Shown piece by piece: positions 1 through 64,000 of a DNA stretch of 64,000 nucleotides (position 1 is the first letter of the stretch; the number at the start of each line of letters is the position of its first letter). The stretch comes from Minisyncoccia bacterium. GTDB taxonomy: Bacteria; Patescibacteriota; Minisyncoccia; JACQLN01. The position numbers and the translations under genes are program-made. The notes beneath the pieces were generated by a model. That model did not search any database. It saw nothing but the letters and a program-made list of their open reading frames with translations, and had not been told where the DNA came from. The stretch covers positions 645-64,644 of the forward strand of contig JBASTM010000008.1 of NCBI GenBank assembly GCA_049274895.1, in the 5' to 3' direction.

Positions 1-9440: not shown

Positions 9441-9572
9441 GCAGTATTCTTGAATTAGTCCGAACGCACTTTTCCGAAAAAATTCCCCCGCGAAAATTCG
9501 GAAAGGCGGCGGAGCCGCACCGCTGACAATTTCAAGTTTTTCCCTGCCTGCCGGCAGGCAGGTTTGGCGGCA
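9441..9572. repeat. GC-rich noncoding element, copy 1 (shares ends with 58109-58370) carrying the palindrome CCTGCCTGCCGGCAGGCAGG
   Basis: 31-nt 5' block GCAGTATTCTTGAATTAGTCCGAACGCACTT and 3' block ACAA.TTTTCCCTGCC…GTTTGGCGGC are shared with the second copy; perfect 20-nt palindrome at 9542-9562. Confidence 0.6.
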
Positions 9573-9618
9573 TTCAATTCAAAGATTCGCGAAGCGAATA
9601 TAAAATGAAAATTTCAAA

Positions 9619-10275
9619 TTACAATTCTTTTCTCTCCTTTGCGTTTTTGACCACCAATTCGGCTAGTCGAAGTGTGGTTTCAAACGTCTCTTCTTTTCCC
9701 GTAATTTCCTTTCTCGCCTCAACCTCTGCACGATCTTGGGCAATAATTTCTTCTACAGTCATACCTTCTTTGATTTTTGGGACGATCCGCTCAAAATATC
9801 TTTTAACTCTCCCGTTACTAAGAACCGCTTGTATTAATTCCAGTTTTTCTGCTTCTGAAATATCTTTTTCCATTCGTTCACCATACGCACGTTTTGCCGA
9901 TTCTGTAACTCCAACAAAATCAGATACCGAGCTATCTACCTCTGGATTTTCGGGGGCAGATAATTCCTTTTCCGCGTTTTTATTATCAAAAATTGCAACT
10001 AGCTCTTTTTCATCGGCAACACCAGCCCGAGAGAACACAAGAGCATCATATTTTGGGTCATCAGAAAATCCAGTTTCTATTAAAGAGGCGTTTTTTCTTT
10101 TTTCCTCTGCCTGCTCTGATGAAATTCTACCTGCTTTTTCCATCGCAGAAAGCTCGTCATTCAATGCCCCAAGAAAAATGGCTCTTGGGTCTTCTACAAT
10201 TTTCTCTTTTTCTTCCGGCTTTGGAGTTTCCTCCTGCGGTGGAACTGGATTATTAAAAGGATTTTCTATGCTCAT
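9619..10275 (-). CDS. Hypothetical acidic protein
   Basis: 218-aa ORF with normal composition, preceded by the conserved 130-nt tRNA-distal module; the overlapping + strand ORF 9605-10543 is S-rich and likely spurious. Confidence 0.5.
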   Translation of the reverse strand: MSIENPFNNPVPPQEETPKPEEKEKIVEDPRAIFLGALNDELSAMEKAGRISSEQAEEKRKNASLIETGFSDDPKYDALVFSRAGVADEKELVAIFDNKNAEKELSAPENPEVDSSVSDFVGVTESAKRAYGERMEKDISEAEKLELIQAVLSNGRVKRYFERIVPKIKEGMTVEEIIAQDRAEVEARKEITGKEETFETTLRLAELVVKNAKERKEL

Positions 10276-10299
10276 ATATTTTTATTGGTTAATTATTAA

Positions 10300-10438
10300 A
10301 AAGAATTTTATGATTTTGATTAAAAATTTTTCTTCCCCCAAAATGCGAAATCGTGAATTCGTTTTTACCCCCAAAATTGAATACCAATTAGTCGCCGAGC
10401 GAAGCGAGGCGAACCAAAACTCTTTGACTTTTCCTGTC
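10300..10438 (-). repeat. Conserved ~130-nt module between tRNA-Arg and the downstream gene (copy 1 of 2)
   Basis: About 90% identical to 59340-59468 located after tRNA-Leu(GAG); contains GTCGCCGAGCGAAGCGAGGCGAACC and GGGGGAAGAAAAATTTTTAATC just before the ATG of the downstream gene. Confidence 0.7.
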
Positions 10439-10514
10439 TGGTGTCCCTGGCAGGAATTGAACCTGCGATCTCTTCCTCCGCAGGGAAGCGCTCTATCCGC
10501 TGAGCTACAGGGAC
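10439..10514 (-). tRNA. tRNA-Arg (anticodon GCG) with encoded CCA
   Basis: Minus-strand reading GTCCCTG…D-arm GCTCAGCGGATAGAGC, anticodon stem-loop CTTCC-CTGCGGA-GGAAG, T-arm GCAGG-TTCAATT-CCTGC and ACCA. Confidence 0.7.
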
Positions 10515-10522
10515 AAAATTGT

Positions 10523-11218
10523 TTATGTAATTTTGTCTTTTAATTGTCTGGCTATTTCTAAGAGTTCTTTTCTAATGTCACTATCCAAGTAAGATATGAA
10601 ACAGATTCCCATAAAATTTTTTCTAAACCTTCTCGTCTTACTGCGTTTCTTAAAATATATTTTTCCGAATTGATTCTGTGGAACCTCCAGTAGATTTGAC
10701 CAGAATTTTTTTGAGGAGGAGGTATTGTGGTAATGATGCAAATGCAATCTTATTCTAAATTTATCGTTGTTTATTTTATAACACCTTCTTAATAACGATA
10801 TGTAAAACAGTGCTAAATTTGGATCTGTATTAACAAATTTTAGTCCGCTTACCCCTTTATACTTTGCACCCTCGGCCCAATATAGCATTACCAGCAAAGA
10901 CTTCCAAAACCCAGGGTCTCTCAAGGGATATCTAGATATTTCAGGAGTAATTTTGTCTCTTAGAATTTTTTCCCGCTTTTTCCGTTCCGCTATCTTTACC
11001 GTTTTTGCTAGTGTCCTTATTCTAGCAAGGTGTAAAAGTTGGGCCTTTCTATCAAATACTCCAGGATACTTTTCCCCCAGCCAGCCCGATAGGGTACTTT
11101 TAGGTATATCTAATTTGTCGGTTATATCTTTGTAAGATTTGCCCTTTGAGCGGAGTTTTTCTGCTTTTCTCCTGGTATCCACACCGTAAACCTTTCCTCG
11201 CATAGTAGTTACGAACAA
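10523..11218 (-). CDS. HTH-domain protein with a possible degenerate LAGLIDADG-like nuclease domain
   Basis: N-terminal HTH (KSYKDITDKLDIPKSTLSGWL); central LLVMLYWAEGAKYKG…NTDPNLALFYISLL resembles a degenerate LAGLIDADG helix; ends 9 nt from tRNA-Arg. Confidence 0.3.
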   Translation of the reverse strand: MFVTTMRGKVYGVDTRRKAEKLRSKGKSYKDITDKLDIPKSTLSGWLGEKYPGVFDRKAQLLHLARIRTLAKTVKIAERKKREKILRDKITPEISRYPLRDPGFWKSLLVMLYWAEGAKYKGVSGLKFVNTDPNLALFYISLLRRCYKINNDKFRIRLHLHHYHNTSSSKKFWSNLLEVPQNQFGKIYFKKRSKTRRFRKNFMGICFISYLDSDIRKELLEIARQLKDKIT

Positions 11219-11265
11219 GATGATTATTTACTAAATCTTACCATCTGTAGTTCGTATACGCAAGG

Positions 11266-11721
11266 TTAAAATTTTAAGAACCTAGCTAAGGCGTCTATGG
11301 TTGATTCGCTGTGTTCCTTTTCGGGAACCGTTGGCGAAATCATATTCCGAACTGCTTCGGAGTCTATGCCGGCCAGCGGCACTTCCAGATGCAGATTAAG
11401 TATGTTTTTACCCTCCAAGCTTAAAACATTACCACTCTCGCGTTCAAAAATCCAGAACGATTTGAAGTTGTTTAAGGCGTGTTCCTTGTCGCCGATTTTT
11501 AGGGTTTCCGAATCTAAAACAAAAATATACTCGCGGGGTTCTTTTAAGGCGTAGATGTTTAAGACTCCGGCGGCCAGAATTATAAAAACAGCCAAAAGAT
11601 AGCTTTTCAAAATTACGGCCACCGCCACCACAGCCGCGGCCAGAATCCAAAGCGAAACAAACCAGTTGGTCTGCCGTTCGGGTTGTTCAAATTCGTACGC
11701 CTGCCATTCCAGCTTATCCAT
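11266..11721 (-). CDS. Hypothetical membrane-anchored protein
   Basis: 151 aa with an N-terminal pair of TM helices and a soluble C-terminal domain. Confidence 0.45.
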   Translation of the reverse strand: MDKLEWQAYEFEQPERQTNWFVSLWILAAAVVAVAVILKSYLLAVFIILAAGVLNIYALKEPREYIFVLDSETLKIGDKEHALNNFKSFWIFERESGNVLSLEGKNILNLHLEVPLAGIDSEAVRNMISPTVPEKEHSESTIDALARFLKF

Positions 11722-11887
11722 GGTTTTTCGAGGATTTTATAGGGTTTTTTGTCTACTTATTGTAGGTTTATTATAGATATTGATTTTGTCCGTATTGTGT
11801 GTATACTTAACAATGTCTTTTGGTTCTACCATGAACTGAAAGGGTATTACATCCAAGGGCCACTCTCCTCGCGGAGGGTGGTTTCTT

Positions 11888-12457
11888 TTATTGCCCATCT
11901 TTTGTTCGATGCCGAAGTTCCTTACCCCAAACATCTGTCTCTAGGTTCAGTACGTCAAAATATCCATTTCCGCCCGTTCTCAATTCTTGCGAGATATTAT
12001 TTTTTGAGGAGAAAATAAAAACTTGTTTGTTTCCTTTTTTCAAATAGGTTACAAGTGCTAGAAAATCCGAATCTCCTGTAAATAAAACGGCGGTGTCATA
12101 TTTTGATGCATGATGGATTGCGTCGATTGTTATTTCTACATCCATATTTCCTTTCTCTTGAATAGATTCGCCGTGTTCGTCCGCGATAGAGATCCTTTTT
12201 AGTTCTTTTTTCCGTACTATAAATTTAAGTCCTTTTTTTAGGTAGGTCAAAAATTTATGCTTTCCATCAAGACTGTATTTTCTCGTACCATCAGCGGGAT
12301 ATGCCGTGTAATAAAATACTTGAATTGAAGTAGCGTTTAATTTGTTTTTAATATAGCTGATCAATTTTTCGTAATCTAAAAACTTCCCTTTGGCTTTTTG
12401 TGCGGCCCATAGATTGGAAGCATCAATAAAAACATAGATTTTCTTACTCCGGAACAT
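11888..12457 (-). CDS. NYN-domain (LabA/PIN-like) putative RNase
   Basis: KIYVFIDASNLW…VLFTGDSDFLALV is characteristic of NYN/DUF88; the start is set at MFRSKK because the upstream extension overlaps tRNA-flank repeats. Confidence 0.6.
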   Translation of the reverse strand: MFRSKKIYVFIDASNLWAAQKAKGKFLDYEKLISYIKNKLNATSIQVFYYTAYPADGTRKYSLDGKHKFLTYLKKGLKFIVRKKELKRISIADEHGESIQEKGNMDVEITIDAIHHASKYDTAVLFTGDSDFLALVTYLKKGNKQVFIFSSKNNISQELRTGGNGYFDVLNLETDVWGKELRHRTKDGQ

Positions 12458-12505
12458 ATTTTTTAGGTTCGTAACTTGGATACAGTCAATATGTCTATAA
12501 ACTTG

Positions 12506-12632
12506 GCGGCGGGGGTGAGATTCCTTTCGCTCCGACTCAAGTCGGGTCGCTGCGCGCACTCGCTCCCTTCTCATCTCACTCGCACGCCAAGACTTTGGCG
12601 TGCTCCCCCATCCTCGCTCACTTTGTTCGCTG
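12506..12632 (-). repeat. Structured insert downstream of tRNA-Ser(TGA) ending in an 18-nt direct copy of the tRNA 3' end
   Basis: GCGGCGGGGGTGAGATTC at 12632-12649 is repeated at 12506-12523; the spacer shares ACAAAGTGAGC / GAGATGAGAAGGG / GGAGCGAAAG motifs with the tRNA-Glu flank. Confidence 0.6.
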
Positions 12633-12719
12633 CGGCGGGGGTGAGATTCGAACTCACGAGGGGCTTTCACCCCTAACAGTTTTCAGGACTGTCCTATTCA
12701 ACCGCTCTAGCACCCCGCC
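12633..12719 (-). tRNA. tRNA-Ser (anticodon TGA), type II
   Basis: GGCGGGG acceptor, anticodon stem-loop ACAGT-CCTGAAA-ACTGT, long variable arm AGGGGTGAAAGCCCCTC and T-arm GTGAG-TTCGAAT-CTCAC. Confidence 0.8.
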
Positions 12720-12833
12720 TTAATTTCTCGGCAAAGCCTCGGTCAAAAATATGAGCTATCGCGTTTGCCCGGGTTGCTTTTGCAACCCGTCTAACGTTAT
12801 CCCATAACGTTAGACCCGCTCTAGCACCCCGCC
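12720..12833 (-). repeat. Upstream flank of tRNA-Ser(TGA): conserved tRNA promoter motif plus insert ending in a 17-nt copy of the tRNA 5' end
   Basis: TTTTTGACCGAGGCTTTGCCGAGAAA also precedes tRNA-Leu(GAG); CGCTCTAGCACCCCGCC at 12703-12719 is repeated at 12817-12833; hairpins GTCTAACGTTATgggATAACGTTAGAC and CGGGTTGCaaaaGCAACCCG. Confidence 0.6.
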
Positions 12834-12900
12834 GTTGGTTGAAAATTATCACAAAAGCTGGATTTATTCAATATAATCTGGTAATTTATAAAAAGATAAA

Positions 12901-13025
12901 GGAGGCGTGGCCGAGTGGGCTGGGGGCTGTGGGACAGCGCCCAGCGGGTTGCAAAAGCAACCCGGGAGTCCGAGGCCACACATATTTTTGATTGAGTCCC
13001 GCCTTTGGGCGGGACGAGAAAATAC
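12901..13025 (+). repeat. Upstream flank of tRNA-Ser(GCT) beginning with an 18-nt direct copy of the tRNA 5' end
   Basis: GGAGGCGTGGCCGAGTGG at 12901-12918 and 13026-13043; the spacer contains the same CGGGTTGCAAAAGCAACCCG hairpin as the tRNA-Ser(TGA) upstream insert, in opposite orientation. Confidence 0.6.
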
Positions 13026-13113
13026 GGAGGCGTGGCCGAGTGGCTTAAGGCAGCAGTTTGCTAAACTGCGGGGGTCTAAAAAGCCCCACGAAGGTTCGAA
13101 TCCTTCCGCCTCC
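13026..13113 (+). tRNA. tRNA-Ser (anticodon GCT), type II
   Basis: Acceptor GGAGGCG/CGCCTCC, anticodon stem-loop GCAGT-TTGCTAA-ACTGC, long variable arm and T-arm GAAGG-TTCGAAT-CCTTC. Confidence 0.8.
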
Positions 13114-13164
13114 GCATTGACAACTTTTTATCGGCATGACCCGAGTGCCTATAAAAAAGTTGAA

Positions 13165-13198
13165 ACAAAAAAGAGTGGTTAATACCGCTCTTTTTTGT
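13165..13198. terminator. Bidirectional terminator hairpin
   Basis: AAAAAGAGTGGTtaatACCGCTCTTTTTT between tRNA-Ser (+) and the recombinase fragment (-). Confidence 0.5.
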
Positions 13199-13203
13199 TT
13201 TCT

Positions 13204-14112
13204 CTACTCTTCAATCATCGTTATTTTTTTATCTTTGTAGTTTAGTCTGCTTCGCAGATTTGCGAGCAGTTCACGCTTGTCTGATACGCTACCTTCTTTC
13301 AGTAGATATCTAGCATATTGGCGGATGTTCACATCATTTTCTTCGACCAGTGCTTTTCCGATCTGACCATTCACGATCTTCTGTAACTTATTGAACCGCC
13401 TAATTTCATCCTCGAGTTTCTGTCTCATGCCAAGCTCATTGATATTTACCTTATCCATAATTTTTAGAAACTCATCAATAAGTTCTTCCTCACGAATATA
13501 TTTGTTTTTGCAGTTGCGATCTCTTGCCCGACTGCATCTGTAGTAGATGTAGTGTGCCGACGTGCCATCTTTGAGTGGTTTCCATTTTTCCTCAGCTGAT
13601 ATGCCGGACTGGCAGTACCCGCAGGTGAATAATTTTGTGAAGGCGAATTCTTTATTCTCCCTGACTATTTGATCGCGCTTCAGTTGTGCTTGAGCTTTTT
13701 CAAACAACTCTTGGGTGATAAGCGGTTGATGTTTACCTTGATACCAATTACCACCCTTTCTTGGGTATTCAAACAGCCCGTAATAGAAGGGGTTATCAAG
13801 TATGCGATAAACCCCGGAGAGTGTGAGTGGCTTATTACCTCTGGTATGGAAATTCAGTTCAAACTTGAGCCAGTTGTAAATCTTTCTGCCCGAGTAATGT
13901 TCATATGCGACCTTCTCGAAAATTTTCTTTACAGTCGGCGCTCGGAGCGAATCAATGGCAATCTGACATTTCTTATCCATGAGTTTCTGATTGAGATAGC
14001 CAAGTGGTGCCACTCCCGGCCATAAACCCATCTCCACCCTTGTTCGCAATCCTCTTTTAACATTAATGCCTCGATTGTCGTTTTCGAGCTTCGCTTGTGA
14101 GCCTAAAATCAT
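13204..14112 (-). pseudogene. Large serine recombinase fragment lacking the N-terminal resolvase catalytic domain
   Basis: Begins at the alphaE-helix-like QAKLENDNRGINVKRGL, then the recombinase domain (GLWPGVAPLGY) and zinc ribbon (CGYCQ…YYRCSRARDRNC) with a coiled-coil tail; there is no room upstream for the Ser-nucleophile domain because the Nudix gene abuts it. Confidence 0.55.
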
Positions 14113-14157
14113 CAGTAAAAATTTTTCATTAGGATTGTTAGAGAATTTTTGTTACCT

Positions 14158-14595
14158 TTATAGTTTTTTTACTGCATTTTTATAACCTTCTCTCATATTC
14201 AGATCATCAATTTCAGATATCGGAACCCATTTGTATTCAATATGTTCGTCGCTATGATTGATTTCTTTTTCGTTGGAAAAACATTCGTATACTAAAACTA
14301 TAAATTGATATTCCATATCCTCTTTTTGCGAAGTAAAAGTCCAAACATCAACTATCCTGCCAACTTCTAAGTCATTCCATCCAAGTTCCTCTCTAAACTC
14401 TCTTTTTAGGGTTTCTGCCGGATTTTCACCAAAATCAATTTTACCTCCTGGGAGTTCCCAAACGCCCTTATGATCTTTAACGAAAAGAATTTCATCACCT
14501 CTTTTTAATATTCCTTTTACAGTTGTTTTTTGTGTTTTTGAGTTCATAAAATTATATTTGACATAGTAACCCGCTTTTGTTATTTTGTAAACCAT
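14158..14595 (-). CDS. Nudix hydrolase
   Basis: Nudix box GGKIDFGENPAETLKREFREELG. Confidence 0.7.
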   Translation of the reverse strand: MVYKITKAGYYVKYNFMNSKTQKTTVKGILKRGDEILFVKDHKGVWELPGGKIDFGENPAETLKREFREELGWNDLEVGRIVDVWTFTSQKEDMEYQFIVLVYECFSNEKEINHSDEHIEYKWVPISEIDDLNMREGYKNAVKKL

Positions 14596-14649
14596 TCAGA
14601 TAACAGAAGGTTCTTTAACAACAATACAGTGAGAAAGGAGTGTGTTGAG

Positions 14650-15828
14650 ATGACACAGCGAATCATCATACTTATTATAGACAGTGTCGGCATAGGAGAG
14701 CAACCAGACGCGCATTTTTACAACAGTATCGGGGCAAATACCCTGCACCATGCCGCTCAGAGTATTGATGGATTCCATGTCCCCAATCTTCAAGAATTGG
14801 GCCTTGGCAATGTATTCGGCGTCTGCGATATATCTCCAGTCTCCGAACCAAAAGCGAGCTATGGCAGGATGGTTGAGGTAACCGGCGGCAACGACACATT
14901 TGCTGGTGTTTGGGAGATGGCCGGGGTTGTTTTTGAGGGAAGATTTACATCGTTCAGTCCCAAGATCCCGGATGTCCTTGTCGAGAAACTCCAGAAAAGT
15001 ATAGGCACAGGAACACTATGCAATGCCTATATCTCGGGTTTCAAGGCATTGGATGAGTTTGCTGATGAACACTTTGCCTCTGGCGAACCTATAGTCTATA
15101 CATGCGACGACGGTGTTGTTTTAGTCGCTGCCCACGAAGATATTCTGCCTCCCGACAAGTTAAGGATTATCGGGTACAAAATGTCACGCTTTTTTGCTGG
15201 CATGAATGTTAGCAGAATAATAGCCCGTCCTTTTGTTGGCACAAAAGGACGGTTCGTCAGAACTGAAAATCGTCGTGATTTTATAGTCCCATTTACAATG
15301 CAGGGGGTGCATTTGTTTCAGAGAATCAAGGAGGTTGGAGTCAATTTTACTACAACGGAGCATCTGACATCTCTCATTGGTCAGAATTTTGTTACCGAAA
15401 CCATTCCCGGTGTCAAAGATTCGTCGGGTATCATGGATTCGGTTTGCGAATTTCTACAAAGAGATGTTTCTGGCGTATCAATGTTTGTGGTTCCAGACTT
15501 TGACATGTCTGGACACAGAAAAGAGCCCAAAACATACGCTTCTGATTTGGTTGCATTCGATCAGATGCTTGGCGAGGTCTTAGGGCTTACAAGGCAACAA
15601 GATATTCTTGTAATTGTTGCTGATCACGGATGTGATCCGGTATTGCCCATCAGAGGACATACTAGGGAATACGTTCCACTCCTGGTACTTAATCAGAATT
15701 ATCCTGGTCAAAACCTTGGCACGCGGGAAACATTTGCCGATTTAGGGCAAACTATTTGTGATTTAATTGGCTCCGACCCAATTTCGGTTGGGAAGAGCTT
15801 TGCCAGGCAAATCCTTGAAAAGGAGTGA
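14650..15828 (+). CDS. Phosphopentomutase-like (DeoB/alkaline-phosphatase superfamily) enzyme
   Basis: N-terminal IILIIDSVGIGEQPDA and C-terminal VADHGCDP match DeoB metal-binding motifs; SD AAGGAG lies 9 nt upstream of the ATG at 14650. Confidence 0.55.
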   Translation: MTQRIIILIIDSVGIGEQPDAHFYNSIGANTLHHAAQSIDGFHVPNLQELGLGNVFGVCDISPVSEPKASYGRMVEVTGGNDTFAGVWEMAGVVFEGRFTSFSPKIPDVLVEKLQKSIGTGTLCNAYISGFKALDEFADEHFASGEPIVYTCDDGVVLVAAHEDILPPDKLRIIGYKMSRFFAGMNVSRIIARPFVGTKGRFVRTENRRDFIVPFTMQGVHLFQRIKEVGVNFTTTEHLTSLIGQNFVTETIPGVKDSSGIMDSVCEFLQRDVSGVSMFVVPDFDMSGHRKEPKTYASDLVAFDQMLGEVLGLTRQQDILVIVADHGCDPVLPIRGHTREYVPLLVLNQNYPGQNLGTRETFADLGQTICDLIGSDPISVGKSFARQILEKE

Positions 15829-15834
15829 ACCAAA

Positions 15835-17001
15835 ATGTTCGATTCCAGGGAGTTAGCCATAAATGGCGGCAACGCAGTTTACCCCGATGGTCTTAAACGG
15901 GGCAGAGTTTTTGGGAAAGAAGAAAAACAAGCTGTTTGTGAAGTTATGGAGAAAGGAGTGGTCTCACGGGCAGGTTGTGGTGAAAAAGTTCAGTTATTCG
16001 AAAAGTCTTTCGCTGATTATCACGGCGTCCGCTACGCGATAGCCACTACCTCAGGCACAACAGCTCTTCATACGGCTTTGGACGCATTGGGCATCGGGCC
16101 GGGTGATGAGGTAATTGTCCCTGATCTGACTTTCATTTCCACAGCTTCTGCCGTCATGCAGACAGGAGCTCATGTTGTCTTCTGCGATATAGATGTTGAT
16201 ACGTTTAACATGTCCGCTGAAGATCTAGAACGGAGGATTACGCCAAAAACAAAAGCTGTGATTGTGGTGCACCTTTATGGAGCGCCAGCGGACATCGCGA
16301 GTATCCTTGCTGTTACTAGAAAACACAACCTTTGGTTGGTAGAAGACTGCGCCCAAGCACATGGTGCTAAGTTCGATGATCAGCTTGTCGGCACCTTTGG
16401 TGTTATTAGCTGTTTCAGCTTCTACCAAAGCAAGAACATGAGCTGCGGCGAAGGTGGTATGGTAATCACCGATAATGAAGATTTGGGTCGCCGTGCGAGG
16501 TCAATAACAAGGCACGGCCTTATCGGGGATGACCTAGCCGCATATGACTACGACAAGCTGGGGTATAACTATGCGATGACTGAGTTGCATGCTGCCATAG
16601 GAATTGTTCAGCTTGGCAAACTGGAACAAATGAACGAACAGAGAAGTATCAACGCAGCCCTATACAGAAAGGAGTTGGCGGGTGTAGGTATGAAATTCCA
16701 ACGGGATATTCCTGGGCATGCGAATCATTATCTGACGGCTGTTCTCCCGGAATTATACGGGGAACACCGCGGCAAGTTTCTTGCGGCTGTCCGCGCTGAA
16801 GGCGGTATGATCAATTGCCTATATCCAATCGCACTTTCTAGAACAAAGTTGTTTACTGCTCTATCTGATAAACCGGAAATTTCCGATAGGGTAGCCACAA
16901 CATTGTTTAACCTTTATGTTAATCCGGATGTATCCGATACATTCGTAAGAATTTGTTGTGATGCGATCAAAAAAGTTCTTAAAAGTAATAAGGGAGGATA
17001 A
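15835..17001 (+). CDS. DegT/DnrJ/EryC1/StrS-family PLP-dependent sugar aminotransferase
   Basis: Fold-type I aminotransferase with the CAQAHGAKF…SFYQSKNMSCGEGG (Schiff-base Lys) region typical of DegT. Confidence 0.7.
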   Translation: MFDSRELAINGGNAVYPDGLKRGRVFGKEEKQAVCEVMEKGVVSRAGCGEKVQLFEKSFADYHGVRYAIATTSGTTALHTALDALGIGPGDEVIVPDLTFISTASAVMQTGAHVVFCDIDVDTFNMSAEDLERRITPKTKAVIVVHLYGAPADIASILAVTRKHNLWLVEDCAQAHGAKFDDQLVGTFGVISCFSFYQSKNMSCGEGGMVITDNEDLGRRARSITRHGLIGDDLAAYDYDKLGYNYAMTELHAAIGIVQLGKLEQMNEQRSINAALYRKELAGVGMKFQRDIPGHANHYLTAVLPELYGEHRGKFLAAVRAEGGMINCLYPIALSRTKLFTALSDKPEISDRVATTLFNLYVNPDVSDTFVRICCDAIKKVLKSNKGG

Positions 17002-17101
17002 GAATGGCTATATGTTTTACAGGAGCGAGATGCTTAATTTGGTATCCGCTCCTTTTTATTCCAATAAAAAAGGCCCCACTTTTTTCAGTGAGGCCGCAAA
17101 T

Positions 17102-18259
17102 TCATTGCATTGTGGCAAACCTTTGACGCATAGTCTCGGCTTGTTTAATGATTCGGCATTCCACTTGTTGTGCGGTCATACTCTCGGCTTCCAACCAGAA
17201 AACAACTGCTCTCCGAATAAATATCAGTGAAAGGAGATCGCCACATCTTTCTCGTTGGTTCGCCGTAAGATTGCCATCCGCGAATTTGGATAAAAAACGA
17301 TAAAGAACCTCTGACCAATCTTCAGCTGAAAATACTGGTTCAGGCGCAAGCATTCTTCTCTCTATTGTTAAATAAAAGTCTTCCAGGAAAAAGAGATATT
17401 CTTCCTTGAGACGTTTAAATCTTTCCGTAGCGTCAGCCATTAACTTTTTTGCTTTTTCCTTGTGAGGGAACATGGCTTTGTCGTCTATACCAACTCGAGA
17501 TGGCGGTTTAAGATTAATATAACGAACAGTTTGATGGCCCACCCTCCAGTAAGAACTGATGCATTCAAGAGCCGTCTGGGATACTTGTGTAAACATGGGC
17601 ATGATCTTGGGAAAGCTGGGTTTATGAAACTTTTTACCAAGAAAAGACTCGCCAATTTTAAATCCTCCGCCTATTGAATGAAGAGTCATGAAGATGTCTA
17701 TGCCATATTGAAAAGCAGTAGGCGGTACCGTCCGTGACAATAGATAGTCCACCACCTCTTTGCTTAGCGCGAATTCTCCTCCGATTGGCTGGCGTATAGT
17801 GATGCCGAATACTGCGCAGATCAAGGGTAGCGCCAGATGGTTTGTTATACTGCCCTCAAATCTATTCCTACTGTATAGCGGGCACACATAATCGCAGGCA
17901 CCGTCAGTCACAGGGCTAATCAAGTTAGGAACCCACGACGGTTCTATTGTCAGTAGGTCAGCATCGAAAGTCGCTGTGACTTTTGCACCGATTGAATGGC
18001 TATACCCAAACAGCGATAGTAAGTTTTTTCCCTTACCCCTGTTCTCCCCGCCAGTATTAATGAAATGCTTTGAACATTTGGTTTCTGTGGTGAGAAAAGC
18101 AGATCTAGTACCGTCAGAACTATTATTATCAACATTAACTATGACACACTCCTGTGACATGAATGTTTTGGATAAACCCGCGTCAATGATTGACACGACA
18201 TTGCCGATAGAATCGGCCTCATTAAAAGACGGGATTCCCACAACTATCTTGGTTTCCAT
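17102..18259 (-). CDS. GT2-family (GT-A fold) glycosyltransferase
   Basis: IVVGIPSFNEADSI near the N-terminus and DxD-like TFDADL. Confidence 0.5.
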   Translation of the reverse strand: METKIVVGIPSFNEADSIGNVVSIIDAGLSKTFMSQECVIVNVDNNSSDGTRSAFLTTETKCSKHFINTGGENRGKGKNLLSLFGYSHSIGAKVTATFDADLLTIEPSWVPNLISPVTDGACDYVCPLYSRNRFEGSITNHLALPLICAVFGITIRQPIGGEFALSKEVVDYLLSRTVPPTAFQYGIDIFMTLHSIGGGFKIGESFLGKKFHKPSFPKIMPMFTQVSQTALECISSYWRVGHQTVRYINLKPPSRVGIDDKAMFPHKEKAKKLMADATERFKRLKEEYLFFLEDFYLTIERRMLAPEPVFSAEDWSEVLYRFLSKFADGNLTANQRERCGDLLSLIFIRRAVVFWLEAESMTAQQVECRIIKQAETMRQRFATMQ

Positions 18260-18534
18260 GGATCATATCCTCCTATTTTTATTGTGTTTGTAAAGGAACT
18301 TGTTAGCTAAACTAAAAATACAGACTATTATACGCTTTGTCAAATTATCCACAAATATACATACCTAAAACAATCCGATATTATGATAGATTAGTAACAT
18401 ACCTATTTAGTTATCGGCAATAAAGAGACACCCGCAATGCCTTTTTATAGTGTCTTATTTGTCTCATTTTGAAATCAGACCCCCGACCCACATGCCTAAA
18501 ATCCAGCCCTGTTCAGACGCTCAAAAAACCCTTA

Positions 18535-18662
18535 TAATGCTTGCATAGTACGGGCACTTAACCCGAGTACACCGCAATAATCCGCAAGGACAGCTGGGAG
18601 CTGTCCGAGCGGCTCGAACCATATTTTGCCTGCCTACCGGCAGGCAGGTCGGGGTTTTTTAT
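18535..18662 (+). ncRNA. Candidate small RNA (promoter-like TTATAAT followed by nested hairpins and a terminator)
   Basis: CTTATAATGCTTGCATAG, then hairpins (GACAGCTgggAGCTGTC and CGAGCggCTCG), then GCCTGCCTACCGGCAGGCAGG + TCGGGGTTTTTT; sits in a 420-nt intergenic region. Confidence 0.2.
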
Positions 18663-18719
18663 TTCCGTATTTCTCTCAAAATATATTTTGTGGTAGATTA
18701 TTTATATATTTAATTTTTT

Positions 18720-19046
18720 ATGTCCGACGCTATAGAAAGGTACCAGGGCTTAGGTAGTAAAGAAGAAACAGGGGATCTCTCCGGTCTTTTTGACGATGAA
18801 GAATCCGGTGAAACCGGAGAAAACAAAACAGAACTGACTCCCGAACGGGTCGCCCGGGTTTGGGATAAGTTAAGCGATATAGAAAAAAAGTTTGTGACCA
18901 CAACCGACGAACAGTTTGCTGCTATTATTCCCGGATACGAAGAGAAATATGGCGAGAAAAAAGCCGGCGTAATCAAAGCCCTACGCAAGCTGATATTGTC
19001 GGGCGACCCCAGAGCTGGTTTAATTCAGGCCGAGGCGAGTTTGTAA
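18720..19046 (+). CDS. Hypothetical acidic protein, translationally coupled to tgt (TAATG overlap)
   Basis: 108-aa ORF whose stop overlaps the tgt start. Confidence 0.4.
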   Translation: MSDAIERYQGLGSKEETGDLSGLFDDEESGETGENKTELTPERVARVWDKLSDIEKKFVTTTDEQFAAIIPGYEEKYGEKKAGVIKALRKLILSGDPRAGLIQAEASL

Positions 19047-20218
19047 TGTTTAAGATTCTAAAGAAAGATTCCAACTCAAAAGCGCGACTCGGCGTTTTAG
19101 AAACTCCGCACGGCGCGGTGGAAACTCCAACTTATGTAGTGGTGGGCACGCATGCCAAGGTCCGCGAACTTTCGCCTCAAGACCTTATCAATTCAAAAAC
19201 TCAAATTGTTATCGCCAATACCTATCACTTATGGCAGGCGTTGGGCGACGAGGGGCTTAAAAAATATCAAGGGCTACATCAAGCTATGAACTGGAACCGC
19301 CCGCTGATGACCGACTCGGGCGGATTCCAGGTTTTTAGTTTAGGTTTTGCCCGGGAGTTGGGTGTTGGGAAGATAGGTGATAGGTCCAATAAGACCCATA
19401 GGACCGATAAGGAAAAGAATTTGGTTAAGATTACGGATGATGGCGTCTATTTTCAAGTTGACGGCGGTGAGCAGTTTTTGGACGCCGCCAAATCAATTTG
19501 GATCCAGGAACAACTCGGCGCGGATATTATTTTGGCTTTTGACGAGCCCACTTCGCCTTTGCACGATTATAAATACAATCAAGAGGCATTAACACGCACT
19601 CACCGCTGGGCGGCGGAGTCGCTTAAAGCCAAAACATCCCAGCAATTTTTGTATGGCATTGTTCAGGGCGGCTTGTTTGAAGACTTGCGCCAAGAGAGCG
19701 CCAAGTTCACTAGCTCTTTGGATTTTGACGGTTTCGCCGTGGGCGGATCTTTCGGCGCGTCGTTCGGCGGCGAAGGGCGGTCCTTCGCGGAATTAGATTG
19801 GGTGGTGCCGCATTTGCCCGAAAACAAACCGCGCCATCTTTTAGGTATTGGCCTTGTGGAGGATTTGTTCGCGGGCGTGTCTAAAGGCATAGATACTTTT
19901 GACTGCGTGGTGCCCACGCGCGAGGGCCGGCACGGCAATTTGTACACGTCGCAAGGCGAAATTAACATCCAGCGCGGCCTGTATCGGAGCGATCAAACAA
20001 TTTTAGATCCCGATTGCCGATGCGAAGTCTGCGCCGTAAAAAAAACCAGCCGCGGCCAGCTGCGCCAGTTGTTCAAAGATAAAAACCGCGAGGCCGGCTA
20101 CTTGGCCTCGTTCCACAACGTTTATTTTTTCAACAACCTGATGGCCCAAATCCGACAGGCCATCGCCGCGGGGAGGTTTGGAAAATTGATGGCCGAGAGG
20201 TTAGCAGTCCGCTCGTAA
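19046..20218 (+). CDS. tgt: Queuine tRNA-ribosyltransferase
   Basis: LMTDSGGFQV catalytic region and C-terminal zinc site CRCEVC…H; an in-frame insertion is present. Confidence 0.85.
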   Translation: MFKILKKDSNSKARLGVLETPHGAVETPTYVVVGTHAKVRELSPQDLINSKTQIVIANTYHLWQALGDEGLKKYQGLHQAMNWNRPLMTDSGGFQVFSLGFARELGVGKIGDRSNKTHRTDKEKNLVKITDDGVYFQVDGGEQFLDAAKSIWIQEQLGADIILAFDEPTSPLHDYKYNQEALTRTHRWAAESLKAKTSQQFLYGIVQGGLFEDLRQESAKFTSSLDFDGFAVGGSFGASFGGEGRSFAELDWVVPHLPENKPRHLLGIGLVEDLFAGVSKGIDTFDCVVPTREGRHGNLYTSQGEINIQRGLYRSDQTILDPDCRCEVCAVKKTSRGQLRQLFKDKNREAGYLASFHNVYFFNNLMAQIRQAIAAGRFGKLMAERLAVRS

Positions 20219-20258
20219 TTTGGTATAATTATTTTAGTCGCTAAAATACTTTAGCTAA

Positions 20259-20822
20259 ATGAAATTCTATTTTAACCGGGCTTTAAGAATTTTGCTGGCC
20301 ACCAATGCCGCCGTTATTTTTGCCGCGGCCATGTTGACGCCGATCTACGCTATTTACGTGGAAAAAATCGGCGGCGATATTCTGGACGCCGGTTTATCCA
20401 GCGGAGTTTTTGCTTTGGTGAGCGGCATGGTGGTTTTAGTTGCCGGGCGTTACAGCGACAAAATGAAAGACAGCGAGCTTTTGGTGATCGCCGGTTATAT
20501 TGTTTTGGGTTTGGGTTTTTTCCTTTATAATTTTGTGGATACGGTGATGTCGTTATTTATGGTTCAGGCGTTGATCGGTTTGGGTTACGCTTCCACGGCG
20601 CCGGCCTACGATGCCCTTTACACCAAACACGTGGATGGCCACCGTTCGGGCTGGCAATGGAGCGGCTGGGAAGCCATGGCCTATTTCACCACGGCGGCTG
20701 GTTCGGTGGCCGGCGGGTTCGTGGTCTCATGGTTTGGCTTTAGCGCTCTTTTTGTGACTATGTCGGTCTTATGTCTGCTTAGCGCCCTATATATGTATCT
20801 CTTGCCCCGCCGGGTGCTGTAA
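20259..20822 (+). CDS. Half-size MFS-like membrane protein
   Basis: About 6 TM helices with an MFS-like GRYSDK loop. Confidence 0.4.
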   Translation: MKFYFNRALRILLATNAAVIFAAAMLTPIYAIYVEKIGGDILDAGLSSGVFALVSGMVVLVAGRYSDKMKDSELLVIAGYIVLGLGFFLYNFVDTVMSLFMVQALIGLGYASTAPAYDALYTKHVDGHRSGWQWSGWEAMAYFTTAAGSVAGGFVVSWFGFSALFVTMSVLCLLSALYMYLLPRRVL

Positions 20823-20851
20823 GCGGTTATGTTTTGTGGTAATATGCGTTT

Positions 20852-21046
20852 ATGAATACGGTTACAACTAAAGAAAAGATACTATTCAAAAACGGTAAAC
20901 CCGATGCCGTGATTTTGGATATTGGCCGCTATGAAAAGTTACTGGAAGTCGCGGAGGAGAAAGAAGATTTGGCGGAACTAAAGCGCATCAAAAAATCCAA
21001 AACCTCGTTTAAGGAACTCAAGAATTATCTAAAAAAAAGTGAATAG
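20852..21046 (+). CDS. Type II antitoxin (Phd/YefM-like)
   Basis: 64-aa protein overlapping the downstream RelE/ParE toxin by 8 nt. Confidence 0.5.
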   Translation: MNTVTTKEKILFKNGKPDAVILDIGRYEKLLEVAEEKEDLAELKRIKKSKTSFKELKNYLKKSE

Positions 21047-21290
21047 GATTTTACTGGAACGCCAAGCCGAAAGGGACTTGGACGCGCTCGATTTGTCCTT
21101 GAAGAAGAGGATAGTCGGGCGCGTTTTATTGCTAGCTAAAAACCCGAGACCGCACGGTTCAAAAAAATTGACAGGGTCAGCCAGCGCTTGGCGGATCAGG
21201 ATAGGCGATTGGAGGGTGATTTACGAGATTGATGATAGGTTGAGAGAGGTTAAAATTTACCGTATCAAACACCGGAGCAAGGCATACTAA
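21039..21290 (+). CDS. RelE/ParE-family toxin
   Basis: …WRIRIGDWRVIYEIDDRLREVKIYRIKHRSKAY is the C-terminal signature of RelE/ParE. Confidence 0.7.
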   Translation: MNRILLERQAERDLDALDLSLKKRIVGRVLLLAKNPRPHGSKKLTGSASAWRIRIGDWRVIYEIDDRLREVKIYRIKHRSKAY

Positions 21291-21340
21291 GACCCCTTTT
21301 TATTTTATGGCAGTTCGGCTATGCTTCATATGATAAAATT

Positions 21341-23464
21341 ATGCCCGCTTCAATTATAAATTGCTCTGATCTTAAAGAAGCCGATGTGGTTTTGTTGGGC
21401 GCCAATTACGACGTCACTTCGTCTTTTGGCAAAGGGGCGAGCCATGGCCCGGCGGCCATTATTGATTGCTTGCATACCCAAGTTGAATTTTTAGACCGCT
21501 ACACCGGCCTGACGCCGCGGGATCACTTGAAGATCGCTTACCAAGATTTGGGTGATCTAAATTCGCTTAGTCCCGAGGCAATGGTGGACAGAATCAAAAA
21601 CGCTTACGGCGAGCATTTGGGTTTTGGGCGTTTCAACATTCTTTTAGGCGGCGAGCATTCCGTGACCAGCGGGGCCTTAAAAGCCATCGGCCAGCGCCAT
21701 TTTCCGTCCGAAATAACCGTGGTGCAACTGGACGCCCATTTTGATTTGCGCGACACCGACGAGGATTTTAACGACCAGCCGTGGGGCAGGTATTCTCATG
21801 CCACAGTGATGAGGCGGGCCTTTGAACTCGGTTATAAAATAGTTTCGGTGGGCGTGCGGGCTTATTCCGGCCAAGAATACGATTTTGCCCGCGAGCGCGG
21901 CATTGCCTTTTTTGAATGGGGTAAAGGCAGGGTGCCTTCTCACCAAGAAATCTTAAAGGCCATTACCACCGACAAAGTTTATTTGACCATAGACGCGGAC
22001 GGTTTTGACCCGGTGCATCTGCCGGCCACCGGCACGCCCGTGCAGGGCGGGCTGGAATGGAATTACGCCTTAGGGCTGATAAGTGAAATTTTTAAGCATA
22101 AAAAAGTTGTCGGCGCCGATGTGGTGGAGGTTTCACCCAGGGCGGGCGATACGCTGACCGAATACGGCGCCGCCCAAATTTGCCATAATTTAATGGCCGG
22201 GCATTTAAGCGGGACCGATAAATTAAAAAATATGAATACAGAACCTGATTTTGGGCTTGACGGGAATCCGGGCCATCAAGTTGTTGGTGATGGCCAAATG
22301 GGCGCGCCGGTGATCGGCCGCAGCGTGGCAGAATGCGCTTCGTTAAAAGATATTTTTGAAAATGCCCTGCCGGCTTTCGGCGGAGCTTATCTTAAAAGAG
22401 TTTATAGTATTTTACGCCAGGCCATTTTAAACAACGTGCCTCTGGTAATAAGTATAGCCGGGCCGGTGACCGTGTCCGATCAGCACCGCGCCTGGCTGAT
22501 TCCCTTGCTGGAAACCGGCTGGGTGGCCTATTTAACTACCACCGACGCCGCCTGCTACCACGACGGCCACGACGCCTTGTATAAATCAGCCCCAGGGGAT
22601 CGCCCCATAAAAGAAGTTGATATTTTCGGCGACGACGGCGCTTACCGCGAAGCGGGAATCATACGCGTGGCCGATACCGGATTCAAAGAACAAGTTATTT
22701 TTGACCAGGACCGGATGATTTCGGCCGTGTTGCAACGTCCTGAATTCCAAAAACGCATGACCACCACCGAGCGCAATTATATGTTGGGTCGGTATTATCA
22801 AAATCAGGAAGAGGAAGTCGGTGTTCGGCCGGGGTTACTCTCCACTTGTTCGCGTTTGGGCCTGCCGGTGTTCGTGGGCGCCGCGGCCGACGGCAGCGCT
22901 TTTCTCAACTCCGTAAAACTGTGGGCCTTAAACCGTGTTTCCAACCGCCCCTATTGGTTTGACTATGATCTCCACGCCGACGTTTTTGAAAGCTGCGCTT
23001 ACCATTATTGGGGTCTTTTTGATTCCGAAGCCAAGGCCTTGGGCGCTTTGATTTTGGGCGGGGGCGTGCCCAAAAATTACAGTTTGCAGCCCGAGCCGAC
23101 GCTGTCGCAGATATTTTTGTTGCCGGGCATCCGCGGCTACGATTACGACGTCCAGATTGTATCTTCTCCGGTAACCGACGGCAGTTTATCTGGCTGTCTT
23201 CCGGCCGAGGCGGTGAGCTGGGGTAAGGTTAACCCCGAAACTTATCGCCAGCAAACCGAGAGCATGCAGGCCGATTATTCTATGGTAATGCCCTTCATCG
23301 TCAAAGCCCTGCTGGATGATCCCGCTCTTCCACGCCGGCCCCAGCTGGGTTTGTATCATCGCCGCCAGGAACTGGTTAACAAACTTTTTGACGCAGTGGC
23401 CCAGAACCAAGCGGCCATTGAAGAAACCTTAAATTATCCCCTTAAAATTGTAGCCAGTGCTTAG
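21341..23464 (+). CDS. Fusion protein: ureohydrolase (agmatinase/arginase family) N-domain plus deoxyhypusine-synthase-like C-domain
   Basis: N-terminal half GGEHSVT…DAHFDLRD…DADGFDP (Mn-binding ureohydrolase motifs); C-terminal half GGGVPKN…AEAVSWGKV (deoxyhypusine/homospermidine synthase NAD-site and catalytic-Lys motif). Confidence 0.6.
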   Translation: MPASIINCSDLKEADVVLLGANYDVTSSFGKGASHGPAAIIDCLHTQVEFLDRYTGLTPRDHLKIAYQDLGDLNSLSPEAMVDRIKNAYGEHLGFGRFNILLGGEHSVTSGALKAIGQRHFPSEITVVQLDAHFDLRDTDEDFNDQPWGRYSHATVMRRAFELGYKIVSVGVRAYSGQEYDFARERGIAFFEWGKGRVPSHQEILKAITTDKVYLTIDADGFDPVHLPATGTPVQGGLEWNYALGLISEIFKHKKVVGADVVEVSPRAGDTLTEYGAAQICHNLMAGHLSGTDKLKNMNTEPDFGLDGNPGHQVVGDGQMGAPVIGRSVAECASLKDIFENALPAFGGAYLKRVYSILRQAILNNVPLVISIAGPVTVSDQHRAWLIPLLETGWVAYLTTTDAACYHDGHDALYKSAPGDRPIKEVDIFGDDGAYREAGIIRVADTGFKEQVIFDQDRMISAVLQRPEFQKRMTTTERNYMLGRYYQNQEEEVGVRPGLLSTCSRLGLPVFVGAAADGSAFLNSVKLWALNRVSNRPYWFDYDLHADVFESCAYHYWGLFDSEAKALGALILGGGVPKNYSLQPEPTLSQIFLLPGIRGYDYDVQIVSSPVTDGSLSGCLPAEAVSWGKVNPETYRQQTESMQADYSMVMPFIVKALLDDPALPRRPQLGLYHRRQELVNKLFDAVAQNQAAIEETLNYPLKIVASA

Positions 23465-23506
23465 ACCGGGTCTAGACCTTAATGATATACTTAAAGAATA
23501 GAGAAT

Positions 23507-24343
23507 ATGCCTGAATTTTTCCAAGATTTATTCAAAAGAAAACAAGTACAAGTGGAGGATTCTGAAGATCATGAAGAAAAACCCCAACAACTGCCGGTTG
23601 TTGAGGAGCCGAGTCCATCCGAGCGTCTAAGATCACCTTTGGAAACACCAGAGGAAGGTGTGCTTGAAAGCCGTGAGAAAACAGATAGCAAACTCTTAGG
23701 CGGCGGGTGCAATACGACTGTATTTATTGAACTGAAAGATGACGGTTCGGGTATCTTTAAACCTAAAAGTGGTGAGAATGAGAATTTAAGGGAAAATATA
23801 AGAGCTGGGACATATTTTCAGCGTGAACGAGCTGCCTATCTACTAGACAAATTTTTAGGGTTTGATCTGGTTCCTCCGACTGTTGTGCGTGAGATAGATG
23901 GCGAGATTGGTAGCTTCCAGCAATTTATTCCCGATGCCCAGCCAGGACGTCGAGTTGAACATAGCGAACTTGATGAAGCTGCTATTAAGCAGCAATTAAT
24001 AAAGCTTTGGATTTTTGATTGTATTATTTTTAATTCGGACCGCCACTGGAGCAATTTTTTAGTTAAAGATAAAAAAGTTTACGCTATTGATAATGGGTTA
24101 TCGTTTGGTGATGAAATATTTTATCCTCATGACAGTTTTTTTGATGTCCCGATTCCTCCGGAAATAGTTGAGGGTATTAAGAAGTTTCTTTTGTGGAAAG
24201 AAGGCAGAAAAATATGCGAAGATTTGCTCGGAGAGCTTTTGAGCTCGGAAGAAGTTGCGGCCTGTATGAGGCGTATAGAAAGAATCGCCAGTATTATTAA
24301 ACAGCACGGCCAAGTGCCTCGGGAGTCTGAGTTGGTTTTTTGA
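23507..24343 (+). CDS. PI3K/PI4K-like atypical kinase domain protein
   Basis: Catalytic-loop-like FNSDRHWSNFLV and activation-loop-like AIDNGLSFG (the DRHxxN…IDxG pattern of PI3/PI4-kinase-family folds); Pro/Glu-rich disordered N-terminus. Confidence 0.45.
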   Translation: MPEFFQDLFKRKQVQVEDSEDHEEKPQQLPVVEEPSPSERLRSPLETPEEGVLESREKTDSKLLGGGCNTTVFIELKDDGSGIFKPKSGENENLRENIRAGTYFQRERAAYLLDKFLGFDLVPPTVVREIDGEIGSFQQFIPDAQPGRRVEHSELDEAAIKQQLIKLWIFDCIIFNSDRHWSNFLVKDKKVYAIDNGLSFGDEIFYPHDSFFDVPIPPEIVEGIKKFLLWKEGRKICEDLLGELLSSEEVAACMRRIERIASIIKQHGQVPRESELVF

Positions 24344-24606
24344 CAGCTATGAAATTTGTAGAGATATATAAAATTCAAAATGACGGTTCGCAAACTATAG
24401 CGGCAATATGCAAACTTGCCGGCGAGACGGTTGTCTGTGAGGGTGAGCCGGTGTTGATTAGCGGATTGGAGCAAGAGGGGATTTGGGATGATTCAAAAAC
24501 TCCACCGCAGAAAGTTTTTCCCAAAGACGGCCTGGCTTTTTTAGACCGGCTCCGTTTTACTTTTAAGTCCGGTTATCTTAATGCCTCCGAAGTTAAGGAG
24601 GAATAA
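24340..24606 (+). CDS. Hypothetical protein
   Basis: 88-aa ORF overlapping the kinase-like gene stop by 4 nt. Confidence 0.35.
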   Translation: MTAMKFVEIYKIQNDGSQTIAAICKLAGETVVCEGEPVLISGLEQEGIWDDSKTPPQKVFPKDGLAFLDRLRFTFKSGYLNASEVKEE

Positions 24607-24613
24607 ACCCACA

Positions 24614-24643
24614 CCCACAAAGGGTTACCCTTTGTGGGTTTAG
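24614..24643 (+). terminator. Rho-independent terminator
   Basis: Perfect palindrome CCCACAAAGGGTtACCCTTTGTGGG followed by TTTAG. Confidence 0.6.
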
Positions 24644-24852
24644 AAACCAAACGGCCATTGAAGAAACCTTAAACTATCCTCTCAAGATCATCACCCAATC
24701 CTAAAAATCTTAAAACGTATACCGAGCTAGCGGTAGCAAGCTCGGTATACAAATTATTGAACACCCGGTGTTTGATCGATAAAGTCTCTAATGTGGTGGA
24801 CGGATACAAGCATTTGATTTTCTAGCTCGTTTTTGGTATCTTTAGTTTTATT

Positions 24853-25044
24853 ATGATCACTCAAACTCGCACACGAACTGCCCATCTGCCGTTGGCGCTC
24901 CACCAGGCCGCGGAGAGTCTTAAAAAGTTGTCCAAAAATGAATTGGAAACTTTGGAATTGCTTTTAGACAAAGAAACCAGCCGAGTTATTAAGCGGAGCG
25001 TTTCTCAAGCTAAGAAAGGCCAGATGCGAGAACTTAAGCCGTGA
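24853..25044 (+). CDS. Putative antitoxin of a small TA pair
   Basis: 63-aa ORF overlapping the next ORF by 4 nt. Confidence 0.3.
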   Translation: MITQTRTRTAHLPLALHQAAESLKKLSKNELETLELLLDKETSRVIKRSVSQAKKGQMRELKP

Positions 25045-25223
25045 AAATTGGTGATCAGCTCTCCGGACCGCTAGATTGGCTCCGGAGTTTTCATTTTTCA
25101 AGCCGGATTGGGCCACACAGGATTGCTTACAGTCTTGATCCAAGAGCGAGTAAGATTGTGATTCATTATGCCGGTTATCGAGGTGGTTTCTATGAGAAAC
25201 TAAAACAGGCCCTGGATAAGTAA
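25041..25223 (+). CDS. RelE/ParE-like toxin (short)
   Basis: …HRIAYSLDPRASKIVIHYAGYRGGFYE resembles the RelE/ParE C-terminal core. Confidence 0.35.
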   Translation: MKIGDQLSGPLDWLRSFHFSSRIGPHRIAYSLDPRASKIVIHYAGYRGGFYEKLKQALDK

Positions 25224-25371
25224 TCTTTGGGTTATTGACTTTTGATAGGGCGATATATTACAATGGGTTTACGATTATTTTGGCGGAATTTAACAGGTTA
25301 GGGAATAGGGTAATTTTACCTTGGTTTTTCTATCGTAAAAACTTAAATAAATTAAATAATCAATAAAAAAT

Positions 25372-26565
25372 ATGGCAGACAAGTTCGAACGGAATAAGCC
25401 GCACATTAACGTCGGCACCATCGGCCACGTCGACCACGGCAAGACCACTTTAACCGCGGCGATTTTGCATGTCCTTCATATGAAGGGTTTGGTTAAGCGT
25501 CTGGAAAAAGTGGACGATATTGATAACGCGCCCGAAGAAAAGGCGCGCGGCATTACCATTGCCTTGCACCACTCGGAATACGAATCCGAAAAGCGCCACT
25601 ACGCCCATATCGACGCGCCCGGCCACGCCGACTACATTAAAAACATGATCACCGGCGCCGCCCAGATGGACGGCGCGGTTTTGGTGGTTTCGGCGGCCGA
25701 CGGCCCGATGCCGCAGACCCGCGAGCATATTCTCTTGGCGCGCCAGGTGGGCGTGCCGGCCGTGATCGTCTTTTTGAATAAGGTAGACCAGGTGGATGAT
25801 CCCGAACTTATTGATTTGGTTGAAGCCGAAGTTAGGGAATTGTTAAAGAAATATGAATATCCCGGCGATACTACGCCCATCATCAGGGGCTCGGCCCTTA
25901 AAGCCCTGGAAGCCAAATCGGCCGATGACGAAGTGGCCAAACCAATTTTGGAATTGGTCAAAGCCATGGATGATTTTATTCCCGAACCGAAAAGAGAAAC
26001 CGATAAACCTTTCCTGATGCCGGTGGAAGATATTTTTTCCATAGAAGGCCGGGGCACGGTGGTTACCGGCAGAATTGAGCGCGGCCAGGTTAAAATAAAC
26101 GAAGAGGTTGAAATTGTGGGCTTGCGCCCCACCGCCAAAACCGTTATCACCGGCATAGAAATGTTCAACCGCTCTCTGGACGAAGGCCAAGCGGGCGACA
26201 ACGCCGGTTTGCTGCTTCGGGGCACCAAAAAAGAAGACGTGGAGCGCGGCCAAGTTTTGGCCAAGCCGGGTACCATTACGCCCCACACCGATTTTGAAGC
26301 CGAGATTTACGTTTTGAATAAAGAAGAAGGCGGCCGCCATACGCCTTTCTTTAAGGGTTACAAGCCCCAGTTTTACGTGCGGACCACCGATGTTACCGGA
26401 GAAGTTTTACTGCCCGAAGGCACCGAGATGGTTATGCCGGGCGACACGGTGAAGTTGGCGGTTAAATTAATCGCCCCGGTGGCGCTGGAAGAAAAGCAAA
26501 GATTTGCCATCCGGGAGGGCGGCAAAACGGTGGGCGCCGGCGTGGTTACCCAGGTAATCAAATAA
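25372..26565 (+). CDS. tuf: Elongation factor Tu
   Basis: [14 protein letters not shown] and NKVD GTPase motifs; full-length EF-Tu. Confidence 0.95.
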
Positions 26566-26598
26566 GGCCGGTACTCGCTTTGTACTTTTAGACGAAAA

Positions 26599-26940
26599 AT
26601 GGCTACAGCAACCAAGAAAGCAGCGGTAGAGGAAATCAAGCAAAGACTGCGGATCAAAATAAAAGCTTATGATTCCAAAATTATCGATGCTTCCTCGAAG
26701 CAGATAGTGGATATTGCTTTGCGCAACGGCGCCGAGGTGGTGGGGCCGGTGCCTCTGCCCACCGAGATTCATAAGTACACGGTCAACCGATCCACCTTCG
26801 TGCATAAGGATTCGCGGGAGCAGTTTGAGATGAGATCGCATAAAAGGTTGATTGATATTCTAAATCCCAACCCCAAGATTATAGACGCGCTGATGAACCT
26901 TAACCTGCCGGCCGGAGTGGATATAGAGATTAAGATGTAA
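26599..26940 (+). CDS. rpsJ: 30S ribosomal protein S10
   Basis: [13 protein letters not shown]…GPVPLPT signature. Confidence 0.9.
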
Positions 26941-27152
26941 GGGCTTTGTCTAAAAATTTGTCCCGTACGATACGGGACAAATTTTTAGGAACAAAACCTT
27001 ACCCCGCCCTAATTCTGTTTGCGAACTGCGATTTTCCGTGAGCTCGAGCGAAGCGCTTCGCTCGAAATCATTGGAAGTATCAAGATCGTGGCTGGAATTA
27101 GGGCGGGGTTCTATATTTTACAACTATTCGCTTTGCTCACAGGTAAAATATG
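26938..27152 (+). repeat. Modular intergenic cassette, copy A (rpsJ to rplC)
   Basis: Starts TAAGGGCTTTGTCTAAAAA on the stop codon; hairpin CTAAAAATTTGTCCCGTAcgaTACGGGACAAATTTTTAG; long-range stem ACCCCGCCCTAATTC…GAATTAGGGCGGGGT; ends …CTATTCGCTTTGCTCACAGGTAAAATATG. Confidence 0.65.
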
Positions 27153-27560
27153 AAATACATCATCGGAGAAAAATTAGGTATGACGCAGTTGGTGGGCGAA
27201 AAGGGCGAAATCATCCCGGTGACTTTGATTGGAGCCGAAACCGATTTCTCCCCGGGAGATTTAGTCAAAGTCAGCGCCCGTTCCACCGGCAAGGGTTTTC
27301 AGGGGGTGGTCAAAAGACATGGCTTTCACGGCAGTCCGGCTTCGCACGGCCACCACGCCGTGTTGCGCCGCCCCGGGTCCATTGGCGGGCGGTTTCCCCA
27401 GAGAGTTTTGAAAGGCAAAAGAATGGGCGGCCGTACCGGGGGCCAGAGAGTCACCGTCAAAAACTTGAAGGTGATCAGGGTAGATGCGGCCCTTAAGGTC
27501 ATTGCGGTTAGAGGAGCAATACCCGGGAAGAAAGGGACGAGGGTGGAAATCCGGACATGA
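27150..27560 (+). CDS. rplC: 50S ribosomal protein L3 (short form)
   Basis: N-terminus MKYIIGEKLGMTQL… matches the L3 start; only 136 aa. Confidence 0.8.
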   Translation: MKYIIGEKLGMTQLVGEKGEIIPVTLIGAETDFSPGDLVKVSARSTGKGFQGVVKRHGFHGSPASHGHHAVLRRPGSIGGRFPQRVLKGKRMGGRTGGQRVTVKNLKVIRVDAALKVIAVRGAIPGKKGTRVEIRT

Positions 27561-27621
27561 TATGCGAATAACGAATCTGCCCGAATATTACGAATAAAGA
27601 TTAAGATTCGCATACAAAATA

Positions 27622-28248
27622 ATGGAAACCAAAATATACAATCAAACGGGCGAGGAGGCGGGAACAGTGACGCTGTCCGAATCAGTTTTTGGTTTGCCTC
27701 AAAATTTGGATTTAGTGCATCAAATCAGAGTGGGCATGCTGGCCAATGCCCGGCGGCCGGTGGCCCACACCAAAAACAGGTCTGAGGTCAGGGGCGGCGG
27801 CAAAAAACCTTGGCGGCAGAAAGGCACTGGGCGGGCCCGGCACGGCTCGCGCCGCTCGCCTATCTGGAAGGGCGGGGGCGTTAGCCACGGACCGCGTAAG
27901 GAAAAAAATTATTCCCAAAAAATAAATTCGGCTATGGCCCGCAAGGCCCTGGGCACCGTTTTGAGTTCTAAATTTAAATCCGGCGAGGTCAGGGTGATAG
28001 AGGATTTTAGCTGGGATGGCATCAGCACCAAAAAGTTTGCCGCTTGGGCCAATAAAGCCGCCGGGGGCGATTTTAGAAGCTTGCTTATAGTGCTGGATCA
28101 CGGCGATGTTAATCTGGTTAAGTCCAGTCGGAATTTGGGTAATGTTGAAATCAAAACCGTTGGTAATTTGAACGTTTTGGATGCTCTTAAGTTTAAGAAA
28201 ATAATTTTTACCAAATCGGCTTTGAAAACCTTAGCTAGTAAAAAATAA
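27622..28248 (+). CDS. rplD: 50S ribosomal protein L4
   Basis: S10-operon position after L3; L4-like GGGKKPWRQKGTGRAR motif. Confidence 0.85.
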   Translation: METKIYNQTGEEAGTVTLSESVFGLPQNLDLVHQIRVGMLANARRPVAHTKNRSEVRGGGKKPWRQKGTGRARHGSRRSPIWKGGGVSHGPRKEKNYSQKINSAMARKALGTVLSSKFKSGEVRVIEDFSWDGISTKKFAAWANKAAGGDFRSLLIVLDHGDVNLVKSSRNLGNVEIKTVGNLNVLDALKFKKIIFTKSALKTLASKK

Positions 28249-28249
28249 T

Positions 28250-28657
28250 ATGTTTGGATTGAAAAAAGAAAAGAAAAGCCCCGCACCAGAGCGAAGCTCG
28301 GTGCGGGGTGAGAGTCTCCGACAGGTAAAAGCCGTCGGAACGTCTGATCAGGTTGTCAAAAATCTGTCTCGGGTGGCGGCCGGGTCAGTTTTGGTGAGGC
28401 CGGTAGTTTCAGAAAAGGCCTTAGGCGGAGAGGGCGGCGGTAAATATATGTTTAGAGTTCGGGGCGAGGCCACCAAACCGGAGGTGAAGAAAGAAATTGA
28501 AAAACTGTATCGGGTTAAGGTTACTAAAATCAATATGATAACGGTTCAACCCCGGCCCGTTTTTTTTAGAGGCCGGACCAACTACCGGTCGGGTTTTAAG
28601 AAAACTGTGGTTAAATTAGCCGCCGGGCAAAAAATAGAAGTGCTGCCTAAGCAATAA
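28250..28657 (+). CDS. rplW: 50S ribosomal protein L23 (with N-terminal extension)
   Basis: Position between L4 and L2; core …KYMFRVRGEATKPEVKKEIEKLYRVKV. Confidence 0.75.
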   Translation: MFGLKKEKKSPAPERSSVRGESLRQVKAVGTSDQVVKNLSRVAAGSVLVRPVVSEKALGGEGGGKYMFRVRGEATKPEVKKEIEKLYRVKVTKINMITVQPRPVFFRGRTNYRSGFKKTVVKLAAGQKIEVLPKQ

Positions 28658-28662
28658 TTATT

Positions 28663-29493
28663 ATGAAGTTCTATCGTCCTACATCACCCTCTAGGCGCGG
28701 CATGAGCGGTATTGAATACCGTAAATTTATTACTGCCCGGGAGCCGTTAAAATCTTTGGTAACGAGGCTAAAAACCAAAAGCGGCCGCAACAATTCCGGC
28801 CGGATAACCGTGCGGCATCAAGGCGGCGGCGTTAAGAGAAACTATCGCCTGGTTGATTTTAAGCAATCGGGTTCGGCCCAAACAGCCACAGTGGAAACAA
28901 TTGAATATGATCCTTACCGGACTGCTTTTATTGCGCGGCTGCTCTATAAAAATGGGAAGAGAGGCTATATTCTGGCGCCCCAAGGTCTTAAGGTGGGTGA
29001 TGAAGTTATGTCACACCGAGACAATCCCATTGCTTTGAATACGGGCCACCGCACACAATTGAAGAATATACCCGTGGGTACTTTTGTTCACAATGTGGAG
29101 TTGAGACCCGGCCACGGCGGCCAGTTGGGCCGGGCCGCCGGCACCTCGGTTAAGATTATGGCCCGGGAGGGCGGCTATGTTAACCTGGGGTTGCCTAGCG
29201 GTGAGGTCAGAAAAGTCCAGGAAACATGCTTTGGTTCCGTGGGCGCCGTTTCTAACCCGGAAAACGCGATGGTGACCGTGGGTAAAGCCGGTCGGTCGCG
29301 TCACATGGGTGTGAGGCCGACGGTGCGCGGTACGGCCATGAATCCGGTGGATCACCCCCACGGCGGCGGCGAGGGTAAACAGCCCCGGGGTCTTAGGCGA
29401 CCCAAAAATGCTTGGGGCAAGGGCACCCGAGGCGTCAAAACCAGAAGCAGAAAAAATCGTTCCAATATATTTATAGTTCAAAGGAGAAAATAA
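28663..29493 (+). CDS. rplB: 50S ribosomal protein L2
   Basis: …GRNNSGRITVRHQGGG… and …HPHGGGEGK… signatures. Confidence 0.9.
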   Translation: MKFYRPTSPSRRGMSGIEYRKFITAREPLKSLVTRLKTKSGRNNSGRITVRHQGGGVKRNYRLVDFKQSGSAQTATVETIEYDPYRTAFIARLLYKNGKRGYILAPQGLKVGDEVMSHRDNPIALNTGHRTQLKNIPVGTFVHNVELRPGHGGQLGRAAGTSVKIMAREGGYVNLGLPSGEVRKVQETCFGSVGAVSNPENAMVTVGKAGRSRHMGVRPTVRGTAMNPVDHPHGGGEGKQPRGLRRPKNAWGKGTRGVKTRSRKNRSNIFIVQRRK

Positions 29494-29703
29494 GGGCTTT
29501 ACCCAAGAGCGGAGCGATTGGTTGTAAAACCTTACCCAGCACATAAATCAACGAGTCATGACAATAAAATATATAAAATCAAAATCAATAAAAGGTCAGT
29601 ATGCAAACAAAACCACACCCAGTGGATTTATGTGCTGGGTGCTCACTTTTATAACTAAATTTTATACGCTAAGCAGCTCTAAAATTTAGACAAAACTGGC
29701 ATG
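29491..29703 (+). repeat. Modular intergenic cassette, copy B (rplB to rpsS)
   Basis: Starts TAAGGGCTTTACCCAAGAGCGGAGCGATTGG; hairpin CCCAGCACATAAATC…GATTTATGTGCTGGG; ends GTGCTCACTTTTATAACT…TTTAGACAAAACTGGCATG. Confidence 0.6.
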
Positions 29704-30051
29704 GCGCGAAGTTTAAAAAAAGGTCCGTTTGTGGACGAAAAATTATTGCGTAAGCTAAAAGCCCTGGGCCAGGGTTCCCGTGAGGTTATTAAAACTTGGT
29801 CACGGGCCTCGACCATTACTCCGGAGATGGTGGGTTTTACCCTGGGCGTTCATAACGGTAAAATCCATGTACCGGTGACGGTGAGCGAGGAAATGGTCGG
29901 CCACAAGCTGGGCGAGTTTTCTTTGACGCGCAAGTTCGTGCGCCATGGCGGCAAGATGCAGCGCGAACTGGAAGCCGCACAAAAAACCGCCGAACTAGCC
30001 AAAACAGAAGCCGAAAAAACGGCGGCGCCGGCTCCAGCCAAGAAACCATGA
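29701..30051 (+). CDS. rpsS: 30S ribosomal protein S19 (with C-terminal extension)
   Basis: [16 protein letters not shown]… is the canonical S19 start. Confidence 0.9.
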
Positions 30052-30557
30052 AAGTTGTAGCCAAACTAAATTATCTTCATATCAGCCCCAGAAAAGTGAG
30101 AGCGGTGGCGGGTGTGGTTAAAGGTCTTAGAGCCGAGGCCGCGTTGGCGCAACTTAAATTTGTCCCCAATCGAGCGGCCGCGCCTTTATTTAAGTTGATA
30201 AAGTCGGCCATAGCCGACGCCGAAAATAATTTTTCTTTGGAACCGAGCAGTTTAAGAATTGCCGAACTTAAGGTTGATGGCGGCCCGGTGTTCAAAAGGT
30301 TCCGGCCGGGTTCCAAGGGCCGGGCCGCGCCGTTAAAGAAAAGAACAGCGCACGTGAAATTGGTTTTGGAAGGCGAGAGGACCGCGAGTCCCCAGGCGAG
30401 AAAGGCCGCAGAGAAAATTGAGTTTGAGGTTGCTCCGGACAAAGCGGCCGTCAAGCCGCGAGAGGAGGAGCATCGGCGGGATACTTTCCAGGCCCGACGT
30501 GTTCCGGTAAAAAAGACGGGGTTCGTTAAAAGAATGTTTCAACGCAAATCAATTTAA
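30048..30557 (+). CDS. rplV: 50S ribosomal protein L22 (with basic C-terminal extension)
   Basis: …[18 protein letters not shown]… L22 core. Confidence 0.85.
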
Positions 30558-31240
30558 TGGCTCACAAGATCAACCCCATAGCTTTCCGGCTCGGCATACA
30601 AAAAGATTGGAAGTCGCGCTGGTTTAACACCAAAAACTTCAAAAATTATTTGGAGGAAGATTTTGCCATCAGAAGTTGGCTGGAAAAGAAACTGGCCAAG
30701 GCTTCTTTGGAGAGCGTGGAGATAGTGAGGTCGGGCAGCTCCATTGGGGTGGTAATGAAATCGTCCCGTCCTGGTCTTATCATTGGCCGGGGCGGCAAGG
30801 GTTTGGAAGAACTTCAGCAGGGCCTCAAGCGCGAGTTGGGTAAAATTTACGCGGCTAGAAAGTCTAAATTAAATCACTCCCTTAAATTAGAAATAGAAGA
30901 AATAAAAAAACCGGAAAGCTATGCTAGGTTGGTAGCCAAGAACATAGCCGAACAGTTGGAAAAAAGAATTCCGCATCGCCGGGCTATGAAACAGATGATT
31001 GAGAAGGTTTCCGGAGAGGGCGGTATTAAGGGTGTAAAAATAAAAGTGGCCGGCCGGCTGGGCGGCGCCGAAATTGCCCGGCGGGAACAATTGGCCAAAG
31101 GCAAAATTCCGCTTCAGAGTTTAAGGGCGGATATAGACTATGCCCAAGCCGAAGCCCATACCACTTACGGCGTTATCGGTGTTAAAGTCTGGCTGTATAA
31201 AGGAGATGTTTTTTCCGATACTGCCCGCGAACAAAAGTGA
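30557..31240 (+). CDS. rpsC: 30S ribosomal protein S3
   Basis: [14 protein letters not shown]… start and KH domain. Confidence 0.9.
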   Translation: MAHKINPIAFRLGIQKDWKSRWFNTKNFKNYLEEDFAIRSWLEKKLAKASLESVEIVRSGSSIGVVMKSSRPGLIIGRGGKGLEELQQGLKRELGKIYAARKSKLNHSLKLEIEEIKKPESYARLVAKNIAEQLEKRIPHRRAMKQMIEKVSGEGGIKGVKIKVAGRLGGAEIARREQLAKGKIPLQSLRADIDYAQAEAHTTYGVIGVKVWLYKGDVFSDTAREQK

Positions 31241-31294
31241 GCGGGGTGCTCAATTTAATAGCTATTCGCTTCGCTCATAGATAAAATTGGCATG
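31238..31294 (+). repeat. Modular intergenic cassette, copy C (minimal; rpsC to rplP)
   Basis: TGAGCGGGGTGCTCAATTTAATAGCTATTCGCTTCGCTCATAGATAAAATTGGCATG — only the conserved 3' module. Confidence 0.65.
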
Positions 31295-31705
31295 CTATTA
31301 CCCAAAAGAGTAAAACACAGAAAATGGCACAAAGGCCACAACCGCGGTTTGGCCAGTCGCGGCAATAAACTTAATTTTGGCGCCTGGGGTCTTAAATCTT
31401 TGGAGACCTGCTGGCTTAGTTCGCGCCAGATTGAAGCGGCCCGCCGGGCGATGACTCATTTTGTTCAAAGAGGCGGTAAGATTTGGATCCGTGTTTTTCC
31501 TGATAAACCAGTCACCAAAAAGGGAGCCGAGGTGGGCATGGGCGGCGGCAAGGGCGCGGTGGATCACTTTGTTTTTCCGTTAAAGCCCGGCCGCGTTATT
31601 TTTGAAATGGATGGCGTCAGCCAAGAAACGGCCGAAGAGGCCTTGCGCCTGGCGGCCCACAAATTGCCGGTTAAAACTAAGATAATAAGTGCTAGCAATG
31701 ATTAA
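31292..31705 (+). CDS. rplP: 50S ribosomal protein L16
   Basis: [11 protein letters not shown]… L16 start. Confidence 0.9.
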
Positions 31706-31886
31706 AGCTAAAGATTTAAGATCCAGGGCCAAAGAGGATTTAGAGAAAATGCTCCAAGGCGAGCGGTCGAAGCTGAGAGAGCTTAATTTTAAGTTGTCCG
31801 GCGCCCGGCTTAAGAACGTAAGTGAGTTCGGTAAAACCAAACATATGATAGCGGTCTTGTTGACCATTATAAAGGAAAAAGAATAA
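31689..31886 (+). CDS. rpmC: 50S ribosomal protein L29
   Basis: Small coiled-coil protein between L16 and S17. Confidence 0.75.
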
Positions 31887-31890
31887 TATC

Positions 31891-32172
31891 ATGTCCAAAA
31901 GAATACTAAGGGGTCGGGTAGTAAGCGTTAAAATGAAAAAGACCGCGGTGGTTGAAGTGATATCTTTGAAAACCCATCCTAAATACAGGAAAAAAATAAA
32001 ATCCACCAAAAAGTATAAGGCCCATCACGAGGACCTGGTTTTGGGTGTGGGTGACGTAGTGACCATAGAAGAATCTCGCCCGATTTCTAAAGATAAACAT
32101 TGGGTCATCAAAACAATTTTATCTTCTCCGAAGACAGTCTCCCTAGATTCGGAGGTAACACAACTAAAATGA
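31891..32172 (+). CDS. rpsQ: 30S ribosomal protein S17
   Basis: …[16 protein letters not shown]… OB-fold S17. Confidence 0.85.
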
Positions 32173-32534
32173 TTCAATTGCGTTCAATGTTAAAAGTTGC
32201 CGATAACAGCGGGGCCAAATTGGTCCAGTGTATTAAAGTTTTGGGCGGAACCAGGCGGCGCTATGCCCGGGTGGGCGATATTATTGTTGTTTCGGTTAAG
32301 GCAGCCGAACCCAGAAAAACAGTTAAAAGAAAAGAGGTAGCGAGAGCAGTTATCGTCAGGCAGAGAAAAGAATACCGCCGGCAGGATGGAACGTCGTTGA
32401 GGTTCAGCGACAACGCGGTGGTTATGGTAGACGGCAAAGAGCCGCGCGGCGGGCGCATTTTTGGGCCTATCCCCAGGGAGCTTAAGGAGAAAGGCTTTGA
32501 TAAGATAATTTCTTTGGCTGAAGAAGTGGTATAA
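32169..32534 (+). CDS. rplN: 50S ribosomal protein L14
   Basis: [17 protein letters not shown]…; start chosen at the conserved L14 N-terminus rather than the ORF-track start at 32100. Confidence 0.85.
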
Positions 32535-32680
32535 GGGCTTTGTCTAAAAAATGGAACGAAGTGGACATTTTTTAGCTACAAAACCTTATCCTGAACGTAG
32601 TGAAGGATTACCCCTCGGTTTTTACCTCGGGGTGCTCAATTTAATAGCTATTCGCTTCGCTCATAGATAAAATTGGCATG
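32532..32680 (+). repeat. Modular intergenic cassette, copy D (rplN to rplX)
   Basis: TAAGGGCTTTGTCTAAAAAATGGAACGAAGTGGACATTTTTTAG hairpin … AAAACCTTA … GGGGTGCTCAATTTAATAGCTATTCGCTTCGCTCATAGATAAAATTGGCATG. Confidence 0.65.
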
Positions 32681-32983
32681 AAGATCAAAAAAGGAGACGA
32701 GATTAAAATAATCACTGGCAAGGATAAAGGCAAGACCGGCCGGGTTACCAGAGTTTTTCCCCAAGACAACAGCGTTTTGGTGGAGGGCTTGAATTTGTTC
32801 AAAAAGCATATGAGGCCCCGCCAGCAAGGTAAAAAAGGGGAAGTTATTTTGGTGCCCAAACCGGTGGATGTTTCGGCCGTCAGATTAGTTTGTCCTAAGT
32901 GCCGTAAAACAGGCCGGGTCGGGTATGATCTTTCTTCCGGCAGGAAGGCACGCATTTGCAAAAAATGCTTACAAACGGTATAA
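32678..32983 (+). CDS. rplX: 50S ribosomal protein L24
   Basis: MKIKKGDEIKIITGKDKGK… KOW domain. Confidence 0.9.
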   Translation: MKIKKGDEIKIITGKDKGKTGRVTRVFPQDNSVLVEGLNLFKKHMRPRQQGKKGEVILVPKPVDVSAVRLVCPKCRKTGRVGYDLSSGRKARICKKCLQTV

Positions 32984-32997
32984 CTAAGCCCTAGGTT

Positions 32998-33552
32998 ATG
33001 ACCAATCTAAAGGAAAGAATAAATCAAGAATCAAAACAATTGCAGCATAAACTGGGTGTTAAGAACAGCCTGGCTTGGCCGCGTTTGGAGGCGGTAGTAA
33101 TCAACATTGGCTTGGGTCGAGCGGTAACGGCCAGTGCCAAACCGGACGAAGTGATTAAAAAGGTTTCAGCTGAAATTGCAGCCATAACCGGCCAAAGACC
33201 CGTGGCCACTGTGGCCAAAAAAGCCATCGCTTCGTTTAAGACGAGACAAGGTATGGCCATTGGACTTAAAACCACCCTGCACGGCCAAAGAATGTATGAT
33301 TTTTTGGAAAAATTCATTAATGTTGCCTTACCCCGGACCCGAGATTTTAGGGGTCTTAAAGTAAGTTCCGTTGACGATCATGGTAACTTAAACGTGGGCA
33401 TTAAAGATCATACTATCTTCCCGGAATCTTCGGCTGATGCGGCCCATTCTTTTGGTTTGGAATTTACCGCAGTAGTAACAGGATCCGACAGAAATAAAAG
33501 TTTGGAATTTTTTAAGATCTTAGGTTTCCCGTTTGAAAAAAAGAGCCAGTAA
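32998..33552 (+). CDS. rplE: 50S ribosomal protein L5
   Basis: Position in the spc operon; L5-like core. Confidence 0.85.
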
Positions 33553-33557
33553 AAATC

Positions 33558-33743
33558 ATGTCTAAAATATCCGTTATAGCCCGAGCCAAAAAAACCCCGA
33601 AATTTTCCAGCCGCAAAGTTAACCGTTGTTGGAAATGCGGCCGCAAGAGAGCTTATATGAGAATTTTTGGGTTGTGTCGGATTTGTTTTAGAGAGTTAGC
33701 CAATAAAGGAGAGATACCCGGAATTAAAAAATCGTCGTGGTAA
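33558..33743 (+). CDS. rpsN: 30S ribosomal protein S14 type Z (zinc-binding)
   Basis: 61 aa with [10 protein letters not shown]…CRIC cysteine pairs. Confidence 0.85.
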
Positions 33744-33749
33744 TAAAAA

Positions 33750-34139
33750 ATGACTGACCCGATATCGGACATGCTAACCAGAATAAGAAACGCCCAAACT
33801 GTTAAAAAAGAAACAGTTGTTATTCCTTTTTCCAAAACCAAGCAGGAACTGGCGCGGGTGCTTAAAGAGGTTGGTTTTATTTTAGATTTCGAAAAAAAGG
33901 GGCGCGCTGTTTCCGGCAGGAAATTGGAGCTGAAGCTTAAATATATTAATTCCTTTCCGGCGATAACCACTATAAAGAGAATATCCAAACCTGGCCAGAG
34001 GATATATATCAAGCATAATAAAATCTTTCCCCGAGGGTCGGGTTTTTTGAGGGTTATTTCCACCTCTCGCGGTTTGGTGTCCGATAGCCAAGCTTATAAA
34101 CAAAAATTGGGCGGCGAGGTTTTGTGTGAAATATCCTAG
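33750..34139 (+). CDS. rpsH: 30S ribosomal protein S8
   Basis: MTDPISDMLTRIRNA… S8 start. Confidence 0.9.
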   Translation: MTDPISDMLTRIRNAQTVKKETVVIPFSKTKQELARVLKEVGFILDFEKKGRAVSGRKLELKLKYINSFPAITTIKRISKPGQRIYIKHNKIFPRGSGFLRVISTSRGLVSDSQAYKQKLGGEVLCEIS

Positions 34140-34185
34140 TGCGACACCAATACACGAATGCACGCGAATGACGCTAATAAAAAAT

Positions 34186-34734
34186 ATGTCTAGAATAGGA
34201 AAGAAAATTATAACTTTGCCGGAAAAAGTCTCTGTGGAAACCAGAGATAGTTGGGTGGTGGTCAAAGGCCCCCGAGGGGAACTTTCTTTTAAGTTGCCTC
34301 AAGGATTAAAAATTTCTAACGAGAGCGCCAAGGTGAGCATAGAGGTTTTGGATAAATCAGCCGACCGCAATAATGCCTTATGGGGTACAGCCAGGTCTAT
34401 TATTGACAGTATGATTAAGGGCGTGGTAGATGGTTATGAAAAGAAGCTGGAGATTGAAGGCGTTGGTTTTAAGGCGCAAGCGCAGGGCGATAAACTGATT
34501 TTGAATATTGGTTTCTCGCATCCGGTGGAGGTTAAAGCTCCACCGGGCATAGTGTTTAAGGTGGAAAAAAATACCATTGTGGTGGCAGGCATAGATAAAT
34601 TTTTGGTGGGTGAAGTGGCAGCCACTGTGAGGCGGATGAAAAAGCCGGAGCCGTACAAGGGCAAGGGCATACGTTATCTGGGTGAGGTTATACGCCGCAA
34701 AGCCGGCAAAAAAGCCACTACCACCGGAGCTTAA
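34186..34734 (+). CDS. rplF: 50S ribosomal protein L6
   Basis: MSRIGKKIITLP… conserved L6 start (the ORF-track N-extension was trimmed). Confidence 0.85.
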   Translation: MSRIGKKIITLPEKVSVETRDSWVVVKGPRGELSFKLPQGLKISNESAKVSIEVLDKSADRNNALWGTARSIIDSMIKGVVDGYEKKLEIEGVGFKAQAQGDKLILNIGFSHPVEVKAPPGIVFKVEKNTIVVAGIDKFLVGEVAATVRRMKKPEPYKGKGIRYLGEVIRRKAGKKATTTGA

Positions 34735-34763
34735 CGGTACAGCTTGGCAGCGCAAAAATATAT

Positions 34764-35150
34764 ATGAAAAACAGGAAAGAACAAAAAATGAGACGCCATC
34801 GCCGGGTTAGAGCCAAGGTTCGAGGCACCAGCGCCCGTCCGCGGTTGGCTGTTTTTAGGTCAAACCGCCATATCTACGCCCAGCTGATAGATGACCAGGA
34901 TCAAAAAACATTGGCTCAGTCTAATGATATTTTTTTGGGTCTTAAAAAAGGCAAATCGCACGGCCAAGCCAGCGGCCCAAAGACTCTCCCGAATAGGGTT
35001 GATTTAGCTAAGAACGTCGGTCTGATTTTGGGTCAGGCGTTACTGGAAAAAGGTTTTAAGCAAATAGTTTTTGATCGGGGGGGCTATAAGTATCACGGCC
35101 GGGTCAAGGCCTTGGCCGAGGGCTTGAGAGCGGTCGGGGTTAAATTTTAG
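34764..35150 (+). CDS. rplR: 50S ribosomal protein L18
   Basis: …RLAVFRSNRHIYAQLIDD… and …DRGGYKYHGRVKALAEG…. Confidence 0.85.
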   Translation: MKNRKEQKMRRHRRVRAKVRGTSARPRLAVFRSNRHIYAQLIDDQDQKTLAQSNDIFLGLKKGKSHGQASGPKTLPNRVDLAKNVGLILGQALLEKGFKQIVFDRGGYKYHGRVKALAEGLRAVGVKF

Positions 35151-35162
35151 TTTCATATCATC

Positions 35163-35672
35163 ATGGCAGAATTTACATATAATCAAAGAAGGTCTTCGGG
35201 TGGGCGATCGCAATTCAGGGAGAAAAAGGACAAGGATTTTGAGGAGAAAGTTTTGGAACTGGCCCGGGTGACTAGGGTGGTAGCCGGGGGTAAGCGTTTT
35301 AGATTTAGAGCCACTGTGGCCATTGGTGACGGCAAAGGCCGGGTGGGTTTGGGTATTGGCAAAGGCGCTGATGTGGCTCAAGCGGTCCAAAAAGCTTCGT
35401 ATCGAGCCAGAAAAAATCTGGTGAATGTTCCCATAGTCAACGGCACCATACCTGCTGAAATCAAAGTTAAGTATAGCTCGGCGGTGGTGTATTTGAAACC
35501 AGCTCCGCCGGGCCGCGGCATCAATGCCGGCGGCGCCGTTAGGGTTATTTCCAGTTTGGCCGGCATCAAAGACATTATTGGCAAGATTTTGTCGCCTTCG
35601 GTCAATAAAATAAATATTGCCAGTGCCACCTTGGAAGCTTTCAAGATATTGGCGGCCAAGTCAAAAATATAG
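35163..35672 (+). CDS. rpsE: 30S ribosomal protein S5
   Basis: …LARVTRVVAGGKRFRFRATVAIGDGKGRVGLGIGK… S5 dsRBD. Confidence 0.9.
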   Translation: MAEFTYNQRRSSGGRSQFREKKDKDFEEKVLELARVTRVVAGGKRFRFRATVAIGDGKGRVGLGIGKGADVAQAVQKASYRARKNLVNVPIVNGTIPAEIKVKYSSAVVYLKPAPPGRGINAGGAVRVISSLAGIKDIIGKILSPSVNKINIASATLEAFKILAAKSKI

Positions 35673-35702
35673 GACCTATAAGTCTTATAGGACTTAATAT
35701 AT

Positions 35703-36146
35703 ATGGATCTGCACAATCTTAAACCAAAAACTAAAACCAAAAAAATAAAAAGAATCGGACGGGGCGGCAAACGCGGCACCACTTCCGGCCGCGGCACCAA
35801 GGGCCAAAAATCGCGCGCTGGCCGCAGAATCAGGCCGGCTATTAGGGATTTGATGATGAAGATCCCCAAAGCGCGGGGCTTTAGTTTTAAAAGTTTTAAG
35901 GGAGATTTTGTGGCTGTGGATTTGGCTGTGATTGAAGCCGGTTTTGGTCCGGGTGAAAAAGTTACGCCCCGAACCTTATTGGATCGCGGCTTGGTGTCTG
36001 TTAAGAAGGGATCTTTGCCTAAGATTAAAATCTTAGGCGCCGGCCGCCTCTCTAAAAAATTGATTTTTGAGAATCTGGCTGTCACCCAATCGGCTGCCCA
36101 AAAAATTCTAGCTTTGGGCGGCGAAGTGAGGCAACCGGTTAGATAA
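35703..36146 (+). CDS. rplO: 50S ribosomal protein L15 (no L30 gene between S5 and L15)
   Basis: …GRGGKRGTTSGRGTKGQKSR… L15 glycine-rich N-terminus; rpmD absent. Confidence 0.85.
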   Translation: MDLHNLKPKTKTKKIKRIGRGGKRGTTSGRGTKGQKSRAGRRIRPAIRDLMMKIPKARGFSFKSFKGDFVAVDLAVIEAGFGPGEKVTPRTLLDRGLVSVKKGSLPKIKILGAGRLSKKLIFENLAVTQSAAQKILALGGEVRQPVR

Positions 36147-36180
36147 GACCAATAAGTCCTATAGGTCCTATCAGATTTAT

Positions 36181-37449
36181 ATGAGTAAGTTTTTACAAAT
36201 TTTCAAAATACCAGACTTAAGAAAAAAGATATTTTTTATACTGGCCATGCTGGTGGTTTTTAGATTGGTTTCGGCCGTGCCGATGCCGGGCATAGACCGG
36301 GCGAAGTTGGCCGAATTTTTCGCTTCCAACCAATTTTTGGGCTTGGTCAGCTTATTTACCGGCGGCACGCTGCAGAATTTTTCGGTGGTGCTTTTGGGTT
36401 TGGGGCCGTACATTACGGCTTCCATCATTATGCAGCTTTTAACTATGATTTTTCCCAAACTTCGAGAGATGTATTTGGAATCCGGCTCGGAAGGGCGGGC
36501 CAAGTTCAATCAATTTTCGCGCTTGCTCACGGTGCCCTTGGCGGCGATGCAGTCGGTGGGCACGGTGTCTTTGCTAAAAAGCCAGGGTATTATCAGCCAA
36601 TTGGCCGCTTTTGATTTTATTACTTTGGTGGTTACGGTTACGGCCGGTTCCGTCTTTTTGGTTTGGTTGGGCGAGATTATTTCCGAGAAAGGCATCGGCA
36701 ATGGAGTTTCTCTGTTGATCTTCGCCGGCATCATCGCTCAACTGCCGGTCAGTATCGGTCAAAGTCTGGTGGCCTTTGATCCGAGCCAGGTCTTTAGTTA
36801 TTTAGTTTTTACCGCCGTGGCGGTGGTGGTTATCGCCGGCGTGGTGGTGATCTCGGAGGGCCAGCGCAACATTCCGGTGGCTTTTGCCAAACGAGTCCGC
36901 GGCCGCAGAATGTATGGCGGCTTTTCCAGCCATATACCCTTACGCGTTAATCAGGCCGGGGTCATTCCCATAATTTTTGCTTTATCCATTTTGCTTTTTC
37001 CGGGCCTGATCGCCCAGTTTCTGTCCGGTTCCAGCATTGGCTGGCTGGCCGCCTTGGCTCAGTCGGTGGCCGCCTTTTTCCAGCAATCTTTAACCTATGG
37101 GATAATGTATTTTATTTTAGTGGCGGTGTTTACCTACTTTTACACCGCCGTCACTTTTGATCCTAAGGCCATTTCGGAGAACGTCCAAAAGCAGGGCGGT
37201 TTTATCCCGGGCATCAGGCCGGGCGAACCTACAGCCGGTTTCATCGCCCACGTGGTCAACCGCATCACTTTGGTAGGAGCTTTGTTTTTGGGCGTTATTG
37301 CGGTTTTGCCGCTGGTGGTGCAAAGAGCTTTTGGCATCAGCACGCTCACTTTGGGCGGCACGGCCCTGTTGATTGTGGTCTCGGTGGTTTTGGAAACTAT
37401 GCGCCAAATCAACGCCCAGCTGACGCTTAGGGAATATGATACTTTTTAA
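36181..37449 (+). CDS. secY: Preprotein translocase subunit SecY
   Basis: 10 TM helices; position after L15. Confidence 0.9.
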   Translation: MSKFLQIFKIPDLRKKIFFILAMLVVFRLVSAVPMPGIDRAKLAEFFASNQFLGLVSLFTGGTLQNFSVVLLGLGPYITASIIMQLLTMIFPKLREMYLESGSEGRAKFNQFSRLLTVPLAAMQSVGTVSLLKSQGIISQLAAFDFITLVVTVTAGSVFLVWLGEIISEKGIGNGVSLLIFAGIIAQLPVSIGQSLVAFDPSQVFSYLVFTAVAVVVIAGVVVISEGQRNIPVAFAKRVRGRRMYGGFSSHIPLRVNQAGVIPIIFALSILLFPGLIAQFLSGSSIGWLAALAQSVAAFFQQSLTYGIMYFILVAVFTYFYTAVTFDPKAISENVQKQGGFIPGIRPGEPTAGFIAHVVNRITLVGALFLGVIAVLPLVVQRAFGISTLTLGGTALLIVVSVVLETMRQINAQLTLREYDTF

Positions 37450-37772
37450 TGTTTGTCTGCGAGTGTAACGAGCAGCCACAAACATTAACCCCGCGTCAAT
37501 TTTGCCTCGGGTATATTGCCTAACATCCAATATCTGTAAAACTTGTATATTTTTGCGAAGCGCGAGGGCGAATAGCCCACCCCTTTGGTGGCGTAGCGCT
37601 TCGCCATCGACTATATGCAAAATTGGTGCTGGGGTAGCGGTGACTCTTTTTTATTAAAACAAGAATAAAGGGTAAATCAAATAAATAACCATAGACACGC
37701 CCACCAGCAGGGCGGCGATTATCCAAAAGAGTCTAACTATTTTTTTATGTTTGTTCACGTTATCATATTACC

Positions 37773-38216
37773 ATGCAGCGACAAGAATTGGCTACGGTTT
37801 TTAAGAAAAATTGGCTGAGCTCAAGCTTGCTCGCTGTATTTGTTTTAGCTTCGGGCTATTTGGGCGTGAGGGAATTGGGCCGGTGGTGGGCCATTGATCG
37901 CGAATATCAAAATGTCCAAAAAGAAATCAGTTTGCTTGATGCGCGCTCCGGCGAGCTTAAAAAGGAACTCGACAATTTATCGCGGCCCGATCTTATGGAA
38001 AAAGAAGCCCGCACGCGCTTGAACTTAAAACGGGAGGGTGAATCGGTTTTGATTGTGGTGAGCGAAGATAATTTTCCTAAGGAGGATTTTGGCGCGTCCG
38101 CGGCCAAGGGTTTTTGGGCTGGGTTAGGCGTCCGACTTAAGGCTGGATTGGATAATCCCGACAGTATTTGGTTTAATATTAAAAACTGGTATAGCTATAT
38201 TTTCCCCAAGCAATGA
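37773..38216 (+). CDS. FtsB/DivIC-like septum formation initiator
   Basis: N-terminal TM helix followed by the coiled coil …QNVQKEISLLDARSGELKKELDNL…. Confidence 0.55.
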   Translation: MQRQELATVFKKNWLSSSLLAVFVLASGYLGVRELGRWWAIDREYQNVQKEISLLDARSGELKKELDNLSRPDLMEKEARTRLNLKREGESVLIVVSEDNFPKEDFGASAAKGFWAGLGVRLKAGLDNPDSIWFNIKNWYSYIFPKQ

Positions 38217-38782
38217 AAAGACATCACTTTGGCATTTTGATTCTGACCTTGGCTTTTTTGGTGGGCGGCCTTTCCAGTTATACTTTGGCCCGAAACGGCC
38301 GGTTTCCAGTAGCTAAGGTAAATGGCGATTGGATCAGCTACCGCACCGTCAAAGAAAACGCCGATGTTTCCAGGCGCATCTATACCCAGGGCCTGGCCGG
38401 TTCCAGCGACGACCTTATCGATCTTTTTAAGAAAGGATCGGAAGAGGAGCTTTTTAGAAGATCGTTGGAAAATTTGATTGTGAGTTCAATAATAAAATCT
38501 TCCGTTGCGGCTTCGGTTTTGGCCCAAGCCCAAAGAGAGGTTGAGGAGAATTTTGACAGTACCACGGTGGCCAATCTCTCGGGCGTGGTCAGGAATGTTT
38601 ATAACTGGGACCCGGCCAAGTTTAAGGCCCGGATTTTGGAGCCGCAGGCCCTGATGCAAATCGTGGCCCAGGAAAAAGGCGATGATTTCGAAGTTTGGTT
38701 GAAATCGGCCAAGTTAAAATCTAAAGTCAGAATCTGGTTCGTGCCGTTTGAATGGAAGGAGGGTAGTTTAGTAAATAAATAG
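38213..38782 (+). CDS. Hypothetical membrane-anchored/secreted protein
   Basis: 189 aa with an N-terminal TM helix; overlaps the upstream stop by 4 nt. Confidence 0.4.
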   Translation: MKRHHFGILILTLAFLVGGLSSYTLARNGRFPVAKVNGDWISYRTVKENADVSRRIYTQGLAGSSDDLIDLFKKGSEEELFRRSLENLIVSSIIKSSVAASVLAQAQREVEENFDSTTVANLSGVVRNVYNWDPAKFKARILEPQALMQIVAQEKGDDFEVWLKSAKLKSKVRIWFVPFEWKEGSLVNK

Positions 38783-38841
38783 ATTAAGCTCAGCGGACCA
38801 AGCTGAGCTTGGCGGGCTTGCCCACCGAAATTTTGACGAAG

Positions 38842-38912
38842 GCGGGTATGGTTCAGTGGCAGAACGCGACCTTCCCAAGGTTGAGATACGGGTTCGATTC
38901 CCGTTACCCGCT
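38842..38912 (+). tRNA. tRNA-Gly (anticodon CCC)
   Basis: GCGGGTA acceptor, anticodon stem-loop CGACC-TTCCCAA-GGTTG and T-arm ACGGG-TTCGATT-CCCGT. Confidence 0.8.
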
Positions 38913-38928
38913 CAAAATTGTTTACAAT

Positions 38929-38968
38929 TTTGAGTATCTTTATGACTGTGAAAGATACTCATTTTTTA
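38929..38968. terminator. Bidirectional rho-independent terminator
   Basis: TGAGTATCTTTatgactgtgAAAGATACTCA flanked by AAAA and TTTTTT; sits between tRNA-Gly (+) and the DedA gene (-). Confidence 0.6.
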
Positions 38969-39588
38969 ATCTTAGATTTTACAAACTCCACGATCTGGCG
39001 GCGGTGGGCGGGGTTTTTGAGGATGTGGATTAAGGAGGGGAGGATGGATAAGAAAACAATCAGTCCAATGATGGGCAGTAGATAACGATCCACATTGGGC
39101 ACCACGCTACCCAAGTAGTAACCGGTCCCGGTGAGGCCGATGGACCACAAGAAACCGCCGGTGATGTTGTAAATAAAAAAAGATCGGTAATTCATTTTGC
39201 CCACGCCGGCCAAAATCGGCGCGAAGGTTCTTATTACCGGCATAAAGCGGGCGAGGATGAGAGTTTTGCCGCCGTGGCGGGCATAGAACTTTTGAGCGCG
39301 CTCCAGTTGGTTGCGGTGGAACAGCAGCGAATCTTCTTTGTTAAAAATCTTGTAGCCGACTCTACGGCCGAAAGTGTAGCCGAAATTGTCGCCCAAAACG
39401 GCGGCTATAAAAGTCACCGCCATCAAAGTCATTAAATCCAAAAAGCCCTGCGAGGCCAAAAATCCAGCCGTAAACAGCAAACTGTCGCCGGGCAGAAAGA
39501 AGCCGATAAAAAGACCAGATTCGGCAAAGACGATGCCAAAAAGGCCAAGGTACCCCGCGGCTTTGATTAGCGCCACCAAGTCAAACAT
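38959..39588 (-). CDS. DedA/VTT-family membrane protein
   Basis: …GLFGIVFAESGLFIGFFLPGDSLLFTAGFLAS… DedA signature. Confidence 0.7.
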   Translation of the reverse strand: MFDLVALIKAAGYLGLFGIVFAESGLFIGFFLPGDSLLFTAGFLASQGFLDLMTLMAVTFIAAVLGDNFGYTFGRRVGYKIFNKEDSLLFHRNQLERAQKFYARHGGKTLILARFMPVIRTFAPILAGVGKMNYRSFFIYNITGGFLWSIGLTGTGYYLGSVVPNVDRYLLPIIGLIVFLSILPSLIHILKNPAHRRQIVEFVKSKIKK

Positions 39589-39662
39589 AGTCTTCCAATT
39601 CTATCAGAAAGGTGTTATTTTAGTCTAAGTTTTGCTTGTCCTGCGAAACTTTGGTGAAGTAG

Positions 39663-39734
39663 GGCCGGAGTAACTCAGTGGTAGAGTAGCTGTTTCGTAA
39701 ACAGCAAGTCGCGAGTTCAATTCTCGCCTCCGGC
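39663..39734 (+). tRNA. tRNA-Thr (anticodon CGT)
   Basis: GCCGGAG acceptor, anticodon stem-loop GCTGT-TTCGTAA-ACAGC and T-arm GCGAG-TTCAATT-CTCGC; the downstream CDS ATG is 8 nt after the tRNA. Confidence 0.8.
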
Positions 39735-39741
39735 TCAAATT

Positions 39742-40518
39742 ATGAAATTATTGCTGTCCAGCTATTCGCTGGAACCATTTCCTCTGGAAGAGGTTTTTTT
39801 GTTGGCCCAAGAAATCAAGGCCGACGGTTTGGAATTGGTGCTGATGCCCGCGGTTTTTAAGCTGGGTTTAGAGAACGCCAAAAAACTTTCTCAAAAACAC
39901 GGTTTGCCAATTTTGAACCTCCATCAGCCGCCGTGGGGCGTTTTGTTTACGGGCCAGAGAGGTATCAAAAAACTTATCAATCAAGCCCAGCTGATCGGCG
40001 CTAAAAACATCGTGGCGCACTTGGCCACTATGCGGCGCGGTTTTAACAGTCCGTTTTTTGAATGGGTGAAGGATGTAGAAAAAGAATCCGGTATAAATAT
40101 CGCTTTTGAAAACGCCGCTCCGCGCGGTTTGGAAGATTGGCCCAGTTACGCCGGCCACCCCGAAAAACTGGAAAAATTTGTCGCCTCAAGAAACATCCAT
40201 TTAACCTTTGATGTGGCCAAGGCCTTTCTAAAAGGCATTGATCCTTATCAGTTTTTCCAAAGGCATCACCCCAACATCAAAGTGATTCACGTCCACGGCT
40301 TTAGCCGCGAGGGCAGTTTCCATGTCGGTTTTTTTGGCAATGAATTTGATTGGGCCGGTTTTATGTCTTTTGTGCGCAAGTTTGATTACGAGGGCGTGGT
40401 GACTTTGGAAATTTTCCCTCTGCATCGCTGGGTTTATTTCAATCTGCCGTCCCAATCCGATTTTGATCGGGCCAAAAGCATCATCAGGGAGAATTTTGAA
40501 ATTCTAAGGAGAGCATAA
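39742..40518 (+). CDS. Sugar phosphate isomerase/epimerase (xylose-isomerase-like TIM barrel)
   Basis: TIM-barrel-like pattern; starts 8 nt after tRNA-Thr with no SD. Confidence 0.45.
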   Translation: MKLLLSSYSLEPFPLEEVFLLAQEIKADGLELVLMPAVFKLGLENAKKLSQKHGLPILNLHQPPWGVLFTGQRGIKKLINQAQLIGAKNIVAHLATMRRGFNSPFFEWVKDVEKESGINIAFENAAPRGLEDWPSYAGHPEKLEKFVASRNIHLTFDVAKAFLKGIDPYQFFQRHHPNIKVIHVHGFSREGSFHVGFFGNEFDWAGFMSFVRKFDYEGVVTLEIFPLHRWVYFNLPSQSDFDRAKSIIRENFEILRRA

Positions 40519-40536
40519 TTTTGTTATACTTACTTT

Positions 40537-41650
40537 ATGACCCCAGAATTTAAGAGCAGATTGGAAGATTTATCAAATAAGCTCCGTCACCTGACGGACC
40601 GTCTTTGACCTTGCCCCCAAGAAGAATCAGCTTAATAATTTGGAGGCGGAAACAACCGGAAAAGACTTTTGGCAAAACCGCCTTCATTCCCGAAGTGTCC
40701 TCCGTGAGATTACCGACCTAAAAGATTTGGTTAGTAAGTGGGGAAATTACGAGAGCGATCTTAAACATCTGGCCGAAGTGGCCGAAATTTTTGAAGACTT
40801 GGCGGATAACGGCCAATTGTTTAAGGAATTCAAAAGATCTTTGGAAAAACTGGAGCTCGAGCTGGAAAAAGAAGAAACTTTGGTTTATATGTCGGGCCGT
40901 TACGACAAAGCTAACGCCGTTATGACCATTTATTCCGGCGCTGGCGGAACAGATGCCCAGGAGTGGGTGGAAATGCTGCTTAAGATGTATTTAAAATACT
41001 CCGAGAAAACCGGGTTCAAAACTCAAGTGATGGCGGTTACCGGTGGGCAGGAATCCGGCCTCAAAAATGCTATAATAGAGGTACACGGCCAATATGCCTA
41101 CGGCTACTTAAAACGGGAGAACGGTGTTCACCGCCTGGTTAGGGTTTCGCCGTTTTCATCGCAGAGTTTGAGGCATACCTCGTTCGCTTTAGTTGAGGTT
41201 TTGCCCGAACTGGACGGTGTTTCGGCTATAGAAATAAGGCCGGAGGATATTAGGGTGGATACCTACCGGGCCGGCGGGCCGGGCGGTCAATATGTTAACA
41301 AAACAGAATCAGCCGTAAGAGTAACGCACCTGGCCACGGGTTTGGTGGCAACTTCGCAGGCCGAAAGATCGCAGGGCACCAATAAAGACAAAGCCATGAA
41401 ACTGCTTTACGCCAAGCTTCAGCAAAGATTGGATCAAGAACATAAAAAGACCGTGGAGGAACTAAAAGGTGAGAACGTAAAGATAGAGTGGGGGCATCAA
41501 ATACGTTCCTATGTGTTGAACCCGTATAAAATGGTTAAAGACCACCGCACCGGTTATGAAACTACTCAAGCCGAAAATGTGTTGGCAGGAAATTTGAAAG
41601 ATTTTATAGAAGCTGAACTAAGGGCTTGGCCTGCGAGCGAAAGCGAGTAG
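40537..41650 (+). CDS. prfB: Peptide chain release factor 2 with programmed +1 frameshift (ORF1 40537-40608; +1 frame 40607-41650)
   Basis: ORF1 ends …GAC CGT CTT TGA C, the canonical CUU UGA C shift site; the +1 frame continues DLAPKKNQL… into the RF2 body with SPF and GGQ regions (…RAGGPGGQYVNKTESAVRVTH…). Confidence 0.85.
40603..40609 (+). promoter_or_regulatory. prfB +1 ribosomal frameshift site CTT TGA C
   Basis: An in-frame TGA after 23 codons; downstream +1 frame is the RF2 body. Confidence 0.8.
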
Positions 41651-41762
41651 TTGCCAAACCTTACCCAGCACCTTTTTGAGGTAAAGATTATTTATACATC
41701 TAAAAGGTGCTGGGTGCTCAATTTTATAACTATTTACTACGCTCTTAGATAAAATTGGCATG
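41648..41762 (+). repeat. Modular intergenic cassette, copy E (prfB to ftsE)
   Basis: AACCTTACCCAGCACCTTTTTGAGGTAAAGATTATTTATACATCTAAAAGGTGCTGGGTGCTCAATTTTATAACTATTTACTACGCTCTTAGATAAAATTGGCATG. Confidence 0.65.
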
Positions 41763-42440
41763 ATCCACTTTAAAAATATATCCAAAATCTATCCGCCGCA
41801 CATGGTGGCGCTGGAAGACGTTAATTTGATAGTCAGGCCTAAAGAGTTTATTTCGCTGGTGGGGTCTTCCGGAGCCGGCAAGTCAACTTTACTTAGGTTG
41901 TTGATAGGCGAGGAAGCGCCCACCATGGGTGAGATCATTGTGGGGGATGTAGCCATAAATTCTTTGGGCCACCACGAATTGCCGTATTTGAGGCGGAAAA
42001 TCGGTACGGTTTTTCAGGATTATAAATTGCTGGCCGCCAAGACAGTTTACGAAAACATCGCTTTTGCCATGGAGGTGGCCGGTAAGGATGAGTTGGAAAT
42101 AAAAGAAGATGTGCCGCAGGTGCTTAATTTGGTCGGCCTGGAGGATCGGGCCAATCAGTTTCCTTACCAGCTTTCGGGCGGGGAAAAACAGCGGGTGGCC
42201 ATTGGCCGGGCCTTGGTGCACCGGCCCGATATTCTGGTGGCCGACGAGCCCACCGGCAACCTGGACCCGATCAACACTTGGGAGGTCATCAACCTTTTGT
42301 TAAAGTTAAACGAGCTGGGCGCTACGGTCATTTTAGCCACCCACGACAATCAGATTGTTAATAATCTGGAACGGCGGGTGGTACTGATGGATAAGGGCCG
42401 GATTATTAAGGACGAGGAAAAGGGCAAATATTTAATATGA
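41760..42440 (+). CDS. ftsE: Cell-division ABC transporter ATPase FtsE
   Basis: Walker A GSSGAGKST, ABC signature LSGGEKQR and Walker B ILVADEPTGNLD. Confidence 0.85.
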   Translation: MIHFKNISKIYPPHMVALEDVNLIVRPKEFISLVGSSGAGKSTLLRLLIGEEAPTMGEIIVGDVAINSLGHHELPYLRRKIGTVFQDYKLLAAKTVYENIAFAMEVAGKDELEIKEDVPQVLNLVGLEDRANQFPYQLSGGEKQRVAIGRALVHRPDILVADEPTGNLDPINTWEVINLLLKLNELGATVILATHDNQIVNNLERRVVLMDKGRIIKDEEKGKYLI

Positions 42441-43357
42441 GAGAAAAAATTTTAACGGCTTTGCGCCGGGTAACTAGATCGGGTTTCAATTCTTTTTGGC
42501 GCAACTTATGGGTGTCTACGGCCACCATCAGCGTAATGGTGATAACCCTGGGTTTAATCACCGGCCTCTTTTTGATTTCGGCGGTGGCGGGCAGTATTTT
42601 GCAGGACCTGGAAGAGAAAGTGGATATTTCGGTCTACTTTAAGCTCTCCACACCCGAGGGCGACATTCTTAGAGTCAAAACTGAACTGGAAGGTTTGGCC
42701 GACGTCAAAAGCGTGGAATATGTTTCGCGCGAGGCGGCTTTGGCCAAGTTTGAAGCGGAGCACCAGGAGAATCCTTTGATTATAAAATCATTGGAGGAGC
42801 TGGGTGATAACCCTTTGGAGGCCTCGCTTAACATTAAGGCCAAGGTTATAGACGATTACGGATCCATCGCTTCTTTTCTGGAGGGCGCCAGGTTTTCGGG
42901 TTTGGTGGACGGGGTCAATTACCGCCAGAACCAGAAAGTGATAGAAAAACTATCCCGTATTTTAAGTTCCATCAGAAGATCAGGTCTGGTGCTGATAGTC
43001 GTGCTGGGTTTGGTGGCGGTGCTGGTGACTTTTAACACCATCCGCCTGACCATTTATTCTCTGCGCGAGGAAATTGGTGTGATGAGATTAGTGGGCGCTT
43101 CCAACTGGTATATCCGCGGGCCGTTTGTGGTGGAGGGGATCATGCACGGCCTGGCGTCTTCGCTGATCGCCATTATGATTTTTTACCCGTTGATGCTTTT
43201 TATCTCGCCCAAAGTGGCTTCGTTTTTAACCGGCATCAATCTCGCGGCTTATTTTGAGCAAAATTTTTGGCAGATATTTTTGCTGCAAACTCTGGCCGGC
43301 GTGGCGCTGGGGGTGATATCTTCGCTGATCGCCATCAGGCGGTACTTGAAGATTTGA
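42437..43357 (+). CDS. ftsX: Cell-division ABC transporter permease FtsX
   Basis: 4-TM permease with a large periplasmic loop, overlapping the ftsE stop. Confidence 0.8.
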   Translation: MREKILTALRRVTRSGFNSFWRNLWVSTATISVMVITLGLITGLFLISAVAGSILQDLEEKVDISVYFKLSTPEGDILRVKTELEGLADVKSVEYVSREAALAKFEAEHQENPLIIKSLEELGDNPLEASLNIKAKVIDDYGSIASFLEGARFSGLVDGVNYRQNQKVIEKLSRILSSIRRSGLVLIVVLGLVAVLVTFNTIRLTIYSLREEIGVMRLVGASNWYIRGPFVVEGIMHGLASSLIAIMIFYPLMLFISPKVASFLTGINLAAYFEQNFWQIFLLQTLAGVALGVISSLIAIRRYLKI

Positions 43358-43416
43358 CTCGTAGGATTGGAATTATAGCTTTGCCGGTCGGACGGTTTTT
43401 AATGGTTCTGCAAATT

Positions 43417-43800
43417 CTATAACTTCATATTGAGGGCGTGTTCCAGTTTGAGCAGTTTTCTTTCATGTTCATCCATTGTTTTTCTAACATCAAGTTTACT
43501 TTCCAGTTCGTCAAATCTTTTATCTAGATATTCATTTTGTTTCTCGAAAGCTTTGGCAACTATTCGGGCCAGGGTTTCCGTTTGTTGATCGGTGTAGCTT
43601 TTTAGTTCCTGTGACTGCGTAGCCAGTTGCCCGTCAACATAACCTTTCAACTCCTTGGTGTTAATCGATAATCTTCCATCGACATAACCTTTTAACTCCT
43701 TAGTGTTAACCGATAATCTTCCGTCAACGTAAACCTTAAGTTCTTTGGTTTGAACGTTAAGCAGCCGCTGTATATCTTTTTTGGTAAGGTTGGGGTTCAT
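43417..43800 (-). CDS. Hypothetical coiled-coil protein with three tandem 15-aa repeats (TKELKGYVDGRLSxN)
   Basis: The protein repeat is visible in the translation, with the corresponding 45-nt DNA repeats. Confidence 0.45.
   Translation of the reverse strand: MNPNLTKKDIQRLLNVQTKELKVYVDGRLSVNTKELKGYVDGRLSINTKELKGYVDGQLATQSQELKSYTDQQTETLARIVAKAFEKQNEYLDKRFDELESKLDVRKTMDEHERKLLKLEHALNMKL
43625..43760 (-). repeat. Three tandem 45-nt coding repeats (third degenerate)
   Basis: ccgtcaacataacctttcaactccttggtgttaatcgataatctt recurs with a few substitutions. Confidence 0.6.
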
Positions 43801-43844
43801 GATGGTGTTTTTAAGTTTATCATTGTTGTTAGGCGTGTCAATTT

Positions 43845-44540
43845 TTAATACCCAGCGAATTCTTCAAATTTTATATTGTCCTCCTTAACGCCGATTTCTA
43901 TCAATAATTGAGTGGTGCCGGCCACCATGCCGGCCGGGCCGGCCACGTAATACATCGGCGCGGCCAGGTTTTTGATGTGCTTTTTTAGGAACGGCTCGTC
44001 AATATGGCCGTCTTCTTTGGTCCAGCGGGTTATAAAGTTAAAATTAACGTTGTGGCTTTGCCATTCTTCCAAATCGTCCACGAAAGCGGCGTCTTCGGCT
44101 GCGCGGTTGGAATATATCAGTATCAGCTTTTGTTCCGAACTTTGTTCGGTGGCGTCTTTAATGACGCTTCTAAAGGGCGTGATGCCGATGCCGCCGGTTA
44201 ACATTACCGCCGGAACGGATTTATCGCTATGCAGTTTGAACGAACCCAGCGGTCCGTCCACGTGCACCAATCGCCCCAATTCCAACTCGGCCAAACTTTT
44301 TTTCATAGCGCTGTCAGTCAGCCGAGTAGCCACCATCAGGTAACTGTCTAGAGGCGAGGAGGCGATGGAAAAGGCGCGGGTGACACCTTGGTCGTCTTTG
44401 TATTTTGGGTTTTCTAAAGTAACATCCACAAACTGCCCCGGCCGGAAAGTAAATTCCTGACTGCCGTATTCAAACACGAAAGCCATAGTTTCTTGGGCCA
44501 CCGTTTTTTTCTCTTTTAAGGCAAAGGTATAATGAGGCAC
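43845..44540 (-). CDS. Ferredoxin-NADP reductase-like FAD/NAD(P)-binding oxidoreductase
   Basis: RAFSIAS (FAD site) and GGIGITPF (NAD site) motifs. Confidence 0.6.
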   Translation of the reverse strand: MPHYTFALKEKKTVAQETMAFVFEYGSQEFTFRPGQFVDVTLENPKYKDDQGVTRAFSIASSPLDSYLMVATRLTDSAMKKSLAELELGRLVHVDGPLGSFKLHSDKSVPAVMLTGGIGITPFRSVIKDATEQSSEQKLILIYSNRAAEDAAFVDDLEEWQSHNVNFNFITRWTKEDGHIDEPFLKKHIKNLAAPMYYVAGPAGMVAGTTQLLIEIGVKEDNIKFEEFAGY

Positions 44541-44719
44541 GATATAAAGTCAAAAATTAAAAATCAAATCTCAAAATTAATTGTATCATTATTTATCAAA
44601 AGGCGTAACCTTAAACACCGCTTCTTGTTTGTTTTCAAAAAACAAAATAGCATATTTAATCAACTGGTTTGATTATCTATCTTGTATTTGCTAATATGAA
44701 ATCAATATAATTTTCTAAT

Positions 44720-44995
44720 ATGTCTTTAGTCAAAGTAAAAGAAAAACATCAGATCACTTTACCCAATGTTATTCGTGAAGGGGTTGGTTTAGCTGTGGGT
44801 GATTGGGTTGATGTCAAAATTGAAAAAGGCCGGGTTACCCTTACTCCAAAGAGTATAGTGGGCCGACATATCGCCGAGGCGCTTAAGGATATAGAAGCCG
44901 GGCGGGTTTATGGACCGTTTAGTTCGGCCCAAGAACTTATAAAATCGCTTCACAGTGGAAGAAAAAAGAAAACAGTTTTGAGAAAGAAGAAATGA
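44720..44995 (+). CDS. AbrB/MazE/SpoVT-family antitoxin
   Basis: …ITLPNVIREGVGLAVGDWVDVKIEKGRVTLTP swapped-hairpin signature. Confidence 0.55.
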   Translation: MSLVKVKEKHQITLPNVIREGVGLAVGDWVDVKIEKGRVTLTPKSIVGRHIAEALKDIEAGRVYGPFSSAQELIKSLHSGRKKKTVLRKKK

Positions 44996-45237
44996 AAGTT
45001 TTCTATACCGAGCGTTTTCGTCGGAGTTATAAAGAGGTTCCGATTGAGGTTCGACAGGCGTTTGATAAACAGGTTCTATTTCTTTTACAAAACATTAGGC
45101 ACAGTTCTCTTAAAGCTAAAAAGTATGGGGTATCAGGAGATGTTTGGCAGGCCAGGGTCAACAGATCTTGGCGTTTTTATTTTACAATTAGAGGCGATAT
45201 TTATCACATTTTAGACATCTCGCCGCATCCTAAATAA
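44992..45237 (+). CDS. RelE/ParE-superfamily toxin
   Basis: …WRFYFTIRGDIYHILDISPHP C-terminal core; 4-nt overlap with the antitoxin. Confidence 0.5.
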   Translation: MKVFYTERFRRSYKEVPIEVRQAFDKQVLFLLQNIRHSSLKAKKYGVSGDVWQARVNRSWRFYFTIRGDIYHILDISPHPK

Positions 45238-45282
45238 AGCGTACCGAAAAACCAAGGTTGGTTTTGGTAATAGAGCAGGGTT

Positions 45283-46851
45283 TTATTGTTGTAAAGTCGT
45301 TTTGACGGTAAGCGGAATCTTAAACACCGCTTCTTGTTTGTTTTCAAAAACCAGCGGGAATTTGGCGTCTTGAACCCAGTAGAAAAATGTTCGGGGATTT
45401 TGGGCTTTTCGCAAAACCACGTAACTAGCTTTGAAATCATCGGCTAAAACCCGGGCGGTGTCTTCCACTTCTTCGGCGGTGCATCTTAACCGGCCGCAGG
45501 TTTGATTATAGGCCTCGTCGGTGGTGAACATAAAATGGTTTTTCCAGTAAAGCGCCGGATCATAGGTGTACTGAAAAATCGGATCCATGCCGTTAATGTA
45601 GTAATTGTTCTTATTCCAAAACATCAGCGCGCCGAACTGATCCCAGTTGGTATAGAAAACTATTTCGCCCGCGCGAGTGTTGGCTTTAAGCCACAAGGCC
45701 GACTCTTTCAGATAGGAGGGCACCCAGGCACCATCGTTATATTTTTTGAACAAAGTTAAAGAGTTTAAGCCCAGAACCCCGATGAGTATTATCAAACCGG
45801 ATAACAGCGCGTTTTTTCTGTTCGGCGCGGCGTTTTTTAGATATAAAGTTAGAGCGGCGGCCGAGGCAATTACGGCAAACGCGGTAAAAATGTCGTAACT
45901 GCGCCGGGCTACGAATACCGTCACGAAGAAAAAGATCACGGAAATTACTAAAGCCGAGAGAAATATGTTTTTTTGCGCGTTTGATTCTGGGTCGTATGTT
46001 TTTCGGGAGGCGATTCGGTATAAAAATAGGCCTGCGAGCAGAATTAAAATAACGAGCGGCGTGTTTCTTAAAAACATGTCCCAGCCCGGCGGCCTTAATT
46101 CACGACCGAAGGTTAGGGGAATGTTTTGCAGTTTAATGGCGACGATTTGAACCACCTGAATATAGGCGAGCTTAACGGCGCCCCAAGGGTGGGGCCGCGC
46201 CAGGATGCCGATAACTGACCCGGCGATTAAATAGATTAGATTTATCCACCTGACCGGTTCTCGGCGAGCTTTAAGAATCAAACTGGATACCAGCGCGATA
46301 AATATGGGCAGCCAGCTAAGGGCGATATGCAAGAAAGCCGACAGAAAACCCAAAAGCGCGAAAGCCGTTTTCCGGCCTCGGGTCAGCGCGAGCGCGAAAA
46401 CGATTAAAATTATCGCGAGCGAAAGGTTATGCGGCCGGGTCATGGTCAAGCGGTATAAAACATCGGGCGCGGCGAGCGTAAAAATAAAAATCCAAACCAA
46501 CGGCCAGGTTATTTTTAACCGCGTCAGCACCCAATAAAATCCGGTCAAAGTCAGAAAAGTTATCACAGCTCCCGCGATCTTGATGTTTAAGATGTCGCCT
46601 TTGATATAGGTGAATGGAATCAAAAACAGATGAAAGCCGTACCAGATGTCGGCTTTGAGGTTCTTGATGATTGAGAACTGGGCCCAGGGAAACTCGCCGT
46701 AAAAAACGCCGCGCTCGGCGTATATCTGGGCATGGGCCAAGTGGTAAAAAGAATCCGGATCGGCAATATTGGGTGTGGAGAATTGCAGGGCCGTTGATAC
46801 CACTAGTAGCACCACTGCAACACCGATTGTTTTTATAAAACTATTTTTCAT
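45283..46851 (-). CDS. Polytopic membrane protein, putative GT-C fold glycosyltransferase
   Basis: More than 10 TM helices with a soluble C-terminal domain; adjacent to the ArnT-like gene with a 11-nt overlap. Confidence 0.4.
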   Translation of the reverse strand: MKNSFIKTIGVAVVLLVVSTALQFSTPNIADPDSFYHLAHAQIYAERGVFYGEFPWAQFSIIKNLKADIWYGFHLFLIPFTYIKGDILNIKIAGAVITFLTLTGFYWVLTRLKITWPLVWIFIFTLAAPDVLYRLTMTRPHNLSLAIILIVFALALTRGRKTAFALLGFLSAFLHIALSWLPIFIALVSSLILKARREPVRWINLIYLIAGSVIGILARPHPWGAVKLAYIQVVQIVAIKLQNIPLTFGRELRPPGWDMFLRNTPLVILILLAGLFLYRIASRKTYDPESNAQKNIFLSALVISVIFFFVTVFVARRSYDIFTAFAVIASAAALTLYLKNAAPNRKNALLSGLIILIGVLGLNSLTLFKKYNDGAWVPSYLKESALWLKANTRAGEIVFYTNWDQFGALMFWNKNNYYINGMDPIFQYTYDPALYWKNHFMFTTDEAYNQTCGRLRCTAEEVEDTARVLADDFKASYVVLRKAQNPRTFFYWVQDAKFPLVFENKQEAVFKIPLTVKTTLQQ

Positions 46852-48253
46852 CTATCAAATGGACTAAAGTCAGATACTCCCCGCGGTAGGGAGCGGGCAA
46901 GTGGGCGAGCTCGCTATTTAATTCAAAAACCTCGGTGGGCATTATGAGCCACGAGGGAATATGCGGCGCGCGGCCGGTGTTAAATTGCAGCGAATCAGTC
47001 AGCTCGTTGGAATAATGCCTGATAGTGTTGTGATGGTTCCAGTTGAAGATATTTATCTCTTCGCTGCCGTGTTGATCGGCGAGGTATAAACCGATGGTTT
47101 TTTCATCAGCCGCGGCGCGGGTGACGTATATTTGCGGGTAAAAAAATTCACTTAAGCCGTAATATCCAAAAACAAATATGATTATTACAACCGCCGCGTG
47201 TATCAACCAGTGTCGGCGGTTTGTTATCTTTCTGATGCCAAAATAAGCGAGTCCGCCAGCGATGGCCGCAAAAGGATAAAGCGGGGTATAGTAGGTTACC
47301 AATTTGGTCTGGGAAAAAGAAAATAGGGTGAAAATAAAAACCACACTGGCTAAGGCCGCCGCCAAGTGCTTCGGCCTCACTCCGATTCTTTTTCTGTTTT
47401 TATAAAAAACAGGCAGGATGATGGTGCAGATTAAAATCAAAGGCAGGATGGGTTGGGCTAATTTCCAAAGCGAGTAGAGATAATAGCCCACGGTGATTTT
47501 GCTGCCCAGAATATTTTCGTTAAACCGTTCCAGGATGTGATAACCTAAATAATCCTGCCAGAAAGCTCTGCCGAATTTTGTGCTTTCGTAGATATGCCAG
47601 GGAGAAGCGATTAAAAATCCGGCCAGACCGCCCAGCCAGAAGAATTTGTTTTTTAACCAGTGCCATTGCTGGGTAGCGAGCGACCAGATCAAGATTATAG
47701 GGACGGCCAAGAGGCCGATAATGCTTTTGAATAAAATCCCCAAACCGATGCTTACACCTATGCCGGCCAGATATTTTGATTTGCCCGCGCCGACCAAGTA
47801 GAAATACAGAGCCGCCAAGAGGCAGGCGGTTACCGGCGTATCCATACGCATATTGCGCGTGGCCGCGGTGAAAAAAGGAATCAGGGTCAAAATCAAACCG
47901 GCCAATAGGGCGGCCGGCCGGTCTTGGGTCAGTGTGAGCACAATCAAATACGCCAGTAGCGCCGAGACGATTCCTAAGAGCGCCGAAGGGAATCTAAGCG
48001 CGAATTCGTTGAACCCAAAAACCTTTACGCTCGCCGCCGCCAGCCAAAAATAGAGCGGCGGCTTTTCAAACCAATTGTTGCCAAAATATTCAAAACTTAA
48101 AAAATCGTTCCGCTCAAAACTGCTTCTTAAAACCGAGGCGTAAGTGGCTTCGTCGTAATCTTCCAGCGGCCGCTCGCCCAGGTTGACCAAATAAAAAAGC
48201 GAAGCTATTAAAATCAGGCACAAAATAGGCCACCGCTGTTTAATTTTGATCAT
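46841..48253 (-). CDS. ArnT/PMT-family (GT39/GT83-like) membrane glycosyltransferase
   Basis: N-terminal loop RPLEDYDEATYASV (DE motif of the ArnT/PMT families) and multiple TM helices. Confidence 0.55.
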   Translation of the reverse strand: MIKIKQRWPILCLILIASLFYLVNLGERPLEDYDEATYASVLRSSFERNDFLSFEYFGNNWFEKPPLYFWLAAASVKVFGFNEFALRFPSALLGIVSALLAYLIVLTLTQDRPAALLAGLILTLIPFFTAATRNMRMDTPVTACLLAALYFYLVGAGKSKYLAGIGVSIGLGILFKSIIGLLAVPIILIWSLATQQWHWLKNKFFWLGGLAGFLIASPWHIYESTKFGRAFWQDYLGYHILERFNENILGSKITVGYYLYSLWKLAQPILPLILICTIILPVFYKNRKRIGVRPKHLAAALASVVFIFTLFSFSQTKLVTYYTPLYPFAAIAGGLAYFGIRKITNRRHWLIHAAVVIIIFVFGYYGLSEFFYPQIYVTRAAADEKTIGLYLADQHGSEEINIFNWNHHNTIRHYSNELTDSLQFNTGRAPHIPSWLIMPTEVFELNSELAHLPAPYRGEYLTLVHLIDEK

Positions 48254-48314
48254 TTTAGATAAGCTTAAATCACCCTTTCACAAATAGCAATTTTGTGTTA
48301 GTTTTCTAACTATT

Positions 48315-48719
48315 GTGGGGTCGTCCATTAAAATGAAAAAGGATTTTCAAAAATGGCATAACCAAAAACGGCATATTGAAAATGAGCGGCCGCGCGTATT
48401 TTTTAAGGAACGGGAAATTTGGTTTTGCCACCTTGGCGAAAATGTCGGTTTTGAACAAGATGGCAGGGGCGATGAATTTCTGCGCCCGATAGTGGTATTA
48501 AAAAAATTCAATAATGAAGTCCTCTGGGTAGTTCCTTTAACCAAAACCGATAAGAAAAATAAGTATTATTTTCCATTTTCTTTCAATAATGAAACAAGTG
48601 TTGCCATATTATCGCAAATACGGCTTGTTGATGCCAAGCGCTTAAAATACAAGATGGGTGATATGAAAGTTGAGTATTTTAAGGTCCTAAAGAACAAAAT
48701 CAGGCAATTTCTTGCCTGA
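48315..48719 (+). CDS. MazF/PemK-like toxin-fold protein (no obvious adjacent antitoxin)
   Basis: REIWFCHLGENVGFEQDGRGDEFLRPIVVL…VVPLTKTDKK resembles the MazF/Kid pattern. Confidence 0.4.
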   Translation: MGSSIKMKKDFQKWHNQKRHIENERPRVFFKEREIWFCHLGENVGFEQDGRGDEFLRPIVVLKKFNNEVLWVVPLTKTDKKNKYYFPFSFNNETSVAILSQIRLVDAKRLKYKMGDMKVEYFKVLKNKIRQFLA

Positions 48720-48833
48720 TTTTGTTTGTTACCCCCTTACGGGGGAGGGCCGAAGCCATTTGTAAGCATAAGTATATTCCTTACTGGTTTTGTTGTCAAT
48801 ATGTAGTGATTTTTGATATACTGCCTTTGAATT

Positions 48834-48904
48834 TGCGGGGTCATCTAATGGTAGGATACATGACTCTGAATCATGTCATCTAGGTTCGAATCCTAGCCCC
48901 GCAG
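48834..48904 (+). tRNA. tRNA-Gln (anticodon CTG)
   Basis: U1-A72 acceptor TGCGGGG, anticodon stem-loop CATGA-CTCTGAA-TCATG and T-arm CTAGG-TTCGAAT-CCTAG; the cca ATG lies 8 nt downstream. Confidence 0.8.
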
Positions 48905-48911
48905 CTGATAG

Positions 48912-50369
48912 ATGAAGAATCTCAAAATCCCCGATTACGTAAAAAACATATTAAGCCAGCTGGAGAAAGCCGGATACCAAGCGTATCTGGTGGGCGGGTG
49001 CGTGCGCGATTTACTGATGGATCGTGTGCCTTGGGATTGGGATGTAACCACCAATGCCAAACCGGAGGCGATCCAAAAGATATTTACCGACAGCGTCTAT
49101 GAAAATGATTTTGGCACGGTGGGAGTCAAAATCAGACACAGCGAGGATAGAACCGAGATCGTGGAGGTGACGCCTTACCGCAAAGAGGAATCATACAGCG
49201 ACAAGCGTCATCCCGACCGAGTCATATTTACGGAAGGCGTTGAGGAGGATTTGGCCCGGAGGGATTTTACCGTAAATGCTTTGGCGATGGATTCTAAAGG
49301 GAATATTATTGATCCTTTTGATGGCGAGAAAGACATTAAATCAAAAATCATTCGGGCGGTGGGTGAGCCGGAAAAAAGGTTTGAAGAAGATGCCTTGCGC
49401 CTGATGCGGGCGGTGCGGCTCGCGGCTCAACTGGATTTTGAAATTGAGTCCCAGACCAAATCGGCCATCAAATCAAAAGCCGGTTTGCTAAAAATGATCG
49501 CCCACGAAAGAATCCGCGACGAATTGATCAAACTGGTTGAATCGGACAACCCGGAGAGGGGTATTGTGCTGATGCAGGAACTAGGCCTTTTGAAAATCGT
49601 TTTGCCGGAAGTGGAAGAAGGTGTGGGCGTGGCCCAAAACAAGCACCATATTTATAATGTTTTTGAACATTTGGTAAAGTCGCTGGGCTGGGCGGCCAAA
49701 TACGGTTTTAACGTCTACGTTAGATTCGCCAGTTTGCTGCACGACGTGGGCAAACCCCGGGCTAAAGAAGGCGAGGGGCCGGAGGCCAGTTTCCACGGTC
49801 ACGAATTTATCGGCGCCAAGATGACGGCCCGGGCTTTGGAGCGCTTAAAATTCCCCAAGGATTTTATAGAAAAAGTTTACACGCTGGTGCGCTACCATAT
49901 GTTTTATTACAACGTGGATGAGGTTACGGAGAGGTCAGTCCGCCGGCTGGTGCGCAAAGCCGGGCCGGAAAATATGGCCGAGCTGTTGGAACTGCGGCAA
50001 GCGGAACGCAAGGGCTCGGGCGTGCCCAAAGCCGAGCCCTACAAACTGCGCCACCTAAAGTATATGATAGAGAAAGTTTCACGAGATCCGCTGACGGTGG
50101 GCATGTTAAAAGTGAACGGCGACGATGTGATGCAAACGCTCGGTGTTGAGCCCGGACCCAAAGTGGGCTATATTCTTAATGCCTTGCTGGAGGAGGTGAT
50201 TGACGAACCCGGCCGCAACGACCGCGAACATTTGTTGGATCGGATGAAAGAATTGAACCAGCTGCCGCTCTCGGAATTGGTGAAACTGGCCGAATCGGGC
50301 AAAGAAAAATTGGGGGAGGAAAAAGAAAAAGAGGATGAAGGGATAAAAGAGAAATACTATGTGAAATAA
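48912..50369 (+). CDS. cca: CCA-adding enzyme / poly(A)-polymerase family with HD domain
   Basis: LVGGCVRDLLMDRVPWDWDV nucleotidyltransferase head and an HD domain (HDVGK…H). Confidence 0.75.
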   Translation: MKNLKIPDYVKNILSQLEKAGYQAYLVGGCVRDLLMDRVPWDWDVTTNAKPEAIQKIFTDSVYENDFGTVGVKIRHSEDRTEIVEVTPYRKEESYSDKRHPDRVIFTEGVEEDLARRDFTVNALAMDSKGNIIDPFDGEKDIKSKIIRAVGEPEKRFEEDALRLMRAVRLAAQLDFEIESQTKSAIKSKAGLLKMIAHERIRDELIKLVESDNPERGIVLMQELGLLKIVLPEVEEGVGVAQNKHHIYNVFEHLVKSLGWAAKYGFNVYVRFASLLHDVGKPRAKEGEGPEASFHGHEFIGAKMTARALERLKFPKDFIEKVYTLVRYHMFYYNVDEVTERSVRRLVRKAGPENMAELLELRQAERKGSGVPKAEPYKLRHLKYMIEKVSRDPLTVGMLKVNGDDVMQTLGVEPGPKVGYILNALLEEVIDEPGRNDREHLLDRMKELNQLPLSELVKLAESGKEKLGEEKEKEDEGIKEKYYVK

Positions 50370-50370
50370 T

Positions 50371-50396
50371 TTCCCAGACGTCGGACGTCTGGGAAG
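50371..50396. repeat. Palindrome TTCCCAGACGTCGGACGTCTGGGAA (near-identical copy at 52522-52548)
   Basis: Perfect inverted repeat immediately after the cca stop; no U-run on the + strand. Confidence 0.6.
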
Positions 50397-50409
50397 AACG
50401 GGCCATCGT

Positions 50410-50445
50410 ATACCGGTAGTACGCACGTTTTGGGGTCCGTTCCTC
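50410..50445 (+). other. tRNA 5'-half-like fragment (acceptor plus D-arm) upstream of tRNA-Pro
   Basis: CGGGCCATCGTATACCGGTAGTACGCACG has the same D-arm as tRNA-Pro; its acceptor complement TGGCCCG lies after a T-arm-like GACTGGGTTCAATTCCCAGT at 50632-50660. Confidence 0.35.
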
Positions 50446-50459
50446 TGGTCGGGGAATAG

Positions 50460-50533
50460 TATACCGGTAGTACGTGCGCTTCGGGTGCGTAAAGACCGGG
50501 TTCGATTCCCGGTTCCCCGACCAGAGGAACGGA
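50460..50533 (+). tRNA. tRNA-Pro (anticodon CGG) with encoded CCA
   Basis: CGGGGAA acceptor, anticodon loop TTCGGGT, T-arm CCGGG-TTCGATT-CCCGG and ACCA; its 5' and 3' flanks form a perfect 16-bp leader/trailer helix (GGTCCGTTCCTCTGGT / GACCAGAGGAACGGAC). Confidence 0.75.
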
Positions 50534-50767
50534 CGGGAATGCTACGGATAGCATTCCCCGGAAATTTACGAAGTAAATTTGTGTAGACTGGGTTCAATTC
50601 CCAGTGGCCCGACTGACGAACGAAGGTGAACACATTCGCCGCGCTCGGCTCAGCATCTTCCTCACTCTTGTTTGTCGAGAAGTACTGAGGTCACCAGACC
50701 GAATGTACTGAACGAAAAGGACTCATAGTTAAGTGGTATAACGGTGCATTCGTCCCGCTGGATTTTC

Positions 50768-50841
50768 GGGGGTATAGTATAGCGGTAATACGCGGCATTC
50801 GCATTGCCGAGACCTGGGTTCGATTCCCAGTACCTCCACCA
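50768..50841 (+). tRNA. tRNA-Ala (anticodon CGC) with encoded CCA
   Basis: GGGGGTA acceptor, anticodon stem-loop CGGCA-TTCGCAT-TGCCG and T-arm CTGGG-TTCGATT-CCCAG; flanks GGATTTTCGGG / CCCGAAAATCC form an 11-bp helix. Confidence 0.75.
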
Positions 50842-50985
50842 TACTCCCGAAAATCCCACGGGATTGCGATTTGTAGCTCCGACTTGTCGTCGGAGACAAA
50901 TCGGGAACATTGCTTGGCAATCGGAGCGATTCCGCCGGGTCCACCGAGCTCAACTCGGTCCACTGAAACTTTTTCTCAATCAAGG

Positions 50986-50991
50986 TATAAT
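50986..50991 (+). promoter_or_regulatory. TATAAT -10 box 8 nt upstream of the ATG (leaderless start) for the C39-like peptidase gene
   Basis: caaggTATAATacttaacaATG with no SD. Confidence 0.4.
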
Positions 50992-50999
50992 ACTTAACA

Positions 51000-51764
51000 A
51001 TGGCCAGAATCAAAAAGACTCTCGTAATCCCATCGGCTATTTTAATAACGGTGGCCGGTTTTTATTTCACTCCCATCGGTGGAATAGTCGGCGAAGCCAT
51101 CAATACTTGGTCCATCAAACTGGCCCGCGTGGAAAAAGAAATAATGTACTCGGCCCAGGCGTTGCAGTTTTTTGGAGCCAAGCCCGATGTTAACCTTAAT
51201 GTCCCTTTCCACCGGCAGGAGCACGCTTTGTCGTGCGAGATCGCGGCTTTGAAAATGGCGCTTAATTATCACGGCCAGGTGGTGTCCGAAGGCGAACTGT
51301 TAAAAGACCTGCCTTTTGACACCGCGGATTCCAGAAGTTCGGGCAACATTTGGGGCGATCCGGACAGGGGTTTTGTGGGCGACATTGACGGCAAAGTGCC
51401 CCACGGCGGCTATGGAGTTTATGAAGACCCCATAGTCAATTTGGCCTTGCGGTATCGCGACGCTAAAAAATTGGAGAATGCCACTCTGTTTGATGTTTTG
51501 ACCGAAGTGGCCGGCGGCAATCCGGTTATCGTTTGGGGTTTTATCGCGTCGGGTAAGGATATTTCTTGGCGCACTAAGGAAGACAAATACATTAAAGCCG
51601 TTTTCGGCGAACATACGCGAGTTATTACCGGATTTTCCGGCACGCCCGAGAATCCTAAAACCATTACATTGTTGGATCCTATTTACGGCAAAATCAGAAT
51701 GTCGGCTAAGGGCTTTGAAGGCAACTGGGCCCGATTGGGCAATAAAGCCATAGTGGTATATTGA
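51000..51764 (+). CDS. Papain-fold cysteine peptidase, C39-like (C39_2/YvpB-like)
   Basis: N-terminal TM/signal, then Q…LSCEIAALKMAL (Cys) and a downstream His region. Confidence 0.45.
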   Translation: MARIKKTLVIPSAILITVAGFYFTPIGGIVGEAINTWSIKLARVEKEIMYSAQALQFFGAKPDVNLNVPFHRQEHALSCEIAALKMALNYHGQVVSEGELLKDLPFDTADSRSSGNIWGDPDRGFVGDIDGKVPHGGYGVYEDPIVNLALRYRDAKKLENATLFDVLTEVAGGNPVIVWGFIASGKDISWRTKEDKYIKAVFGEHTRVITGFSGTPENPKTITLLDPIYGKIRMSAKGFEGNWARLGNKAIVVY

Positions 51765-51768
51765 TCAA

Positions 51769-52308
51769 ATGGAATTCCTAAAACGGCCGCTGGCTATAAC
51801 CGACGTAGAAACAACCGGTCTTGATTACGGCTTGCACGAGATAATAGAAATCGGCCTGGTTTTAGCCGACCAAAAAAATCTGAAGGTTTTGGACGAGTGG
51901 TCGGTTAAAGTGAAACCGCGCAAAATAAAAACGGCCGCCGAACCGGCGCTCAAAGTGGCTGGTTACAACAAACTGGATTGGCTGGAGGCCATCAGTTTGG
52001 AGGCGGCGATGGAAGTGTATTCCAAAAAAACCAAAAATGCCATTCTTGTGGCGCAAAACTCTTTTTTTGATTGGTCGTTTTTAAGCGAGGCCTTCAAAGC
52101 CACCGGCGTGGAGGACCATACCGATTACCATCGGGTGGATTTGTTCACCATCGGCTGGTCAAAGGCGCACGAACTCCACGGCCTTAAAAAATTTACCTTA
52201 AAAGAGATGTGCCGGTATTTTTGCCTTGAGCCCGAACCAATGCCGCACCGCGCCATAAACGGCGCTCGCAAAGCCCTGGAGGTTTTGAGAAAATTAAGAG
52301 GTGTTTAG
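51769..52308 (+). CDS. DEDD-family 3'-5' exonuclease (DnaQ/epsilon-like)
   Basis: Exo I motif ITDVETTGL and the H-containing Exo III region. Confidence 0.65.
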   Translation: MEFLKRPLAITDVETTGLDYGLHEIIEIGLVLADQKNLKVLDEWSVKVKPRKIKTAAEPALKVAGYNKLDWLEAISLEAAMEVYSKKTKNAILVAQNSFFDWSFLSEAFKATGVEDHTDYHRVDLFTIGWSKAHELHGLKKFTLKEMCRYFCLEPEPMPHRAINGARKALEVLRKLRGV

Positions 52309-52314
52309 AAGTAA

Positions 52315-52352
52315 ACGTGTCCCGAATATACGATCGTATATTCGGGACACGT
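52315..52352 (+). terminator. Perfect palindromic hairpin after the exonuclease gene
   Basis: ACGTGTCCCGAATATACGatcGTATATTCGGGACACGT. Confidence 0.35.
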
Positions 52353-52521
52353 TAGATTTGACGAATATGATAGTGGTATGTTATCTATTAGTCAGAAGTT
52401 CTTTTTATAAACTGGCCCGCTGAAAAGCCGCAAATAGCGGCGTAAAAAGCGACGCCACAAGCAATAGGAGGACTTGCCGTGAAACAGGCAACCTTGAAGC
52501 AGTCGGCCAAGATTCTCTCAC

Positions 52522-52555
52522 CACCCAGACGTCCGACGTCTGGGTGGATTTTTCT
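52522..52555 (+). terminator. Terminator hairpin (second copy of the CCCAGACGTCCGACGTCTGGG palindrome) plus ATTTTTC
   Basis: CCACCCAGACGTCCGACGTCTGGGTGG followed by a T-run. Confidence 0.5.
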
Positions 52556-53264
52556 AAAATCTATACCTTAACAAAGTCCAAATACCCTTTATACCGTCCA
52601 TAGCCCTGATCTTTTTTCCTTCAGCGAATTTGCGGGGGTAATAATGAATCGGAACTTCTTTGATCTTGTAGCCGAGTTTGAGTGTCTTGACCGTCAGCTC
52701 CATTTCCAACTCAAAACCTTTACTTTCTATGCCTGCCCCGTCAGAAACCCCGTTTCTAACGGGGTTTATTTTTCTAATTACTTCGGCCGGAAAAAGTTTG
52801 TAGCAAGTATATACGTCGGTCAACCGGGTGCCGAAAAATAAGTTGACCAGCATATCCAGCAATTTTGAACCGATTACATAGTGCGAATAGCCCCGCCGTT
52901 CGGGCCGCAGGTTGCGCGAGCCATACACAACCAAATCTTCGCGGCCGTCCAAAGCGTCCAATAATAGCCGTATATCCGCCGGATCGTATTCCAAGTCGGC
53001 GTCTTGGACGATAACCGCGTCGCCGGTCATCGCCTCCAGGCCGGTTTTTATGGCCGCGCCCTTGCCTTGGTTGGCGTCGTGCCGCAGATATTTTATCCGC
53101 CCCAGAAACGGTTTTATTTTCTCCGGCGTGGCGTCGCGAGAACAATCGTCCACCACGATTATTTCTTTTTCCCAGCCATCAAAATTCTGATCCAGCACTT
53201 TATCCAATACTTGAGCAATCGTCTCGGCCTCGTTATAGGCCGGAATGATTATTGATAATTTCAT
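52554..53264 (-). CDS. GT2 polyprenyl-phosphate glycosyltransferase (DPM1/ArnC-like)
   Basis: MKLSIIIPAYNEAETI…DDCSRD…; start trimmed to give a 4-nt overlap with the upstream GT-C-like gene. Confidence 0.7.
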   Translation of the reverse strand: MKLSIIIPAYNEAETIAQVLDKVLDQNFDGWEKEIIVVDDCSRDATPEKIKPFLGRIKYLRHDANQGKGAAIKTGLEAMTGDAVIVQDADLEYDPADIRLLLDALDGREDLVVYGSRNLRPERRGYSHYVIGSKLLDMLVNLFFGTRLTDVYTCYKLFPAEVIRKINPVRNGVSDGAGIESKGFELEMELTVKTLKLGYKIKEVPIHYYPRKFAEGKKIRAMDGIKGIWTLLRYRF

Positions 53265-54787
53265 TTCGATTGGCCGTACTGGGCGATGATGTCTTTGTTG
53301 CGTTCGTTGTTTTTTAACAAAATCACAACCCGGCTGTCGGCGAACACGGTTTTCCATTCGGGGTCGTCCAGTATCCGCGCGAAAAAAGTTTGGCCCCACG
53401 GGGTATAATCCCGATAGGAAAAGATTATAGCATTAAATTTGTATTTCTCGTCTTGTTCTTTCCAAACCTCCTTATCTTCTTGCATAGGTATGTAGATGTC
53501 GGTAAAAAATTCGGCGGGATAGGCCTCGGGCCGGTTGTCCACGAAGACTCTATCTTGTGATGGTAGACCATAAATCAAATAACCGCCGATGTCGTAGTTG
53601 TTAAAGATTGGCCCCGCCAAATTGTTGGCCTTAAAAAATTCCAACGGCTTTTCGTTGCCTTTTTCCAAGTCCAACCCCAGGCCGGGTGATCGGGGATAAA
53701 AGGCGCGCAGTTCGCCCGAAAGGATAATAAAAATTGCCAGCGCCAAGGTGGTAACAGCCGTACGATTAAGCCAATCTTTGGTTTTTGGTTTTAAGTTAAA
53801 AGCTTGGGCCAGATTGCCCGCGGCTAGGGGCAAAACAAAGAGGCCGAAGATAGCAAAATTGCGTATAGCCAGCCAGCCAGCCGCGCTAAAACCTATGGCT
53901 AACACTAGATCGGGAATACTTAAACTGCGCTTGTTTTTAACCAACTTAAAGATGAAGCTTAATATCAAAATTACAAAGACTATTTTGAATATCAGGTAAT
54001 TGGGGTTGGGAATTATTTTTTCCATAAACCAGACCGTTTGGTTTTCGGCCAGAGGGTAGCCGAAATTTTGGAATATGGCTAGGGGCGCCAGCGCTCCGCT
54101 AAAGCCGTAGGGATTTATCAAAGTAGCCAAGAGCGTCAGGCCCAGTATAAAAGTCAAATACCGAAACGATTTCTTAGCTCCCAGGATCAAGTTTTCCAGC
54201 AAAAAAACTCCAATTACAACCGGCCCCAGGAAAAAATAAATATGCAGGTTGACCCACAGGATCTCAACAGCCGGCAGGATCAAAAGTTTCCGCCAGGAAA
54301 TTTCGCCGGCGCGGTATTTAAGCATCAGCCATAAAAAAATGCCGCTAAAAACATAACTAAAAACTTCGGGCCGGACTTCGTCGCGTTCCAAGAGGAGCGG
54401 AATGACAAACACCGCCAATAAACCCGCGAGACCCGGCCCGGCCCGACTGTGAGCCATCAGAAAGAAAATTAAAAAAGCCGCCAAACTCAAAACTATAAAA
54501 AACACATGCAAGCCGGTAAAGCCCGAAAATTTCCAAACCAAATAAAAAACCACGCCGCCCAGCCAATGGTGGTTGGAGGCGGGAAAATCGGGGTGAGTGT
54601 AGGAGTAAAAGTTGGTTTTTAGAACCTCAAATTGGCCATTCCAAATCAACTCGCCGTTTTTAATATGGCGCCCCAGATCGGCCGTGACCAAGTTTAGGGG
54701 ATGGGCCAGCAACAGGGCATAATTAGCCAGTAATAATGCGGCTATTAAAATGGTTACCAAACTGGTGGGTTTATGGATTTTAAACAT
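53261..54787 (-). CDS. Large polytopic membrane protein, putative GT-C glycosyltransferase partner of the GT2
   Basis: More than 12 TM helices; operonic with the DPM1-like GT2. Confidence 0.4.
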   Translation of the reverse strand: MFKIHKPTSLVTILIAALLLANYALLLAHPLNLVTADLGRHIKNGELIWNGQFEVLKTNFYSYTHPDFPASNHHWLGGVVFYLVWKFSGFTGLHVFFIVLSLAAFLIFFLMAHSRAGPGLAGLLAVFVIPLLLERDEVRPEVFSYVFSGIFLWLMLKYRAGEISWRKLLILPAVEILWVNLHIYFFLGPVVIGVFLLENLILGAKKSFRYLTFILGLTLLATLINPYGFSGALAPLAIFQNFGYPLAENQTVWFMEKIIPNPNYLIFKIVFVILILSFIFKLVKNKRSLSIPDLVLAIGFSAAGWLAIRNFAIFGLFVLPLAAGNLAQAFNLKPKTKDWLNRTAVTTLALAIFIILSGELRAFYPRSPGLGLDLEKGNEKPLEFFKANNLAGPIFNNYDIGGYLIYGLPSQDRVFVDNRPEAYPAEFFTDIYIPMQEDKEVWKEQDEKYKFNAIIFSYRDYTPWGQTFFARILDDPEWKTVFADSRVVILLKNNERNKDIIAQYGQSK

Positions 54788-54974
54788 TTTCTAAATTCTA
54801 TCAATAACTATGAAGCTTTGCCAAAATTTAAGATGGAGTAAAGACAGTGTGGATAACTTTATACCTAAATTGTTGTAAAATGAAGTGTATAGCGTAACTA
54901 AAAAGGTCGTTTCCTATTTATTTAATCGCAGGGTTAACCTGTTTTAGGTCGATCAGGTTGCTCCGACAAAAAAG

Positions 54975-55697
54975 GTGTCGCGAGCGCGAAACCCGCAATC
55001 TTTAGAAAAACAAATGTTTGTACAAACTTGGGGCGACACCATTGTAGCTTCACTACAAAATCTTTGGGCCTTGGTTTTGAGTTTTCTGCCGAGCTTGGTA
55101 GTGGCTTTAGTGGTTGTGATTATCGGTTGGGTGGTGGCCTCGGCGCTGGGCCGGGTGATTTGGCAAGTGGTGGCGGCTGTACATGTGGATCAGTTGTTTG
55201 AGCGGCTGGGCTTTAGAAAGCCGTTGGAAAGAGCCGGATTAAAGTTAAACACCGGCAAGTTTTTGGGAGAATTGGTTAAGTGGTTCTTGGTTTTGGTTTT
55301 CTTTATGGCCGCGGCCGACATTCTGGGCTTGAGCGAAGTCACTAGCTTCTTGCAGTTGGTGCTATCCTACATTCCCAATATCATTGTGGCCGTGCTTATT
55401 CTTTTGGCTGGAGCCGCTTTTGCCAATTTCCTACAGAAATTGGTTAAAGCTTCGGCTGATACGGCTGGCCTGACGCACACCGGTTTTGTGGGCTCGGTGA
55501 CCAAATGGACGGTTTTGATTTTCGCACTGTTTGCCGCTTTGGATCAGTTGGGCGTGGCGCGTACGTTCATCATTACCCTGTTACAGGGTTTTGTGGCGAT
55601 GTTGGCCATTGCCGGCGGTTTAGCTTTTGGCCTGGGCGGCCAGAACGCGGCGCGGTCTTTCTTGGATAAACTTCGCGACGAAATCAGCGATCGTTAG
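54975..55697 (+). CDS. Membrane protein with repeated conserved TM-helix units (MscS-associated TM_helix-like)
   Basis: Three similar hydrophobic repeats. Confidence 0.35.
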   Translation: MSRARNPQSLEKQMFVQTWGDTIVASLQNLWALVLSFLPSLVVALVVVIIGWVVASALGRVIWQVVAAVHVDQLFERLGFRKPLERAGLKLNTGKFLGELVKWFLVLVFFMAAADILGLSEVTSFLQLVLSYIPNIIVAVLILLAGAAFANFLQKLVKASADTAGLTHTGFVGSVTKWTVLIFALFAALDQLGVARTFIITLLQGFVAMLAIAGGLAFGLGGQNAARSFLDKLRDEISDR

Positions 55698-55811
55698 TTA
55701 AGGGCCTTAATCATCGAAAATCTCCCTCGGCCTTGCGCCCGGGGAGGTTTTTTGATAGAACTATAAAAGTTCGTAAAGTTTAGTACTGCGCATAAATCAA
55801 AGAAAGGGGAT

Positions 55812-56138
55812 ATGGCTATGCCGGAGCGACCACGGCAGTTGATAATCACGTTGGCAGAAGCGGTGGACCTGAGGTTCTTGGCTAACAATCCGTGCAGCAC
55901 GGACAGGCATGGGCTTTTTGGTCGATTGGAGCGGACGCGTCTGCATTACCTTATCGGAGAGCAGGATCCTTCGTTGGGTAAGGTGCTGACCGAAGCCGCC
56001 AGGTTTTTTTTGGACCAAGTGCACAGTCTCCACGCCGAAGATAGTGACAAAACCAATGGTGATTTGGTGGCGGAAGGCGAGCGCCAGAAAGCCCGGCTGT
56101 GGCGCTTTATAAGGGAGCATTACGAAGTCCAGCCATAG
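55812..56138 (+). CDS. Hypothetical protein
   Basis: 108-aa ORF followed by a terminator hairpin. Confidence 0.35.
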   Translation: MAMPERPRQLIITLAEAVDLRFLANNPCSTDRHGLFGRLERTRLHYLIGEQDPSLGKVLTEAARFFLDQVHSLHAEDSDKTNGDLVAEGERQKARLWRFIREHYEVQP

Positions 56139-56163
56139 TCGACACACTGTTCTTTTTGATAAT

Positions 56164-56199
56164 AAAAAAAGCGCCCCGACCACTGTCGGGGCGGGTTTT
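56164..56199 (+). terminator. Rho-independent terminator / processing hairpin immediately upstream of tRNA-Val
   Basis: AAAAAAAGCGCCCCGACcactGTCGGGGCGGGTTTTA. Confidence 0.55.
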
Positions 56200-56201
56200 A
56201 T

Positions 56202-56273
56202 GGGCACTTAGCTCAGTGGTAGAGCGATTCGTTTACACCGAATAGGTCGGGGGTTCAATCCCCTCAGTGCCCA
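56202..56273 (+). tRNA. tRNA-Val (anticodon TAC)
   Basis: GGGCACT acceptor, anticodon stem-loop ATTCG-TTTACAC-CGAAT and T-arm CGGGG-GTTCAAT-CCCCT. Confidence 0.8.
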
Positions 56274-56280
56274 CTGACTA

Positions 56281-56994
56281 TCAAAACTCCACTCTTTGTT
56301 TGCAATCTTTAATAATGTCAAAGGCCTCCTCGGCCGTGTCCACCAGAGTGTAGATGCCGGTGTCTTCTTTATCAATGGCCAGCATTTTTTTTAATACCAC
56401 CTTATCCACCCAGTCCAAAAGCCCGGTCCAGTATTCGCGGCCGACGATAATAATGGGTATGTGAGAATTGACCTTGCGGGTTTGGATCAAGGTTACCAGT
56501 TCAAAAAATTCGTCCAGAGTGCCAAATCCGCCCGGGAAAAAAACATAGGCCCACGAGGCATAAGACAGCATCACCTTGCGGGTGAAAAAATAATGAAAGC
56601 CGAGGGCGTGTTTGACGTAGGGGTTGGTGCGCTGTTCTTGGGGCAGTTGGATGTTTAAGCCCACCGATTCGCCGCCTTTTTCAAAAGCGCCGCGGTTGCC
56701 GGCTTCCATTATGCCCGGCCCGCCGCCGGTGATTATGGTAAAACCGTTTTCGGCCAACAGCTCGGCCAGCTTTCTTGCCTCTTGGTACCAGGGGTCATTG
56801 ACCTGGAAGCGGGCCGAGCCGAAAAAGGTGACGGTTTTTTTGTAGTCAAACAAAAACTGAAAGCCCTCCACGAATTCCGACATTATCCTAAAAATGCGCC
56901 AGTGAAAGCTTTCTCTAAAATCCTTGGCGCTATCGTGTTTATGGATGGGGAGTTTGGAAGCCGGCAGGTTGAATTTGGGTTCTTGAGGAGTCAT
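56281..56994 (-). CDS. LOG-family protein (TIGR00730 Rossmann-fold nucleotide phosphoribohydrolase)
   Basis: GGGPGIMEAGNRGA and PGGFGTLDEFFE motifs. Confidence 0.75.
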   Translation of the reverse strand: MTPQEPKFNLPASKLPIHKHDSAKDFRESFHWRIFRIMSEFVEGFQFLFDYKKTVTFFGSARFQVNDPWYQEARKLAELLAENGFTIITGGGPGIMEAGNRGAFEKGGESVGLNIQLPQEQRTNPYVKHALGFHYFFTRKVMLSYASWAYVFFPGGFGTLDEFFELVTLIQTRKVNSHIPIIIVGREYWTGLLDWVDKVVLKKMLAIDKEDTGIYTLVDTAEEAFDIIKDCKQRVEF

Positions 56995-57081
56995 AAATCA
57001 ATACTATTATATCATTGATTATATCCGGCTCGCCACAATTAAAGGGCGCTTGTCTTTTTTTGACTCGCGCCCTTTTAGCCG

Positions 57082-57414
57082 CTAGGCGGCTTTTTTACAG
57101 CAACAATCTTTCTCTCCAAGAAAAGATGTTGCGTTGGCATGGCCTTTCTTCCCCTTTGGTTTGGTGAGTTTCCGAAACTCTTGCCAGCCCGTTTCCGAGA
57201 GCCGATAGAACGAACCGAGACGGTTGCATTCCACCGGCCGCTTTCGCAGTATGACCAGCTCGGCCGCAGTCAGCCGATCCAAAATCTCTTCCATCTTGGC
57301 CCAGCTGACGCTTTGGGCCTGCAGCCGGGGCCAGATTTGGTTGTTTACCTCCAACTCGCCGGCCCGCCCGCCGAGCATCAACAGAACTTCTCGGCAAGTG
57401 CAAACCACCTCCAT
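57082..57414 (-). CDS. Hypothetical protein, possibly winged-helix; Cys-rich C-terminus
   Basis: 110-aa ORF, locally GC-rich. Confidence 0.3.
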   Translation of the reverse strand: MEVVCTCREVLLMLGGRAGELEVNNQIWPRLQAQSVSWAKMEEILDRLTAAELVILRKRPVECNRLGSFYRLSETGWQEFRKLTKPKGKKGHANATSFLGEKDCCCKKAA

Positions 57415-57582
57415 AGCTCATCACCTCCCTTCCGGTGAAGATTTTCAAAGAACCATTTATTAGCTTTTAGATTACTCCATACCGATAATAACATCAACCC
57501 GGTGTTCATAATCGAGGTTTCGTCTCTATAGTCCCCGCAATTCCCAAGCCTGGCTTAGGTAACCTAGAAAAGTGTTCCTCCG

Positions 57583-57873
57583 CTAGGGACTCGGGTGTAG
57601 ATATCGATAAGTGTTAGAAGTTCTGCGTTCTACCCAGAAAACATGTATTAATCTTTTTGAAATGTGTATTTCGTAAAAAATCCTATACGAGCCCACACGC
57701 CTCCGCCAAGTATTTTCTTCGCCTTTAATTTTATTAGTATCACCCACAAAAGGATCCATTATTAATAATTCAATGATGTCGGTTATCTTTTCAGAGTATT
57801 CTTTGGGGAATTTTTTGATTTGTCTACGAACTTTATCGTCCACTTTCAATTCCCAATTTTCGTTTGAGCTCAT
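57583..57873 (-). CDS. RelE/ParE-family toxin
   Basis: …TWRRRVGSYRIFYEIHISKRLIHVFWVERR core. Confidence 0.65.
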   Translation of the reverse strand: MSSNENWELKVDDKVRRQIKKFPKEYSEKITDIIELLIMDPFVGDTNKIKGEENTWRRRVGSYRIFYEIHISKRLIHVFWVERRTSNTYRYLHPSP

Positions 57874-58066
57874 GTATTGTTAAAAATTTGCCCCGGGCTA
57901 AATTCTTTCGTGCTTCTTTGAGAGCTTTTTTTTGAGCGGGAGTCAATTCAACTTCTCGGGTTTTTTTTAGACGAAAACTTAAAAACTCCTCGTATTCCTT
58001 GCGGGGAATTATAACAAGGTCGCCTTTTTCCACCATATTTTTAGGAATGGTTACGGAGTTTATCAT
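57833..58066 (-). CDS. AbrB/SpoVT-like antitoxin
   Basis: …TIPKNMVEKGDLVIIPRKEYEEF…; overlaps the toxin. Confidence 0.5.
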   Translation of the reverse strand: MINSVTIPKNMVEKGDLVIIPRKEYEEFLSFRLKKTREVELTPAQKKALKEARKNLARGKFLTIHELKRKLGIESGR

Positions 58067-58108
58067 ATATTATAAATTAACATACTAACGATTATAATCA
58101 AATTGGGT

Positions 58109-58370
58109 GCGGTATTCTTGAATTAGTCCGAACGTACTTCGTCCCTCAGTACCTTCGGCATTTCGCCGCCTGCGGCGGCGAGCCTGCCTGCCGGCAAGGC
58201 AGGGAAGCCCCGCCCACAAGCGCGGCTCCGCCGCGAGCCGGACAATTTTCCCGATGGCCTTGCCATCGTGGATCCTCGATTTTGTGAATTCACTTCGTTC
58301 ATACAAAATCGGGACAAGTTTTTCCCTGCCCCGTAGTGAAACGAAGTTTCTACTACTGGGGTTTGGCGGC
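58109..58370. repeat. GC-rich noncoding element, copy 2 (shares ends with 9441-9572)
   Basis: 5' block GCGGTATTCTTGAATTAGTCCGAACGTACTT, palindrome CCTGCCTGCCGGCAAGGCAGG and 3' block ACAAGTTTTTCCCTGCC…GTTTGGCGGC. Confidence 0.6.
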
Positions 58371-59384
58371 TTAATTAGTTCTTTGCCAACTTTCGCCAGC
58401 ATTTGAACTCCGATAGATTATACCATCTTCACTAGAAGCAGTAAGTTCTCTGGAATTTTTGGGATTGATGGCAATGGCAGTAATCTTGATACCATTAAGA
58501 CCGTCTAGTTTTTTCCAGTTTTGTCCAGCGTCAATCGTTTTCCAAGCCCCGGTTTGTGTGCCTGCATATATAACAGATAAATCTTTATGAAGAGTGGCAA
58601 GAGTATAAACTGTTGTGTTGTCAAAAACATTTGTTGTCTTTGTCCAGCCACAGAAACAACTGAAAGATTGGAAAACGCCGTCAGCCGTTCCCGCCAAAAG
58701 GAGACCCCAATTATCCCAGCCCATAGATTTATCCATCGAAGTTTGTACTGCCATGTATGCAAACGATCTTATTCCGGGATTCTCTGGTCCATCATCCATA
58801 CGCTTCCACGAAACGCCGCCGTCTTTACTTTTGAACACCCCATTATCAACAGAGTAGGCAAAAAGTAAATCGGGATTGCGTTGATTAATCGCCAAGCCAT
58901 GAATATCCGTACCTTTTATCCCATCATCAGAACGCATCCAAGTAATACCGCCGTCAATACTTTTTATGACACCTAAATCATGCCCACCGGCAAAAATTGT
59001 TTTCTGGTTTCGAGGGTCAACAACGATACTCATCCAATCATCAGCGTTGACACTTCCCTTTACCGAAACCTTTTGCCAAGTTTTGCCGCCATCGTCGCTC
59101 TTGAATAGACCGCCGTGTGTTCCTAAAAGTAAATTGCCTTCGGTGTCGTAGGTAATAGCATGGATATGTTGAGCTCCGGGTATTACAGAATTGCTAGAAC
59201 CACCTTCATCGCTATGAGACATTACTGTTTTATTAACCGAAGTATCTGCCGGAGTGTTAGTAGATTTGTTACTCACGCCCAAGAAATAGCCAACTACTAT
59301 GGCACCAACAATAAAAACTGGAATTAATAATTTGTTGTTCATATGATTAAAAATTTTTCTTCCCCCAAAATGCGGAACCGCCAA
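58371..59384 (-). CDS. BNR/Asp-box repeat beta-propeller protein (Ycf48/sialidase-like), membrane-anchored
   Basis: Repeated S-x-D-G-G-x-T-W motifs (SDDGGKTW, SIDGGITW, SKDGGVSW, SNAGESW); N-terminal TM helix. Confidence 0.6.
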   Translation of the reverse strand: MAVPHFGGRKIFNHMNNKLLIPVFIVGAIVVGYFLGVSNKSTNTPADTSVNKTVMSHSDEGGSSNSVIPGAQHIHAITYDTEGNLLLGTHGGLFKSDDGGKTWQKVSVKGSVNADDWMSIVVDPRNQKTIFAGGHDLGVIKSIDGGITWMRSDDGIKGTDIHGLAINQRNPDLLFAYSVDNGVFKSKDGGVSWKRMDDGPENPGIRSFAYMAVQTSMDKSMGWDNWGLLLAGTADGVFQSFSCFCGWTKTTNVFDNTTVYTLATLHKDLSVIYAGTQTGAWKTIDAGQNWKKLDGLNGIKITAIAINPKNSRELTASSEDGIIYRSSNAGESWQRTN

Positions 59385-59468
59385 TTCGTTTTTACCCCCA
59401 AAATTGAATACAAATTAGTCGCCGAGCGAAGCGAGGCGAACCAAAACTCTTTGACTTTTCCTGTCTGG
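59340..59468 (-). repeat. Conserved ~130-nt module between tRNA-Leu(GAG) and the downstream gene (copy 2 of 2)
   Basis: Near-identical to 10300-10438. Confidence 0.7.
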
Positions 59469-59551
59469 TGCGCGGGGGGAGACTCGAACTCCCAAGCCTT
59501 ACGGCATACGCACCTCAAGCGTACGTGTATACCAAATTCCACCACCCGCGC
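59466..59551 (-). tRNA. tRNA-Leu (anticodon GAG), type II, with encoded CCA
   Basis: GCGCGGG acceptor, anticodon stem-loop TACGC-TTGAGGT-GCGTA, long variable arm and T-arm GGGAG-TTCGAGT-CTCCC. Confidence 0.8.
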
Positions 59552-59660
59552 TTTATTTTCTCGGCAAAGCCTCGGTCAAAAAACTGTGGCGGGTAGGTGG
59601 CCGGGGCAGCTTTTGCTGCCCGCGGAAAGCTGCGTTCACTCGCTTTCCGCCCACCCGCGC

Positions 59661-60161
59661 TTATTTATTTTCCTCGGAGAGAGTTTCTTCTGGTCTAACT
59701 GAATCGTCTTCAGCGGCCACGGCCACGCCGAGGCCGAGGCGACGGGCGGCCTGACCGGTGCGGTTTCTTAAGAAGTAGAGCTTGGCCCGACGAACTTTAG
59801 GGCGAGAAACCACCTCAATTTTTTTAAGGGTAGGGGAATACAAGGGATATATTTTTTCCACGGCCACGCCGCCGGCCGCTATTTTTCTTACGATGAAACT
59901 GCCGCCCGGCTCGGTGCCGTGTTTTCTGGCTATGACTATGCCTTCAAAAATCTGGATTCTTTCCACCGGCCCTTTTTCTCCGCCGCCGGATCTTTCCAAA
60001 GCTTTCTTGGCGGTTTTAGAAATGTTCTTTTTGGTGGTGGTAATTTCTTTAATCATCTGATGAACCTTAACCGTATCGCCCACGCGAAAATCAGTCTGCG
60101 GGGCAGGCAGGTTCTTTAGCGGTGCGTATTCGGATTTGATGAATTCTTGCAGTTGATTCAT
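59661..60161 (-). CDS. rplS: 50S ribosomal protein L19 (with C-terminal extension)
   Basis: …[15 protein letters not shown]…[13 protein letters not shown]… L19 core. Confidence 0.85.
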
Positions 60162-60207
60162 AGGCGCGATGCTAATCCGCTAATTCGTGCGAATCATTGA
60201 TGTCGCA

Positions 60208-61155
60208 TTATGTTACCATATGCGGCAGATTTTTCAAGCTGTTGTCCAGTTCTTGAGGCAGAGGCGCGTTAAAGGAAAACTTCTCGCCGTTGGGAGCCTC
60301 AAAACTGATATATTCGGCGTGGAGGAACATCCGGCCCAAATGCTTGGGGTCAAGCCGGCTCAAGCCGTATTTTTTATCGCCGGCCACCGGCCAACCCCGG
60401 GCTTTTAGATGCACCCTGATTTGGTGCATCCGGCCGGTTTGGGGTGTAACTTCCAGCAGGGTATGGTCGGGATAGCGGCGGAGCACTTGCCAGTAAGTCA
60501 GAGCCCGCCGGCCTAAAGTTTTTGATGAAGTCACAATGTTTCTAGTCGGGTTTATTTTGGAACGGACGATATTAAGTTCAATCTTACCCGAATCGTCTGG
60601 GGGTGAGCCGTTCACCAAAGCAACATATTTTTTGATCACCCGATGTTGCTGAAATTGTTTTTTGAGCCACAAAAAAGTCGGCTGGTTTTTGGCGACAACC
60701 ATAACCCCCGAAGTTTCTTTGTCCAAGCGATGGACTAAACCCGGCCTCGTGTTGCCGTCTGCTAAAAAATCTCCAACAGATTTGATGGGCGGGTAATGGG
60801 CCAGTAGCCAGTTGACCAAGGTGCCTTTAGGTTCGGTGGAAGAAGGATGGACCGTGAGGCCCGAGGGCTTGTCTATGACCAAAAAATCGTCGTTTTCAAA
60901 AATTATCTTTATTTTCTCGCCCAAAGATTCATCCGGCTCCAACAAAATTTCGGGCGGCAGCTCCAAATCAAAGTTTATCAGTTCCCCAGTTTTTAGTTTT
61001 TTAGACGGAAGGGCAGGTTTATTATTTATGGAAACATTGCCTTTTTTGATTAGTTTTTGAATCCAGCTTCGGGAGAAATCCAAAAAACGGGCCTGGAGAA
61101 AAACGTCCAGCCGGGTTCCGGCGTATTCTTGGGTCACTCTTAGTTCCTTAGCCAT
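60208..61155 (-). CDS. RluA-family pseudouridine synthase (RluD-like, with S4 domain)
   Basis: HRLDKETSGVMVVAKN catalytic Asp motif and an N-terminal S4-like domain. Confidence 0.75.
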   Translation of the reverse strand: MAKELRVTQEYAGTRLDVFLQARFLDFSRSWIQKLIKKGNVSINNKPALPSKKLKTGELINFDLELPPEILLEPDESLGEKIKIIFENDDFLVIDKPSGLTVHPSSTEPKGTLVNWLLAHYPPIKSVGDFLADGNTRPGLVHRLDKETSGVMVVAKNQPTFLWLKKQFQQHRVIKKYVALVNGSPPDDSGKIELNIVRSKINPTRNIVTSSKTLGRRALTYWQVLRRYPDHTLLEVTPQTGRMHQIRVHLKARGWPVAGDKKYGLSRLDPKHLGRMFLHAEYISFEAPNGEKFSFNAPLPQELDNSLKNLPHMVT

Positions 61156-61327
61156 AGTAATTAATTTTCGCAGATGGTGATGATTTTGTCACTTGGGCAA
61201 AATCCCGCACCTTTTTCGGACAAAAGGTGCGGGATAAAAATCCGCCCCGATGCTTGGCATCGGGGCGGGGAACTGTTCTTAAATAAAATCTCTCTACTTT
61301 TTTTCTCTACTATCTTGATTGTCTGAA

Positions 61328-62347
61328 CTACCGACCGCCCGTGGGCGCTGACGGCTGGCCCACTGGAGCAGGTGGTGCCATAGAAGTTCCTCTCAGTATA
61401 TCTTCCCCTAAAATGAAGTTCTGTCCCGGTGGCAGAATCATCACCTGGATTTGGCTGCCCAGTTTCTGCACTAGGGTGTACTGTATCAGCGGCGACGTCA
61501 GTGATTCGCTGAGCTTGCGGTTGGCTTCGGCCTGCTTCTCGGCCACAGTCAGGATGGAGTCGCCTTGGCCGATGGCCTTCTCCACTGCCTGCTCTGCCTT
61601 GTGCCGCTCCACAGCCACTTTCTGCTCCTCCTCTAGTGCCCTCTGGGTGGCGACCTGTTTGGCCTCGATGGCTTTCTTGAAATCATCGTTAAAATCGATG
61701 TCGTCGAGGAGCATATCGACAACTTCAATGGAGTACTTCTCGCTCAATTCGCTCTGCAGCTGGTCACGCACGGCCCGGCGTATCTCTTCGCGGTTCGGAG
61801 CGATGTCCACGCTCTTGTACTTGACGGTCTCGTCCTTGAAGTTCTGGGCCACGCGCGGCGCCACCACAACGTCAAAGTAGTTTGGGCCGACCTCGCGGTA
61901 CAGCTTCTGGATGGCCACCGGAGAGACGCGGATGTTGAGCGTCGCCGCGATGAAAACTTCCTGTGTCTCCTGGCTGAAGGCGGCGAGCGTGTTCTTGTTC
62001 TCGTCGTTGAACTTGTGGCCCTGGACCTGAATGCTGGCCTCTCTTACTGACTTCCACGGCGCCACGAATTGCAGACCTTCCTCCACCTGGCCGGTGATAG
62101 CGCCGAAGGTATAGACCACCCCGACGTGACCAGCCGGAATCTGGTTCACGGAGCCGAGAATGGTGGCCAGGCCGACCCACACTACTAGAACGGCAACAGC
62201 TACCTTCTTAAACATTCTTCCTGTTCGTGCCAGATAGATTCTAACTGGAAGTTCTCTGGCTAGAGATTCTCCGGTCAGATATTTTCCAAGCAACCACAGG
62301 AAAATAAAGACCGCAACTGCCAAGATCATGCTCACGATATAGGCCAC
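61328..62347 (-). CDS. SPFH/band-7 (prohibitin/HflC-like) membrane protein
   Basis: N-terminal TM helix, SPFH core, coiled coil and a Pro-rich C-terminus. Confidence 0.65.
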   Translation of the reverse strand: MAYIVSMILAVAVFIFLWLLGKYLTGESLARELPVRIYLARTGRMFKKVAVAVLVVWVGLATILGSVNQIPAGHVGVVYTFGAITGQVEEGLQFVAPWKSVREASIQVQGHKFNDENKNTLAAFSQETQEVFIAATLNIRVSPVAIQKLYREVGPNYFDVVVAPRVAQNFKDETVKYKSVDIAPNREEIRRAVRDQLQSELSEKYSIEVVDMLLDDIDFNDDFKKAIEAKQVATQRALEEEQKVAVERHKAEQAVEKAIGQGDSILTVAEKQAEANRKLSESLTSPLIQYTLVQKLGSQIQVMILPPGQNFILGEDILRGTSMAPPAPVGQPSAPTGGR

Positions 62348-62508
62348 GGCGAATTCCTCCGCGTTAAAGGGTTAACTTCTGTTAGGTACTTTTTGCCAGC
62401 TGGCCCGCTGGCGGGGGCGCCCGTTTTTGAGCTGTTTAATGGTATAATATGACTGGTTTTGTGTCAATATTGTGGTTGTAGGGCGGGGAGGTTATTATTA
62501 AAAACAAT

Positions 62509-62724
62509 ATGCCTGCAATTTTAAGAGAAAACTTGGATAACAGAATCAAAGATGCTTCCAAGGTACTGGGAGTAGATAAAAAGGAGCTTATAGAAAGAGC
62601 CGTAGCTTTTTATTTGGATAGTGTCCAAAAAACAATGGAGTTGAAAGAAGAACTGGAAGCTTGGGATATGTTAAGTAATGAGGTTTTGGAGTTATCGGAA
62701 AAAAGCATTTCCAGAAAAATGTGA
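62509..62724 (+). CDS. Putative antitoxin (MazE-like partner)
   Basis: 71-aa ORF with a 4-nt overlap with the MazF-like toxin. Confidence 0.45.
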   Translation: MPAILRENLDNRIKDASKVLGVDKKELIERAVAFYLDSVQKTMELKEELEAWDMLSNEVLELSEKSISRKM

Positions 62725-63047
62725 AAAAAGGAGAAGTTTGGATTGTGGAGTTGCCATTAACCAGCGGGCACGAGCAGGTTGGAACAAGACCTGCTATTGT
62801 TTTGGCCGACACTAGATCGCCGGTGGTAGTGGTTGCCCCGCTTACTACTAATCTCCAAGCGCTAAGATTTCCTTTTACGCTATTAGTTTCTCCATCAAGG
62901 CTGAATGGTCTAGATACAGATTCAGTGGTGTTGGTTTTGCACCTCAGAGCTATAGATCGCAAACGATTAAAGAATAAAATAGGCCTTATTGAAAAATCAA
63001 CGTTAAAAGAAATAGACAAGGTTTTAAGACGGTTGCTTATGATTTAA
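62721..63047 (+). CDS. MazF/PemK-family toxin
   Basis: GEVWIVELPLTSGHEQVGTRPAIVL…VVVAPLTT MazF signature. Confidence 0.65.
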   Translation: MKKGEVWIVELPLTSGHEQVGTRPAIVLADTRSPVVVVAPLTTNLQALRFPFTLLVSPSRLNGLDTDSVVLVLHLRAIDRKRLKNKIGLIEKSTLKEIDKVLRRLLMI

Positions 63048-63147
63048 GCGGGTGTAAAGGTAATACACAGCCGGCTGTTGCCAAAGAAAAGATCGGTGCT
63101 ATTATGGAGGCAATTAATAAATAGCCCTAGATAAAAACTTAAAAAAT

Positions 63148-63798
63148 ATGAAGCTAAAAAGAGCGTTTTGTCTACTGGCGGCGGCGGGGTTGGCTTGGTC
63201 ATCGTTGGCCGTTCCAGCGCTGGCTCAAGAATCTTCCCCAGCGGATTCGGCTAGCTCACCGCCAGCGGATTCGGCAGGGGTCAATCTGAAGGAAGGCGTT
63301 AAATCGCGCCTGGAGCGTTTGCAGACCCAGCGCCGGGAGATAGAAAATAAGGTTAAAGAGCGCCGGGTTGAGTCGTCGGCCAAGACGGAGGCCAAAAAAG
63401 AAAAGGTCGCTGAAGCTAAAAGGAAACTGGAGGCCGCCCGAGCCGAGCGCGTTAAGACTTCGGTCAGGCGGATGTCGGCCAGATTTGAGGCGGCCCTGAA
63501 CCGTCTGGATAATTTAGCCGGCAGAATTTCGGCTCGGTTGGACAAACGGGCTCAAGACGGCCAGGATGTTTCGGCGAGCCGGACGGCTTTGGCTTCGGCC
63601 CAGGCCAAGATTGAATCGGCTAAAACCAAGTTGGCGGAAACCAAAGCCGCTTTGGAAATGGTGGCCGATTCGGAAAATCCCAAAGAAGATTTTGAAGGCG
63701 CTAAAACTAAACTGAACGAAGTAAAAACCGCCGTCAAAGAAGCTCACACCGCTTTGGTGGATGTGGTCAATTCGATTAAAGGAGCTAGTCAGAAGTAA
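63148..63798 (+). CDS. Secreted coiled-coil protein
   Basis: Signal peptide followed by a long predicted coiled-coil region. Confidence 0.4.
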   Translation: MKLKRAFCLLAAAGLAWSSLAVPALAQESSPADSASSPPADSAGVNLKEGVKSRLERLQTQRREIENKVKERRVESSAKTEAKKEKVAEAKRKLEAARAERVKTSVRRMSARFEAALNRLDNLAGRISARLDKRAQDGQDVSASRTALASAQAKIESAKTKLAETKAALEMVADSENPKEDFEGAKTKLNEVKTAVKEAHTALVDVVNSIKGASQK

Positions 63799-63940
63799 GT
63801 ATTTGTCCAAGAGCAAAGCGATTGGTGACAAATAGTTACCCAGCACCTTTTGAAGGTAAAGATTATTTATACATCTAAAAGGTGCTGGGTGTTCAATGTT
63901 GTAACTACTCGCTATGCTCATAGACAACATTGGCATATGG
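63796..63940 (+). repeat. Modular intergenic cassette, copy F
   Basis: TAAGTATTTGTCCAAGAGCAAAGCGATTGG…TTACCCAGCACCTTTTGAAGGTAAAGATTATTTATACATCTAAAAGGTGCTGGGTGTTCAATGTTGTAACTACTCGCTATGCTCATAGACAACATTGGCATATG; its 5' part resembles copy B and its hairpin resembles copy E. Confidence 0.6.
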
Positions 63941-64000
63941 ACGAGACAACAAATCAAACCTCCAACAACCAAGAAAACCAAAACGGCCGCTGGTCCTGGA
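63937..64000 (+). CDS. Start of a CDS running off the window (MDETTNQTSNNQENQNGRWSW…)
   Basis: ATG placed after cassette copy F at the same relative position as in other copies. Confidence 0.3.
   Translation, partial: MDETTNQTSNNQENQNGRWSW

Follow-up and report, generated by a model that had tools for sequence, protein, structure and literature searches.

The analysed DNA, referred to here as the window, comprises 64,000 nucleotides from a tiny-genome groundwater-type bacterium of the Patescibacteria/CPR (NCBI class Minisyncoccia). Between tgt and tuf lies a gene whose product joins an agmatinase-family ureohydrolase to a domain resembling deoxyhypusine synthase (DHS). Translation of the ORF did not reveal any internal stop codon, and both Pfam Arginase and Pfam DS match this one reading frame. 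This agrees with a first-pass annotation made from the sequence alone, which had described a single-polypeptide fusion of these two protein types. All five motifs quoted there were located in the protein, namely GGEHSVT (residues 103-109), DAHFDLRD (131-138), DADGFDP (218-224), GGGVPKN (573-579), and AEAVSWGKV (622-630). The identical protein (P0001) is present in both NCBI and Logan. Its NCBI name is "MAG: agmatinase [Minisyncoccia bacterium]", and the annotation thus mentions the agmatinase only.

Table 1 Features of the fusion gene and its surroundings (positions in the window)
Feature	Position	Strand	Remarks
Half-size MFS transporter	20259..20822	+	187 aa; Pfam MFS_1; upstream of the fusion
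Complete fusion ORF	21341..23464	+	707 aa: ureohydrolase, linker, DHS-like/SpeY-like domain
Mn-ureohydrolase (agmatinase-type) domain	21380..22195	+	aa 14-285
Interdomain linker	22211..22315	+	about aa 291-325; neither length nor sequence conserved; disorder predicted
DHS-like (SpeY/CdmS-like) NAD-dependent domain	22325..23392	+	about aa 329-684; catalytic Lys629
Present functional gene end	23405..23464	+	last 19 codons and stop; NQAAIEETLNYPLKIVASA, then stop
Inserted cassette	23465..24644	+	~1.2 kb; lies between the two copies of the gene end; not present at any related locus
Kinase-like gene	23507-24343	+	278 aa; in cassette
ORF overlapping the kinase-like gene	24340-24606	+	88 aa; in cassette
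Terminal hairpin of the cassette	about 24617-24641		
Former gene end, displaced by the cassette	24645..24704	+	second copy, 19 codons and stop; NQTAIEETLNYPLKIITQS, then stop
Hairpin after the displaced gene end	24717..24750	+	12-bp stem

That the ORF is an artefact, made of two adjacent genes which faulty assembly or a frameshift has fused, or that one of the fused domains is catalytically dead, is hardly credible, and no evidence for either was found. The same two-domain architecture was found in 12 further cluster representatives (64-87% identity), one of which was read on 16 contigs. In total, 13 clusters, obtained from independent samples and with independent assemblers, share it and differ in the length of the in-frame linker. 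A pair of genes separated by a missed stop or frameshift, which the first-pass annotation had named as a possible refutation, is ruled out. All full-length fusions that carry a name are from Patescibacteria/CPR. In an alignment of the 13 fusions, gaps in the linker range from 0 to about 40 residues and linker identity is 12-63%, as opposed to 58-86% for the N-terminal and 75-92% for the C-terminal half. Neither half varies in its catalytic residues (the six Mn ligands and Lys629) in any of the 13 full-length fusions, which argues against a dead domain. Structure prediction confirmed both folds with confidence, while pLDDT drops below 50 in the linker (residues 300-323). The fusion is real, and both of its catalytic centres are intact and conserved.

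The N-terminal half matches Pfam Arginase (PF00491) over residues 14-285 with an E value of 7.6e-57 (193 bits; cut-off 22). Its Mn ligands are H106, D131, H133, D135, D218, and D220, plus E263, and the six Mn ligands align with the ligand motifs of the PDB entries 1wog and 3pzl. The domain adopts an arginase fold, and its nearest solved structures are agmatinases. It scores above the cut-off of the NCBIfam agmatinase model TIGR01230 (204.9 versus 174.3 bits) and below that of NF002564, the model for E. coli-type SpeB. A sequence feature that discriminates G44G-specific from agmatine-active ureohydrolases has not been published (PMC13625781). Genetic association with speY is a mark of diagmatine (G44G) ureohydrolases (DUH), and here the hydrolase is covalently joined to a SpeY-like domain.

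The C-terminal half matches Pfam DS (PF01916; residues 345-656, E 1.1e-33) and has the DS fold, with the equivalent of the catalytic Lys329 in an SWGK motif. We mapped its active site onto human DHS, whose landmark residues had been checked in the human sequence. Lys329, Trp327, Glu323, Asp238, and Lys287 of the human enzyme are kept (K629, W627, E623, D517, and K578), whereas Asp243, Asp316, and His288 are replaced by Leu522, Leu616, and Asn579, and Glu136-Glu137 by Tyr-His. P0271 (537 bits) and P0282 (506 bits), which both pass the model NF001980 ("homospermidine biosynthesis protein"), show the same substitution pattern, and the gene for P0282 adjoins an Orn/Arg decarboxylase homolog. CdmS of Thermus carries Phe204 and Leu286 at the positions of DHS Asp243 and Asp316 and conserves Glu293 and Lys299 (PMC10981699); the spacing of its residues L286-E293-K299 equals that of L616-E623-K629 (L-7-E-6-K). 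This SpeY comparison is an indirect one, based on proteins passing NF001980 and on the published CdmS residues. Among the 150 closest representatives, all aligned full-length proteins except the outlier P0358 contain the motif K-N-[Y/F], and none contains the K-H-H of true DHS. Judged by these residues, the C-terminal half is not a true DHS and bears a SpeY/CdmS active-site signature. The first-pass assignment as DHS-like thus holds for the DS family and the catalytic lysine, but the domain fails every DHS equivalog model (TIGR00321, 74.5 versus 304 bits; NF002006, 83.4 versus 434; NF002630, 81.5 versus 364). NF001980 is the best NCBIfam match along the whole C-terminal half, which stays below the cut-offs of both SpeY-type equivalogs (NF001980, 185.9 versus 450 bits; NF002699, 63.2 versus 500). 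Pfam, NCBIfam, and PDB searches with the fusion protein gave no HSS-type match, and a tblastn search of 72,556 plasmids for named SpeY genes, with the C-terminal half as query, gave no match. Two long DS-family proteins, P0310 and P0380, were considered as further fusions and rejected as intein-containing SpeY genes.

The 3' end of the gene carries an insertion. As the first-pass annotation had stated, it is the target of a kinase cassette, and a second gene end lies beyond the kinase-like gene. The first 30 nt of the displaced end are identical to the functional end at 28/30 positions, and the blastn core of the duplication covers 35 nt at 94% (E 9e-10). The last 30 nt of the displaced end match the functional end at only 17/30 positions but the gene ends of two close relatives (L004 and L019) at 26/30, compared with 19/30 for the last 30 nt of the functional end. 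Integration took place within the last ~20 codons of the gene, so that the cassette provides the present ending and the original one now lies downstream of it; an integration purely into intergenic DNA is rejected by the duplicated 3' end. The final ~10 codons of the functional end are, by this comparison, probably cassette-derived. The hairpin downstream of the displaced end is homologous to one found in L019 immediately behind the intact gene (GTATACCGA...TCGGTATAC), differs from it in both arms of the stem, and is probably the native terminator of the fusion gene. A promoter/terminator scan did not exceed the shuffled expectation. The kinase-like gene gave a weak PI3_PI4_kinase match in Pfam (26.8 bits, cut-off 27.1) and 79 bits with TIGR03843 (SCO1664 family), likewise under the cut-off.

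Three Pfam scans did not detect an arginine decarboxylase of any type in the 30 scanned ORFs of the window. The SpeD motif was not found when the window and the first 15 loci were searched for it, and tblastn with an AR-fold decarboxylase detected, among all 98 loci, only L016, the locus from which the query came. Agmatine could be supplied by an arginine decarboxylase encoded outside the window or be taken up from the environment. In L004, the gene for the same MFS transporter (81% identity) immediately precedes the fusion; it was not found at the other fusion loci, and a link to the pathway is a weak possibility. Some candidates in these regions were rejected: a PF03641 "Lysine_decarbox" match at 56281-56994 represents a LOG-family protein and no decarboxylase, a 406-aa ORF close to a stand-alone agmatinase gene of L015 does not encode a DS protein, and a DGR in L001-L003 does not target the fusion, since its variable repeat lies in an upstream 205-aa gene.

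In a rough NJ tree built with one outgroup and without bootstrap, the C-terminal half fell into a divergent sister clade. This clade includes 78 stand-alone relatives from Acidobacteriota, Planctomycetota, and Myxococcota, proteins of ~398 aa encoded by orphan genes. They score 170-194 bits with NF001980, and family-wide the scores are continuous from 180 to 549 bits. Identity within the clade is unusually high across phyla (63-76%), and its members differ from NF001980-type proteins at several positions near the pocket (for example T-D-A versus T-G-A, and D-G-S versus x-G-G). None of the 78 stand-alone loci has a ureohydrolase or an AR-fold decarboxylase within 10 kb, nor any conserved neighbour whatsoever. 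Linkage to a putative G44G hydrolase, typical of SpeY/CdmS, is thus seen in the fusion and in none of these relatives. Because the stand-alone relatives lack polyamine neighbours, the fusion alone connects the clade with polyamines. It serves as a natural "Rosetta stone", tying to guanidino-amine chemistry a large divergent DHS-like clade that is widespread in soil Acidobacteriota, Planctomycetota, and Myxococcota and whose gene neighbours are uninformative.

Based on homology, the gene product is probably a bifunctional enzyme that forms homospermidine by the agmatine ("diagmatine") pathway, with the C-terminal domain acting before the N-terminal domain. The pathway from agmatine to homospermidine has recently been described in papers from 2024 and 2026 (PMC10981699, PMC13625781). 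All bacterial DHS homologs (SpeY/CdmS) tested so far couple two agmatines to G44G (PMC13625781; PMC10981699), among them seven diverse SpeY enzymes (PMC13625781). Two purified SpeB homologs associated with SpeY hydrolysed G44G, with agmatine activity being undetectable, and a canonical agmatinase would deplete the substrate of SpeY (PMC13625781). The fusion of the two activities would imply that this ureohydrolase does not consume agmatine. Since the SpeY/CdmS enzymes use agmatine and the C-terminal half has their substitutions, this domain would come first. It would bind NAD+ and couple two agmatines via Lys629 to G44G (N1,N9-bis(guanidino)homospermidine, also called diagmatine or caldomycin) under release of ammonia. 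The binuclear Mn site of the N-terminal domain would then hydrolyse G44G via G44 to sym-homospermidine and two urea, so that putrescine would not be an intermediate. The flexible linker would hold the two activities at a 1:1 ratio and may favour the hand-over of G44G, and channelling between the domains may occur. DHS forms tetramers and agmatinases form trimers or hexamers, so the fusion might assemble into an unusual higher-order complex. A homospermidine-type polyamine route in a reduced CPR genome, as suggested in the first-pass annotation, thus appears to be the best reading; its main route, from agmatine via putrescine, does not fit with agmatine-coupling SpeY/CdmS enzymes and the substitutions they share with the C-terminal half, but its hedge of an "agmatine-derived analogue" corresponds to the G44G route, likely with the C-terminal domain acting first.

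Two other functional readings have to be weighed. The N-terminal domain could be a true agmatinase that delivers putrescine, and the C-terminal domain could join two putrescines, or putrescine and another amine, to homospermidine. The match to the agmatinase equivalog and the agmatinase structures nearest to the N-terminal half would fit such a route, and eukaryotic DHS can form homospermidine from spermidine and putrescine (PMC13625781). Nevertheless, we consider it unlikely: all tested bacterial SpeY enzymes require agmatine, which a canonical agmatinase would take away, and Hspd appears only after the ureohydrolase has acted (PMC13625781). Moreover, the acidic Asp243 and Asp316, which in DHS hold the amine of spermidine or putrescine, are both Leu here and in SpeY-type proteins (Phe and Leu in CdmS), and the window does not contain any gene of a spermidine pathway.

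Alternatively, the clade could use another acceptor or form another product, for example by transferring a 4-guanidinobutyl group onto another amine or a macromolecule (e.g., a protein lysine), after which the fused ureohydrolase would trim the guanidino group and thereby unmask the amine. Such a reaction would be similar to the agmatine-dependent deoxyhypusine route that has been proposed for haloarchaea and, if true, represent its bacterial counterpart. The scores below the SpeY equivalog cut-offs, the conservation across phyla, the differences next to the pocket, the 78 loci without clustered polyamine genes, the location between tgt and tuf, and the clustering of archaeal agmatinase-like genes with aIF5A (PMC5178350) all point in this direction. 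But the pocket residues common to SpeY and CdmS are all present, neither the window nor the vicinity of the 98 loci yielded efp or another candidate acceptor gene in a search with an approximate efp query and no positive control, and a domain fused to a ureohydrolase is most simply explained by the known two-step pathway. A different acceptor or product is thus also improbable, and it is a rather remote conjecture that the whole clade, including the C-terminal domain and the orphan genes, is not isofunctional with SpeY and modifies an envelope amine or a protein lysine (e.g., of a translation factor) with agmatine-derived 4-guanidinobutyl groups.

A covalent fusion fits, and independently supports, the 2026 proposal that speY and its dedicated G44G hydrolase form a functional unit that is transferred as such and spares agmatine (PMC13625781). 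At least one CPR lineage would then keep a cheap route to a triamine that needs only NAD+ and Mn, and neither AdoMet nor PLP, for its two steps. The single gene could also serve as a reagent for converting agmatine to homospermidine. The fusion is a rare natural joining of the two enzymes of a known pathway and not a new kind of system, and it does not overturn current understanding.

The closest known systems are the two-gene speY and speB(DUH) modules of Thermus thermophilus (CdmS/TTHA1570 and SpeB), Caldilinea aerophila, and Winogradskyella algicola (PMC10981699, PMC13625781). Both combine a DS-fold, NAD- and Lys-dependent coupling enzyme with a genetically linked arginase-fold ureohydrolase and share the SpeY-type active-site substitutions. 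In contrast to these modules, the fusion is a single polypeptide with an N-terminal hydrolase and a flexible linker, its coupling domain belongs to the divergent sister clade below the NCBIfam cut-offs, and it lacks a linked arginine decarboxylase in its reduced CPR host. Eukaryotic and archaeal DHS (EC 2.5.1.46; human PDB 6XXJ/9IEX, archaeal 8PUT) differ from the C-terminal half in their pocket residues, and bacteria lack the eIF5A or aIF5A substrate. Neither the human nor the plant enzyme produces G44G (PMC13625781). Bacterial HSS (PDB 4TVB) likewise yields sym-homospermidine and uses NAD+ catalytically, but has a non-homologous fold and starts from putrescine instead of agmatine. The HSS and SpeY pathways have been described as mutually exclusive (PMC13625781). 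Within the searchable literature, we found neither a description of a SpeB-SpeY (agmatinase-DHS) fusion nor anything useful on homospermidine in Patescibacteria or Acidobacteria. Several natural fusions in polyamine synthesis are from CPR/DPANN-type genomes. Consecutive polyamine enzymes are likewise joined in one chain, although as other enzyme pairs, in the fused aguA-aguB beside speY of a Ca. Diapherotrites archaeon (PMC10407285) and in the ornithine decarboxylase/arginase fusion of Fusobacterium nucleatum (PDB 8D27).

The gene encoding the fusion is one frame of 707 codons with zero internal stops. Pfam assigns an Arginase-family domain to aa 14-285 (E 7.6e-57) and a deoxyhypusine-synthase (DS) domain to aa 345-656 (E 1.1e-33). 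The single-polypeptide fusion claimed in the first-pass annotation, which had named these two families as a check, is thereby borne out, and all the motifs it had quoted were found where it had placed them. Its alternative, two genes separated by a missed stop, fails. An identical protein (P0001) is deposited at NCBI as 'MAG: agmatinase [Minisyncoccia bacterium]' on a 65.4-kb contig, the same sequence is present in Logan, and the two-domain architecture recurs in 12 other cluster representatives with 64-87% identity to the fusion (those named are from Sungbacteria, 'Patescibacteria group', Parcubacteria, and Yanofskybacteria), one of which was read on 16 contigs from different samples. Minisyncoccia is a class within the phylum Minisyncoccota, and NCBI places the close homologs in the 'Patescibacteria group'. 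In an alignment of 13 fusions, both domains align end to end (identity 58-86% for the N-half and 75-92% for the C-half), and the linker (about aa 291-325) varies in length by up to about 40 residues, with 12-63% identity. Because of this ORF, domain, database-copy, homolog, and alignment evidence, a missed stop, a frameshift, and a chimeric assembly are excluded.

A nonfunctional domain can be excluded as well, since the catalytic residues of both halves are invariant and both domains are modelled as well folded. The AlphaFold model (72-sequence alignment; mean pLDDT 81, pTM 0.54) consists of two well-folded domains and a disordered linker (pLDDT <50 at aa 300-323). The Mn ligands of the N-half, aligned to the solved agmatinases 1wog and 3pzl, are H106, D131, H133, D135, D218, and D220; these six and E263 are invariant across the 13 fusions, as is Lys629 of the C-half, which corresponds to the catalytic Lys329 (SWGK motif) of human DHS. 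Residues were mapped in an alignment of the C-half and its relatives with human DHS, for which the sequence used agrees with the published numbering in length and at eleven landmark residues. Trp627 (W327), Glu623 (E323), Asp517 (D238), and Lys578 (K287) are likewise kept, as is human D342. Altered positions are His288 (Asn579), Asp243 (Leu522), Asp316 (Leu616), and Glu136-Glu137, which is Tyr-His in the C-half.

With 59-83 bits against cut-offs of 304-434 bits, the C-half stays below every NCBIfam DHS equivalog, and the acidic and His pocket residues are absent; a true DHS was therefore rejected. The agmatine-homocoupling enzyme CdmS/SpeY of Thermus thermophilus carries Phe204 and Leu286 where human DHS has Asp243 and Asp316, and it keeps Glu293 and Lys299 (PMC10981699). 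The altered residues of the C-half match those published, and the L-7-E-6-K spacing is identical (PMC10981699). The SpeY-type signature (K-N-[Y/F], Leu/Met at 243, Leu at 316, Tyr-His at 136-137) is common to the C-half and to P0271 (537 bits), P0282 (506 bits), and P0350 (457 bits), three proteins passing NF001980, the NCBIfam model 'homospermidine biosynthesis protein' (cut-off 450 bits). P0282, from a Woesearchaeota MAG, is encoded directly upstream of an alanine-racemase-fold (AR-fold) Orn/Arg decarboxylase homolog, as in a typical speY cluster. NF001980 is also the best model for the C-half and covers it end to end, yet with 185.9 bits only. When 1.84 billion cluster representatives were searched exhaustively with HMMER, only 759 related clusters were returned; the NF001980 scores of full-length matches run continuously between about 170 and 549 bits. 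In a rough neighbor-joining tree, rooted on human DHS as single outgroup and without bootstrap, an NF001980-type clade is separated from a divergent sister clade, where the three included fusions form one group beside stand-alone proteins of ~398 aa. By every available residue-level criterion, the C-half is predicted to work like SpeY, and as judged from its sequence it is a member of a divergent SpeY-like branch below the curated NF001980 cut-off.

Two papers have changed the premise of the first-pass annotation (Kobayashi et al.; Li et al. 2026, PMC13625781). In E. coli without agmatinase, each of seven SpeY enzymes taken from diverse phyla leads to accumulation of N1,N9-bis(guanidino)homospermidine (diagmatine, G44G), and homospermidine is formed only if a ureohydrolase is present; human DHS, plant DHS, and bacterial homospermidine synthase do not make G44G (PMC13625781). 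The SpeB homologs associated with SpeY in Caldilinea and Winogradskyella hydrolyse G44G, with undetectable activity on agmatine; in the view of Li et al., SpeY would be deprived of its substrate by a canonical agmatinase, and speY is horizontally transferred as a unit with its dedicated hydrolase (PMC13625781). The N-half passes the NCBIfam agmatinase equivalog TIGR01230 (204.9 bits, cut-off 174.3) and fails the E. coli-type SpeB model NF002564 (120 vs. 302 bits). B. subtilis SpeB is a verified member of TIGR01230. In the work of Li et al., its efficiency on G44G exceeded that on agmatine about 330-fold (PMC13625781).

Since the fusion joins exactly these two families, it would most simply represent the known two-step diagmatine pathway in one chain. 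By homology, the C-domain would use NAD+ and Lys629 to convert two agmatine into G44G and NH3, and the N-domain with its Mn2 center would then hydrolyse G44G via G44 to sym-homospermidine and two urea; the stoichiometry is that of the published enzymes. We regard this mechanism, with the C-domain acting before the N-domain, as fairly probable. The SpeY biochemistry and the missing acidic pocket residues speak against the route originally proposed, in which the N-half acts as an agmatinase and feeds putrescine to the C-half for homospermidine synthesis. The C-half clade might instead have another acceptor or product, an alternative kept alive by the failed curated equivalog test, the orphan gene context, the high conservation across phyla, and the translation-gene neighbourhood; a search for efp or another acceptor nearby was empty, which is a weak negative.

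A search of 185,579 species-representative genomes yielded only two full-length fusions, both from CPR. The other loci returned encode stand-alone C-half homologs (42-72% identity) from Bryobacterales and Terriglobia (Acidobacteriota), Planctomycetota, Myxococcota, and one Saccharibacteria genome. This ~398-aa protein (L022-L098) is highly conserved and widespread in the first four groups. Within 7-10 kb of 78 such loci, we found zero arginase-family genes, AR-fold decarboxylases, or conserved neighbours, the commonest neighbour family occurring at 9. The nearest stand-alone relatives of the N-half (57-63% identity) include an archaeal gene and bacterial genes without a nearby DS partner. The fusion is the only genomic evidence linking this DHS-like clade to a ureohydrolase, and the grouping of the three included fusions on the rough tree suggests that it arose once, in a CPR lineage. 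Two SpeY-type (NF001980-like) proteins, P0310 (645 aa) and P0380 (725 aa), are interrupted by inteins, with the splicing domain inserted after about profile position 283-287; P0380 has HNH and NUMOD3 matches besides.

The position of the fusion gene is conserved, with tgt on one side and tuf and the S10 ribosomal-protein operon on the other. A Yanofskybacteria genome (L020) has just tgt, the fusion, a 140-bp spacer, and tuf; in the window and other relatives, the accessory genes on the two sides differ (toxin-antitoxin pairs, a DGR reverse transcriptase, a kinase-like gene). Polyamine genes are missing around the fusion; an arginine decarboxylase is encoded by none of the 30 scanned window ORFs, and a SpeD-type motif is absent from the window and from 15 of the loci compared. 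The PF03641 match ('Lysine_decarbox', 'Possible lysine decarboxylase') is easily mistaken for a polyamine gene and was rejected as LOG/SLOG family. The half-size MFS transporter is shared with L004 (81% identity) and missing from the other fusion loci; in P0345, a separate metagenomic protein, a DS domain reads through into an MFS_1 domain. A role of this transporter in polyamine or agmatine transport is possible. At L001, with a 70% identical fusion, and at L002 and L003, a diversity-generating retroelement lies immediately upstream (bAvd is present in L002). The fusion was considered as its target and rejected, since the repeat pair of L001 puts the variable repeat within the 3' end of a 205-aa gene. 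The low-GC stretch of the window (0.40-0.43 vs. about 0.47 elsewhere), which also holds an NYN-domain and an HTH protein, is probably a degraded integrated element, and the many small toxin-antitoxin-like modules (among them Phd/ParE, PemK/MazF, and a possible AbrB-like pair) are scattered and tend toward synteny breakpoints relative to related genomes.

Features of the window and of related fusion loci
Locus	Feature	Position	Strand	Remarks
Window	Low-GC stretch	10000-14200
Window	Serine-recombinase-like ORF	13204-14112	-	302 aa; Recombinase and Zn_ribbon_recom matches, apparently without resolvase catalytic domain
Window	Half-size MFS transporter	20259-20822	+	187 aa, about 6-TM; just upstream of fusion
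Window	Fusion ORF	21341-23464	+
Window	Insertion region	23405-24750		Functional gene end, ~1.2-kb cassette, displaced copy of gene end, and hairpin
Window	Functional end of fusion gene	23405-23464		Last 19 codons, NQAAIEETLNYPLKIVASA, and stop; duplicated
Window	Kinase-like gene	23507-24343	+	Cassette cargo, then overlapping 88-aa ORF
Window	Displaced second copy of gene end	24645-24704		NQTAIEETLNYPLKIITQS and stop; just beyond kinase-like gene and 88-aa ORF
Window	Small toxin-antitoxin-like modules	20852-21290, 44720-45237, 48315-48719, 57583-58066, 24853-25223
Window	PF03641 match	56281-56994	-
L001	Retroelement with RVT_1 reverse transcriptase	5390-7874
L001	Repeat pair, 125 nt	5887-6011, 6347-6471		81% identity
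L004	Half-size MFS transporter	2957-3520		Upstream of fusion
L004	Insertion footprint	5700-6640		197-aa gene and 32-codon remnant
L004	Cargo gene	5824-6417		Weak match to Csx3 (E 3.5e-6)

The 3' end of the fusion gene had been described as the target of a kinase cassette, and the duplicated gene end beyond the cassette confirms this. Over their first 30 nt, the two copies agree at 28 positions. In its last 30 nt, the distal copy matches the functional gene ends of the close relatives L004 and L019 at 26 positions vs. 17 for the functional end in the window, and the hairpin after it is that after the intact gene in L019. These identities and the shared hairpin indicate that the ~1.2-kb cassette recombined in a ~30-nt core within the coding 3' end; it pushed the original end and terminator away from the gene, whose present C-terminal tail is probably a substitute brought in by the cassette. 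The enzyme is not truncated, the replaced residues lying in an unconserved tail. The same footprint with unrelated cargo in L004 shows that the site is used recurrently. No recombinase is encoded in the cassette. The kinase-like gene weakly matches PI3_PI4_kinase (26.8 bits), the SCO1664 family TIGR03843 (79 bits), and the PADLOC candidate defence family PDC-M03A (E 1e-5); a defence-type cargo is possible.

The fusion protein is already public, annotated solely as 'agmatinase'. No natural fusion of SpeB or diagmatine ureohydrolase with SpeY is described in the literature searched, and in Li et al. 2026 (PMC13625781) the word 'fusion' refers to an in-silico query only. The protein would unite both steps of the diagmatine pathway in one chain, with a coupling domain from a divergent SpeY-like clade; its host is a CPR bacterium with a reduced genome, in which an agmatine source is not apparent. 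Polyamine specialists should find it useful rather than astonishing. Related precedents for joined polyamine enzymes are an aguA-aguB fusion next to speY and an arginase-ODC fusion.

Follow-up and report, generated by a model that had tools for sequence, protein, structure and literature searches.

The 64-kb window, by which we mean the whole stretch of DNA analyzed, contains six copies (c1–c6) of a cassette, all on the + strand and in one common orientation, at the positions given in an earlier note on this DNA. The best explanation as a whole, in which we place a little less than even confidence, is that these copies are part of a large, hitherto undescribed palindromic-unit mosaic repeat family in Parcubacteria-type CPR bacteria. 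The cassette consists of one hairpin unit of ~50–75 nt in two specialized, mutually inverted versions: the A version lies after genes and shares bases with their stop codon through its 5′ foot, (T)AAGGGCTTTGTC; the C version lies before genes and joins directly onto the start codon by its 3′ foot, ..ATTGGC-A. In the full cassette, unit A is followed by a variable hairpin B (hpB) closed by CCC/GGG and then by unit C; that is, two copies of one palindromic unit flank a variable hairpin, as in REPIN/BIME.

Copies of the Cassette in the Window

Both a repeat search (families D1/D4/D7) and nhmmer group c1–c6 as a single repeat family, and a covariance model (CM) run with filters off recovers all of them (47–81 bits, E 2e-9 to 2e-17). 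For the core 18-mer, 4 matches were found where 0.01 would be expected. Unless stated otherwise, the parts described below are on the + strand.

In c1, unit A (26938–27001; sequence and fold, with a weak inverse CM match at 26936–27011 on the minus strand) has a foot, TAAGG..CCTTA, that takes in the rpsJ stop codon TAA (26938–26940) and encloses a perfect 18-bp hairpin. It is followed by hpB, CCCCGCCCTAATTC...GAATTAGGGCGGGG (27002–27108; sequence and fold), and by a diverged short form of unit C (27109–27152; CM match 27099–27156, 66.6 bits) that has no TTGGC and whose stem, TATTTTAC/GTAAAATA, reaches into the rplC ATG (27150–27152). Unit A of c2 runs from the rplB stop codon TAA and has the loop GAGCGGAGCGA (29491–29534; inverse CM match 29489–29544, minus strand, 40.9 bits, E 8e-8). 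Its hpB, CCCAGCACATAAATC...GATTTATGTGCTGGG, has a 75-nt AT-rich loop (29535–29639; sequence and fold), and its unit C (29640–29703; CM match 29630–29703, 47.3 bits, and alignment) is of the long type, its inner stem being extended (CTAAATTTTA/TAAAATTTAG), and ends on the rpsS ATG at 29701. The third copy is a unit C alone (31238–31294; CM match 31237–31294, 80.6 bits), in which the rpsC stop codon TGA is followed by GCGGGG, hairpin C, and the rplP ATG at 31292; a mini-hpB uses CCCGC (31224–31228) within the coding end of rpsC. The orthologous junction in locus L010 is empty ('TAAacATG').

Unit A of c4 starts from the rplN stop codon TAA and has the loop GAACGAAGTGGA (32532–32588; sequence and fold, with a weak inverse CM match at 32530–32598). 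The hpB region that follows (32589–32632; fold) comprises two small hairpins with the G-run at the end, and a 91% identical copy (107 nt) precedes another gene in locus L036; unit C is a short form that extends to the rplX ATG at 32678 (32633–32680; CM match 32623–32680, 74.4 bits). In c5, the TAA of unit A (41619–41663; inverse CM match 41617–41673, minus strand, 34.3 bits, and comparison with the empty site of L019 and the filled site of L022) is out of frame, and the upstream release-factor gene (40640–41650; Pfam PCRF + RF-1) runs 30 nt into the cassette, stopping inside unit A at TAG 41648–41650. The hpB of c5, CCCAGCACCTTTT...AAAAGGTGCTGGG (41664–41714; repeat search and fold), is spanned by a 122-nt repeat (D3) that is 84% identical between c5 and c6, and unit C (41715–41762; CM match 41705–41762, 77.2 bits), which ends on the ftsE ATG at 41760, has a CTCTTAG variant in common with the orthologous L022 copy. 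The sixth copy comprises unit A, TAAGTATTTGTCC...GACAAATAGTTA, from the stop codon of an open reading frame at 63148–63798 (63796–63838; inverse CM match 63794–63848, minus strand, 32.2 bits), hpB (63839–63889; sequence, repeat search, and fold), and unit C, CAATGTTGT/ACAACATTG (63890–63940; CM match 63880–63937, 77 bits), with the ATG at 63938, 2 nt past GGCA.

The window also holds two lone A-type units. A seventh unit on the + strand, TAATGTTTGTC...ACAAACATTAACCCC (37447–37498; CM match 37443–37498, minus strand, 36.8 bits, and sequence), is flush with the secY stop codon TAA and has no C unit after it. The other, GATTTTGT-ATGAACGAAGTGAAT-TCACAAAATC, is on the minus strand (58266–58316; CM match 58266–58316, plus strand, 28.6 bits, and sequence); it is A-type relative to the minus-strand gene at 58371–59384, and its surroundings are hairpin-rich.

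Three features ascribed to every copy by the earlier note are true of only some. A start with TAAGGGCTTT on the in-frame stop codon is confined to c1, c2, and c4; c6 starts with TAAGTATTTGTCC on its stop codon, c3 has no 5′ module and starts at the rpsC TGA, and the TAA of c5 is out of frame. Only c3 and c4 (53/53 identical) have the conserved 3′ sequence in its exact form, with identities to it of 87% in c5, 77% in c6, and 74% in c1. The ATG directly follows in c2–c5, but not in c6, where it comes 2 nt later (GGCATATG), or in c1.

Structure and Covariation

The form of the hairpins was said to be kept while the stem sequence varies, and this is correct and, for hairpin C, statistically strong. 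In the alignment 96.2% of cells are paired, and 13 of the 15 pairs have changed on both sides (154 such cells). None of 500 shuffles reached this result, and slid controls gave 28–49%; the computation was also made on the short forms alone, and RNAalifold was run as well. Diverged copies outside the search-pattern selection compensate too (CAATGTGA/TCACATTG, CCATTTTGT/ATAAAATGG, and CATGATTGT/ACAATCATG). Selection on structure is thus upheld, but the specification that it acts on RNA is not: G.U (G.T) pairs are no commoner in the stems than A.C mismatches (18 vs. 19), and no cassette-specific loop–loop covariation was found between its two units. Structure kept in DNA and structure kept in RNA therefore both fit.

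The 5′ module is an inverted homolog of the 3′ module, as the unit-C CM matches it on the opposite strand (40.9, 34.3, and 32.2 bits), and the same CM identifies this inverted A/C doublet in six other loci. The G-run, a possible Shine-Dalgarno (SD) sequence, is always paired with the C-run of hairpin B, C-only copies included, making a free SD doubtful. Stem length varies among short, long, and complex forms; most window copies are short forms, and the long form is the majority among loci from other genomes.

Distribution and Turnover

A genome scan identified 54 loci, about 47 of them from CPR bacteria. The units number 74 by nhmmer and 83 by the CM, in about 45 loci that come from many Parcubacteria-type genomes. 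The units match no Rfam family, and no family members were found in viral contigs. Among the 74 units, 52 (70%) end exactly on ATG; the base following GGC is nearly always A, and non-AUG starts are almost absent. The 5′ feet overlap an in-frame stop codon in 28 of 44 cases. Because a TAATG overlap occurs in only 4 of 138 cassette-free co-directional junctions, the double abutment of the cassettes is not passive. All units (100%) have the same orientation relative to genes, and the downstream genes are mostly essential housekeeping genes; ~15–20% of the units have no gene after them, and some copies are followed by a terminator instead.

The units multiply and turn over within genomes; their variants are genome-specific, and in the same operon different junctions are filled in different lineages. 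The window and L022 both carry a cassette at the ftsE junction, which reads 'gaaTAATGatt' in L019; at the secY junction L006, L010, and L019 are filled and the window is empty, and the rplP, rpsN, rpsH, rplR, rpsE, and rplV junctions likewise vary in occupancy. The 3′ unit is ~90% conserved where coding DNA is conserved at ~65–70%; in L010 the module is 93% identical to the window and coding DNA 65–74%.

The cassettes occur within transcription units, some between cistrons and others in 5′ UTRs downstream of canonical promoters. A canonical TTGACA-N17-TATAAT lies ~65 nt upstream of the whole cassette in locus L015, and the cassettes of L012 and L051 are within long 5′ UTRs that have no gene upstream.

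Possible Function and Alternative Explanations

On the best reading, to which we give not quite an even chance, the cassette is a proliferating palindromic-unit repeat that is transcribed within mRNAs and whose ends restore the stop and the start. The presence of the same repeat in many related genomes suggests that it probably affects translation of the next gene. The mRNA would carry a copy of the cassette, upstream translation would terminate within the foot of unit A, and unit C would set the AUG at the 3′ foot of a conserved helix without preventing efficient initiation on essential genes, which must hold because the insert parts these genes from any earlier ribosome-binding site or leaderless promoter. 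The cassette would then be kept as a portable stop–restart junction. Our preferred guess is direct initiation at the helix-foot AUG, where the helix might occupy the place of the usual SD/anti-SD helix or might bring the anti-SD-complementary GGGGUG of the opposite foot beside the AUG, as in phage T4 gene 38; alternatively, a cut at the helix foot could give a leaderless mRNA. Counting against this reading, an AUG at the foot of a stable helix is normally expected to inhibit initiation.

A live rival, although an unlikely one, is that the cassette punctuates the mRNA and is excised from the polycistronic transcript; RNase processing or attenuation cassettes were among the options listed in the earlier note. 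RNase III, for instance, could act on the long hairpins or on an A:C foldback, or else an endonuclease could cut the AU-rich loop of hairpin B, with RNase J and PNPase then trimming the ends; RNase III and both trimming enzymes are retained in CPR bacteria (PMC12641178). Unit A would be left as a protective 3′ hairpin on the upstream message, and the downstream message would start from the AUG or just before it, leaderless or hairpin-capped, in the manner of mitochondrial tRNA punctuation. Excision would explain units specialized for gene ends and gene starts and their abutment on both sides, and the near-invariant A after GGC and scarcity of non-AUG starts suit leaderless translation. The genome appears to use leaderless mRNAs: TANNNT is enriched 6–9 nt ahead of the ATG (19/71 genes). 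Long near-perfect duplexes are moreover formed by hairpins A and B, and folding of c2 and c6 indicates that the whole cassette could fold back. However, the short-form hairpin C, at only 13–14 bp, is short for RNase III, and because stem lengths differ among the forms, the cut site of a ruler-type nuclease such as RNase Z would shift from one form to another; in addition, tRNA detectors miss the units and wobble pairs are not favored.

Less likely again is a purely selfish DNA repeat of the REP/REPIN type with no positive effect on expression, which would be moved as single-stranded DNA by a transposase (tyrosine or HUH) whose gene lies elsewhere. Its insertion specificity would be directly 5′ of ATG (3′ of CAT on the other strand), and codon abutment would reflect this specificity together with survival of harmless insertions. 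If AAGGGC...TTGGC is placed just before ATG, an ATGA overlap indeed yields exactly the junctions of c5 and L022, and a TAATG overlap has its TAA restored. The suggestion of a MITE-like family at gene boundaries, made in the earlier note, is largely supported by the inverted doublet architecture, the genome-specific variants, the turnover of junctions, and the ending of contigs at cassette copies, all of which, with the lack of a G.U excess, also count in favor of a selfish repeat; REPs, too, typically lie as inverted dimers after genes, in the space separating unidirectional ORFs (PMC3733652, PMC3337134). Classical terminal inverted repeats with target duplication are absent, however. The single empty/filled comparison revealed no target duplication, and 15 nt present in the empty-site relative are missing from the filled sites. 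No transposase (Y1 included) or other mobilizing enzyme was found in 420 kb, which is a weak test. Weighing further against pure selfishness, the units keep their sequence across deep lineages far better than ribosomal-protein genes do, unusual behavior for REPs, they have no unpaired GTAG/CGTC end tag, and they combine uniform orientation with ends that have diverged into stop-specific and start-specific feet. Even if the repeat were selfish, translation of essential downstream genes would have to pass through the insert, and unit C therefore cannot be neutral to initiation.

Improbable is the leading idea of the earlier note, namely that the 3′ module is an internal promoter, its −10 being TAGATA, from which transcription begins at the A of ATG to give a leaderless mRNA. 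The exact abutment on ATG with its invariant A and the frequent leaderless-type promoter geometry in the window are in its favor, and a weak TTGTAA-N16-TAGACA-N8-A can be read in some short forms. However, TAGATA lies in the 3′ arm of the hairpin, which covaries with the 5′ arm (ATAAAATTG / ACAACATTG / TCACATTG / ACAATCATG), neither it nor TAGACA, the commonest form, has T at hexamer position 6, and TAAAAT/CAACAT is just 4 nt before the ATG. Any −35/−10 spacing is lost in the long and complex forms, a promoter scan of the modules finds nothing, and some copies precede a terminator rather than a gene. Cassettes are, furthermore, downstream of canonical promoters, as in L015, and the genome's own promoters are canonical TGnTAnnnT boxes.

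Least probable of all is a global translational operator or sensor, in which the AUG would be sequestered within hairpin C (the A and U of the AUG pairing with the U and G of GGGGUGC) until a trans factor, temperature, or alternative pairing opens it, so that many housekeeping genes are co-regulated, the 5′ arm of long forms having two possible partners, an internal segment (which leaves the AUG free) and the 3′ arm (which puts the AUG at the helix foot): enriched conserved loops (UUCGCU..GCUCA in C and GAGC..GCGAA in A; 13 sites in the window vs. 3.7 expected), triple covariation of the 5′ arm, internal segment, and 3′ arm in L013, ATAGC/GCTAT in L039, and extra conserved hairpins in complex forms, as are frequent in structured RNAs, speak for it, but short forms have no alternative pairing, junction occupancy varies too much by lineage for a conserved regulon, the closing pairs beside the AUG do not covary, the G three bases ahead of ATG changes uncompensated (ATTGGC to ATTAGC or ATTCGC), and no ligand-pocket-like conservation is seen.

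Comparison with Known Systems

By the definitions used here (PMC3733652, PMC3337134), the cassette resembles REP/BIME/REPIN elements in its many copies of imperfect palindromic units, its inverted pairs around a spacer that as a doublet can form a larger hairpin, its genome-specific variants, and its position just past coding regions, between unidirectional or convergent genes, where it is plausibly transcribed. It differs in that its units are 50–75 nt rather than 20–40 nt, carry no unpaired GTAG/CGTC tag, and have no RAYT that we could find; its two orientations have diverged into stop-codon- and start-codon-specific versions, 70% of its units are fused to ATG in fixed orientation to genes, and its sequence is kept across very deep lineages.

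Like the cassette, ERIC/IRU, Correia (NEMIS), and pneumococcal BOX elements are intergenic and co-transcribed, imperfectly palindromic or modular (A-B-C), and may carry optional internal insertions. Conservation between genera is unusually high for ERIC too, and Correia hairpins in mRNAs are RNase III substrates. The cassette, in contrast, has neither TA target duplication nor terminal inverted repeats at its extreme ends, and its host group is CPR; none of these families is reported to end exactly on start codons. Mycobacterial interspersed repetitive units (MIRUs) likewise are intercistronic, overlap the upstream stop and downstream start, and preserve polycistronic expression. MIRUs are tandem 40–100 bp units with a small relay ORF, whereas the cassette is a single hairpin cassette with covarying stems and no conserved ORF (a GTG-initiated frame is open in it but is not conserved among length variants).

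Two further systems are functional analogies only. In mitochondrial polycistrons, tRNAs flush with stop and start codons give rise to leaderless mRNAs; by tRNA detectors the cassette units are not tRNA-like, and their cleavage is only putative. At the hairpin-bridged sites of T4 genes 38 and 25, an SD-like GGGGUG and the AUG are at the two feet of a hairpin, ~6 nt apart when folded; unlike these single genes, the cassette is a portable multi-copy module whose G-run is also paired in hairpin B.

Cassette Copies and Their Anatomy

A repeat search of the window grouped six cassette copies on the plus strand, confirming the positions at which the earlier note had placed them: 26938-27152 (c1, before rplC), 29491-29703 (c2, before rpsS), 31238-31294 (c3, before rplP), 32532-32680 (c4, before rplX), 41648-41762 (c5, before ftsE), and 63796-63940 (c6). 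A core 18-mer has four matches in the window where 0.01 are expected. The further claim that every copy starts on the upstream stop codon holds for only part of the set: an in-frame stop with TAAGGGCTTT is found only in c1, c2, and c4, and c6 has TAAGTATTTGTCC, but c3 consists of the 3' module alone, and the TAA of c5 is not in frame, its upstream gene (encoding a release factor with PCRF and RF-1 domains) extending 30 nt into the cassette. The 3' sequence quoted as conserved is likewise exact in c3 and c4 (53/53 identical) but is matched at 74-87% identity in c1, c5, and c6, and c2 carries a longer form of the module.

In the predicted fold, a full copy is composed of three adjacent hairpins. 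The foot of the 5', gene-end hairpin (hairpin A, or unit A), TAAGG..CCTTA, includes the stop codon; the middle hairpin (hairpin B) is variable and closed by CCC/GGG; and the 3', gene-start hairpin (hairpin C, or unit C) is followed by GC and then by ATG. In hairpin C, the outer stem spans 9 bp (CAATTTTAT/ATAAAATTG) and is followed by an internal loop of 2 nt, a short CTA/TAG inner stem, and a pyrimidine-rich loop of conserved sequence (TTCGCTnCGCTCA). Unit C occurs in a short class of 49 nt, which is the main type in the window, a long class of 64-76 nt with an inner stem CTAAATTTAT/ATAAATTTAG and an internal segment, and a complex class of 130-170 nt whose loop holds three additional nested hairpins. 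Among loci retrieved from other genomes, complex forms lie at L006 1568-1890, L046 1398-1539, and L048 1843-1976; their extra hairpins are conserved at the same loop position (GGYTGY..RCARCC, ATCCAGC..GCTGGAT, and GCAAGC..GCTTGC), and the insert resembles a miniature A-B-C cassette.

A covariance model built from unit C has opposite-strand matches to the 5' modules in c2 (40.9 bits), c5 (34.3 bits), and c6 (32.2 bits), weak ones in c4 and c1, and inverse matches in six other loci (L011, L012, L022, L037, L051, and L055). Hairpin A is therefore the reverse-complement homologue of hairpin C, with the purine-rich GAGC..GCGAA of A corresponding to UUCGC..GCUC of C. The feet of the inverted versions have diverged, to (T)AAGGGCTTTGTC...ACAAAACCTTTACCC in A and GGGTGCTCAAT...ATTGGCA in C, and orientation relative to genes is uniform in all observed units. 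The model identifies 13 units within the 64 kb of the window. Solitary A-type units lie at 37443-37498 (model match; the unit itself spans 37447-37498), adjoining the secY stop codon, and at 58266-58316, after the minus-strand gene 58371-59384; a listed ORF at 58085-58402 falls in this hairpin-rich stretch and is possibly not a gene.

Other Structured Repeats in the Window

The start of the annotated rplW ORF (28250-28350) contains, within the first ~35 codons of L23, a hairpin CCCCGCACC-AGAGCGAAGCTC-GGTGCGGGG that bears the loop motif of the A type and has GGGGTGAG after it; the conserved core of L23 begins only near SVLVRPVVSEKA, and this stretch may be a degenerate cassette between rplD and rplW combined with a mis-set start codon. 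The rplC/rplD spacer (27563-27615) is filled by an unrelated palindrome, ATGCGAAT...ATTCGCAT, which begins 1 nt past the stop codon of rplC and reaches to 8 nt before the ATG of rplD. On the minus strand, a segment of ~125 nt occurs twice with ~90% identity (10317-10462 and 59344-59489), directly downstream of tRNA-Arg(gcg) and tRNA-Leu(gag) and beginning inside the tRNA 3' ends. Within this segment, a hairpin TCGCC-TCGCTTCGCTC-GGCGA bearing the unit C loop motif precedes two TTTTGGGGG boxes, and the second copy extends to the start codon of the gene that follows (ATG at 59342); the segment is possibly another recurrent leader cassette. A GC-rich palindrome, CCTGCC(T)GCCGGCAGGCAGG, has five matches in the window compared with 0.15 expected, among them 9543-9562, 18629-18648, and 58183-58198, and is also nested in a unit C loop of another genome (L033 6380-6482), which suggests a second small hairpin repeat common to several genomes. 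Two-copy direct repeats of 89-93% identity pair 23405-23448 with 24645-24688 and 44603-44644 with 45312-45353, and a tandem 45-nt repeat (43631-43720) is part of an ORF on the minus strand (43417-43800) for which Pfam gives no match.

Distribution of the Family and Turnover of Its Sites

One scan of species-representative genomes, using a degenerate 21-mer from the 5' arm as query, found 54 loci, ~47 of them in candidate phyla radiation (CPR) genomes and ~7 elsewhere as chance matches. The CPR matches, often several loci per genome, carry the labels Parcubacteria, Portnoy-, Yanofsky-, Harrison-, Azam-, Sung-, and Brennerbacteria, and include 'Saccharibacteria'-labelled MAGs; nearly all hold the complete module to ..ATTGGCATG, a segment that the pattern does not specify. 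Several matches of the scan lie at contig ends. Profile search of the retrieved DNA yielded 74 units, and the covariance model yielded 83 in 378 kb of related loci. Copies within a genome carry private variants, as seen in all copies of CAZJVK01, in all copies of CAYPFS01, and in hairpin B of c5 and c6, and L036 has a 91% identical copy of hairpin B plus unit C of c4 before a NusG-like gene. The retrieved loci yielded no autonomous copy carrying a gene within hairpin B; two candidates proved to be C units, with nested hairpins or diverged sequence. The element was not described in the literature searched. A tRNA-like or otherwise known RNA was rejected, as ARAGORN and Rfam find nothing in the cassettes: at the gathering threshold, Rfam 15 returned tRNAs and RNase P alone in the window and nine loci, and E-value scans added nothing but chance microRNA-like hairpin matches. 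Viral contigs gave no matches in the first scan and 28 in a scan that took the 3' arm and ATG as its pattern, all of them lying in coding DNA that lacks the 5' arm and their number being close to chance expectation by a hand estimate from pattern degeneracy and a guessed collection size.

Occupancy of orthologous junctions differs between lineages. The ftsE junction is filled in the window and L022 and empty in L019 ('gaaTAATGatt'). The secY junction is filled in L006, L010, and L019 and empty or different in the window. At rplP, the window (C only) and L006 (complex form) are filled and L010 reads 'TAAacATG'; at rplX, the window, L006, and L024 are filled and L010 has an unrelated large hairpin. 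The rpsC, rpsN, rpsH, and rplR junctions are filled in L024, and the rpsE and rplF junctions in L043, all being empty or different in the window and L010, and the rplV junction is filled in L021 and L010 and empty or different in the window. The ftsE copies of the window and L022 share the private variant CTCTTAG, which points to long residence at that site. The L010 insert (3364-3516), at the rplN/rplX junction that c4 occupies in the window, is a different hairpin element of ~150 nt (AAACATCACTCC...GGAGTGATGTTT), and thus one junction hosts unrelated structured inserts across lineages.

Selection on Hairpin C

Unit C is ~90% identical between genomes whose ribosomal-protein operon DNA is just 65-74% identical, and hairpin C is under selection. 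That its stems vary while their form is kept, as the earlier note had proposed, is borne out by covariation. A model-based alignment covering 82 distinct units has 96.2% of its cells paired, and 13 of 15 pairs have changes on both sides (154 cells); none of 500 shuffles matches any measure that counts compensatory change, and sliding the partner by 1-3 columns lowers pairing to 28-49%. A MAFFT alignment of the short forms alone agrees with this covariation, and compensating copies occur outside the reach of the search pattern (CAATGTGA/TCACATTG, CCATTTTGT/ATAAAATGG, CATGATTGT/ACAATCATG, and CAAATTTGT/ACAAATTTG). In the long forms, the 5' arm can also pair with the internal segment and covaries with it, as in a triple change in L013 and ATAGC/GCTAT in L039. 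Stem mismatches give no signal of an RNA-specific wobble signature (18 G.T vs. 19 A.C). Kissing between the A and C loops was rejected: the complementarity of these loops across the family (-11.9 vs. -7.8 kcal/mol for a shuffled partner) is due to the inverted homology, and individual cassettes show no covariation of their own (self -11.9 vs. cross -11.4, p = 0.55).

Codon Boundaries and Gene Context

The end of the unit falls exactly on ATG in 52 of the 74 units and two bases short of it in 4 others; the base after GGC is nearly always A, and L009 has ATT in place of ATG, before a phosphomannomutase-like FKAYDVRG. On the 5' side, 28 of the 44 recognisable feet share 1-3 nt with the in-frame stop of a long co-directional ORF, and in nine of the 44 the upstream ORF enters hairpin A by 15-39 nt. 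Cassette-free co-directional junctions in the same DNA have TAATG overlaps in 4 and ATGA overlaps in 21 of 138 cases, and TAATG is thus so rare that passive insertion after stop codons alone cannot yield 70% ATG abutment. A scheme that fits, we infer, is an AAGGGC...TTGGC element placed directly 5' of ATG: at an ATGA overlap, it produces the exact c5 and L022 junctions (GAA CT|A AGG GCT...GGC|ATG ATC), and at a TAATG overlap, the TAA is regenerated.

The downstream genes, judged by eye from translations, are mostly essential housekeeping genes, encoding ribosomal proteins (L3, S19, L16, L24, S3, S14, S8, and S5) as well as SecY, NusA, NusG, GreA, FtsH, DnaJ, SSB, GyrB, LigA, ribonucleotide reductase, FtsE, FtsW, MurG, Map, ArgRS, and RuvA. 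Some cassettes lie in 5' UTRs without an upstream gene; in L015, a canonical TTGACA-N17-TATAAT is found ~65 nt upstream of the 5' foot, with L012 and L051 similar. A few units have a bidirectional terminator and a convergent gene in place of ATG.

Extended -10 boxes of canonical type (TGnTAnnnT) form the window's own promoters. Enrichment of TANNNT is seen 6-9 nt upstream of ATG (19 of 71 genes), with extended -10 boxes at this distance at, for example, 51769, 53261(-), and 951(-); SD-like tetramers peak 8-10 nt before ~12 genes, and strong SDs (AGGAGGTG) are present at a handful of genes only, such as 9100(-), 57082(-), and 17102(-). Leaderless and SD-led initiation therefore both appear to be used, and leaderless translation is probably common in the window. 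The encoded L3 has only 136 aa and no central extension (27150-27560), and rpmD (uL30) is absent between rpsE and rplO (35672-35703), both of which fit the reduced ribosomes of CPR bacteria (PMC9297842).

Interpretation of the Cassette

The data directly show the unit and its covariation, the inverted doublet, the abutment on stop and start codons, turnover from lineage to lineage, a strong constraint on sequence, and a transcribed setting. With slightly less than even confidence, we read the cassette as a proliferating palindromic-unit repeat of the REP/BIME/REPIN kind that resides inside transcription units, its inverted versions having specialised as gene-end and gene-start units to form a portable stop-restart junction. 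We infer that the cassette is tolerated, or favoured, because unit C still permits efficient initiation at the AUG at its foot. Since essential genes have been severed from any earlier ribosome-binding site or leaderless promoter, unit C must permit initiation somehow; the ribosome might initiate directly at the helix-foot AUG or after cleavage to a leaderless or hairpin-capped mRNA.

That unit C is a new SD-independent start-site element is a doubtful proposition. Such an element would be a conserved helix with the AUG at its 3' foot, at which Parcubacterial ribosomes would initiate either directly, the helix taking the place of the SD/anti-SD duplex, or once precise cleavage has produced a leaderless mRNA. 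With unit A, it would make up a mobile 'gene punctuation' cassette, insertable between any two cistrons or before any gene without loss of expression. In a hairpin-bridged ribosome-binding site of the T4 gene 38 type, a hairpin brings a free SD to ~5-9 nt of the AUG. The 5' foot of hairpin C carries GGGGUG, which is complementary to a canonical anti-SD and would lie 4 + 2 nt (~6 nt) from AUG in the folded hairpin; the DNA analysed contains no 16S 3' end. In every copy, C-only ones included (c3, L010, and L019), GGGGUG pairs with the C-run of hairpin B, and a free SD is therefore doubtful. Two other translational roles were rejected. A GTG-initiated frame is open in unit C, but a leader peptide is contradicted by its varying length and frame across variants and by third codon positions that are conserved to the same degree as the other two; the 5'-UTR copies without an upstream gene and the C-only copies contradict translational coupling as the only function. 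The punctuation rival, in which cleavage to a leaderless or hairpin-capped mRNA precedes initiation, is unlikely; measuring of an RNase Z type was rejected, as stem lengths differ.

A purely selfish DNA element with ATG-directed insertion is quite unlikely. Cassette-free co-directional junctions in the same DNA have TAATG overlaps in 4 and ATGA overlaps in 21 of 138 cases, and TAATG is thus so rare that passive insertion after stop codons alone cannot yield 70% ATG abutment. A scheme that fits, we infer, is an AAGGGC...TTGGC element placed directly 5' of ATG: at an ATGA overlap, it produces the exact c5 and L022 junctions (GAA CT|A AGG GCT...GGC|ATG ATC), and at a TAATG overlap, the TAA is regenerated.

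A promoter is very improbable, and the leaderless form of it put forward in the earlier note, with TAGATA as the -10, was rejected on geometry and covariation. Leaderless sigma-70 geometry places TANNNT 6-9 nt upstream of ATG, with the -35 at 16-18 nt. TAGATA and the commonest form, TAGACA, are without T at position 6, TAAAAT and CAACAT lie 4 nt from ATG, the putative -10 covaries as a stem arm, long forms alter the spacing by 20-90 nt, and the cassettes lie downstream of real promoters. A global translational switch is the least probable reading of all.

Translation start in CPR bacteria is, to our knowledge, largely unknown. A helix of 50-75 nt is here fused to the start codons of dozens of essential genes (e.g., those for ribosomal proteins, SecY, NusA/G, FtsH, GyrB, and LigA), and its being better conserved than these genes across deep lineages offers a testable handle on CPR initiation. 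We know of no earlier REPIN/BIME-like repeat family in CPR genomes. The cassettes also break metagenome assemblies, mislead gene callers, with upstream ORFs entering unit A and start codons possibly misplaced, and provide a sequence marker for the clade. The ribosomes of CPR bacteria are reduced, and a subset of the Parcubacteria is without the anti-SD motif (PMC9297842). If unit C turns out to be a start element independent of an SD, or a signal for punctuation, this would be of direct relevance to initiation by such reduced ribosomes.

Comparison with Known Systems

Integron attC sites have R''/R' core sites (RYYYAAC / GTTRRRY) around an imperfect palindrome and occur in arrays of accessory genes, whereas the cassettes have no core sites and are located within the conserved S10/spc ribosomal operon and ahead of genes such as ftsE and secY. 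An intrinsic terminator is a GC-rich hairpin directly before a U tract; in contrast, hairpin C is AU-rich and followed by GGCAUG and coding sequence, and although some inner A hairpins are GC-rich with A/T-rich flanks, their T run is within the stem. A classical MITE has terminal inverted repeats at its extreme ends and a target-site duplication. The MITE-like family suggested in the earlier note stands as a repeat family at gene boundaries, but the extreme ends of the cassette (AAGGGC.. and ..TTGGCA) are not mutual inverted repeats, and the filled ftsE junctions of the window and L022 show no target duplication relative to the empty one of L019 (TAATG).

The closest likeness is to REP sequences and their composites. 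As in those families, many imperfect palindromic units occur per genome, although at 50-75 nt they are longer than classical REP units of 20-40 bp (PMC3733652), and the cassette is an inverted doublet of one unit around a spacer, as REPINs and BIMEs are two REPs inverted around a spacer (PMC3337134, PMC3733652). REPs are extragenic, most of them following coding regions and lying between ORFs that are unidirectional or convergent (PMC3733652); similarly, the 5' feet of the cassettes sit on upstream stops and some copies lie between convergent genes, with a few in 5' UTRs. REP units bear an unpaired GTAG or CGTC tag at one end (PMC3733652), whereas the cassette ends, (T)AAGGGC and TTGGCA, have no such tag, and GTAG is present only inside the 5' arm TTGTAGCTA, where it varies (ATAAC, GTAAC, ATAGC). 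A tblastn search for a RAYT/Y1 transposase in 420 kb, using IS200 and IS608 TnpA as approximate queries, gave no match better than E = 0.6, and ten window ORFs contain no transposase domain. Fusion to the start codon, the functional split between orientations, and deep conservation within the CPR set the cassette apart from every family compared.

Follow-up and report, generated by a model that had tools for sequence, protein, structure and literature searches.

Two protein-coding genes in the 64,000-nt stretch of Parcubacteria DNA analysed here (hereafter the window) start 6 and 7 nt after a tRNA gene. In both cases the promoter lies in front of the tRNA, and the start codon has no Shine-Dalgarno (SD) sequence. 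Junctions of this kind recur in related genomes with other tRNAs and other genes. We favour, with moderate confidence, a mechanism in which tRNA and downstream gene are transcribed as a unit from the tRNA promoter, the transcript is cut at the tRNA 3' end, and the released RNA is translated by initiation close to its 5' end. An mRNA with almost no leader is the probable product once the tRNA is removed, and from this arrangement we infer, as a plausible reading, a bacterial variant of tRNA punctuation.

Two tRNA genes adjoining protein-coding genes

Coordinates are those of the window and refer to the forward strand unless stated otherwise. The tRNA-Thr(CGU) gene occupies positions 39664 to 39735 (ARAGORN; Rfam tRNA, 70.6 bits). 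The original prediction placed the following ATG correctly at 39742 and the tRNA end at 39734; the latter is the end of the acceptor stem, the discriminator T being at 39735, with a C at position 74. CCA is encoded neither in this tRNA nor in tRNA-Gln. The 6-nt spacer CAAATT (39736 to 39741), devoid of an SD and of a -10 element, leads to the gene of a 258-aa sugar-phosphate isomerase/epimerase with a xylose isomerase-like TIM barrel (39742 to 40518; Pfam AP_endonuc_2, E = 3e-14). The tRNA-Thr promoter is an extended -10 element, TGtTATTTT (39613 to 39621), located 42 nt upstream of the tRNA. It was missed by a two-hexamer scan because its -35 is weak, and it is invariant or near-invariant in an alignment of nine related cassettes, inverted ones included. 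The promoter scan also gave the divergent DedA/VTT gene, on the reverse strand, a promoter of leaderless type (39586 to 39606; TAGACT-18-TAGAAT with a TG), in which TGaTAGAAT (39606 to 39598) is followed by 9 nt and the ATG (39588 to 39586). The DedA-type -10 element drives the isomerase instead in related contigs L002 to L006.

The tRNA-Gln(CUG) gene (48834 to 48904) has its discriminator G at 48904 and a C at position 74. ARAGORN and Rfam agree on this end, which together with the cca ATG at 48912 bears out the original prediction. The 7-nt spacer CTGATAG (48905 to 48911) forms an identical junction in a related contig. The cca gene (48912 to 50369) encodes a CCA-adding tRNA nucleotidyltransferase with an HD domain (Pfam PolyA_pol, PolyA_pol_RNAbd, HD and tRNA_NucTran2_2). 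The promoter scan gives TTGTCA-18 nt-TATACT with a TG (48793 to 48822; 10/12 matches), the -10 ending 11 nt 5' of the tRNA. Which tRNA lies directly 5' of cca varies by genome (Gln, Lys(CTT), Arg(CCT), Arg(TCG) or Gly(CCC)); a TANNNT hexamer is found 5 to 10 nt upstream of cca in 35 of 76 orthologues, and in 6 the gene is coupled to an upstream CDS.

Each tRNA is thus preceded by a promoter, and the interval from tRNA to ATG, too short to accommodate another, holds nothing that resembles a promoter or a terminator; the downstream gene is therefore probably read from the tRNA transcript, from which the tRNA would have to be cut.

Both start codons are well supported. The isomerase family is conserved starting at residue 1 (MKLLLSSYSLEPFPLEE), with an identical Met start in 23 of 29 homologues, on which ground a true start further downstream was rejected. 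The cca product has a conserved N-terminus, M-x-IP-x-EV, and NCBI records a 485-aa protein that is 100% identical to it and has the same start. The original prediction had allowed that the true starts might lie downstream; homologues fix both at the ATG next to the tRNA.

Start signals in the window and in related contigs

The original prediction called for statistics of SD usage and of tRNA-to-ATG distances, and both were obtained on related contigs. SD tetramers occur at about the background frequency (4-10% vs 8%). A few genes of the window keep good SD sequences. The ORF set used was scored by codon usage. The scarcity of SD motifs agrees with the finding of Tsurumaki et al. (2022, PMC9297842) that just 48% of 16S genes from Parcubacteria had a detected anti-SD motif. 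Anti-SD loss, described there for a subgroup of Parcubacteria, would explain both the background level of SD motifs and a peculiarity of prfB. In that gene the frameshift site, CTTTGAC at 40603, shares the reading frame of the ATG at 40537, and in the window and in 6 relatives no SD-like stimulator of the usual kind accompanies it. The lineage is the same, but that study concerns an rRNA feature and does not address start-codon selection, this genome's 16S gene lies outside the window, and some window genes retain an SD.

A second signal is the phased -10 box. Among 287 promoter-proximal genes, the spacing between TANNNT and the start codon peaks at 6, 7, 8 and 9 nt (40, 19, 20 and 29 hits), the other positions having about 10.7 each. 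In the window 16 genes have a -10 element 6 to 9 nt before the start, including DedA (TAGAAT, 9 nt), prfB and the gene of a C39-like peptidase (Peptidase_C39_2; CDS 51000 to 51764). The leaderless-type promoter of prfB, read from the sequence, is TGtTATACT followed by 6 nt and the ATG (40522 to 40539). That of the C39-like gene (50986 to 51002; CTGAAA-17-TATAAT, 10/12 in the scan) has its TATAAT at 50986 to 50991, 8 nt before the ATG at 51000, exactly as the original prediction described it.

The case of the repeated cassette ending in TAGATAAAATTGGC is different. The sequence TAGATAAAATTGGC-ATG is found exactly at 31278 to 31294, 32664 to 32680 and 41746 to 41762, and with 2 mismatches at 29687 to 29703; within 3 mismatches there are five matches vs 0.34 expected. 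The 3' module of the cassette (41716 to 41762) contains a predicted hairpin, GCTCAATTTTAT / ATAAAATTGGC, and ends at the ATG of an ftsE-like ABC ATPase (Pfam ABC_tran); other copies of the module end at 29703, 31294 and 32680. The hairpin has an RNA fold z-score of -6.06, a copy at 63885 to 63937 carries two compensatory changes, and Rfam returned only sub-threshold miRNA-like matches for it. The original prediction had counted this element among the leaderless starts. Its position directly before the ATG stands, but it makes a poor case for a leaderless promoter and is treated here as a separate element: TAGATAAAATTGGC is the 3' arm of the hairpin, TAAAAT, the hexamer in it that most resembles a -10, stands just 4 nt before the ATG, and TAGATA does not end in T. 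GGAG and GAGG are absent upstream of this start as well as of the isomerase, cca and C39-like starts, in agreement with the prediction.

These signals do not account for the whole gene set. For 34 of the 76 window genes neither a tRNA, coupling, a phased -10 nor an SD was found, so translation must begin in some further way as well. The sequence before start codons is rich in A (44-46% between -11 and -3), which points to SD-independent internal initiation as a mode that also exists.

Recurrence of the junctions in related genomes

The survey of tRNA-to-ATG distances covered 197 non-redundant tRNAs in related contigs, a sample gathered through two query genes and dominated by a few syntenic isoacceptors; downstream ORFs of at least 90 aa were counted. 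These contigs stem from Hainich groundwater (wells H41, H43 and H51). An ORF starts 1 to 13 nt after the discriminator in 43 of these (38 with ATG; 42 distinct N-termini). In 5-nt bins the distances number 16, 17 and 10, then about 1 to 5 per bin up to 300 nt; the juxtaposition of tRNA and start codon exceeds chance. For five of the 197, both flanks are tight: a stop codon lies 2 to 6 nt upstream of the tRNA and an ATG 1 to 8 nt downstream. A divergent gene start within 13 nt of the tRNA 5' end was found in 0 of 65 cases. Position 74 is a C in 193 of the 197 tRNAs.

The tRNA-Thr(CGU) junction can be followed through 10 related genomes. The intergenic cassette of promoter and tRNA-Thr is homologous in both orientations, lies between the same two divergent genes, and is inverted in 5 of the 10. 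Its layout is CAT, 9 nt, -10, back-to-back -10, tRNA-Thr, 2 to 7 nt, ATG. The ATG is always 2 to 7 nt after the tRNA-Thr discriminator and belongs to three different genes: the isomerase (the window and L007 to L010), DedA (L002 to L006) or an inserted 677-aa gene (L001). In the inverted cassettes the gene at the tRNA end starts 2 to 4 nt after tRNA-Thr, and in either orientation the gene facing the promoter has TGnTAnnAT 7 to 9 nt before its ATG. Junctions of tRNA and ATG are thus found again after inversion and after gene insertions, with various tRNAs and genes.

Proposed processing and alternative explanations

In the mechanism that we favour, tRNA-Thr with the isomerase and tRNA-Gln with cca would each form one transcription unit read from the promoter before the tRNA. 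A tRNA must in any case be released from its precursor in the course of maturation, and for a CCA-less tRNA this would call for endonucleolytic cleavage at the discriminator or immediately behind it. The likely agent would be an enzyme of the RNase Z type, perhaps cleaving after the near-invariant C74. The cut would leave a downstream RNA with a 5'-monophosphate and an AUG 5 to 7 nt from its end here, and 0 to 12 nt in relatives. As SD pairing is used for very few genes, this RNA would probably be translated by 5'-end-proximal, leaderless-type initiation, in the manner proposed for genes with a -10 element 6 to 9 nt before the ATG. A folded tRNA 1 to 7 nt before the AUG would moreover be expected to hinder internal binding of the 30S subunit.

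Several observations temper this proposal. The leaders predicted after tRNA cleavage are very short and not strictly leaderless. Leaderless translation in E. coli is already reduced by the addition of a few nucleotides at the 5' end. RNase J is conserved in CPR bacteria (PMC12641178), and a 5'-monophosphate RNA made by tRNA cleavage would be a substrate of this enzyme, which counts against the proposal. A Pfam scan of 50 proteins of the 64-kb window detected no RNase Z or RNase P. An RNase T-like exonuclease (51769 to 52308) and an NYN-domain protein were recorded by Pfam scan in the window. Generation of the mRNA ends by MazF would call for an ACA shortly before the AUG, and the spacers CAAATT and CTGATAG contain none. 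The window carries PemK/MazF-like genes at 48315 to 48719 and 62721 to 63047.

The best-surviving alternative, though in our view an unlikely one, is that the tRNAs simply belong to tight operons, and that the 30S subunit initiates internally at the genes behind them, independently of an SD, on unstructured A/U-rich RNA, as it does in Bacteroidetes; the RNA 5' end would then be irrelevant and the spacing a by-product of streamlining. The spacing itself speaks for it. Tight tRNA-to-ATG junctions (28/110, about 25-35%) are not commoner than tight CDS-to-CDS junctions (82/277, 30%), and CDS-stop-to-tRNA (22/120) and tRNA-to-convergent-stop junctions (9/35) are tight about as often; general genome compaction can therefore account for the junction spacing no less well than selection for punctuation. 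The A-rich upstream regions and the 34 window genes without another signal also fit this explanation. On the other hand, where a 72-nt folded tRNA ends 1 to 7 nt short of the AUG, the ribosome has no single-stranded stretch on which to land, and since tRNA function requires cleavage the short-leader RNA would arise regardless. The junction was also re-created with different genes after inversion and gene insertions, and 38 of the 43 tight junctions start with ATG. The original claim, that the organism makes frequent use of leaderless translation including mRNAs released by tRNA punctuation, thus holds in part: SD motifs are scarce, -10 elements are phased and the junctions recur, while the predicted leaders of 5 to 7 nt and the equally good fit of compaction weaken it.

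It is very improbable that the downstream gene has a short-leader transcript of its own, initiated at a promoter within the tRNA gene, for instance near the T-arm. The tRNA-Thr T-loop does contain TTCAAT, 22 nt before the ATG. However, this hexamer lacks A as its second base and is not constant in relatives (TTCGAT, TTCAAG), the stretch from -12 to -7 corresponds to the G+C-rich 3' strand of the acceptor stem, and the scan finds no forward-strand site in or after either tRNA; the internal promoter was rejected on the scan and the variation of the hexamer. The weakest alternative, that the true starts lie downstream with signals of their own and that the ATGs beside the tRNAs arose by chance, can practically be set aside: an exact-sequence look-up of the 258-aa isomerase matched no recorded gene, but it likewise missed the 100% identical cca protein, the source contig being perhaps simply not indexed, and the conserved N-termini of both proteins stand against it together with some 43 starts at 1 to 13 nt where a rough estimate expects only a handful by chance.

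Relation to known systems

The closest parallel to the favoured mechanism is found in mitochondria, for which Ojala, Montoya and Attardi reportedly described in 1981 a tRNA punctuation that yields leaderless mRNAs. The likeness lies in tRNAs that adjoin ORFs at 0 to a few nt, in the absence of SD sequences, in the five tRNAs of relatives that are tight on both sides and, by analogy, in RNase P/Z-type cuts at tRNA borders that would set the mRNA ends and bring the AUG to the 5' end or close to it. Unlike in mitochondria, a minority of genes is involved (2 of 76 window genes directly after a tRNA, 22% of tRNAs in relatives), each unit here has its own promoter rather than being part of a genome-length transcript, and the predicted leaders are 5 to 7 nt long.

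In Actinobacteria and Deinococcus, leaderless genes have their transcription start at the start codon and a TANNNT about 6 to 7 nt upstream. The promoters of DedA, prfB, the C39-like gene and cca orthologues (35/76) are of this kind, with a -10 phased 6 to 9 nt before the ATG, no SD and a preference for ATG. The isomerase and cca genes of the window differ in that a tRNA, not a -10 element, occupies that position, and the lineage is Parcubacteria. Mixed tRNA-mRNA operons are also known: in thrU-tyrU-glyT-thrT-tufB of E. coli the tufB coding region follows after roughly 100 nt with its own SD. There too tRNA and protein gene are co-oriented and, by analogy, would be read from the tRNA promoter with the tRNA freed by processing, but the gap here is 6 to 7 nt and has no SD.

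A literature search returned no report of leaderless genes in CPR/Parcubacteria and none of leaderless mRNAs generated by tRNA processing in bacteria. The papers found on P. acnes, S. coelicolor and mycobacteria deal only with leaderless mRNAs that arise from promoters or through MazF.

Significance

The proposal bears on how start codons are found in bacteria without the SD/anti-SD interaction. The CPR/Patescibacteria form a large, mostly uncultured share of bacterial diversity with reduced ribosomes. The organism studied here is a tiny groundwater bacterium. We put forward a wider reading more tentatively than the mechanism itself: Parcubacteria largely without SD might select start codons chiefly for how near they lie to an RNA 5' end, and such ends might come interchangeably from a phased -10 element or from tRNA 3' processing. 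The flipping tRNA-Thr cassette would then be a natural demonstration of this exchange, and C74 would mark the cleavage rule. If the proposal is true, the logic of mitochondrial punctuation would also be present in free-living or episymbiotic bacteria, and expression of a tRNA and of a protein would be linked on one transcript, as for a CCA-less tRNA with the CCA-adding enzyme. It would also provide gene finders with a start-calling rule for such genomes.

Gene starts adjoining tRNA-Thr and tRNA-Gln

The window derives from a member of the Parcubacteria (Patescibacteria/CPR) whose closest named relatives are 'Candidatus Sungbacteria'. It carries 13 tRNA genes, with concordant ARAGORN and Rfam calls, and about 76 protein genes including tuf and the S10 and spc ribosomal-protein cluster. 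tRNA-Thr(CGT) (39664-39735, plus strand) is followed by CAAATT and an ATG at 39742, and tRNA-Gln(CTG) (48834-48904, plus strand) by CTGATAG and the cca ATG at 48912; neither tRNA gene encodes CCA. The original prediction placed such starts about 8 nt after a tRNA or a -10 box, without a Shine-Dalgarno (SD) sequence. The close juxtaposition stands, but 8 is a coordinate difference and the true post-discriminator gaps are 6 and 7 nt. The TATAAT of the Peptidase_C39_2 protein gene (50986-50991, plus strand) does lie 8 nt before its ATG at 51000, and no GGAG or GAGG is found upstream of the isomerase, cca, C39-like and TAGATAAAATTGGC-cassette starts, as had been claimed.

The gene at 39742-40518 encodes a 258-aa xylose isomerase-like TIM-barrel protein, conserved from residue 1 (MKLLLSSYSLEPFPLEE) in an alignment of 29 homologues, 23 of which have the same Met start. 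All four domains to be expected in a CCA-adding enzyme are present in the cca product, which is 100% identical, with the same start, to an NCBI protein of a 'Minisyncoccia bacterium' MAG. Judged by these homologues, the ATGs adjoining tRNA-Thr and tRNA-Gln are the real start codons, rather than codons further downstream.

A sigma-70-type, TG-extended promoter (TTGTCA-18-TATACT, 48793-48822, plus strand) ends 11 nt before tRNA-Gln. Upstream of tRNA-Thr lies TGtTATTTT (39613-39621, plus strand), an element that varies little or not at all across nine related cassettes. Between the start of either tRNA and the following ATG, no site resembling a promoter or a terminator was found. In front of the divergent DedA/VTT gene (38959-39588, minus strand), 9 nt separate TGaTAGAAT from the ATG; prfB (ATG 40537, plus strand) has TGtTATACT 6 nt before its ATG.

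Two promoter-like sites overlap on opposite strands at 48771-48822, with a palindromic TTGTCAA in common. The plus-strand one is the site that points toward tRNA-Gln, and the minus-strand one (TTGACA-17-TATACT, 11/12 matches) would transcribe antisense to a MazF-like gene. A terminator-like hairpin with a T7 run (CCTCTGGAAGAGG TTTTTTT, 39781-39803) lies 40 nt into the isomerase ORF, and the related locus L002 also has a hairpin and T-run there, in a different register. It may dampen transcription running on from the tRNA promoter, or simply reflect the conserved PLEEVFLL codons.

A tRNA-Thr segment present in both orientations

The isomerase alignment, used to scan GTDB species genomes, picked out ten Parcubacteria-like loci, all with tRNA-Thr(CGT) near the isomerase gene. 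In the window and in L007-L010, tRNA and isomerase gene point the same way, with a discriminator-to-ATG gap of 6-7 nt. In L002-L006 the tRNA is reversed and the DedA start lies 2-4 nt past the discriminator; the junction of L002 and L006 reads GGCT-CC-ATG, the A of the encoded CCA being the A of ATG. The isomerase genes of L002-L006 have instead TGtTA(C/G)TAT 9 nt upstream of the ATG (11 nt in L004). At L001 an inserted 677-aa gene begins 7 nt after tRNA-Thr, and the displaced isomerase gene has TATAAT 9 nt ahead of its ATG.

When aligned, these cassettes prove homologous over the entire intergenic segment, which lies in either orientation between the same pair of divergent genes and has the layout CAT, 9 nt, a -10 (reverse complement), CAGAAA, TGkTATTTT, a variable spacer, tRNA-Thr, 2-7 nt and ATG. 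A flip of the segment exchanges the promoter-side and tRNA-side genes. Since both arrangements persist, we argue that a bare ATG receives the same thing from either side, for which a nearby RNA 5' end would be the most economical candidate.

tRNA-to-ORF junctions in related contigs

A metagenome scan with cca gave 80 loci (49-87% identity). ARAGORN was run on all sequences, with discriminators set by acceptor-stem pairing, giving 197 non-redundant tRNAs. The tRNA-to-start distances bear out the juxtaposition beyond the window: in 43 of the 197, an ORF of at least 90 aa begins 1-13 nt downstream (38 ATG, 3 TTG, 2 GTG). Gaps have modes at 2 nt and 7-8 nt and fall, in 5-nt bins, as 16, 17, 10 and thereafter 1-5 per bin to 300 nt. 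These 43 junctions cover 8 isoacceptors and 42 different N-termini, and five tRNAs have close neighbours at both ends (stop 2-6 nt upstream, ATG 1-8 nt downstream).

The tRNA directly preceding cca differs between genomes: Gln(CTG) in the window and L025 (7 nt), Lys(CTT) in L039 (8 nt), Arg(CCT) in L069 (11 nt) and L071 (8 nt), Arg(TCG) in L087 (11 nt) and L058 (10 nt), and Gly(CCC) in L085 (7 nt) and L061 (8 nt). At L017 another gene starts 12 nt past tRNA-Gln and cca overlaps its stop by 4 nt. Among 76 cca orthologues, 8 follow a tRNA, 6 are coupled to an upstream CDS and 35 carry a TANNNT hexamer, often TATAAT, TAGAAT or TAAAAT, 5-10 nt ahead of the ATG.

Such spacing can also arise from compact gene order. 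With the same gene models used for every junction type, gaps of 13 nt or less occur in 28/110 cases from tRNA 3' end to same-strand start, 82/277 between same-strand CDSs, 22/120 from CDS stop to tRNA 5' end, 9/35 from tRNA 3' end to convergent stop and 0/65 for a divergent start beside a tRNA 5' end. Tight packing is thus general wherever a promoter is not needed; tRNAs sit within operons much like CDSs, and spacing by itself is no proof of selection for punctuation. Stronger arguments are that the junction arises anew with different genes, that the tRNA-Thr cassette inverts and yet serves both genes, and that ATG is strongly preferred at the junction. Moreover, a gene after a tRNA cannot get translational coupling from an upstream ribosome, and the tRNA needs cleaving off in any case.

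SD usage and phased -10 elements

SD usage was assessed in 541 kb of related contigs, on 474 genes scored by codon usage, with results that agree with the original prediction. GGAG or GAGG at -18 to -4 precedes 10.5% of promoter-proximal, 4.2% of operon-internal and 5.9% of tRNA-adjacent genes, against a background of 8%, and the positional excess at 5-9 nt spacers is small (about 5% of genes). SD use is rare, not absent, since a few window genes have a convincing SD, such as AGGAGG (start 9387) or AAGGAG (14650 and 15835). Good SDs (AGGAGG, AAGGAG, GGAGG) lie 6-10 nt before the ATGs of these three genes (9387 on the minus strand) and of those at 18259, 57414 and 58402 (all minus strand); several sit among sugar-modification genes clustered at 14629-18259 and may have been acquired recently. 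Tsurumaki et al. (PMC9297842) detected the anti-SD motif in just 48% of 16S genes from Parcubacteria.

For 287 promoter-proximal genes, TANNNT-to-start spacings of 6, 7, 8 and 9 nt have 40, 19, 20 and 29 hits, against about 10.7 per other position. Sixteen window genes fall in this phased class.

At the +1 frameshift site of prfB (CTT TGA C, 40603) the usual SD-like stimulator is missing, in the window as in six relatives. A small hairpin, CCGTC-ACCT-GACGG, lies 5 nt upstream of the site (hairpin and site together within 40583-40609) and is kept with compensatory changes (CCAGC/GCTGG; CGTC/GACG) among the prfB loci inspected (L001-L004, L007, L009). It may substitute for the SD:anti-SD duplex as frameshift stimulator.

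A repeated structured cassette

Copies of a 55-130-nt cassette lie directly before start codons at 27101-27156, 29632-29703, 31239-31294, 32625-32680, 41627-41762 and 63802-63937. Its 3' module, noted earlier as TAGATAAAATTGGC directly before ATG, has three exact occurrences and one with two mismatches. The best -10-like hexamer of the cassette lies only 4 nt from the ATG. The genes that follow are L16 (ATG 31292), two more of the ribosomal-protein cluster (ATGs 29701 and 32678) and an ftsE-like gene (ATG 41760). A diverged copy precedes 27150, and the copy at the window end finishes in ...GGCATA. The copy at 41620-41775 is strongly structured, with a predicted fold of three hairpins (z-score -6.06), the last stem pairing GCUCAAUUUUAU with AUAAAAUUGGC and stopping at the AUG; two compensatory changes are found at 63885-63937. 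Like a tRNA, the cassette would place a structured RNA end beside the ATG.

Other elements in the window

tRNA-Glu and tRNA-Ser(TGA) are each followed by a related insert of about 100 nt and then by a second copy of the tRNA 3' end (AATCCCGTTGGCGCTA; GAATCTCACCCC), within 5113-5235 and 12510-12631 (minus strand), as if an element had inserted into the 3' part of the tRNA and duplicated its target. A repeat of 146 nt with 90% identity (10317-10462 and 59344-59489) spans the 3' ends of tRNA-Arg(GCG) and tRNA-Leu(GAG) and downstream sequence, and a 37-nt repeat lies just upstream of tRNA-Ser(TGA) and tRNA-Leu(GAG) (12713-12749, 59546-59582). Within 50399-50610 and 50740-50880, tRNA-Pro(CGG) and tRNA-Ala(CGC) are flanked by complementary acceptor-stem extensions (TCCGTTCCTCTGGT / ACCAGAGGAACGGA; TTTTCGGG / CCCGAAAA). 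Close by are partial tRNA copies, one a 5' half (50399-50434) and one resembling a T-arm (around 50578-50600). A single 707-aa ORF (21341-23464) is an unusual fusion of arginase-family and deoxyhypusine synthase domains.

Toxin/antitoxin genes at 48315-48719, 62721-63047, 44720-44995 and 57583-57873 encode two PemK/MazF-like toxins, a MazE-like antitoxin and a ParE-like toxin; one PemK/MazF-like gene is directly upstream of the tRNA-Gln promoter. The tRNA-to-ATG spacers have no ACA site, so no link was found between these toxins and the junctions.

Proposed processing at tRNA 3' ends

Leaderless translation, mixed tRNA-mRNA transcripts and tRNA punctuation are already known separately. Our literature search found no report of leaderless-type gene starts in CPR, nor of tRNA 3' processing yielding short-leader mRNAs in bacteria. 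From the anatomy of the junctions we propose that transcription from the tRNA promoter continues into the ORF. RNase P would remove the 5' leader and, because an RNase Z pathway is known for CCA-less bacterial tRNAs, an endonuclease would cut the CCA-less precursor at its discriminator or downstream of it. The CCA-adding enzyme, which for tRNA-Gln would be encoded on the same transcript, would then finish the tRNA. The downstream RNA would carry a 5'-monophosphate and a G-poor 5-7-nt leader and be translated by 5'-end-proximal initiation; in relatives the predicted leader is 0-12 nt and spacers hold 20 G in 273 nt. RNase J, conserved in CPR (PMC12641178), would compete for such 5'-monophosphate RNAs.

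Position 74, after the discriminator, is C in 193/197 tRNAs (13/13 in the window), position 75 is mostly A (105 tRNAs) or C (65), and a full CCA is encoded in only 51/197. C74 and the scarcity of encoded CCA hint at a lineage-specific or unusual 3' cleavage or repair rule.

Leaderless mRNAs released by tRNA processing, as originally predicted, are qualified by a predicted leader of 5-7 nt and by general tight packing as another source of the spacing. The junction anatomy, rare SD, phased -10 elements and recurring junctions speak for the prediction, and by comparative inference they suggest that tRNA 3' ends supply gene starts in this lineage.

Follow-up and report, generated by a model that had tools for sequence, protein, structure and literature searches.

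Integrases often target the anticodon or T loops of tRNA genes and restore the gene with sequence borne by the element. REPINs, reportedly described by Bertels and Rainey in 2011, are said to be miniature palindromic elements that IS200-like Y1 transposases (RAYTs) move in trans. In Patescibacteria, group I introns are found in the anticodon loops of the genes for tRNA-Asn and tRNA-Asp, at position 35/36 (PMC13011429). The locus described here, in a 64-kb stretch of Patescibacteria DNA (the whole of which is called the window below), consists of two nested tRNA genes, in each of which a whole tRNA lies within a split tRNA in the manner of a Russian doll. A literature search for bacterial tRNA genes that are nested, split or disrupted turned up no matching arrangement, and this one is apparently undescribed.

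Architecture of the nested genes

ARAGORN and Rfam call just two tRNAs at the locus, an inner tRNA-Pro(CGG) and an inner tRNA-Ala(CGC), which score 55 and 68 bits against an Rfam tRNA threshold of 29 bits; these are the two complete tRNAs recognised in a preliminary description made from the sequence. Neighbouring genes encode a CCA-adding enzyme, a C39-like peptidase and an RNase T-like exonuclease. The features are as follows (L numbers denote related loci).

50371..50395, + strand: palindrome TTCCCAGACGTCGGACGTCTGGGAA, directly past the CCA-adding-enzyme gene; also in L007
50399-50612, + strand: tRNA-Pro nest, outer gene split after nucleotide 37, insert of 143 nt
50399..50434, + strand: outer tRNA-Pro 5' half, nt 1-37 (acceptor CGGGCCA, D arm, CACGT, loop TTTGGG)
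50435..50449, + strand: Pro clamp helix, 5' arm GTCCGTTCCTCTGGT, pairs with 50520-50534
50450..50523, + strand: inner tRNA-Pro(CGG), complete, CCA encoded (ARAGORN; Rfam tRNA, 55 bits)
50520..50534, + strand: Pro clamp helix, 3' arm ACCAGAGGAACGGAC, overlaps inner A73 and CCA
50535..50558, + strand: Pro insert hairpin 1, GGGAATGCTA-CGGA-TAGCATTCCC
50559..50580, + strand: Pro insert hairpin 2, CGGAAATTTAC-GAA-GTAAATTT, the last TTT being tRNA positions 38-40
50578..50612, + strand: outer tRNA-Pro 3' half (TTT, GTG, TAGA, T arm, acceptor TGGCCCG, A73; no CCA)
50682..50708, + strand: Pro-Ala spacer hairpin GTACTGAG-GTCACCAGAC-CGAATGTAC, conserved, outside the inserts
50719-50943, + strand: tRNA-Ala nest, decayed tRNA-Ala(CGC) split after nucleotide 35
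50719..50752, + strand: outer tRNA-Ala(CGC) 5' half, nt 1-35, an orthologue of the plain L005 and L006 tRNA-Ala genes
50753..50767, + strand: Ala clamp, 5' arm TCCCG-CT-GGATTTTC, 100% identical in L003
50768..50841, + strand: inner tRNA-Ala(CGC), complete, G3.U70, CCA encoded (ARAGORN; Rfam tRNA, 68 bits)
50849..50863, + strand: Ala clamp, 3' arm GAAAATCC-CA-CGGGA
50863..50907, + strand: palindromic module ATTGCGATTTGT...ACAAATCGGGAA, a separate module
50908..50943, + strand: wreck of the outer tRNA-Ala 3' half, placed by alignment with L003 and L005

The outer tRNA-Pro is still almost perfect. Its 5' half has the anticodon-stem strand CACGT and an anticodon that now reads TGG, its 3' half has the variable loop TAGA and the T arm CTGGG TTCAATT CCCAG, and when the halves are joined (50434 to 50578) ARAGORN calls a tRNA-Pro(TGG) whose sole defect is a U31.U39 mismatch. 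The preliminary description had noted both the CGGGCCA half and its downstream partner, although the partner begins and ends about 55-90 nt after tRNA-Pro and not about 100 nt. The inner tRNA-Pro, with the identity features C1-G72 and A73, is held in a clamp of 15 perfect pairs that takes in A73 as well as the encoded CCA. The clamp stacks on the 7-bp acceptor stem without a gap, and together they form 22 continuous pairs. This helix had been reported as a perfect 16-mer; it is real but has 15 pairs, as G50434 faces G50535 and the 16-mers quoted were offset by one. The energy of its leader/trailer duplex is -37.7 kcal/mol, against -8 to -23 in the window's 11 other tRNAs, and the fold z-score of 50390-50625 is -7.7 (RNAfold). 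A pairing of TTTTGGGG with CCCCGGAA, from the anticodon loop to the insert, with analogues in L009 and L010, was dropped as unproven because in subfamily 2a the segment forms a covarying 4-bp hairpin of its own (CCCC-GAA-GGGG, CCAC-GAA-GTGG, CTCC-GCA-GGAG).

In the Ala nest the outer gene is decayed. The tRNA 5' half suspected upstream of tRNA-Ala is indeed there, starts at 50719 and reads GGACTCA TA GTTA AGTGGTA TAAC G GTGCA TTCG; the 3' wreck retains CATTG (positions 36-40), a remnant of a T-loop insertion, TTCCGCC, acceptor GGGTCC and A73, and has lost the 3' strand of the anticodon stem and the 5' strand of the T stem. Outside the tRNA the helix comprises 8 bp of GGATTTTC/GAAAATCC and 5 bp of TCCCG/CGGGA with a 2x2 internal loop between them, and the fold z-score of the nest is -5.9. 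An 11-mer clamp, GGATTTTCGGG/CCCGAAAATCC, had been proposed here and exists as written, but its GGG is tRNA nt 1-3. The ATTGCGATTTGT...ACAAATCGGGAA module is present in tRNA-free form in L042 and L056, and it is reversed in L028 and in one T loop of L056; for this separate ATTGCGATTTGT...GGGAA module two orientations hold.

The 50371..50395 palindrome lies outside the nested genes and is terminator-like on the minus strand, and the spacer hairpin at 50682..50708 is found with compensatory changes in L002, L003, L007 and L056; a hammerhead-like reading of the latter (CTGAG...CGAA) was dropped, the core residues G8, A9 and G12 being missing. The outer genes are not called by ARAGORN in intron mode (-i, up to 300 nt), and lowering its threshold yielded a single antisense call, which is spurious. 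At E <= 10 Rfam gave just weak chance matches (SpF41, Plastid-ycf2, permuted tmRNA), all over the tRNA itself. The open reading frames predicted here had been called spurious, and those overlapping the locus are antisense or sense readings of tRNA sequence.

Plain and nested orthologues in relatives

Uninterrupted tRNA-Pro(CGG) and tRNA-Ala(CGC) genes occupy the same site, downstream of the CCA-adding-enzyme gene, in L002, L005 and L007, and the CCA-adding enzymes of these loci share 75-81% identity with that of the window. The plain tRNA-Pro(CGG) of L002 agrees in 66 of 71 positions with the outer Pro halves of the window and in just 56 of 71 with the inner tRNA-Pro; three of the five differences from the outer halves fall in the anticodon arm. 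Since the outer gene is the closer to the plain one, the sequences identify the outer halves as the resident genes and the inner tRNAs as newcomers, and such resident tRNA-Pro and tRNA-Ala(CGC) genes lie downstream of the gene for the CCA-adding enzyme throughout Parcubacteria. The preliminary description had offered, among other options, a disrupted tRNA gene carrying an inserted tRNA-containing element, and the plain orthologues of the outer halves bear this out.

Orthologous sites are thus polymorphic, filled in the window, L001, L003 and L004 and empty in L002, L005 and L007. L001 is nested in both Pro and Ala, with arms that differ from the window's; L004 has a Pro nest; and L003 shares its Ala unit with the window, with identities of 100% in the arms, 94% in the inner tRNA and 79% in the outer half (in the ATTGCGATTTGT...ACAAATCGGGAA module the stems are 100% conserved and the interior 65%). 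These comparisons show that the insertions in close relatives L001 and L004 are independent, L003 sharing the window's Ala unit.

Spread and families of nested loci

The nested architecture was found in 12 of 80 related genome loci and, in a metagenome scan, at no fewer than 65 distinct loci (>=65). Among the metagenome matches listed, each of the 65 inner genes receives a tRNA call (Pro CGG 29, GGG 17, UGG 14; Gly CCC 4; Gln CUG 1). In every case seen cargo and host share their amino-acid identity (Pro, Ala, Gly, Gln, Arg), and in both nests of the window the cargo has the orientation of its host gene; no inverted cargo lies inside plus-strand halves at the minus-strand tRNA-Pro of L019, L055, L061, L074 or L076. 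The inserts measure about 140-190 nt and contain no protein gene.

Family-1 inserts, like the window's Ala insert, sit at 35/36, and their 5' tetranucleotide is largely host nt 32-35 (TTCG, ATGG or CTTG according to the host anticodon). In family 2 most outer anticodons read TGG and a three-helix architecture is conserved: a hairpin stands at the hairpin-1 position in all inserts, with varying sequence, and the GAAATTT...AAATTT motif of hairpin 2 is kept in L090, L106, L122 and L168. The insert terminus CCCCGTTAGA... recurs in L164, L175 and L094 and in related arms of both the Pro and the Ala gene of L001, and a 3' flank T(G/A)A(A/G)GGT is conserved too. Family-1 termini CTTG...TGAA versus TTCA...CAAG were dropped as evidence for two DNA orientations, given the host origin of most of the 5' tetranucleotide, and remain only a lead; the target of IS91 is CTTG (PMC13181058), and a tentative link to the family-1 CTTG termini is likewise only a lead.

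Recurrent neighbours are limited to the CCA-adding enzyme (Pro-CGG loci) and a YraN-like protein (Pro-UGG loci), which we rejected as element genes and attribute to ordinary conservation of host gene order. An NAD-kinase-like ORF between the Pro and Ala genes of L001 was also rejected as part of an element, since L010 and L050 have it too.

Decay of the outer copies and serial replacement

In L002, L005 and L007 the anticodon arm does not vary, and the window's outer Pro departs from it by A31T, C34T and C40T. Among the metagenome matches listed, outer 3' halves are intact in 28 of 65; many outer anticodon loops lack U33, and further palindromic insertions lie in the outer D or T loops of L001, L010, L042, L056, L084 and L094. 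This shows that outer copies decay while inner tRNAs stay intact. In L086 the outer gene is identical to its inner gene, and in young nests of this kind the outer copies may, by analogy, already be relics.

Replacement has also been serial, as is shown by the window's inner Pro type (CGGGGAA), which is the outer type in L001, and by the three nested tRNA-Ala generations of L056.

The clamp helix and RNA processing

Extension of the acceptor stem is bimodal, at 0-2 or 14-16 pairs; among the other tRNAs of the window and of related loci, 232 in number, it amounts to 0-3 pairs. The arms of the 13 family-2 members are 98.5% paired despite their differing sequences, a count that is partly circular in that the members were picked by their pairing. 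Arm mismatches are of the G.U type in 76 cases against 41 of the A.C type. Together with the full identity of the arms between the window and L003, these data show that the clamp helix is selected in the RNA sense. With 15 + 7 = 22 uninterrupted pairs the Pro stem has the length of an RNase III stem (about 20 or more), and a length of 14-16 + 7 pairs is constant across family 2; the Ala stem is interrupted (8 + 5 pairs).

On the best reading the long helix is a stem for RNA processing and insulation, plausibly one that RNase III cuts. The preliminary description had listed RNase III-type processing helices as a separate option, and this is compatible with an insertion and probably also true, given a length fixed at 15 +/- 1 and mismatches biased to G.U on the sense strand. 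Because no promoter-like site was found within 50370-50960, the outer halves are probably still transcribed along with the inner tRNA. In that transcript the stem would prevent wrong pairing of the inner tRNA with the outer halves, which are nearly identical to it, and would offer a double strand to be cut, most likely by RNase III; RNase P and trimming of the 3' end would then complete the tRNA.

Origin of the inserts

The reading that we favour, with a probability of roughly 0.6, is that an inserted small cassette replaces the gene that it disrupts, with the helix as a processing and insulating stem. The inner tRNAs would then be the working genes and the outer halves relics.

A true intron would instead leave the outer tRNA functional, the insert being excised and the halves ligated, so that the exons would yield Pro(UGG) and the insert Pro(CGG). 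Such an arrangement would suit the window's outer Pro halves, which fold as a tRNA, are called tRNA-Pro(TGG) once joined and are split at the canonical 37/38 site; it would also suit the conserved three helices and mostly TGG outer anticodons of family 2, and Patescibacteria tRNA genes are known to hold group I introns (PMC13011429). We nevertheless consider it unlikely. Rfam detects no group I or group II intron or ribozyme signal in the window and 16 nested loci (for group I, no match in 50300-51050 even at E <= 10, and none at gathering score in the window and those 16 loci), just ~43 nt of the Pro insert lies outside helix and tRNA, the exons end in G37 (window Pro) or G35 (window Ala and family 1) where a group I 5' exon ends in a U that pairs with G in P1, and the outer copies decay where a group I host tRNA is intact and selected. 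A bulge-helix-bulge motif (two 3-nt bulges with a 4-bp helix between) is absent from the junction by inspection and by folding, and the 3' strand of the Pro clamp leads into further insert hairpins, not into an exon. The 49 window ORFs compared with Pfam include no splicing endonuclease or ligase, a result limited to these 64 kb of the genome. The outer genes themselves speak against splicing: TTT at 38-40 is constant while nt 31 varies (A, T, C), so 31:39 shows no covariation; family 2 includes dead outer copies (a D-loop insertion in L010, decay in L083 and L111); the orthologous L002 gene is CGG, not TGG; and the outer Ala of the same window lacks half of its T arm. A permuted gene, which the preliminary description had entertained, is not supported, as the halves are in normal order and the Pro halves are collinear, 143 nt apart.

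Local rearrangement with no mobile cassette, in which fold-back or template-switch duplication at tRNA hairpins made the nests and repair made the helices, gains some weight from L086, L009 and L010, where inner and outer genes are identical or nearly so, and from arm sequences that differ widely between lineages. It is improbable all the same: the window's inner and outer Pro differ at 15 of 71 positions, acceptor and T stems included, the inner type is the resident type of L001, and insert termini are conserved in unrelated contigs and different tRNA genes, as are the family-2 hairpins. Integrases do target tRNA loops with restoration of the gene, and at another site of the window a tRNA-Ser with a duplicated 5' fragment at 12901 has a truncated serine recombinase (13207-14112) beside it; yet a scar left by a phage or island integrase acting in the anticodon loop, with att-site tRNA fragments, is very improbable here, for the locus has no integrase, the inserts are only ~140-190 nt, and the flanks are complementary halves, not direct repeats, that surround a full new tRNA with no repeated 3' segment at a distant attR; nor is an inverted repeat around the new tRNA a product of att recombination. 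As for chance complementarity or an assembly artefact, the related sequences are metagenome assemblies and nothing further speaks for it. The preliminary description had allowed that two ordinary tRNAs with helix-free orthologues would reduce the locus to chance; relatives are in fact either plain or nested, and the nested ones all have helices. The architecture is shared by dozens of independent assemblies, the fold z-scores are -7.7 and -5.9, and a 15-pair extension occurs in 0 of 232 other tRNAs; recurrence and extension data already refute this reading.

Within the favoured cassette reading the weakest step is that the insert would spread horizontally, replacing the gene it destroys; this replacement would be why cargo is seen only with an identity matching the host. 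Repeated invasion would give several nested generations, and recombination between the direct repeats of inner and outer genes could collapse a nest again. A candidate mover is a hairpin-recognising single-strand DNA transposase acting in trans; alternatively, DNA taken up by the cell may simply recombine by homology in the tRNA halves on either side of the cassette. As in MITEs and REPINs, the inserts have hairpin-forming inverted-repeat arms, no coding capacity and a presence/absence polymorphism. No transposase or recombinase accompanies the inserts among the window ORFs tested, and the sole IS200-like Y1 transposase seen, which has palindromes at its flanks, is that of L002 (E = 4.5e-8), whose tRNAs are plain; the arms recur nowhere else in the 64 kb, whereas miniature elements are typically multi-copy. 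The conserved structure of Pro hairpins 1 and 2 across family 2 calls for a function that the cassette reading leaves unexplained.

We raise only tentatively, at somewhat below even odds, the further idea that these inserts form a hitherto unrecognised class of selfish "tRNA-replacement" cassettes in Patescibacteria, in which a hairpin-borne tRNA homes into the anticodon loop of its cognate gene, kills that gene and takes over promoter and function. Were this so, loss of the cassette would cost the host its tRNA, repeated invasion would cause rapid turnover of tRNA alleles with relics several generations deep, and the 22-bp stem would double as an RNA processing signal.

Implications

tRNA finders report only the inner genes, and the relics pass as spurious ORFs or unexplained intergenic DNA; a census of tRNA sets or introns in Patescibacteria would have to recognise the nested pattern. 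The nests suggest a route for the horizontal replacement of tRNA genes, one allele at a time, in organisms whose genomes are tiny, and they preserve successive tRNA generations as a fossil record that can be dated. If mobile, the cassette would be an unusually small element whose sole cargo is the gene that it destroys, and a clean example of an insertion neutralised by self-compensation. From the helix one would predict that the maturation of some bacterial tRNAs takes place from within a 22-bp duplex, with the RNase P site and the CCA end hidden in it, and its fixed length offers a means to test this.

Comparison with known systems

The nested inserts share with the group I introns of Patescibacteria (PMC13011429) the site 35/36 (Ala and family-1 inserts), a patchy distribution among relatives and a tendency to be missed by standard tRNA finders. 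Unlike those introns, they are far too short, have no group I core (P3-P9) and contain a complete tRNA, and the gene they interrupt decays rather than being maintained. Archaeal split, permuted and multi-intron tRNAs also involve broken genes, leader/trailer helices at their ends and insertions at several positions; the present genes differ in their bacterial host, their lack of bulge-helix-bulge geometry, the normal order of their halves and the whole second tRNA inside.

Like the RNase III stems around rRNAs, and around some clusters of phage tRNAs, in bacterial precursors, the clamp is an uninterrupted duplex formed by flanking sequence and about two helical turns long (22 bp here), whereas it encloses a single tRNA and pairs the discriminator base and CCA of that tRNA, its cleavage being only predicted. 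The inserts resemble REPINs in being small, protein-free inverted-repeat hairpins whose presence or absence varies between close relatives, in having tRNA-free versions and one module in both orientations, and in the Y1 transposase and palindromes of the relative L002. They differ in bearing a functional tRNA at the hairpin tip, in sitting inside tRNA genes and not between genes, and in having diverse arms with no multi-copy set seen in the 64-kb window, the transposase association being only putative. Finally, as with integrative elements of tRNA genes, the insert disrupts a gene and yet supplies the replacement, so that insertion is tolerated; in contrast to those elements, it supplies a whole tRNA and not a 3' segment, is ~150 nt long with no integrase, and leaves the old gene in place as two halves around the new one.

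Anatomy of the Pro and Ala units

Within 50405-50960 the tRNAs called by ARAGORN and Rfam are a Pro(CGG) gene (50450-50523) and an Ala(CGC) gene (50768-50841). Both are ordinary, and both encode their CCA, as most of the window's 13 tRNAs do not. The preliminary description had placed a tRNA 5'-half-like segment and a matching T arm and acceptor strand around tRNA-Pro; these are present, and when 50434 is joined to 50578 ARAGORN accepts the product as tRNA-Pro(TGG). The perfect helix it described beyond tRNA-Pro does run through the CCA, at a length of 15 bp rather than 16, and with the acceptor stem it forms 22 stacked pairs with no interruption. Folding of the Pro region with RNAfold (z = -7.7) recovers the outer acceptor stem, T arm, clamp and two further hairpins. 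The Ala unit follows the same plan in a more worn state, with the half-like piece and the clamp described there both in place. The features are as follows.

50399-50434: outer tRNA-Pro 5' half (acceptor strand, D arm, anticodon-stem 5' strand, loop TTTGGG)
50435-50449 paired with 50520-50534: Pro clamp helix, 15 bp, perfect, including A73 and CCA
50450-50523: inner tRNA-Pro(CGG), by ARAGORN and Rfam
50535-50558 and 50559-50580: two hairpins of the Pro insert beyond the clamp (RNAfold)
50578-50612: outer tRNA-Pro 3' half (TTT, GTG, variable loop, T arm, acceptor strand, A73)
50719-50752: outer tRNA-Ala 5' half, last bases TTCG (nucleotide 35)
50768-50841: inner tRNA-Ala(CGC), by ARAGORN and Rfam
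either side of inner tRNA-Ala: clamp arms TCCCG-CT-GGATTTTC and GAAAATCC-CA-CGGGA
50863-50907: extra palindromic module
50908-50943: fragmentary outer tRNA-Ala 3' half

The Ala cargo lies within a separate palindromic module, of which there are tRNA-less copies in related loci L042 and L056 and reversed copies in L028 and in one T loop of L056.

Empty and filled orthologous loci

The gene upstream of the locus encodes a CCA-adding enzyme (Pfam PolyA_pol, tRNA_NucTran2_2, HD). Relatives found through this enzyme, one genome per species, gave 80 loci, all from Patescibacteria/Parcubacteria, in which the order CCA enzyme, tRNA-Pro(CGG), tRNA-Ala(CGC) is widely conserved. The comparison of orthologous loci that had been recommended at the outset finds nests in L001, L003 and L004, and plain, uninterrupted tRNA-Pro and tRNA-Ala genes in L002, L005 and L007, where the CCA enzyme shares 75-81% identity with that of the window. 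Compared with the plain tRNA-Pro of L002 over 71 positions, the outer Pro halves agree at 66 (the changes are A26G, A31T, C34T, C40T and G57A) and the inner tRNA-Pro at only 56; the outer Ala 5' half is orthologous to the plain tRNA-Ala of L005 and L006. The outer halves are therefore resident genes, into whose anticodon loops the helix-borne tRNAs have been inserted; among the alternatives offered initially, a disrupted tRNA gene carrying an inserted tRNA-containing element was the right one. Insertions within this small clade are independent: in L001 both genes are nested and the arms differ (CCCCGTTAGA...), a further Pro nest is found in L004, and L003 has an Ala unit in common with the window.

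Spread and insert families

Nested or half-nested genes occur in 12 of the 80 related genome loci (L001, L003, L004, L009, L010, L028 (Gly-CCC), L042, L050, L056, L063, L070 (Arg) and L079). A metagenome scan for pairs of tRNA-Pro D arms with a spacing of 28-58 nt, simple repeats being removed afterwards, gave at least 65 distinct nested loci. Among the matches listed, the inner gene is called as a tRNA in 65/65, the cargo is Pro CGG (29), GGG (17) or UGG (14), Gly CCC (4) or Gln CUG (1), and its amino-acid identity is the host's in every nest. Nests are found where the host gene normally lies: those in Pro(CGG) genes come downstream of the CCA enzyme, those in Pro(UGG) genes downstream of a YraN-like gene. 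Both the nested structure and its spread among Patescibacteria are well supported.

The inserts fall into at least two families. Family 1 sits at 35/36, with arms that start CCC(C) and finish (G)GGG; T(G/A)A(A/G) comes next, leading into host GGT. Family 2, which includes the window Pro insert, L009, L010, L083, L090, L106, L111, L122, L133, L157 and L168, runs from exon ...TT(T/C)GGG through G and a 14-16-nt arm, the tRNA, the complementary arm, hairpin 1 and hairpin 2 to the exon again from about nucleotide 41. L056 is a three-generation tRNA-Ala nest, with the outermost anticodon mutated to CAC.

Decay of the outer copies

The inner tRNAs are intact in every case, and an intact T arm with matching acceptor strand is kept in only 28 of 65 outer copies among the matches listed. 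U33 is gone from many outer anticodon loops, and further palindromic insertions accumulate in outer D and T loops. The window's outer Ala lacks the anticodon-stem 3' strand and the T-stem 5' strand; between the window and L003, identity is 100% in the arms and module stems, 94% in inner tRNA-Ala and 79% in the outer Ala 5' half. The outer Pro of the window is young and has stayed almost intact; still, three of the five changes are in the anticodon arm, which is invariant among L002, L005 and L007. In family 2, TTT at 38-40 is constant for any nucleotide 31, so that the 31:39 pair does not covary. We infer that the outer genes are relics; by analogy, pristine outer genes such as that of L086, which is identical to its inner gene, may be relics as well.

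The relic T loops of L042, L056 and L094 carry a ~22-nt insert starting CC(T/A)TGGTGAG at the same place (after TTCGA or TTCAA), and its presence in three unrelated relic tRNAs suggests a further small element with site specificity. The REP-like palindrome CCTGCCTGCCGGCAGGCAGG is found repeatedly in intergenic DNA (window 9538 and 18624) and also within dead tRNA copies of L028, L042 and L105.

The helix and the transcript

Clamp helices exceed chance expectation. In the window the leader/trailer duplex energies are -37.7 (Pro) and -27.8 (Ala) kcal/mol, versus -8 to -23 for the remaining 11, and median flank duplex energy is -28.6 kcal/mol for nested versus -10.2 for comparison tRNAs. The acceptor stem continues for 14-16 pairs where family-2 nests are present (15-16 for the window, L009 and L010); among the 232 remaining tRNAs from the window and the 80 related loci, it continues for only 0-3. 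Among 13 family-2 members of unrelated sequence, picked by their pairing, the arm is 98.5% paired and both sides have changed in 14 of 15 arm pairs; because of that choice of members, the fixed arm length of 15±1 pairs is the firmer signal. Across all families, arm mismatches of the G.U type outnumber those of the A.C type (76 vs 41), a bias that points to selection at the level of the transcript (sense strand).

No promoter-like site was found inside 50370-50960, so the inner tRNAs must be excised from a longer RNA containing the relic halves. At 22 bp, the duplex makes about two helical turns, which is the smallest substrate of bacterial RNase III; it also covers the RNase P site and the CCA. 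It is reasonable to propose an RNA-processing role for the helix, in which the stem would keep the inner tRNA apart from the near-identical outer halves and RNase III would probably open it, with RNase P and 3' trimming to follow. The locus is flanked by the CCA enzyme and an RNase T-like exonuclease (51769-52305), which may be coincidence.

Other features of the window and its relatives

A conserved hairpin in the Pro-Ala spacer (50682-50708, GTACTGAG-GTCACCAGAC-CGAATGTAC; no Rfam match) is also present in L002, L003, L007 and L056, with compensatory stem changes (GATC..GATC in L003, GCGC..GCGC in L007 and L056). The same spacer holds an extra structured segment of ~60 nt (in 50613-50681, GACGAACGAAGGTGA...TCACTCTTGTTTGTCG), probably another small insertion, since L002 lacks it and the metagenome relative L171 has it. 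Two copies of a 146-nt repeat, 90% identical (10317-10462 and 59344-59489), span the 3' end and ~120 nt downstream of tRNA-Arg(GCG) (10439-10514, minus) and tRNA-Leu(GAG) (59466-59551, minus), the only other window tRNAs with encoded CCA. At 12901-13115 an 18-nt copy of the tRNA-Ser(GCT) 5' end precedes the intact gene by 125 nt, the interval containing hairpins and a promoter-like TTGATT; beside this gene, a 302-aa ORF (13207-14112) shares its Recombinase and Zn_ribbon_recom domains with large serine recombinases and lacks the N-terminal catalytic domain. An intergenic repeat family, CGGGGTGCTCAATTTAATAGCTATTCGCTTCGCTCATAGATAAAATTGGCATG, occurs at 27104, 31242, 32628, 41710 and 63885 (about 53-122 nt each), adjoined by the palindrome ACCCAGCACC...GGTGCTGGGT. 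A MazF/PemK-like toxin ORF (48315-48716) lies between a glycosyltransferase-like gene and tRNA-Gln, and an NYN-domain (nuclease-like) ORF (11891-12670) abuts tRNA-Ser(TGA). In L021 (8325-8465) a tRNA-like gene missed by ARAGORN has acceptor CGGAGCG/CGCTCCG, intact D and T arms, encoded CCA and a ~70-nt anticodon-loop insertion with no tRNA inside.

Origin and mobility

Several points count in favour of an inserted, spreading cassette: orthologous sites exist both empty and filled, close relatives have independent insertions, the termini and architecture of the inserts are conserved across unrelated contigs, different tRNA genes within the L001 genome share an arm family, and there is serial replacement, the window's inner type being the outer type of L001. 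The strict match of cargo and host identity fits survivorship, since only self-compensating insertions would be tolerated, and also fits spread by homologous recombination through the tRNA halves. No transposase linked to the inserts and no multi-copy arms within the 64-kb window were found. The sole IS200-like Y1 transposase seen (L002 5529-6188; Pfam Y1_Tnp, E = 4.5e-8) belongs to a locus with plain tRNAs, directly downstream of tRNA-Ala; it is surrounded by palindromes CGAAGGGTAACCCTTCG, a sequence also found after the nested tRNA-Ala of L001.

Relation to known systems

No comparable arrangement came up in our literature searches on nested, split or disrupted tRNA genes of bacteria. Insert anatomy rules out bulge-helix-bulge introns, and it likewise excludes permuted tRNA genes, an arrangement that the preliminary description had entertained. 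Group I introns occur at 35/36 in Patescibacteria tRNA genes (PMC13011429); the nested inserts fail every group I test, having no model match, being too short and lying between exons of which the 5' one ends in G. Palindromic miniature elements and tRNA-restoring integrative elements are alike in logic but differ from the nested inserts in content.
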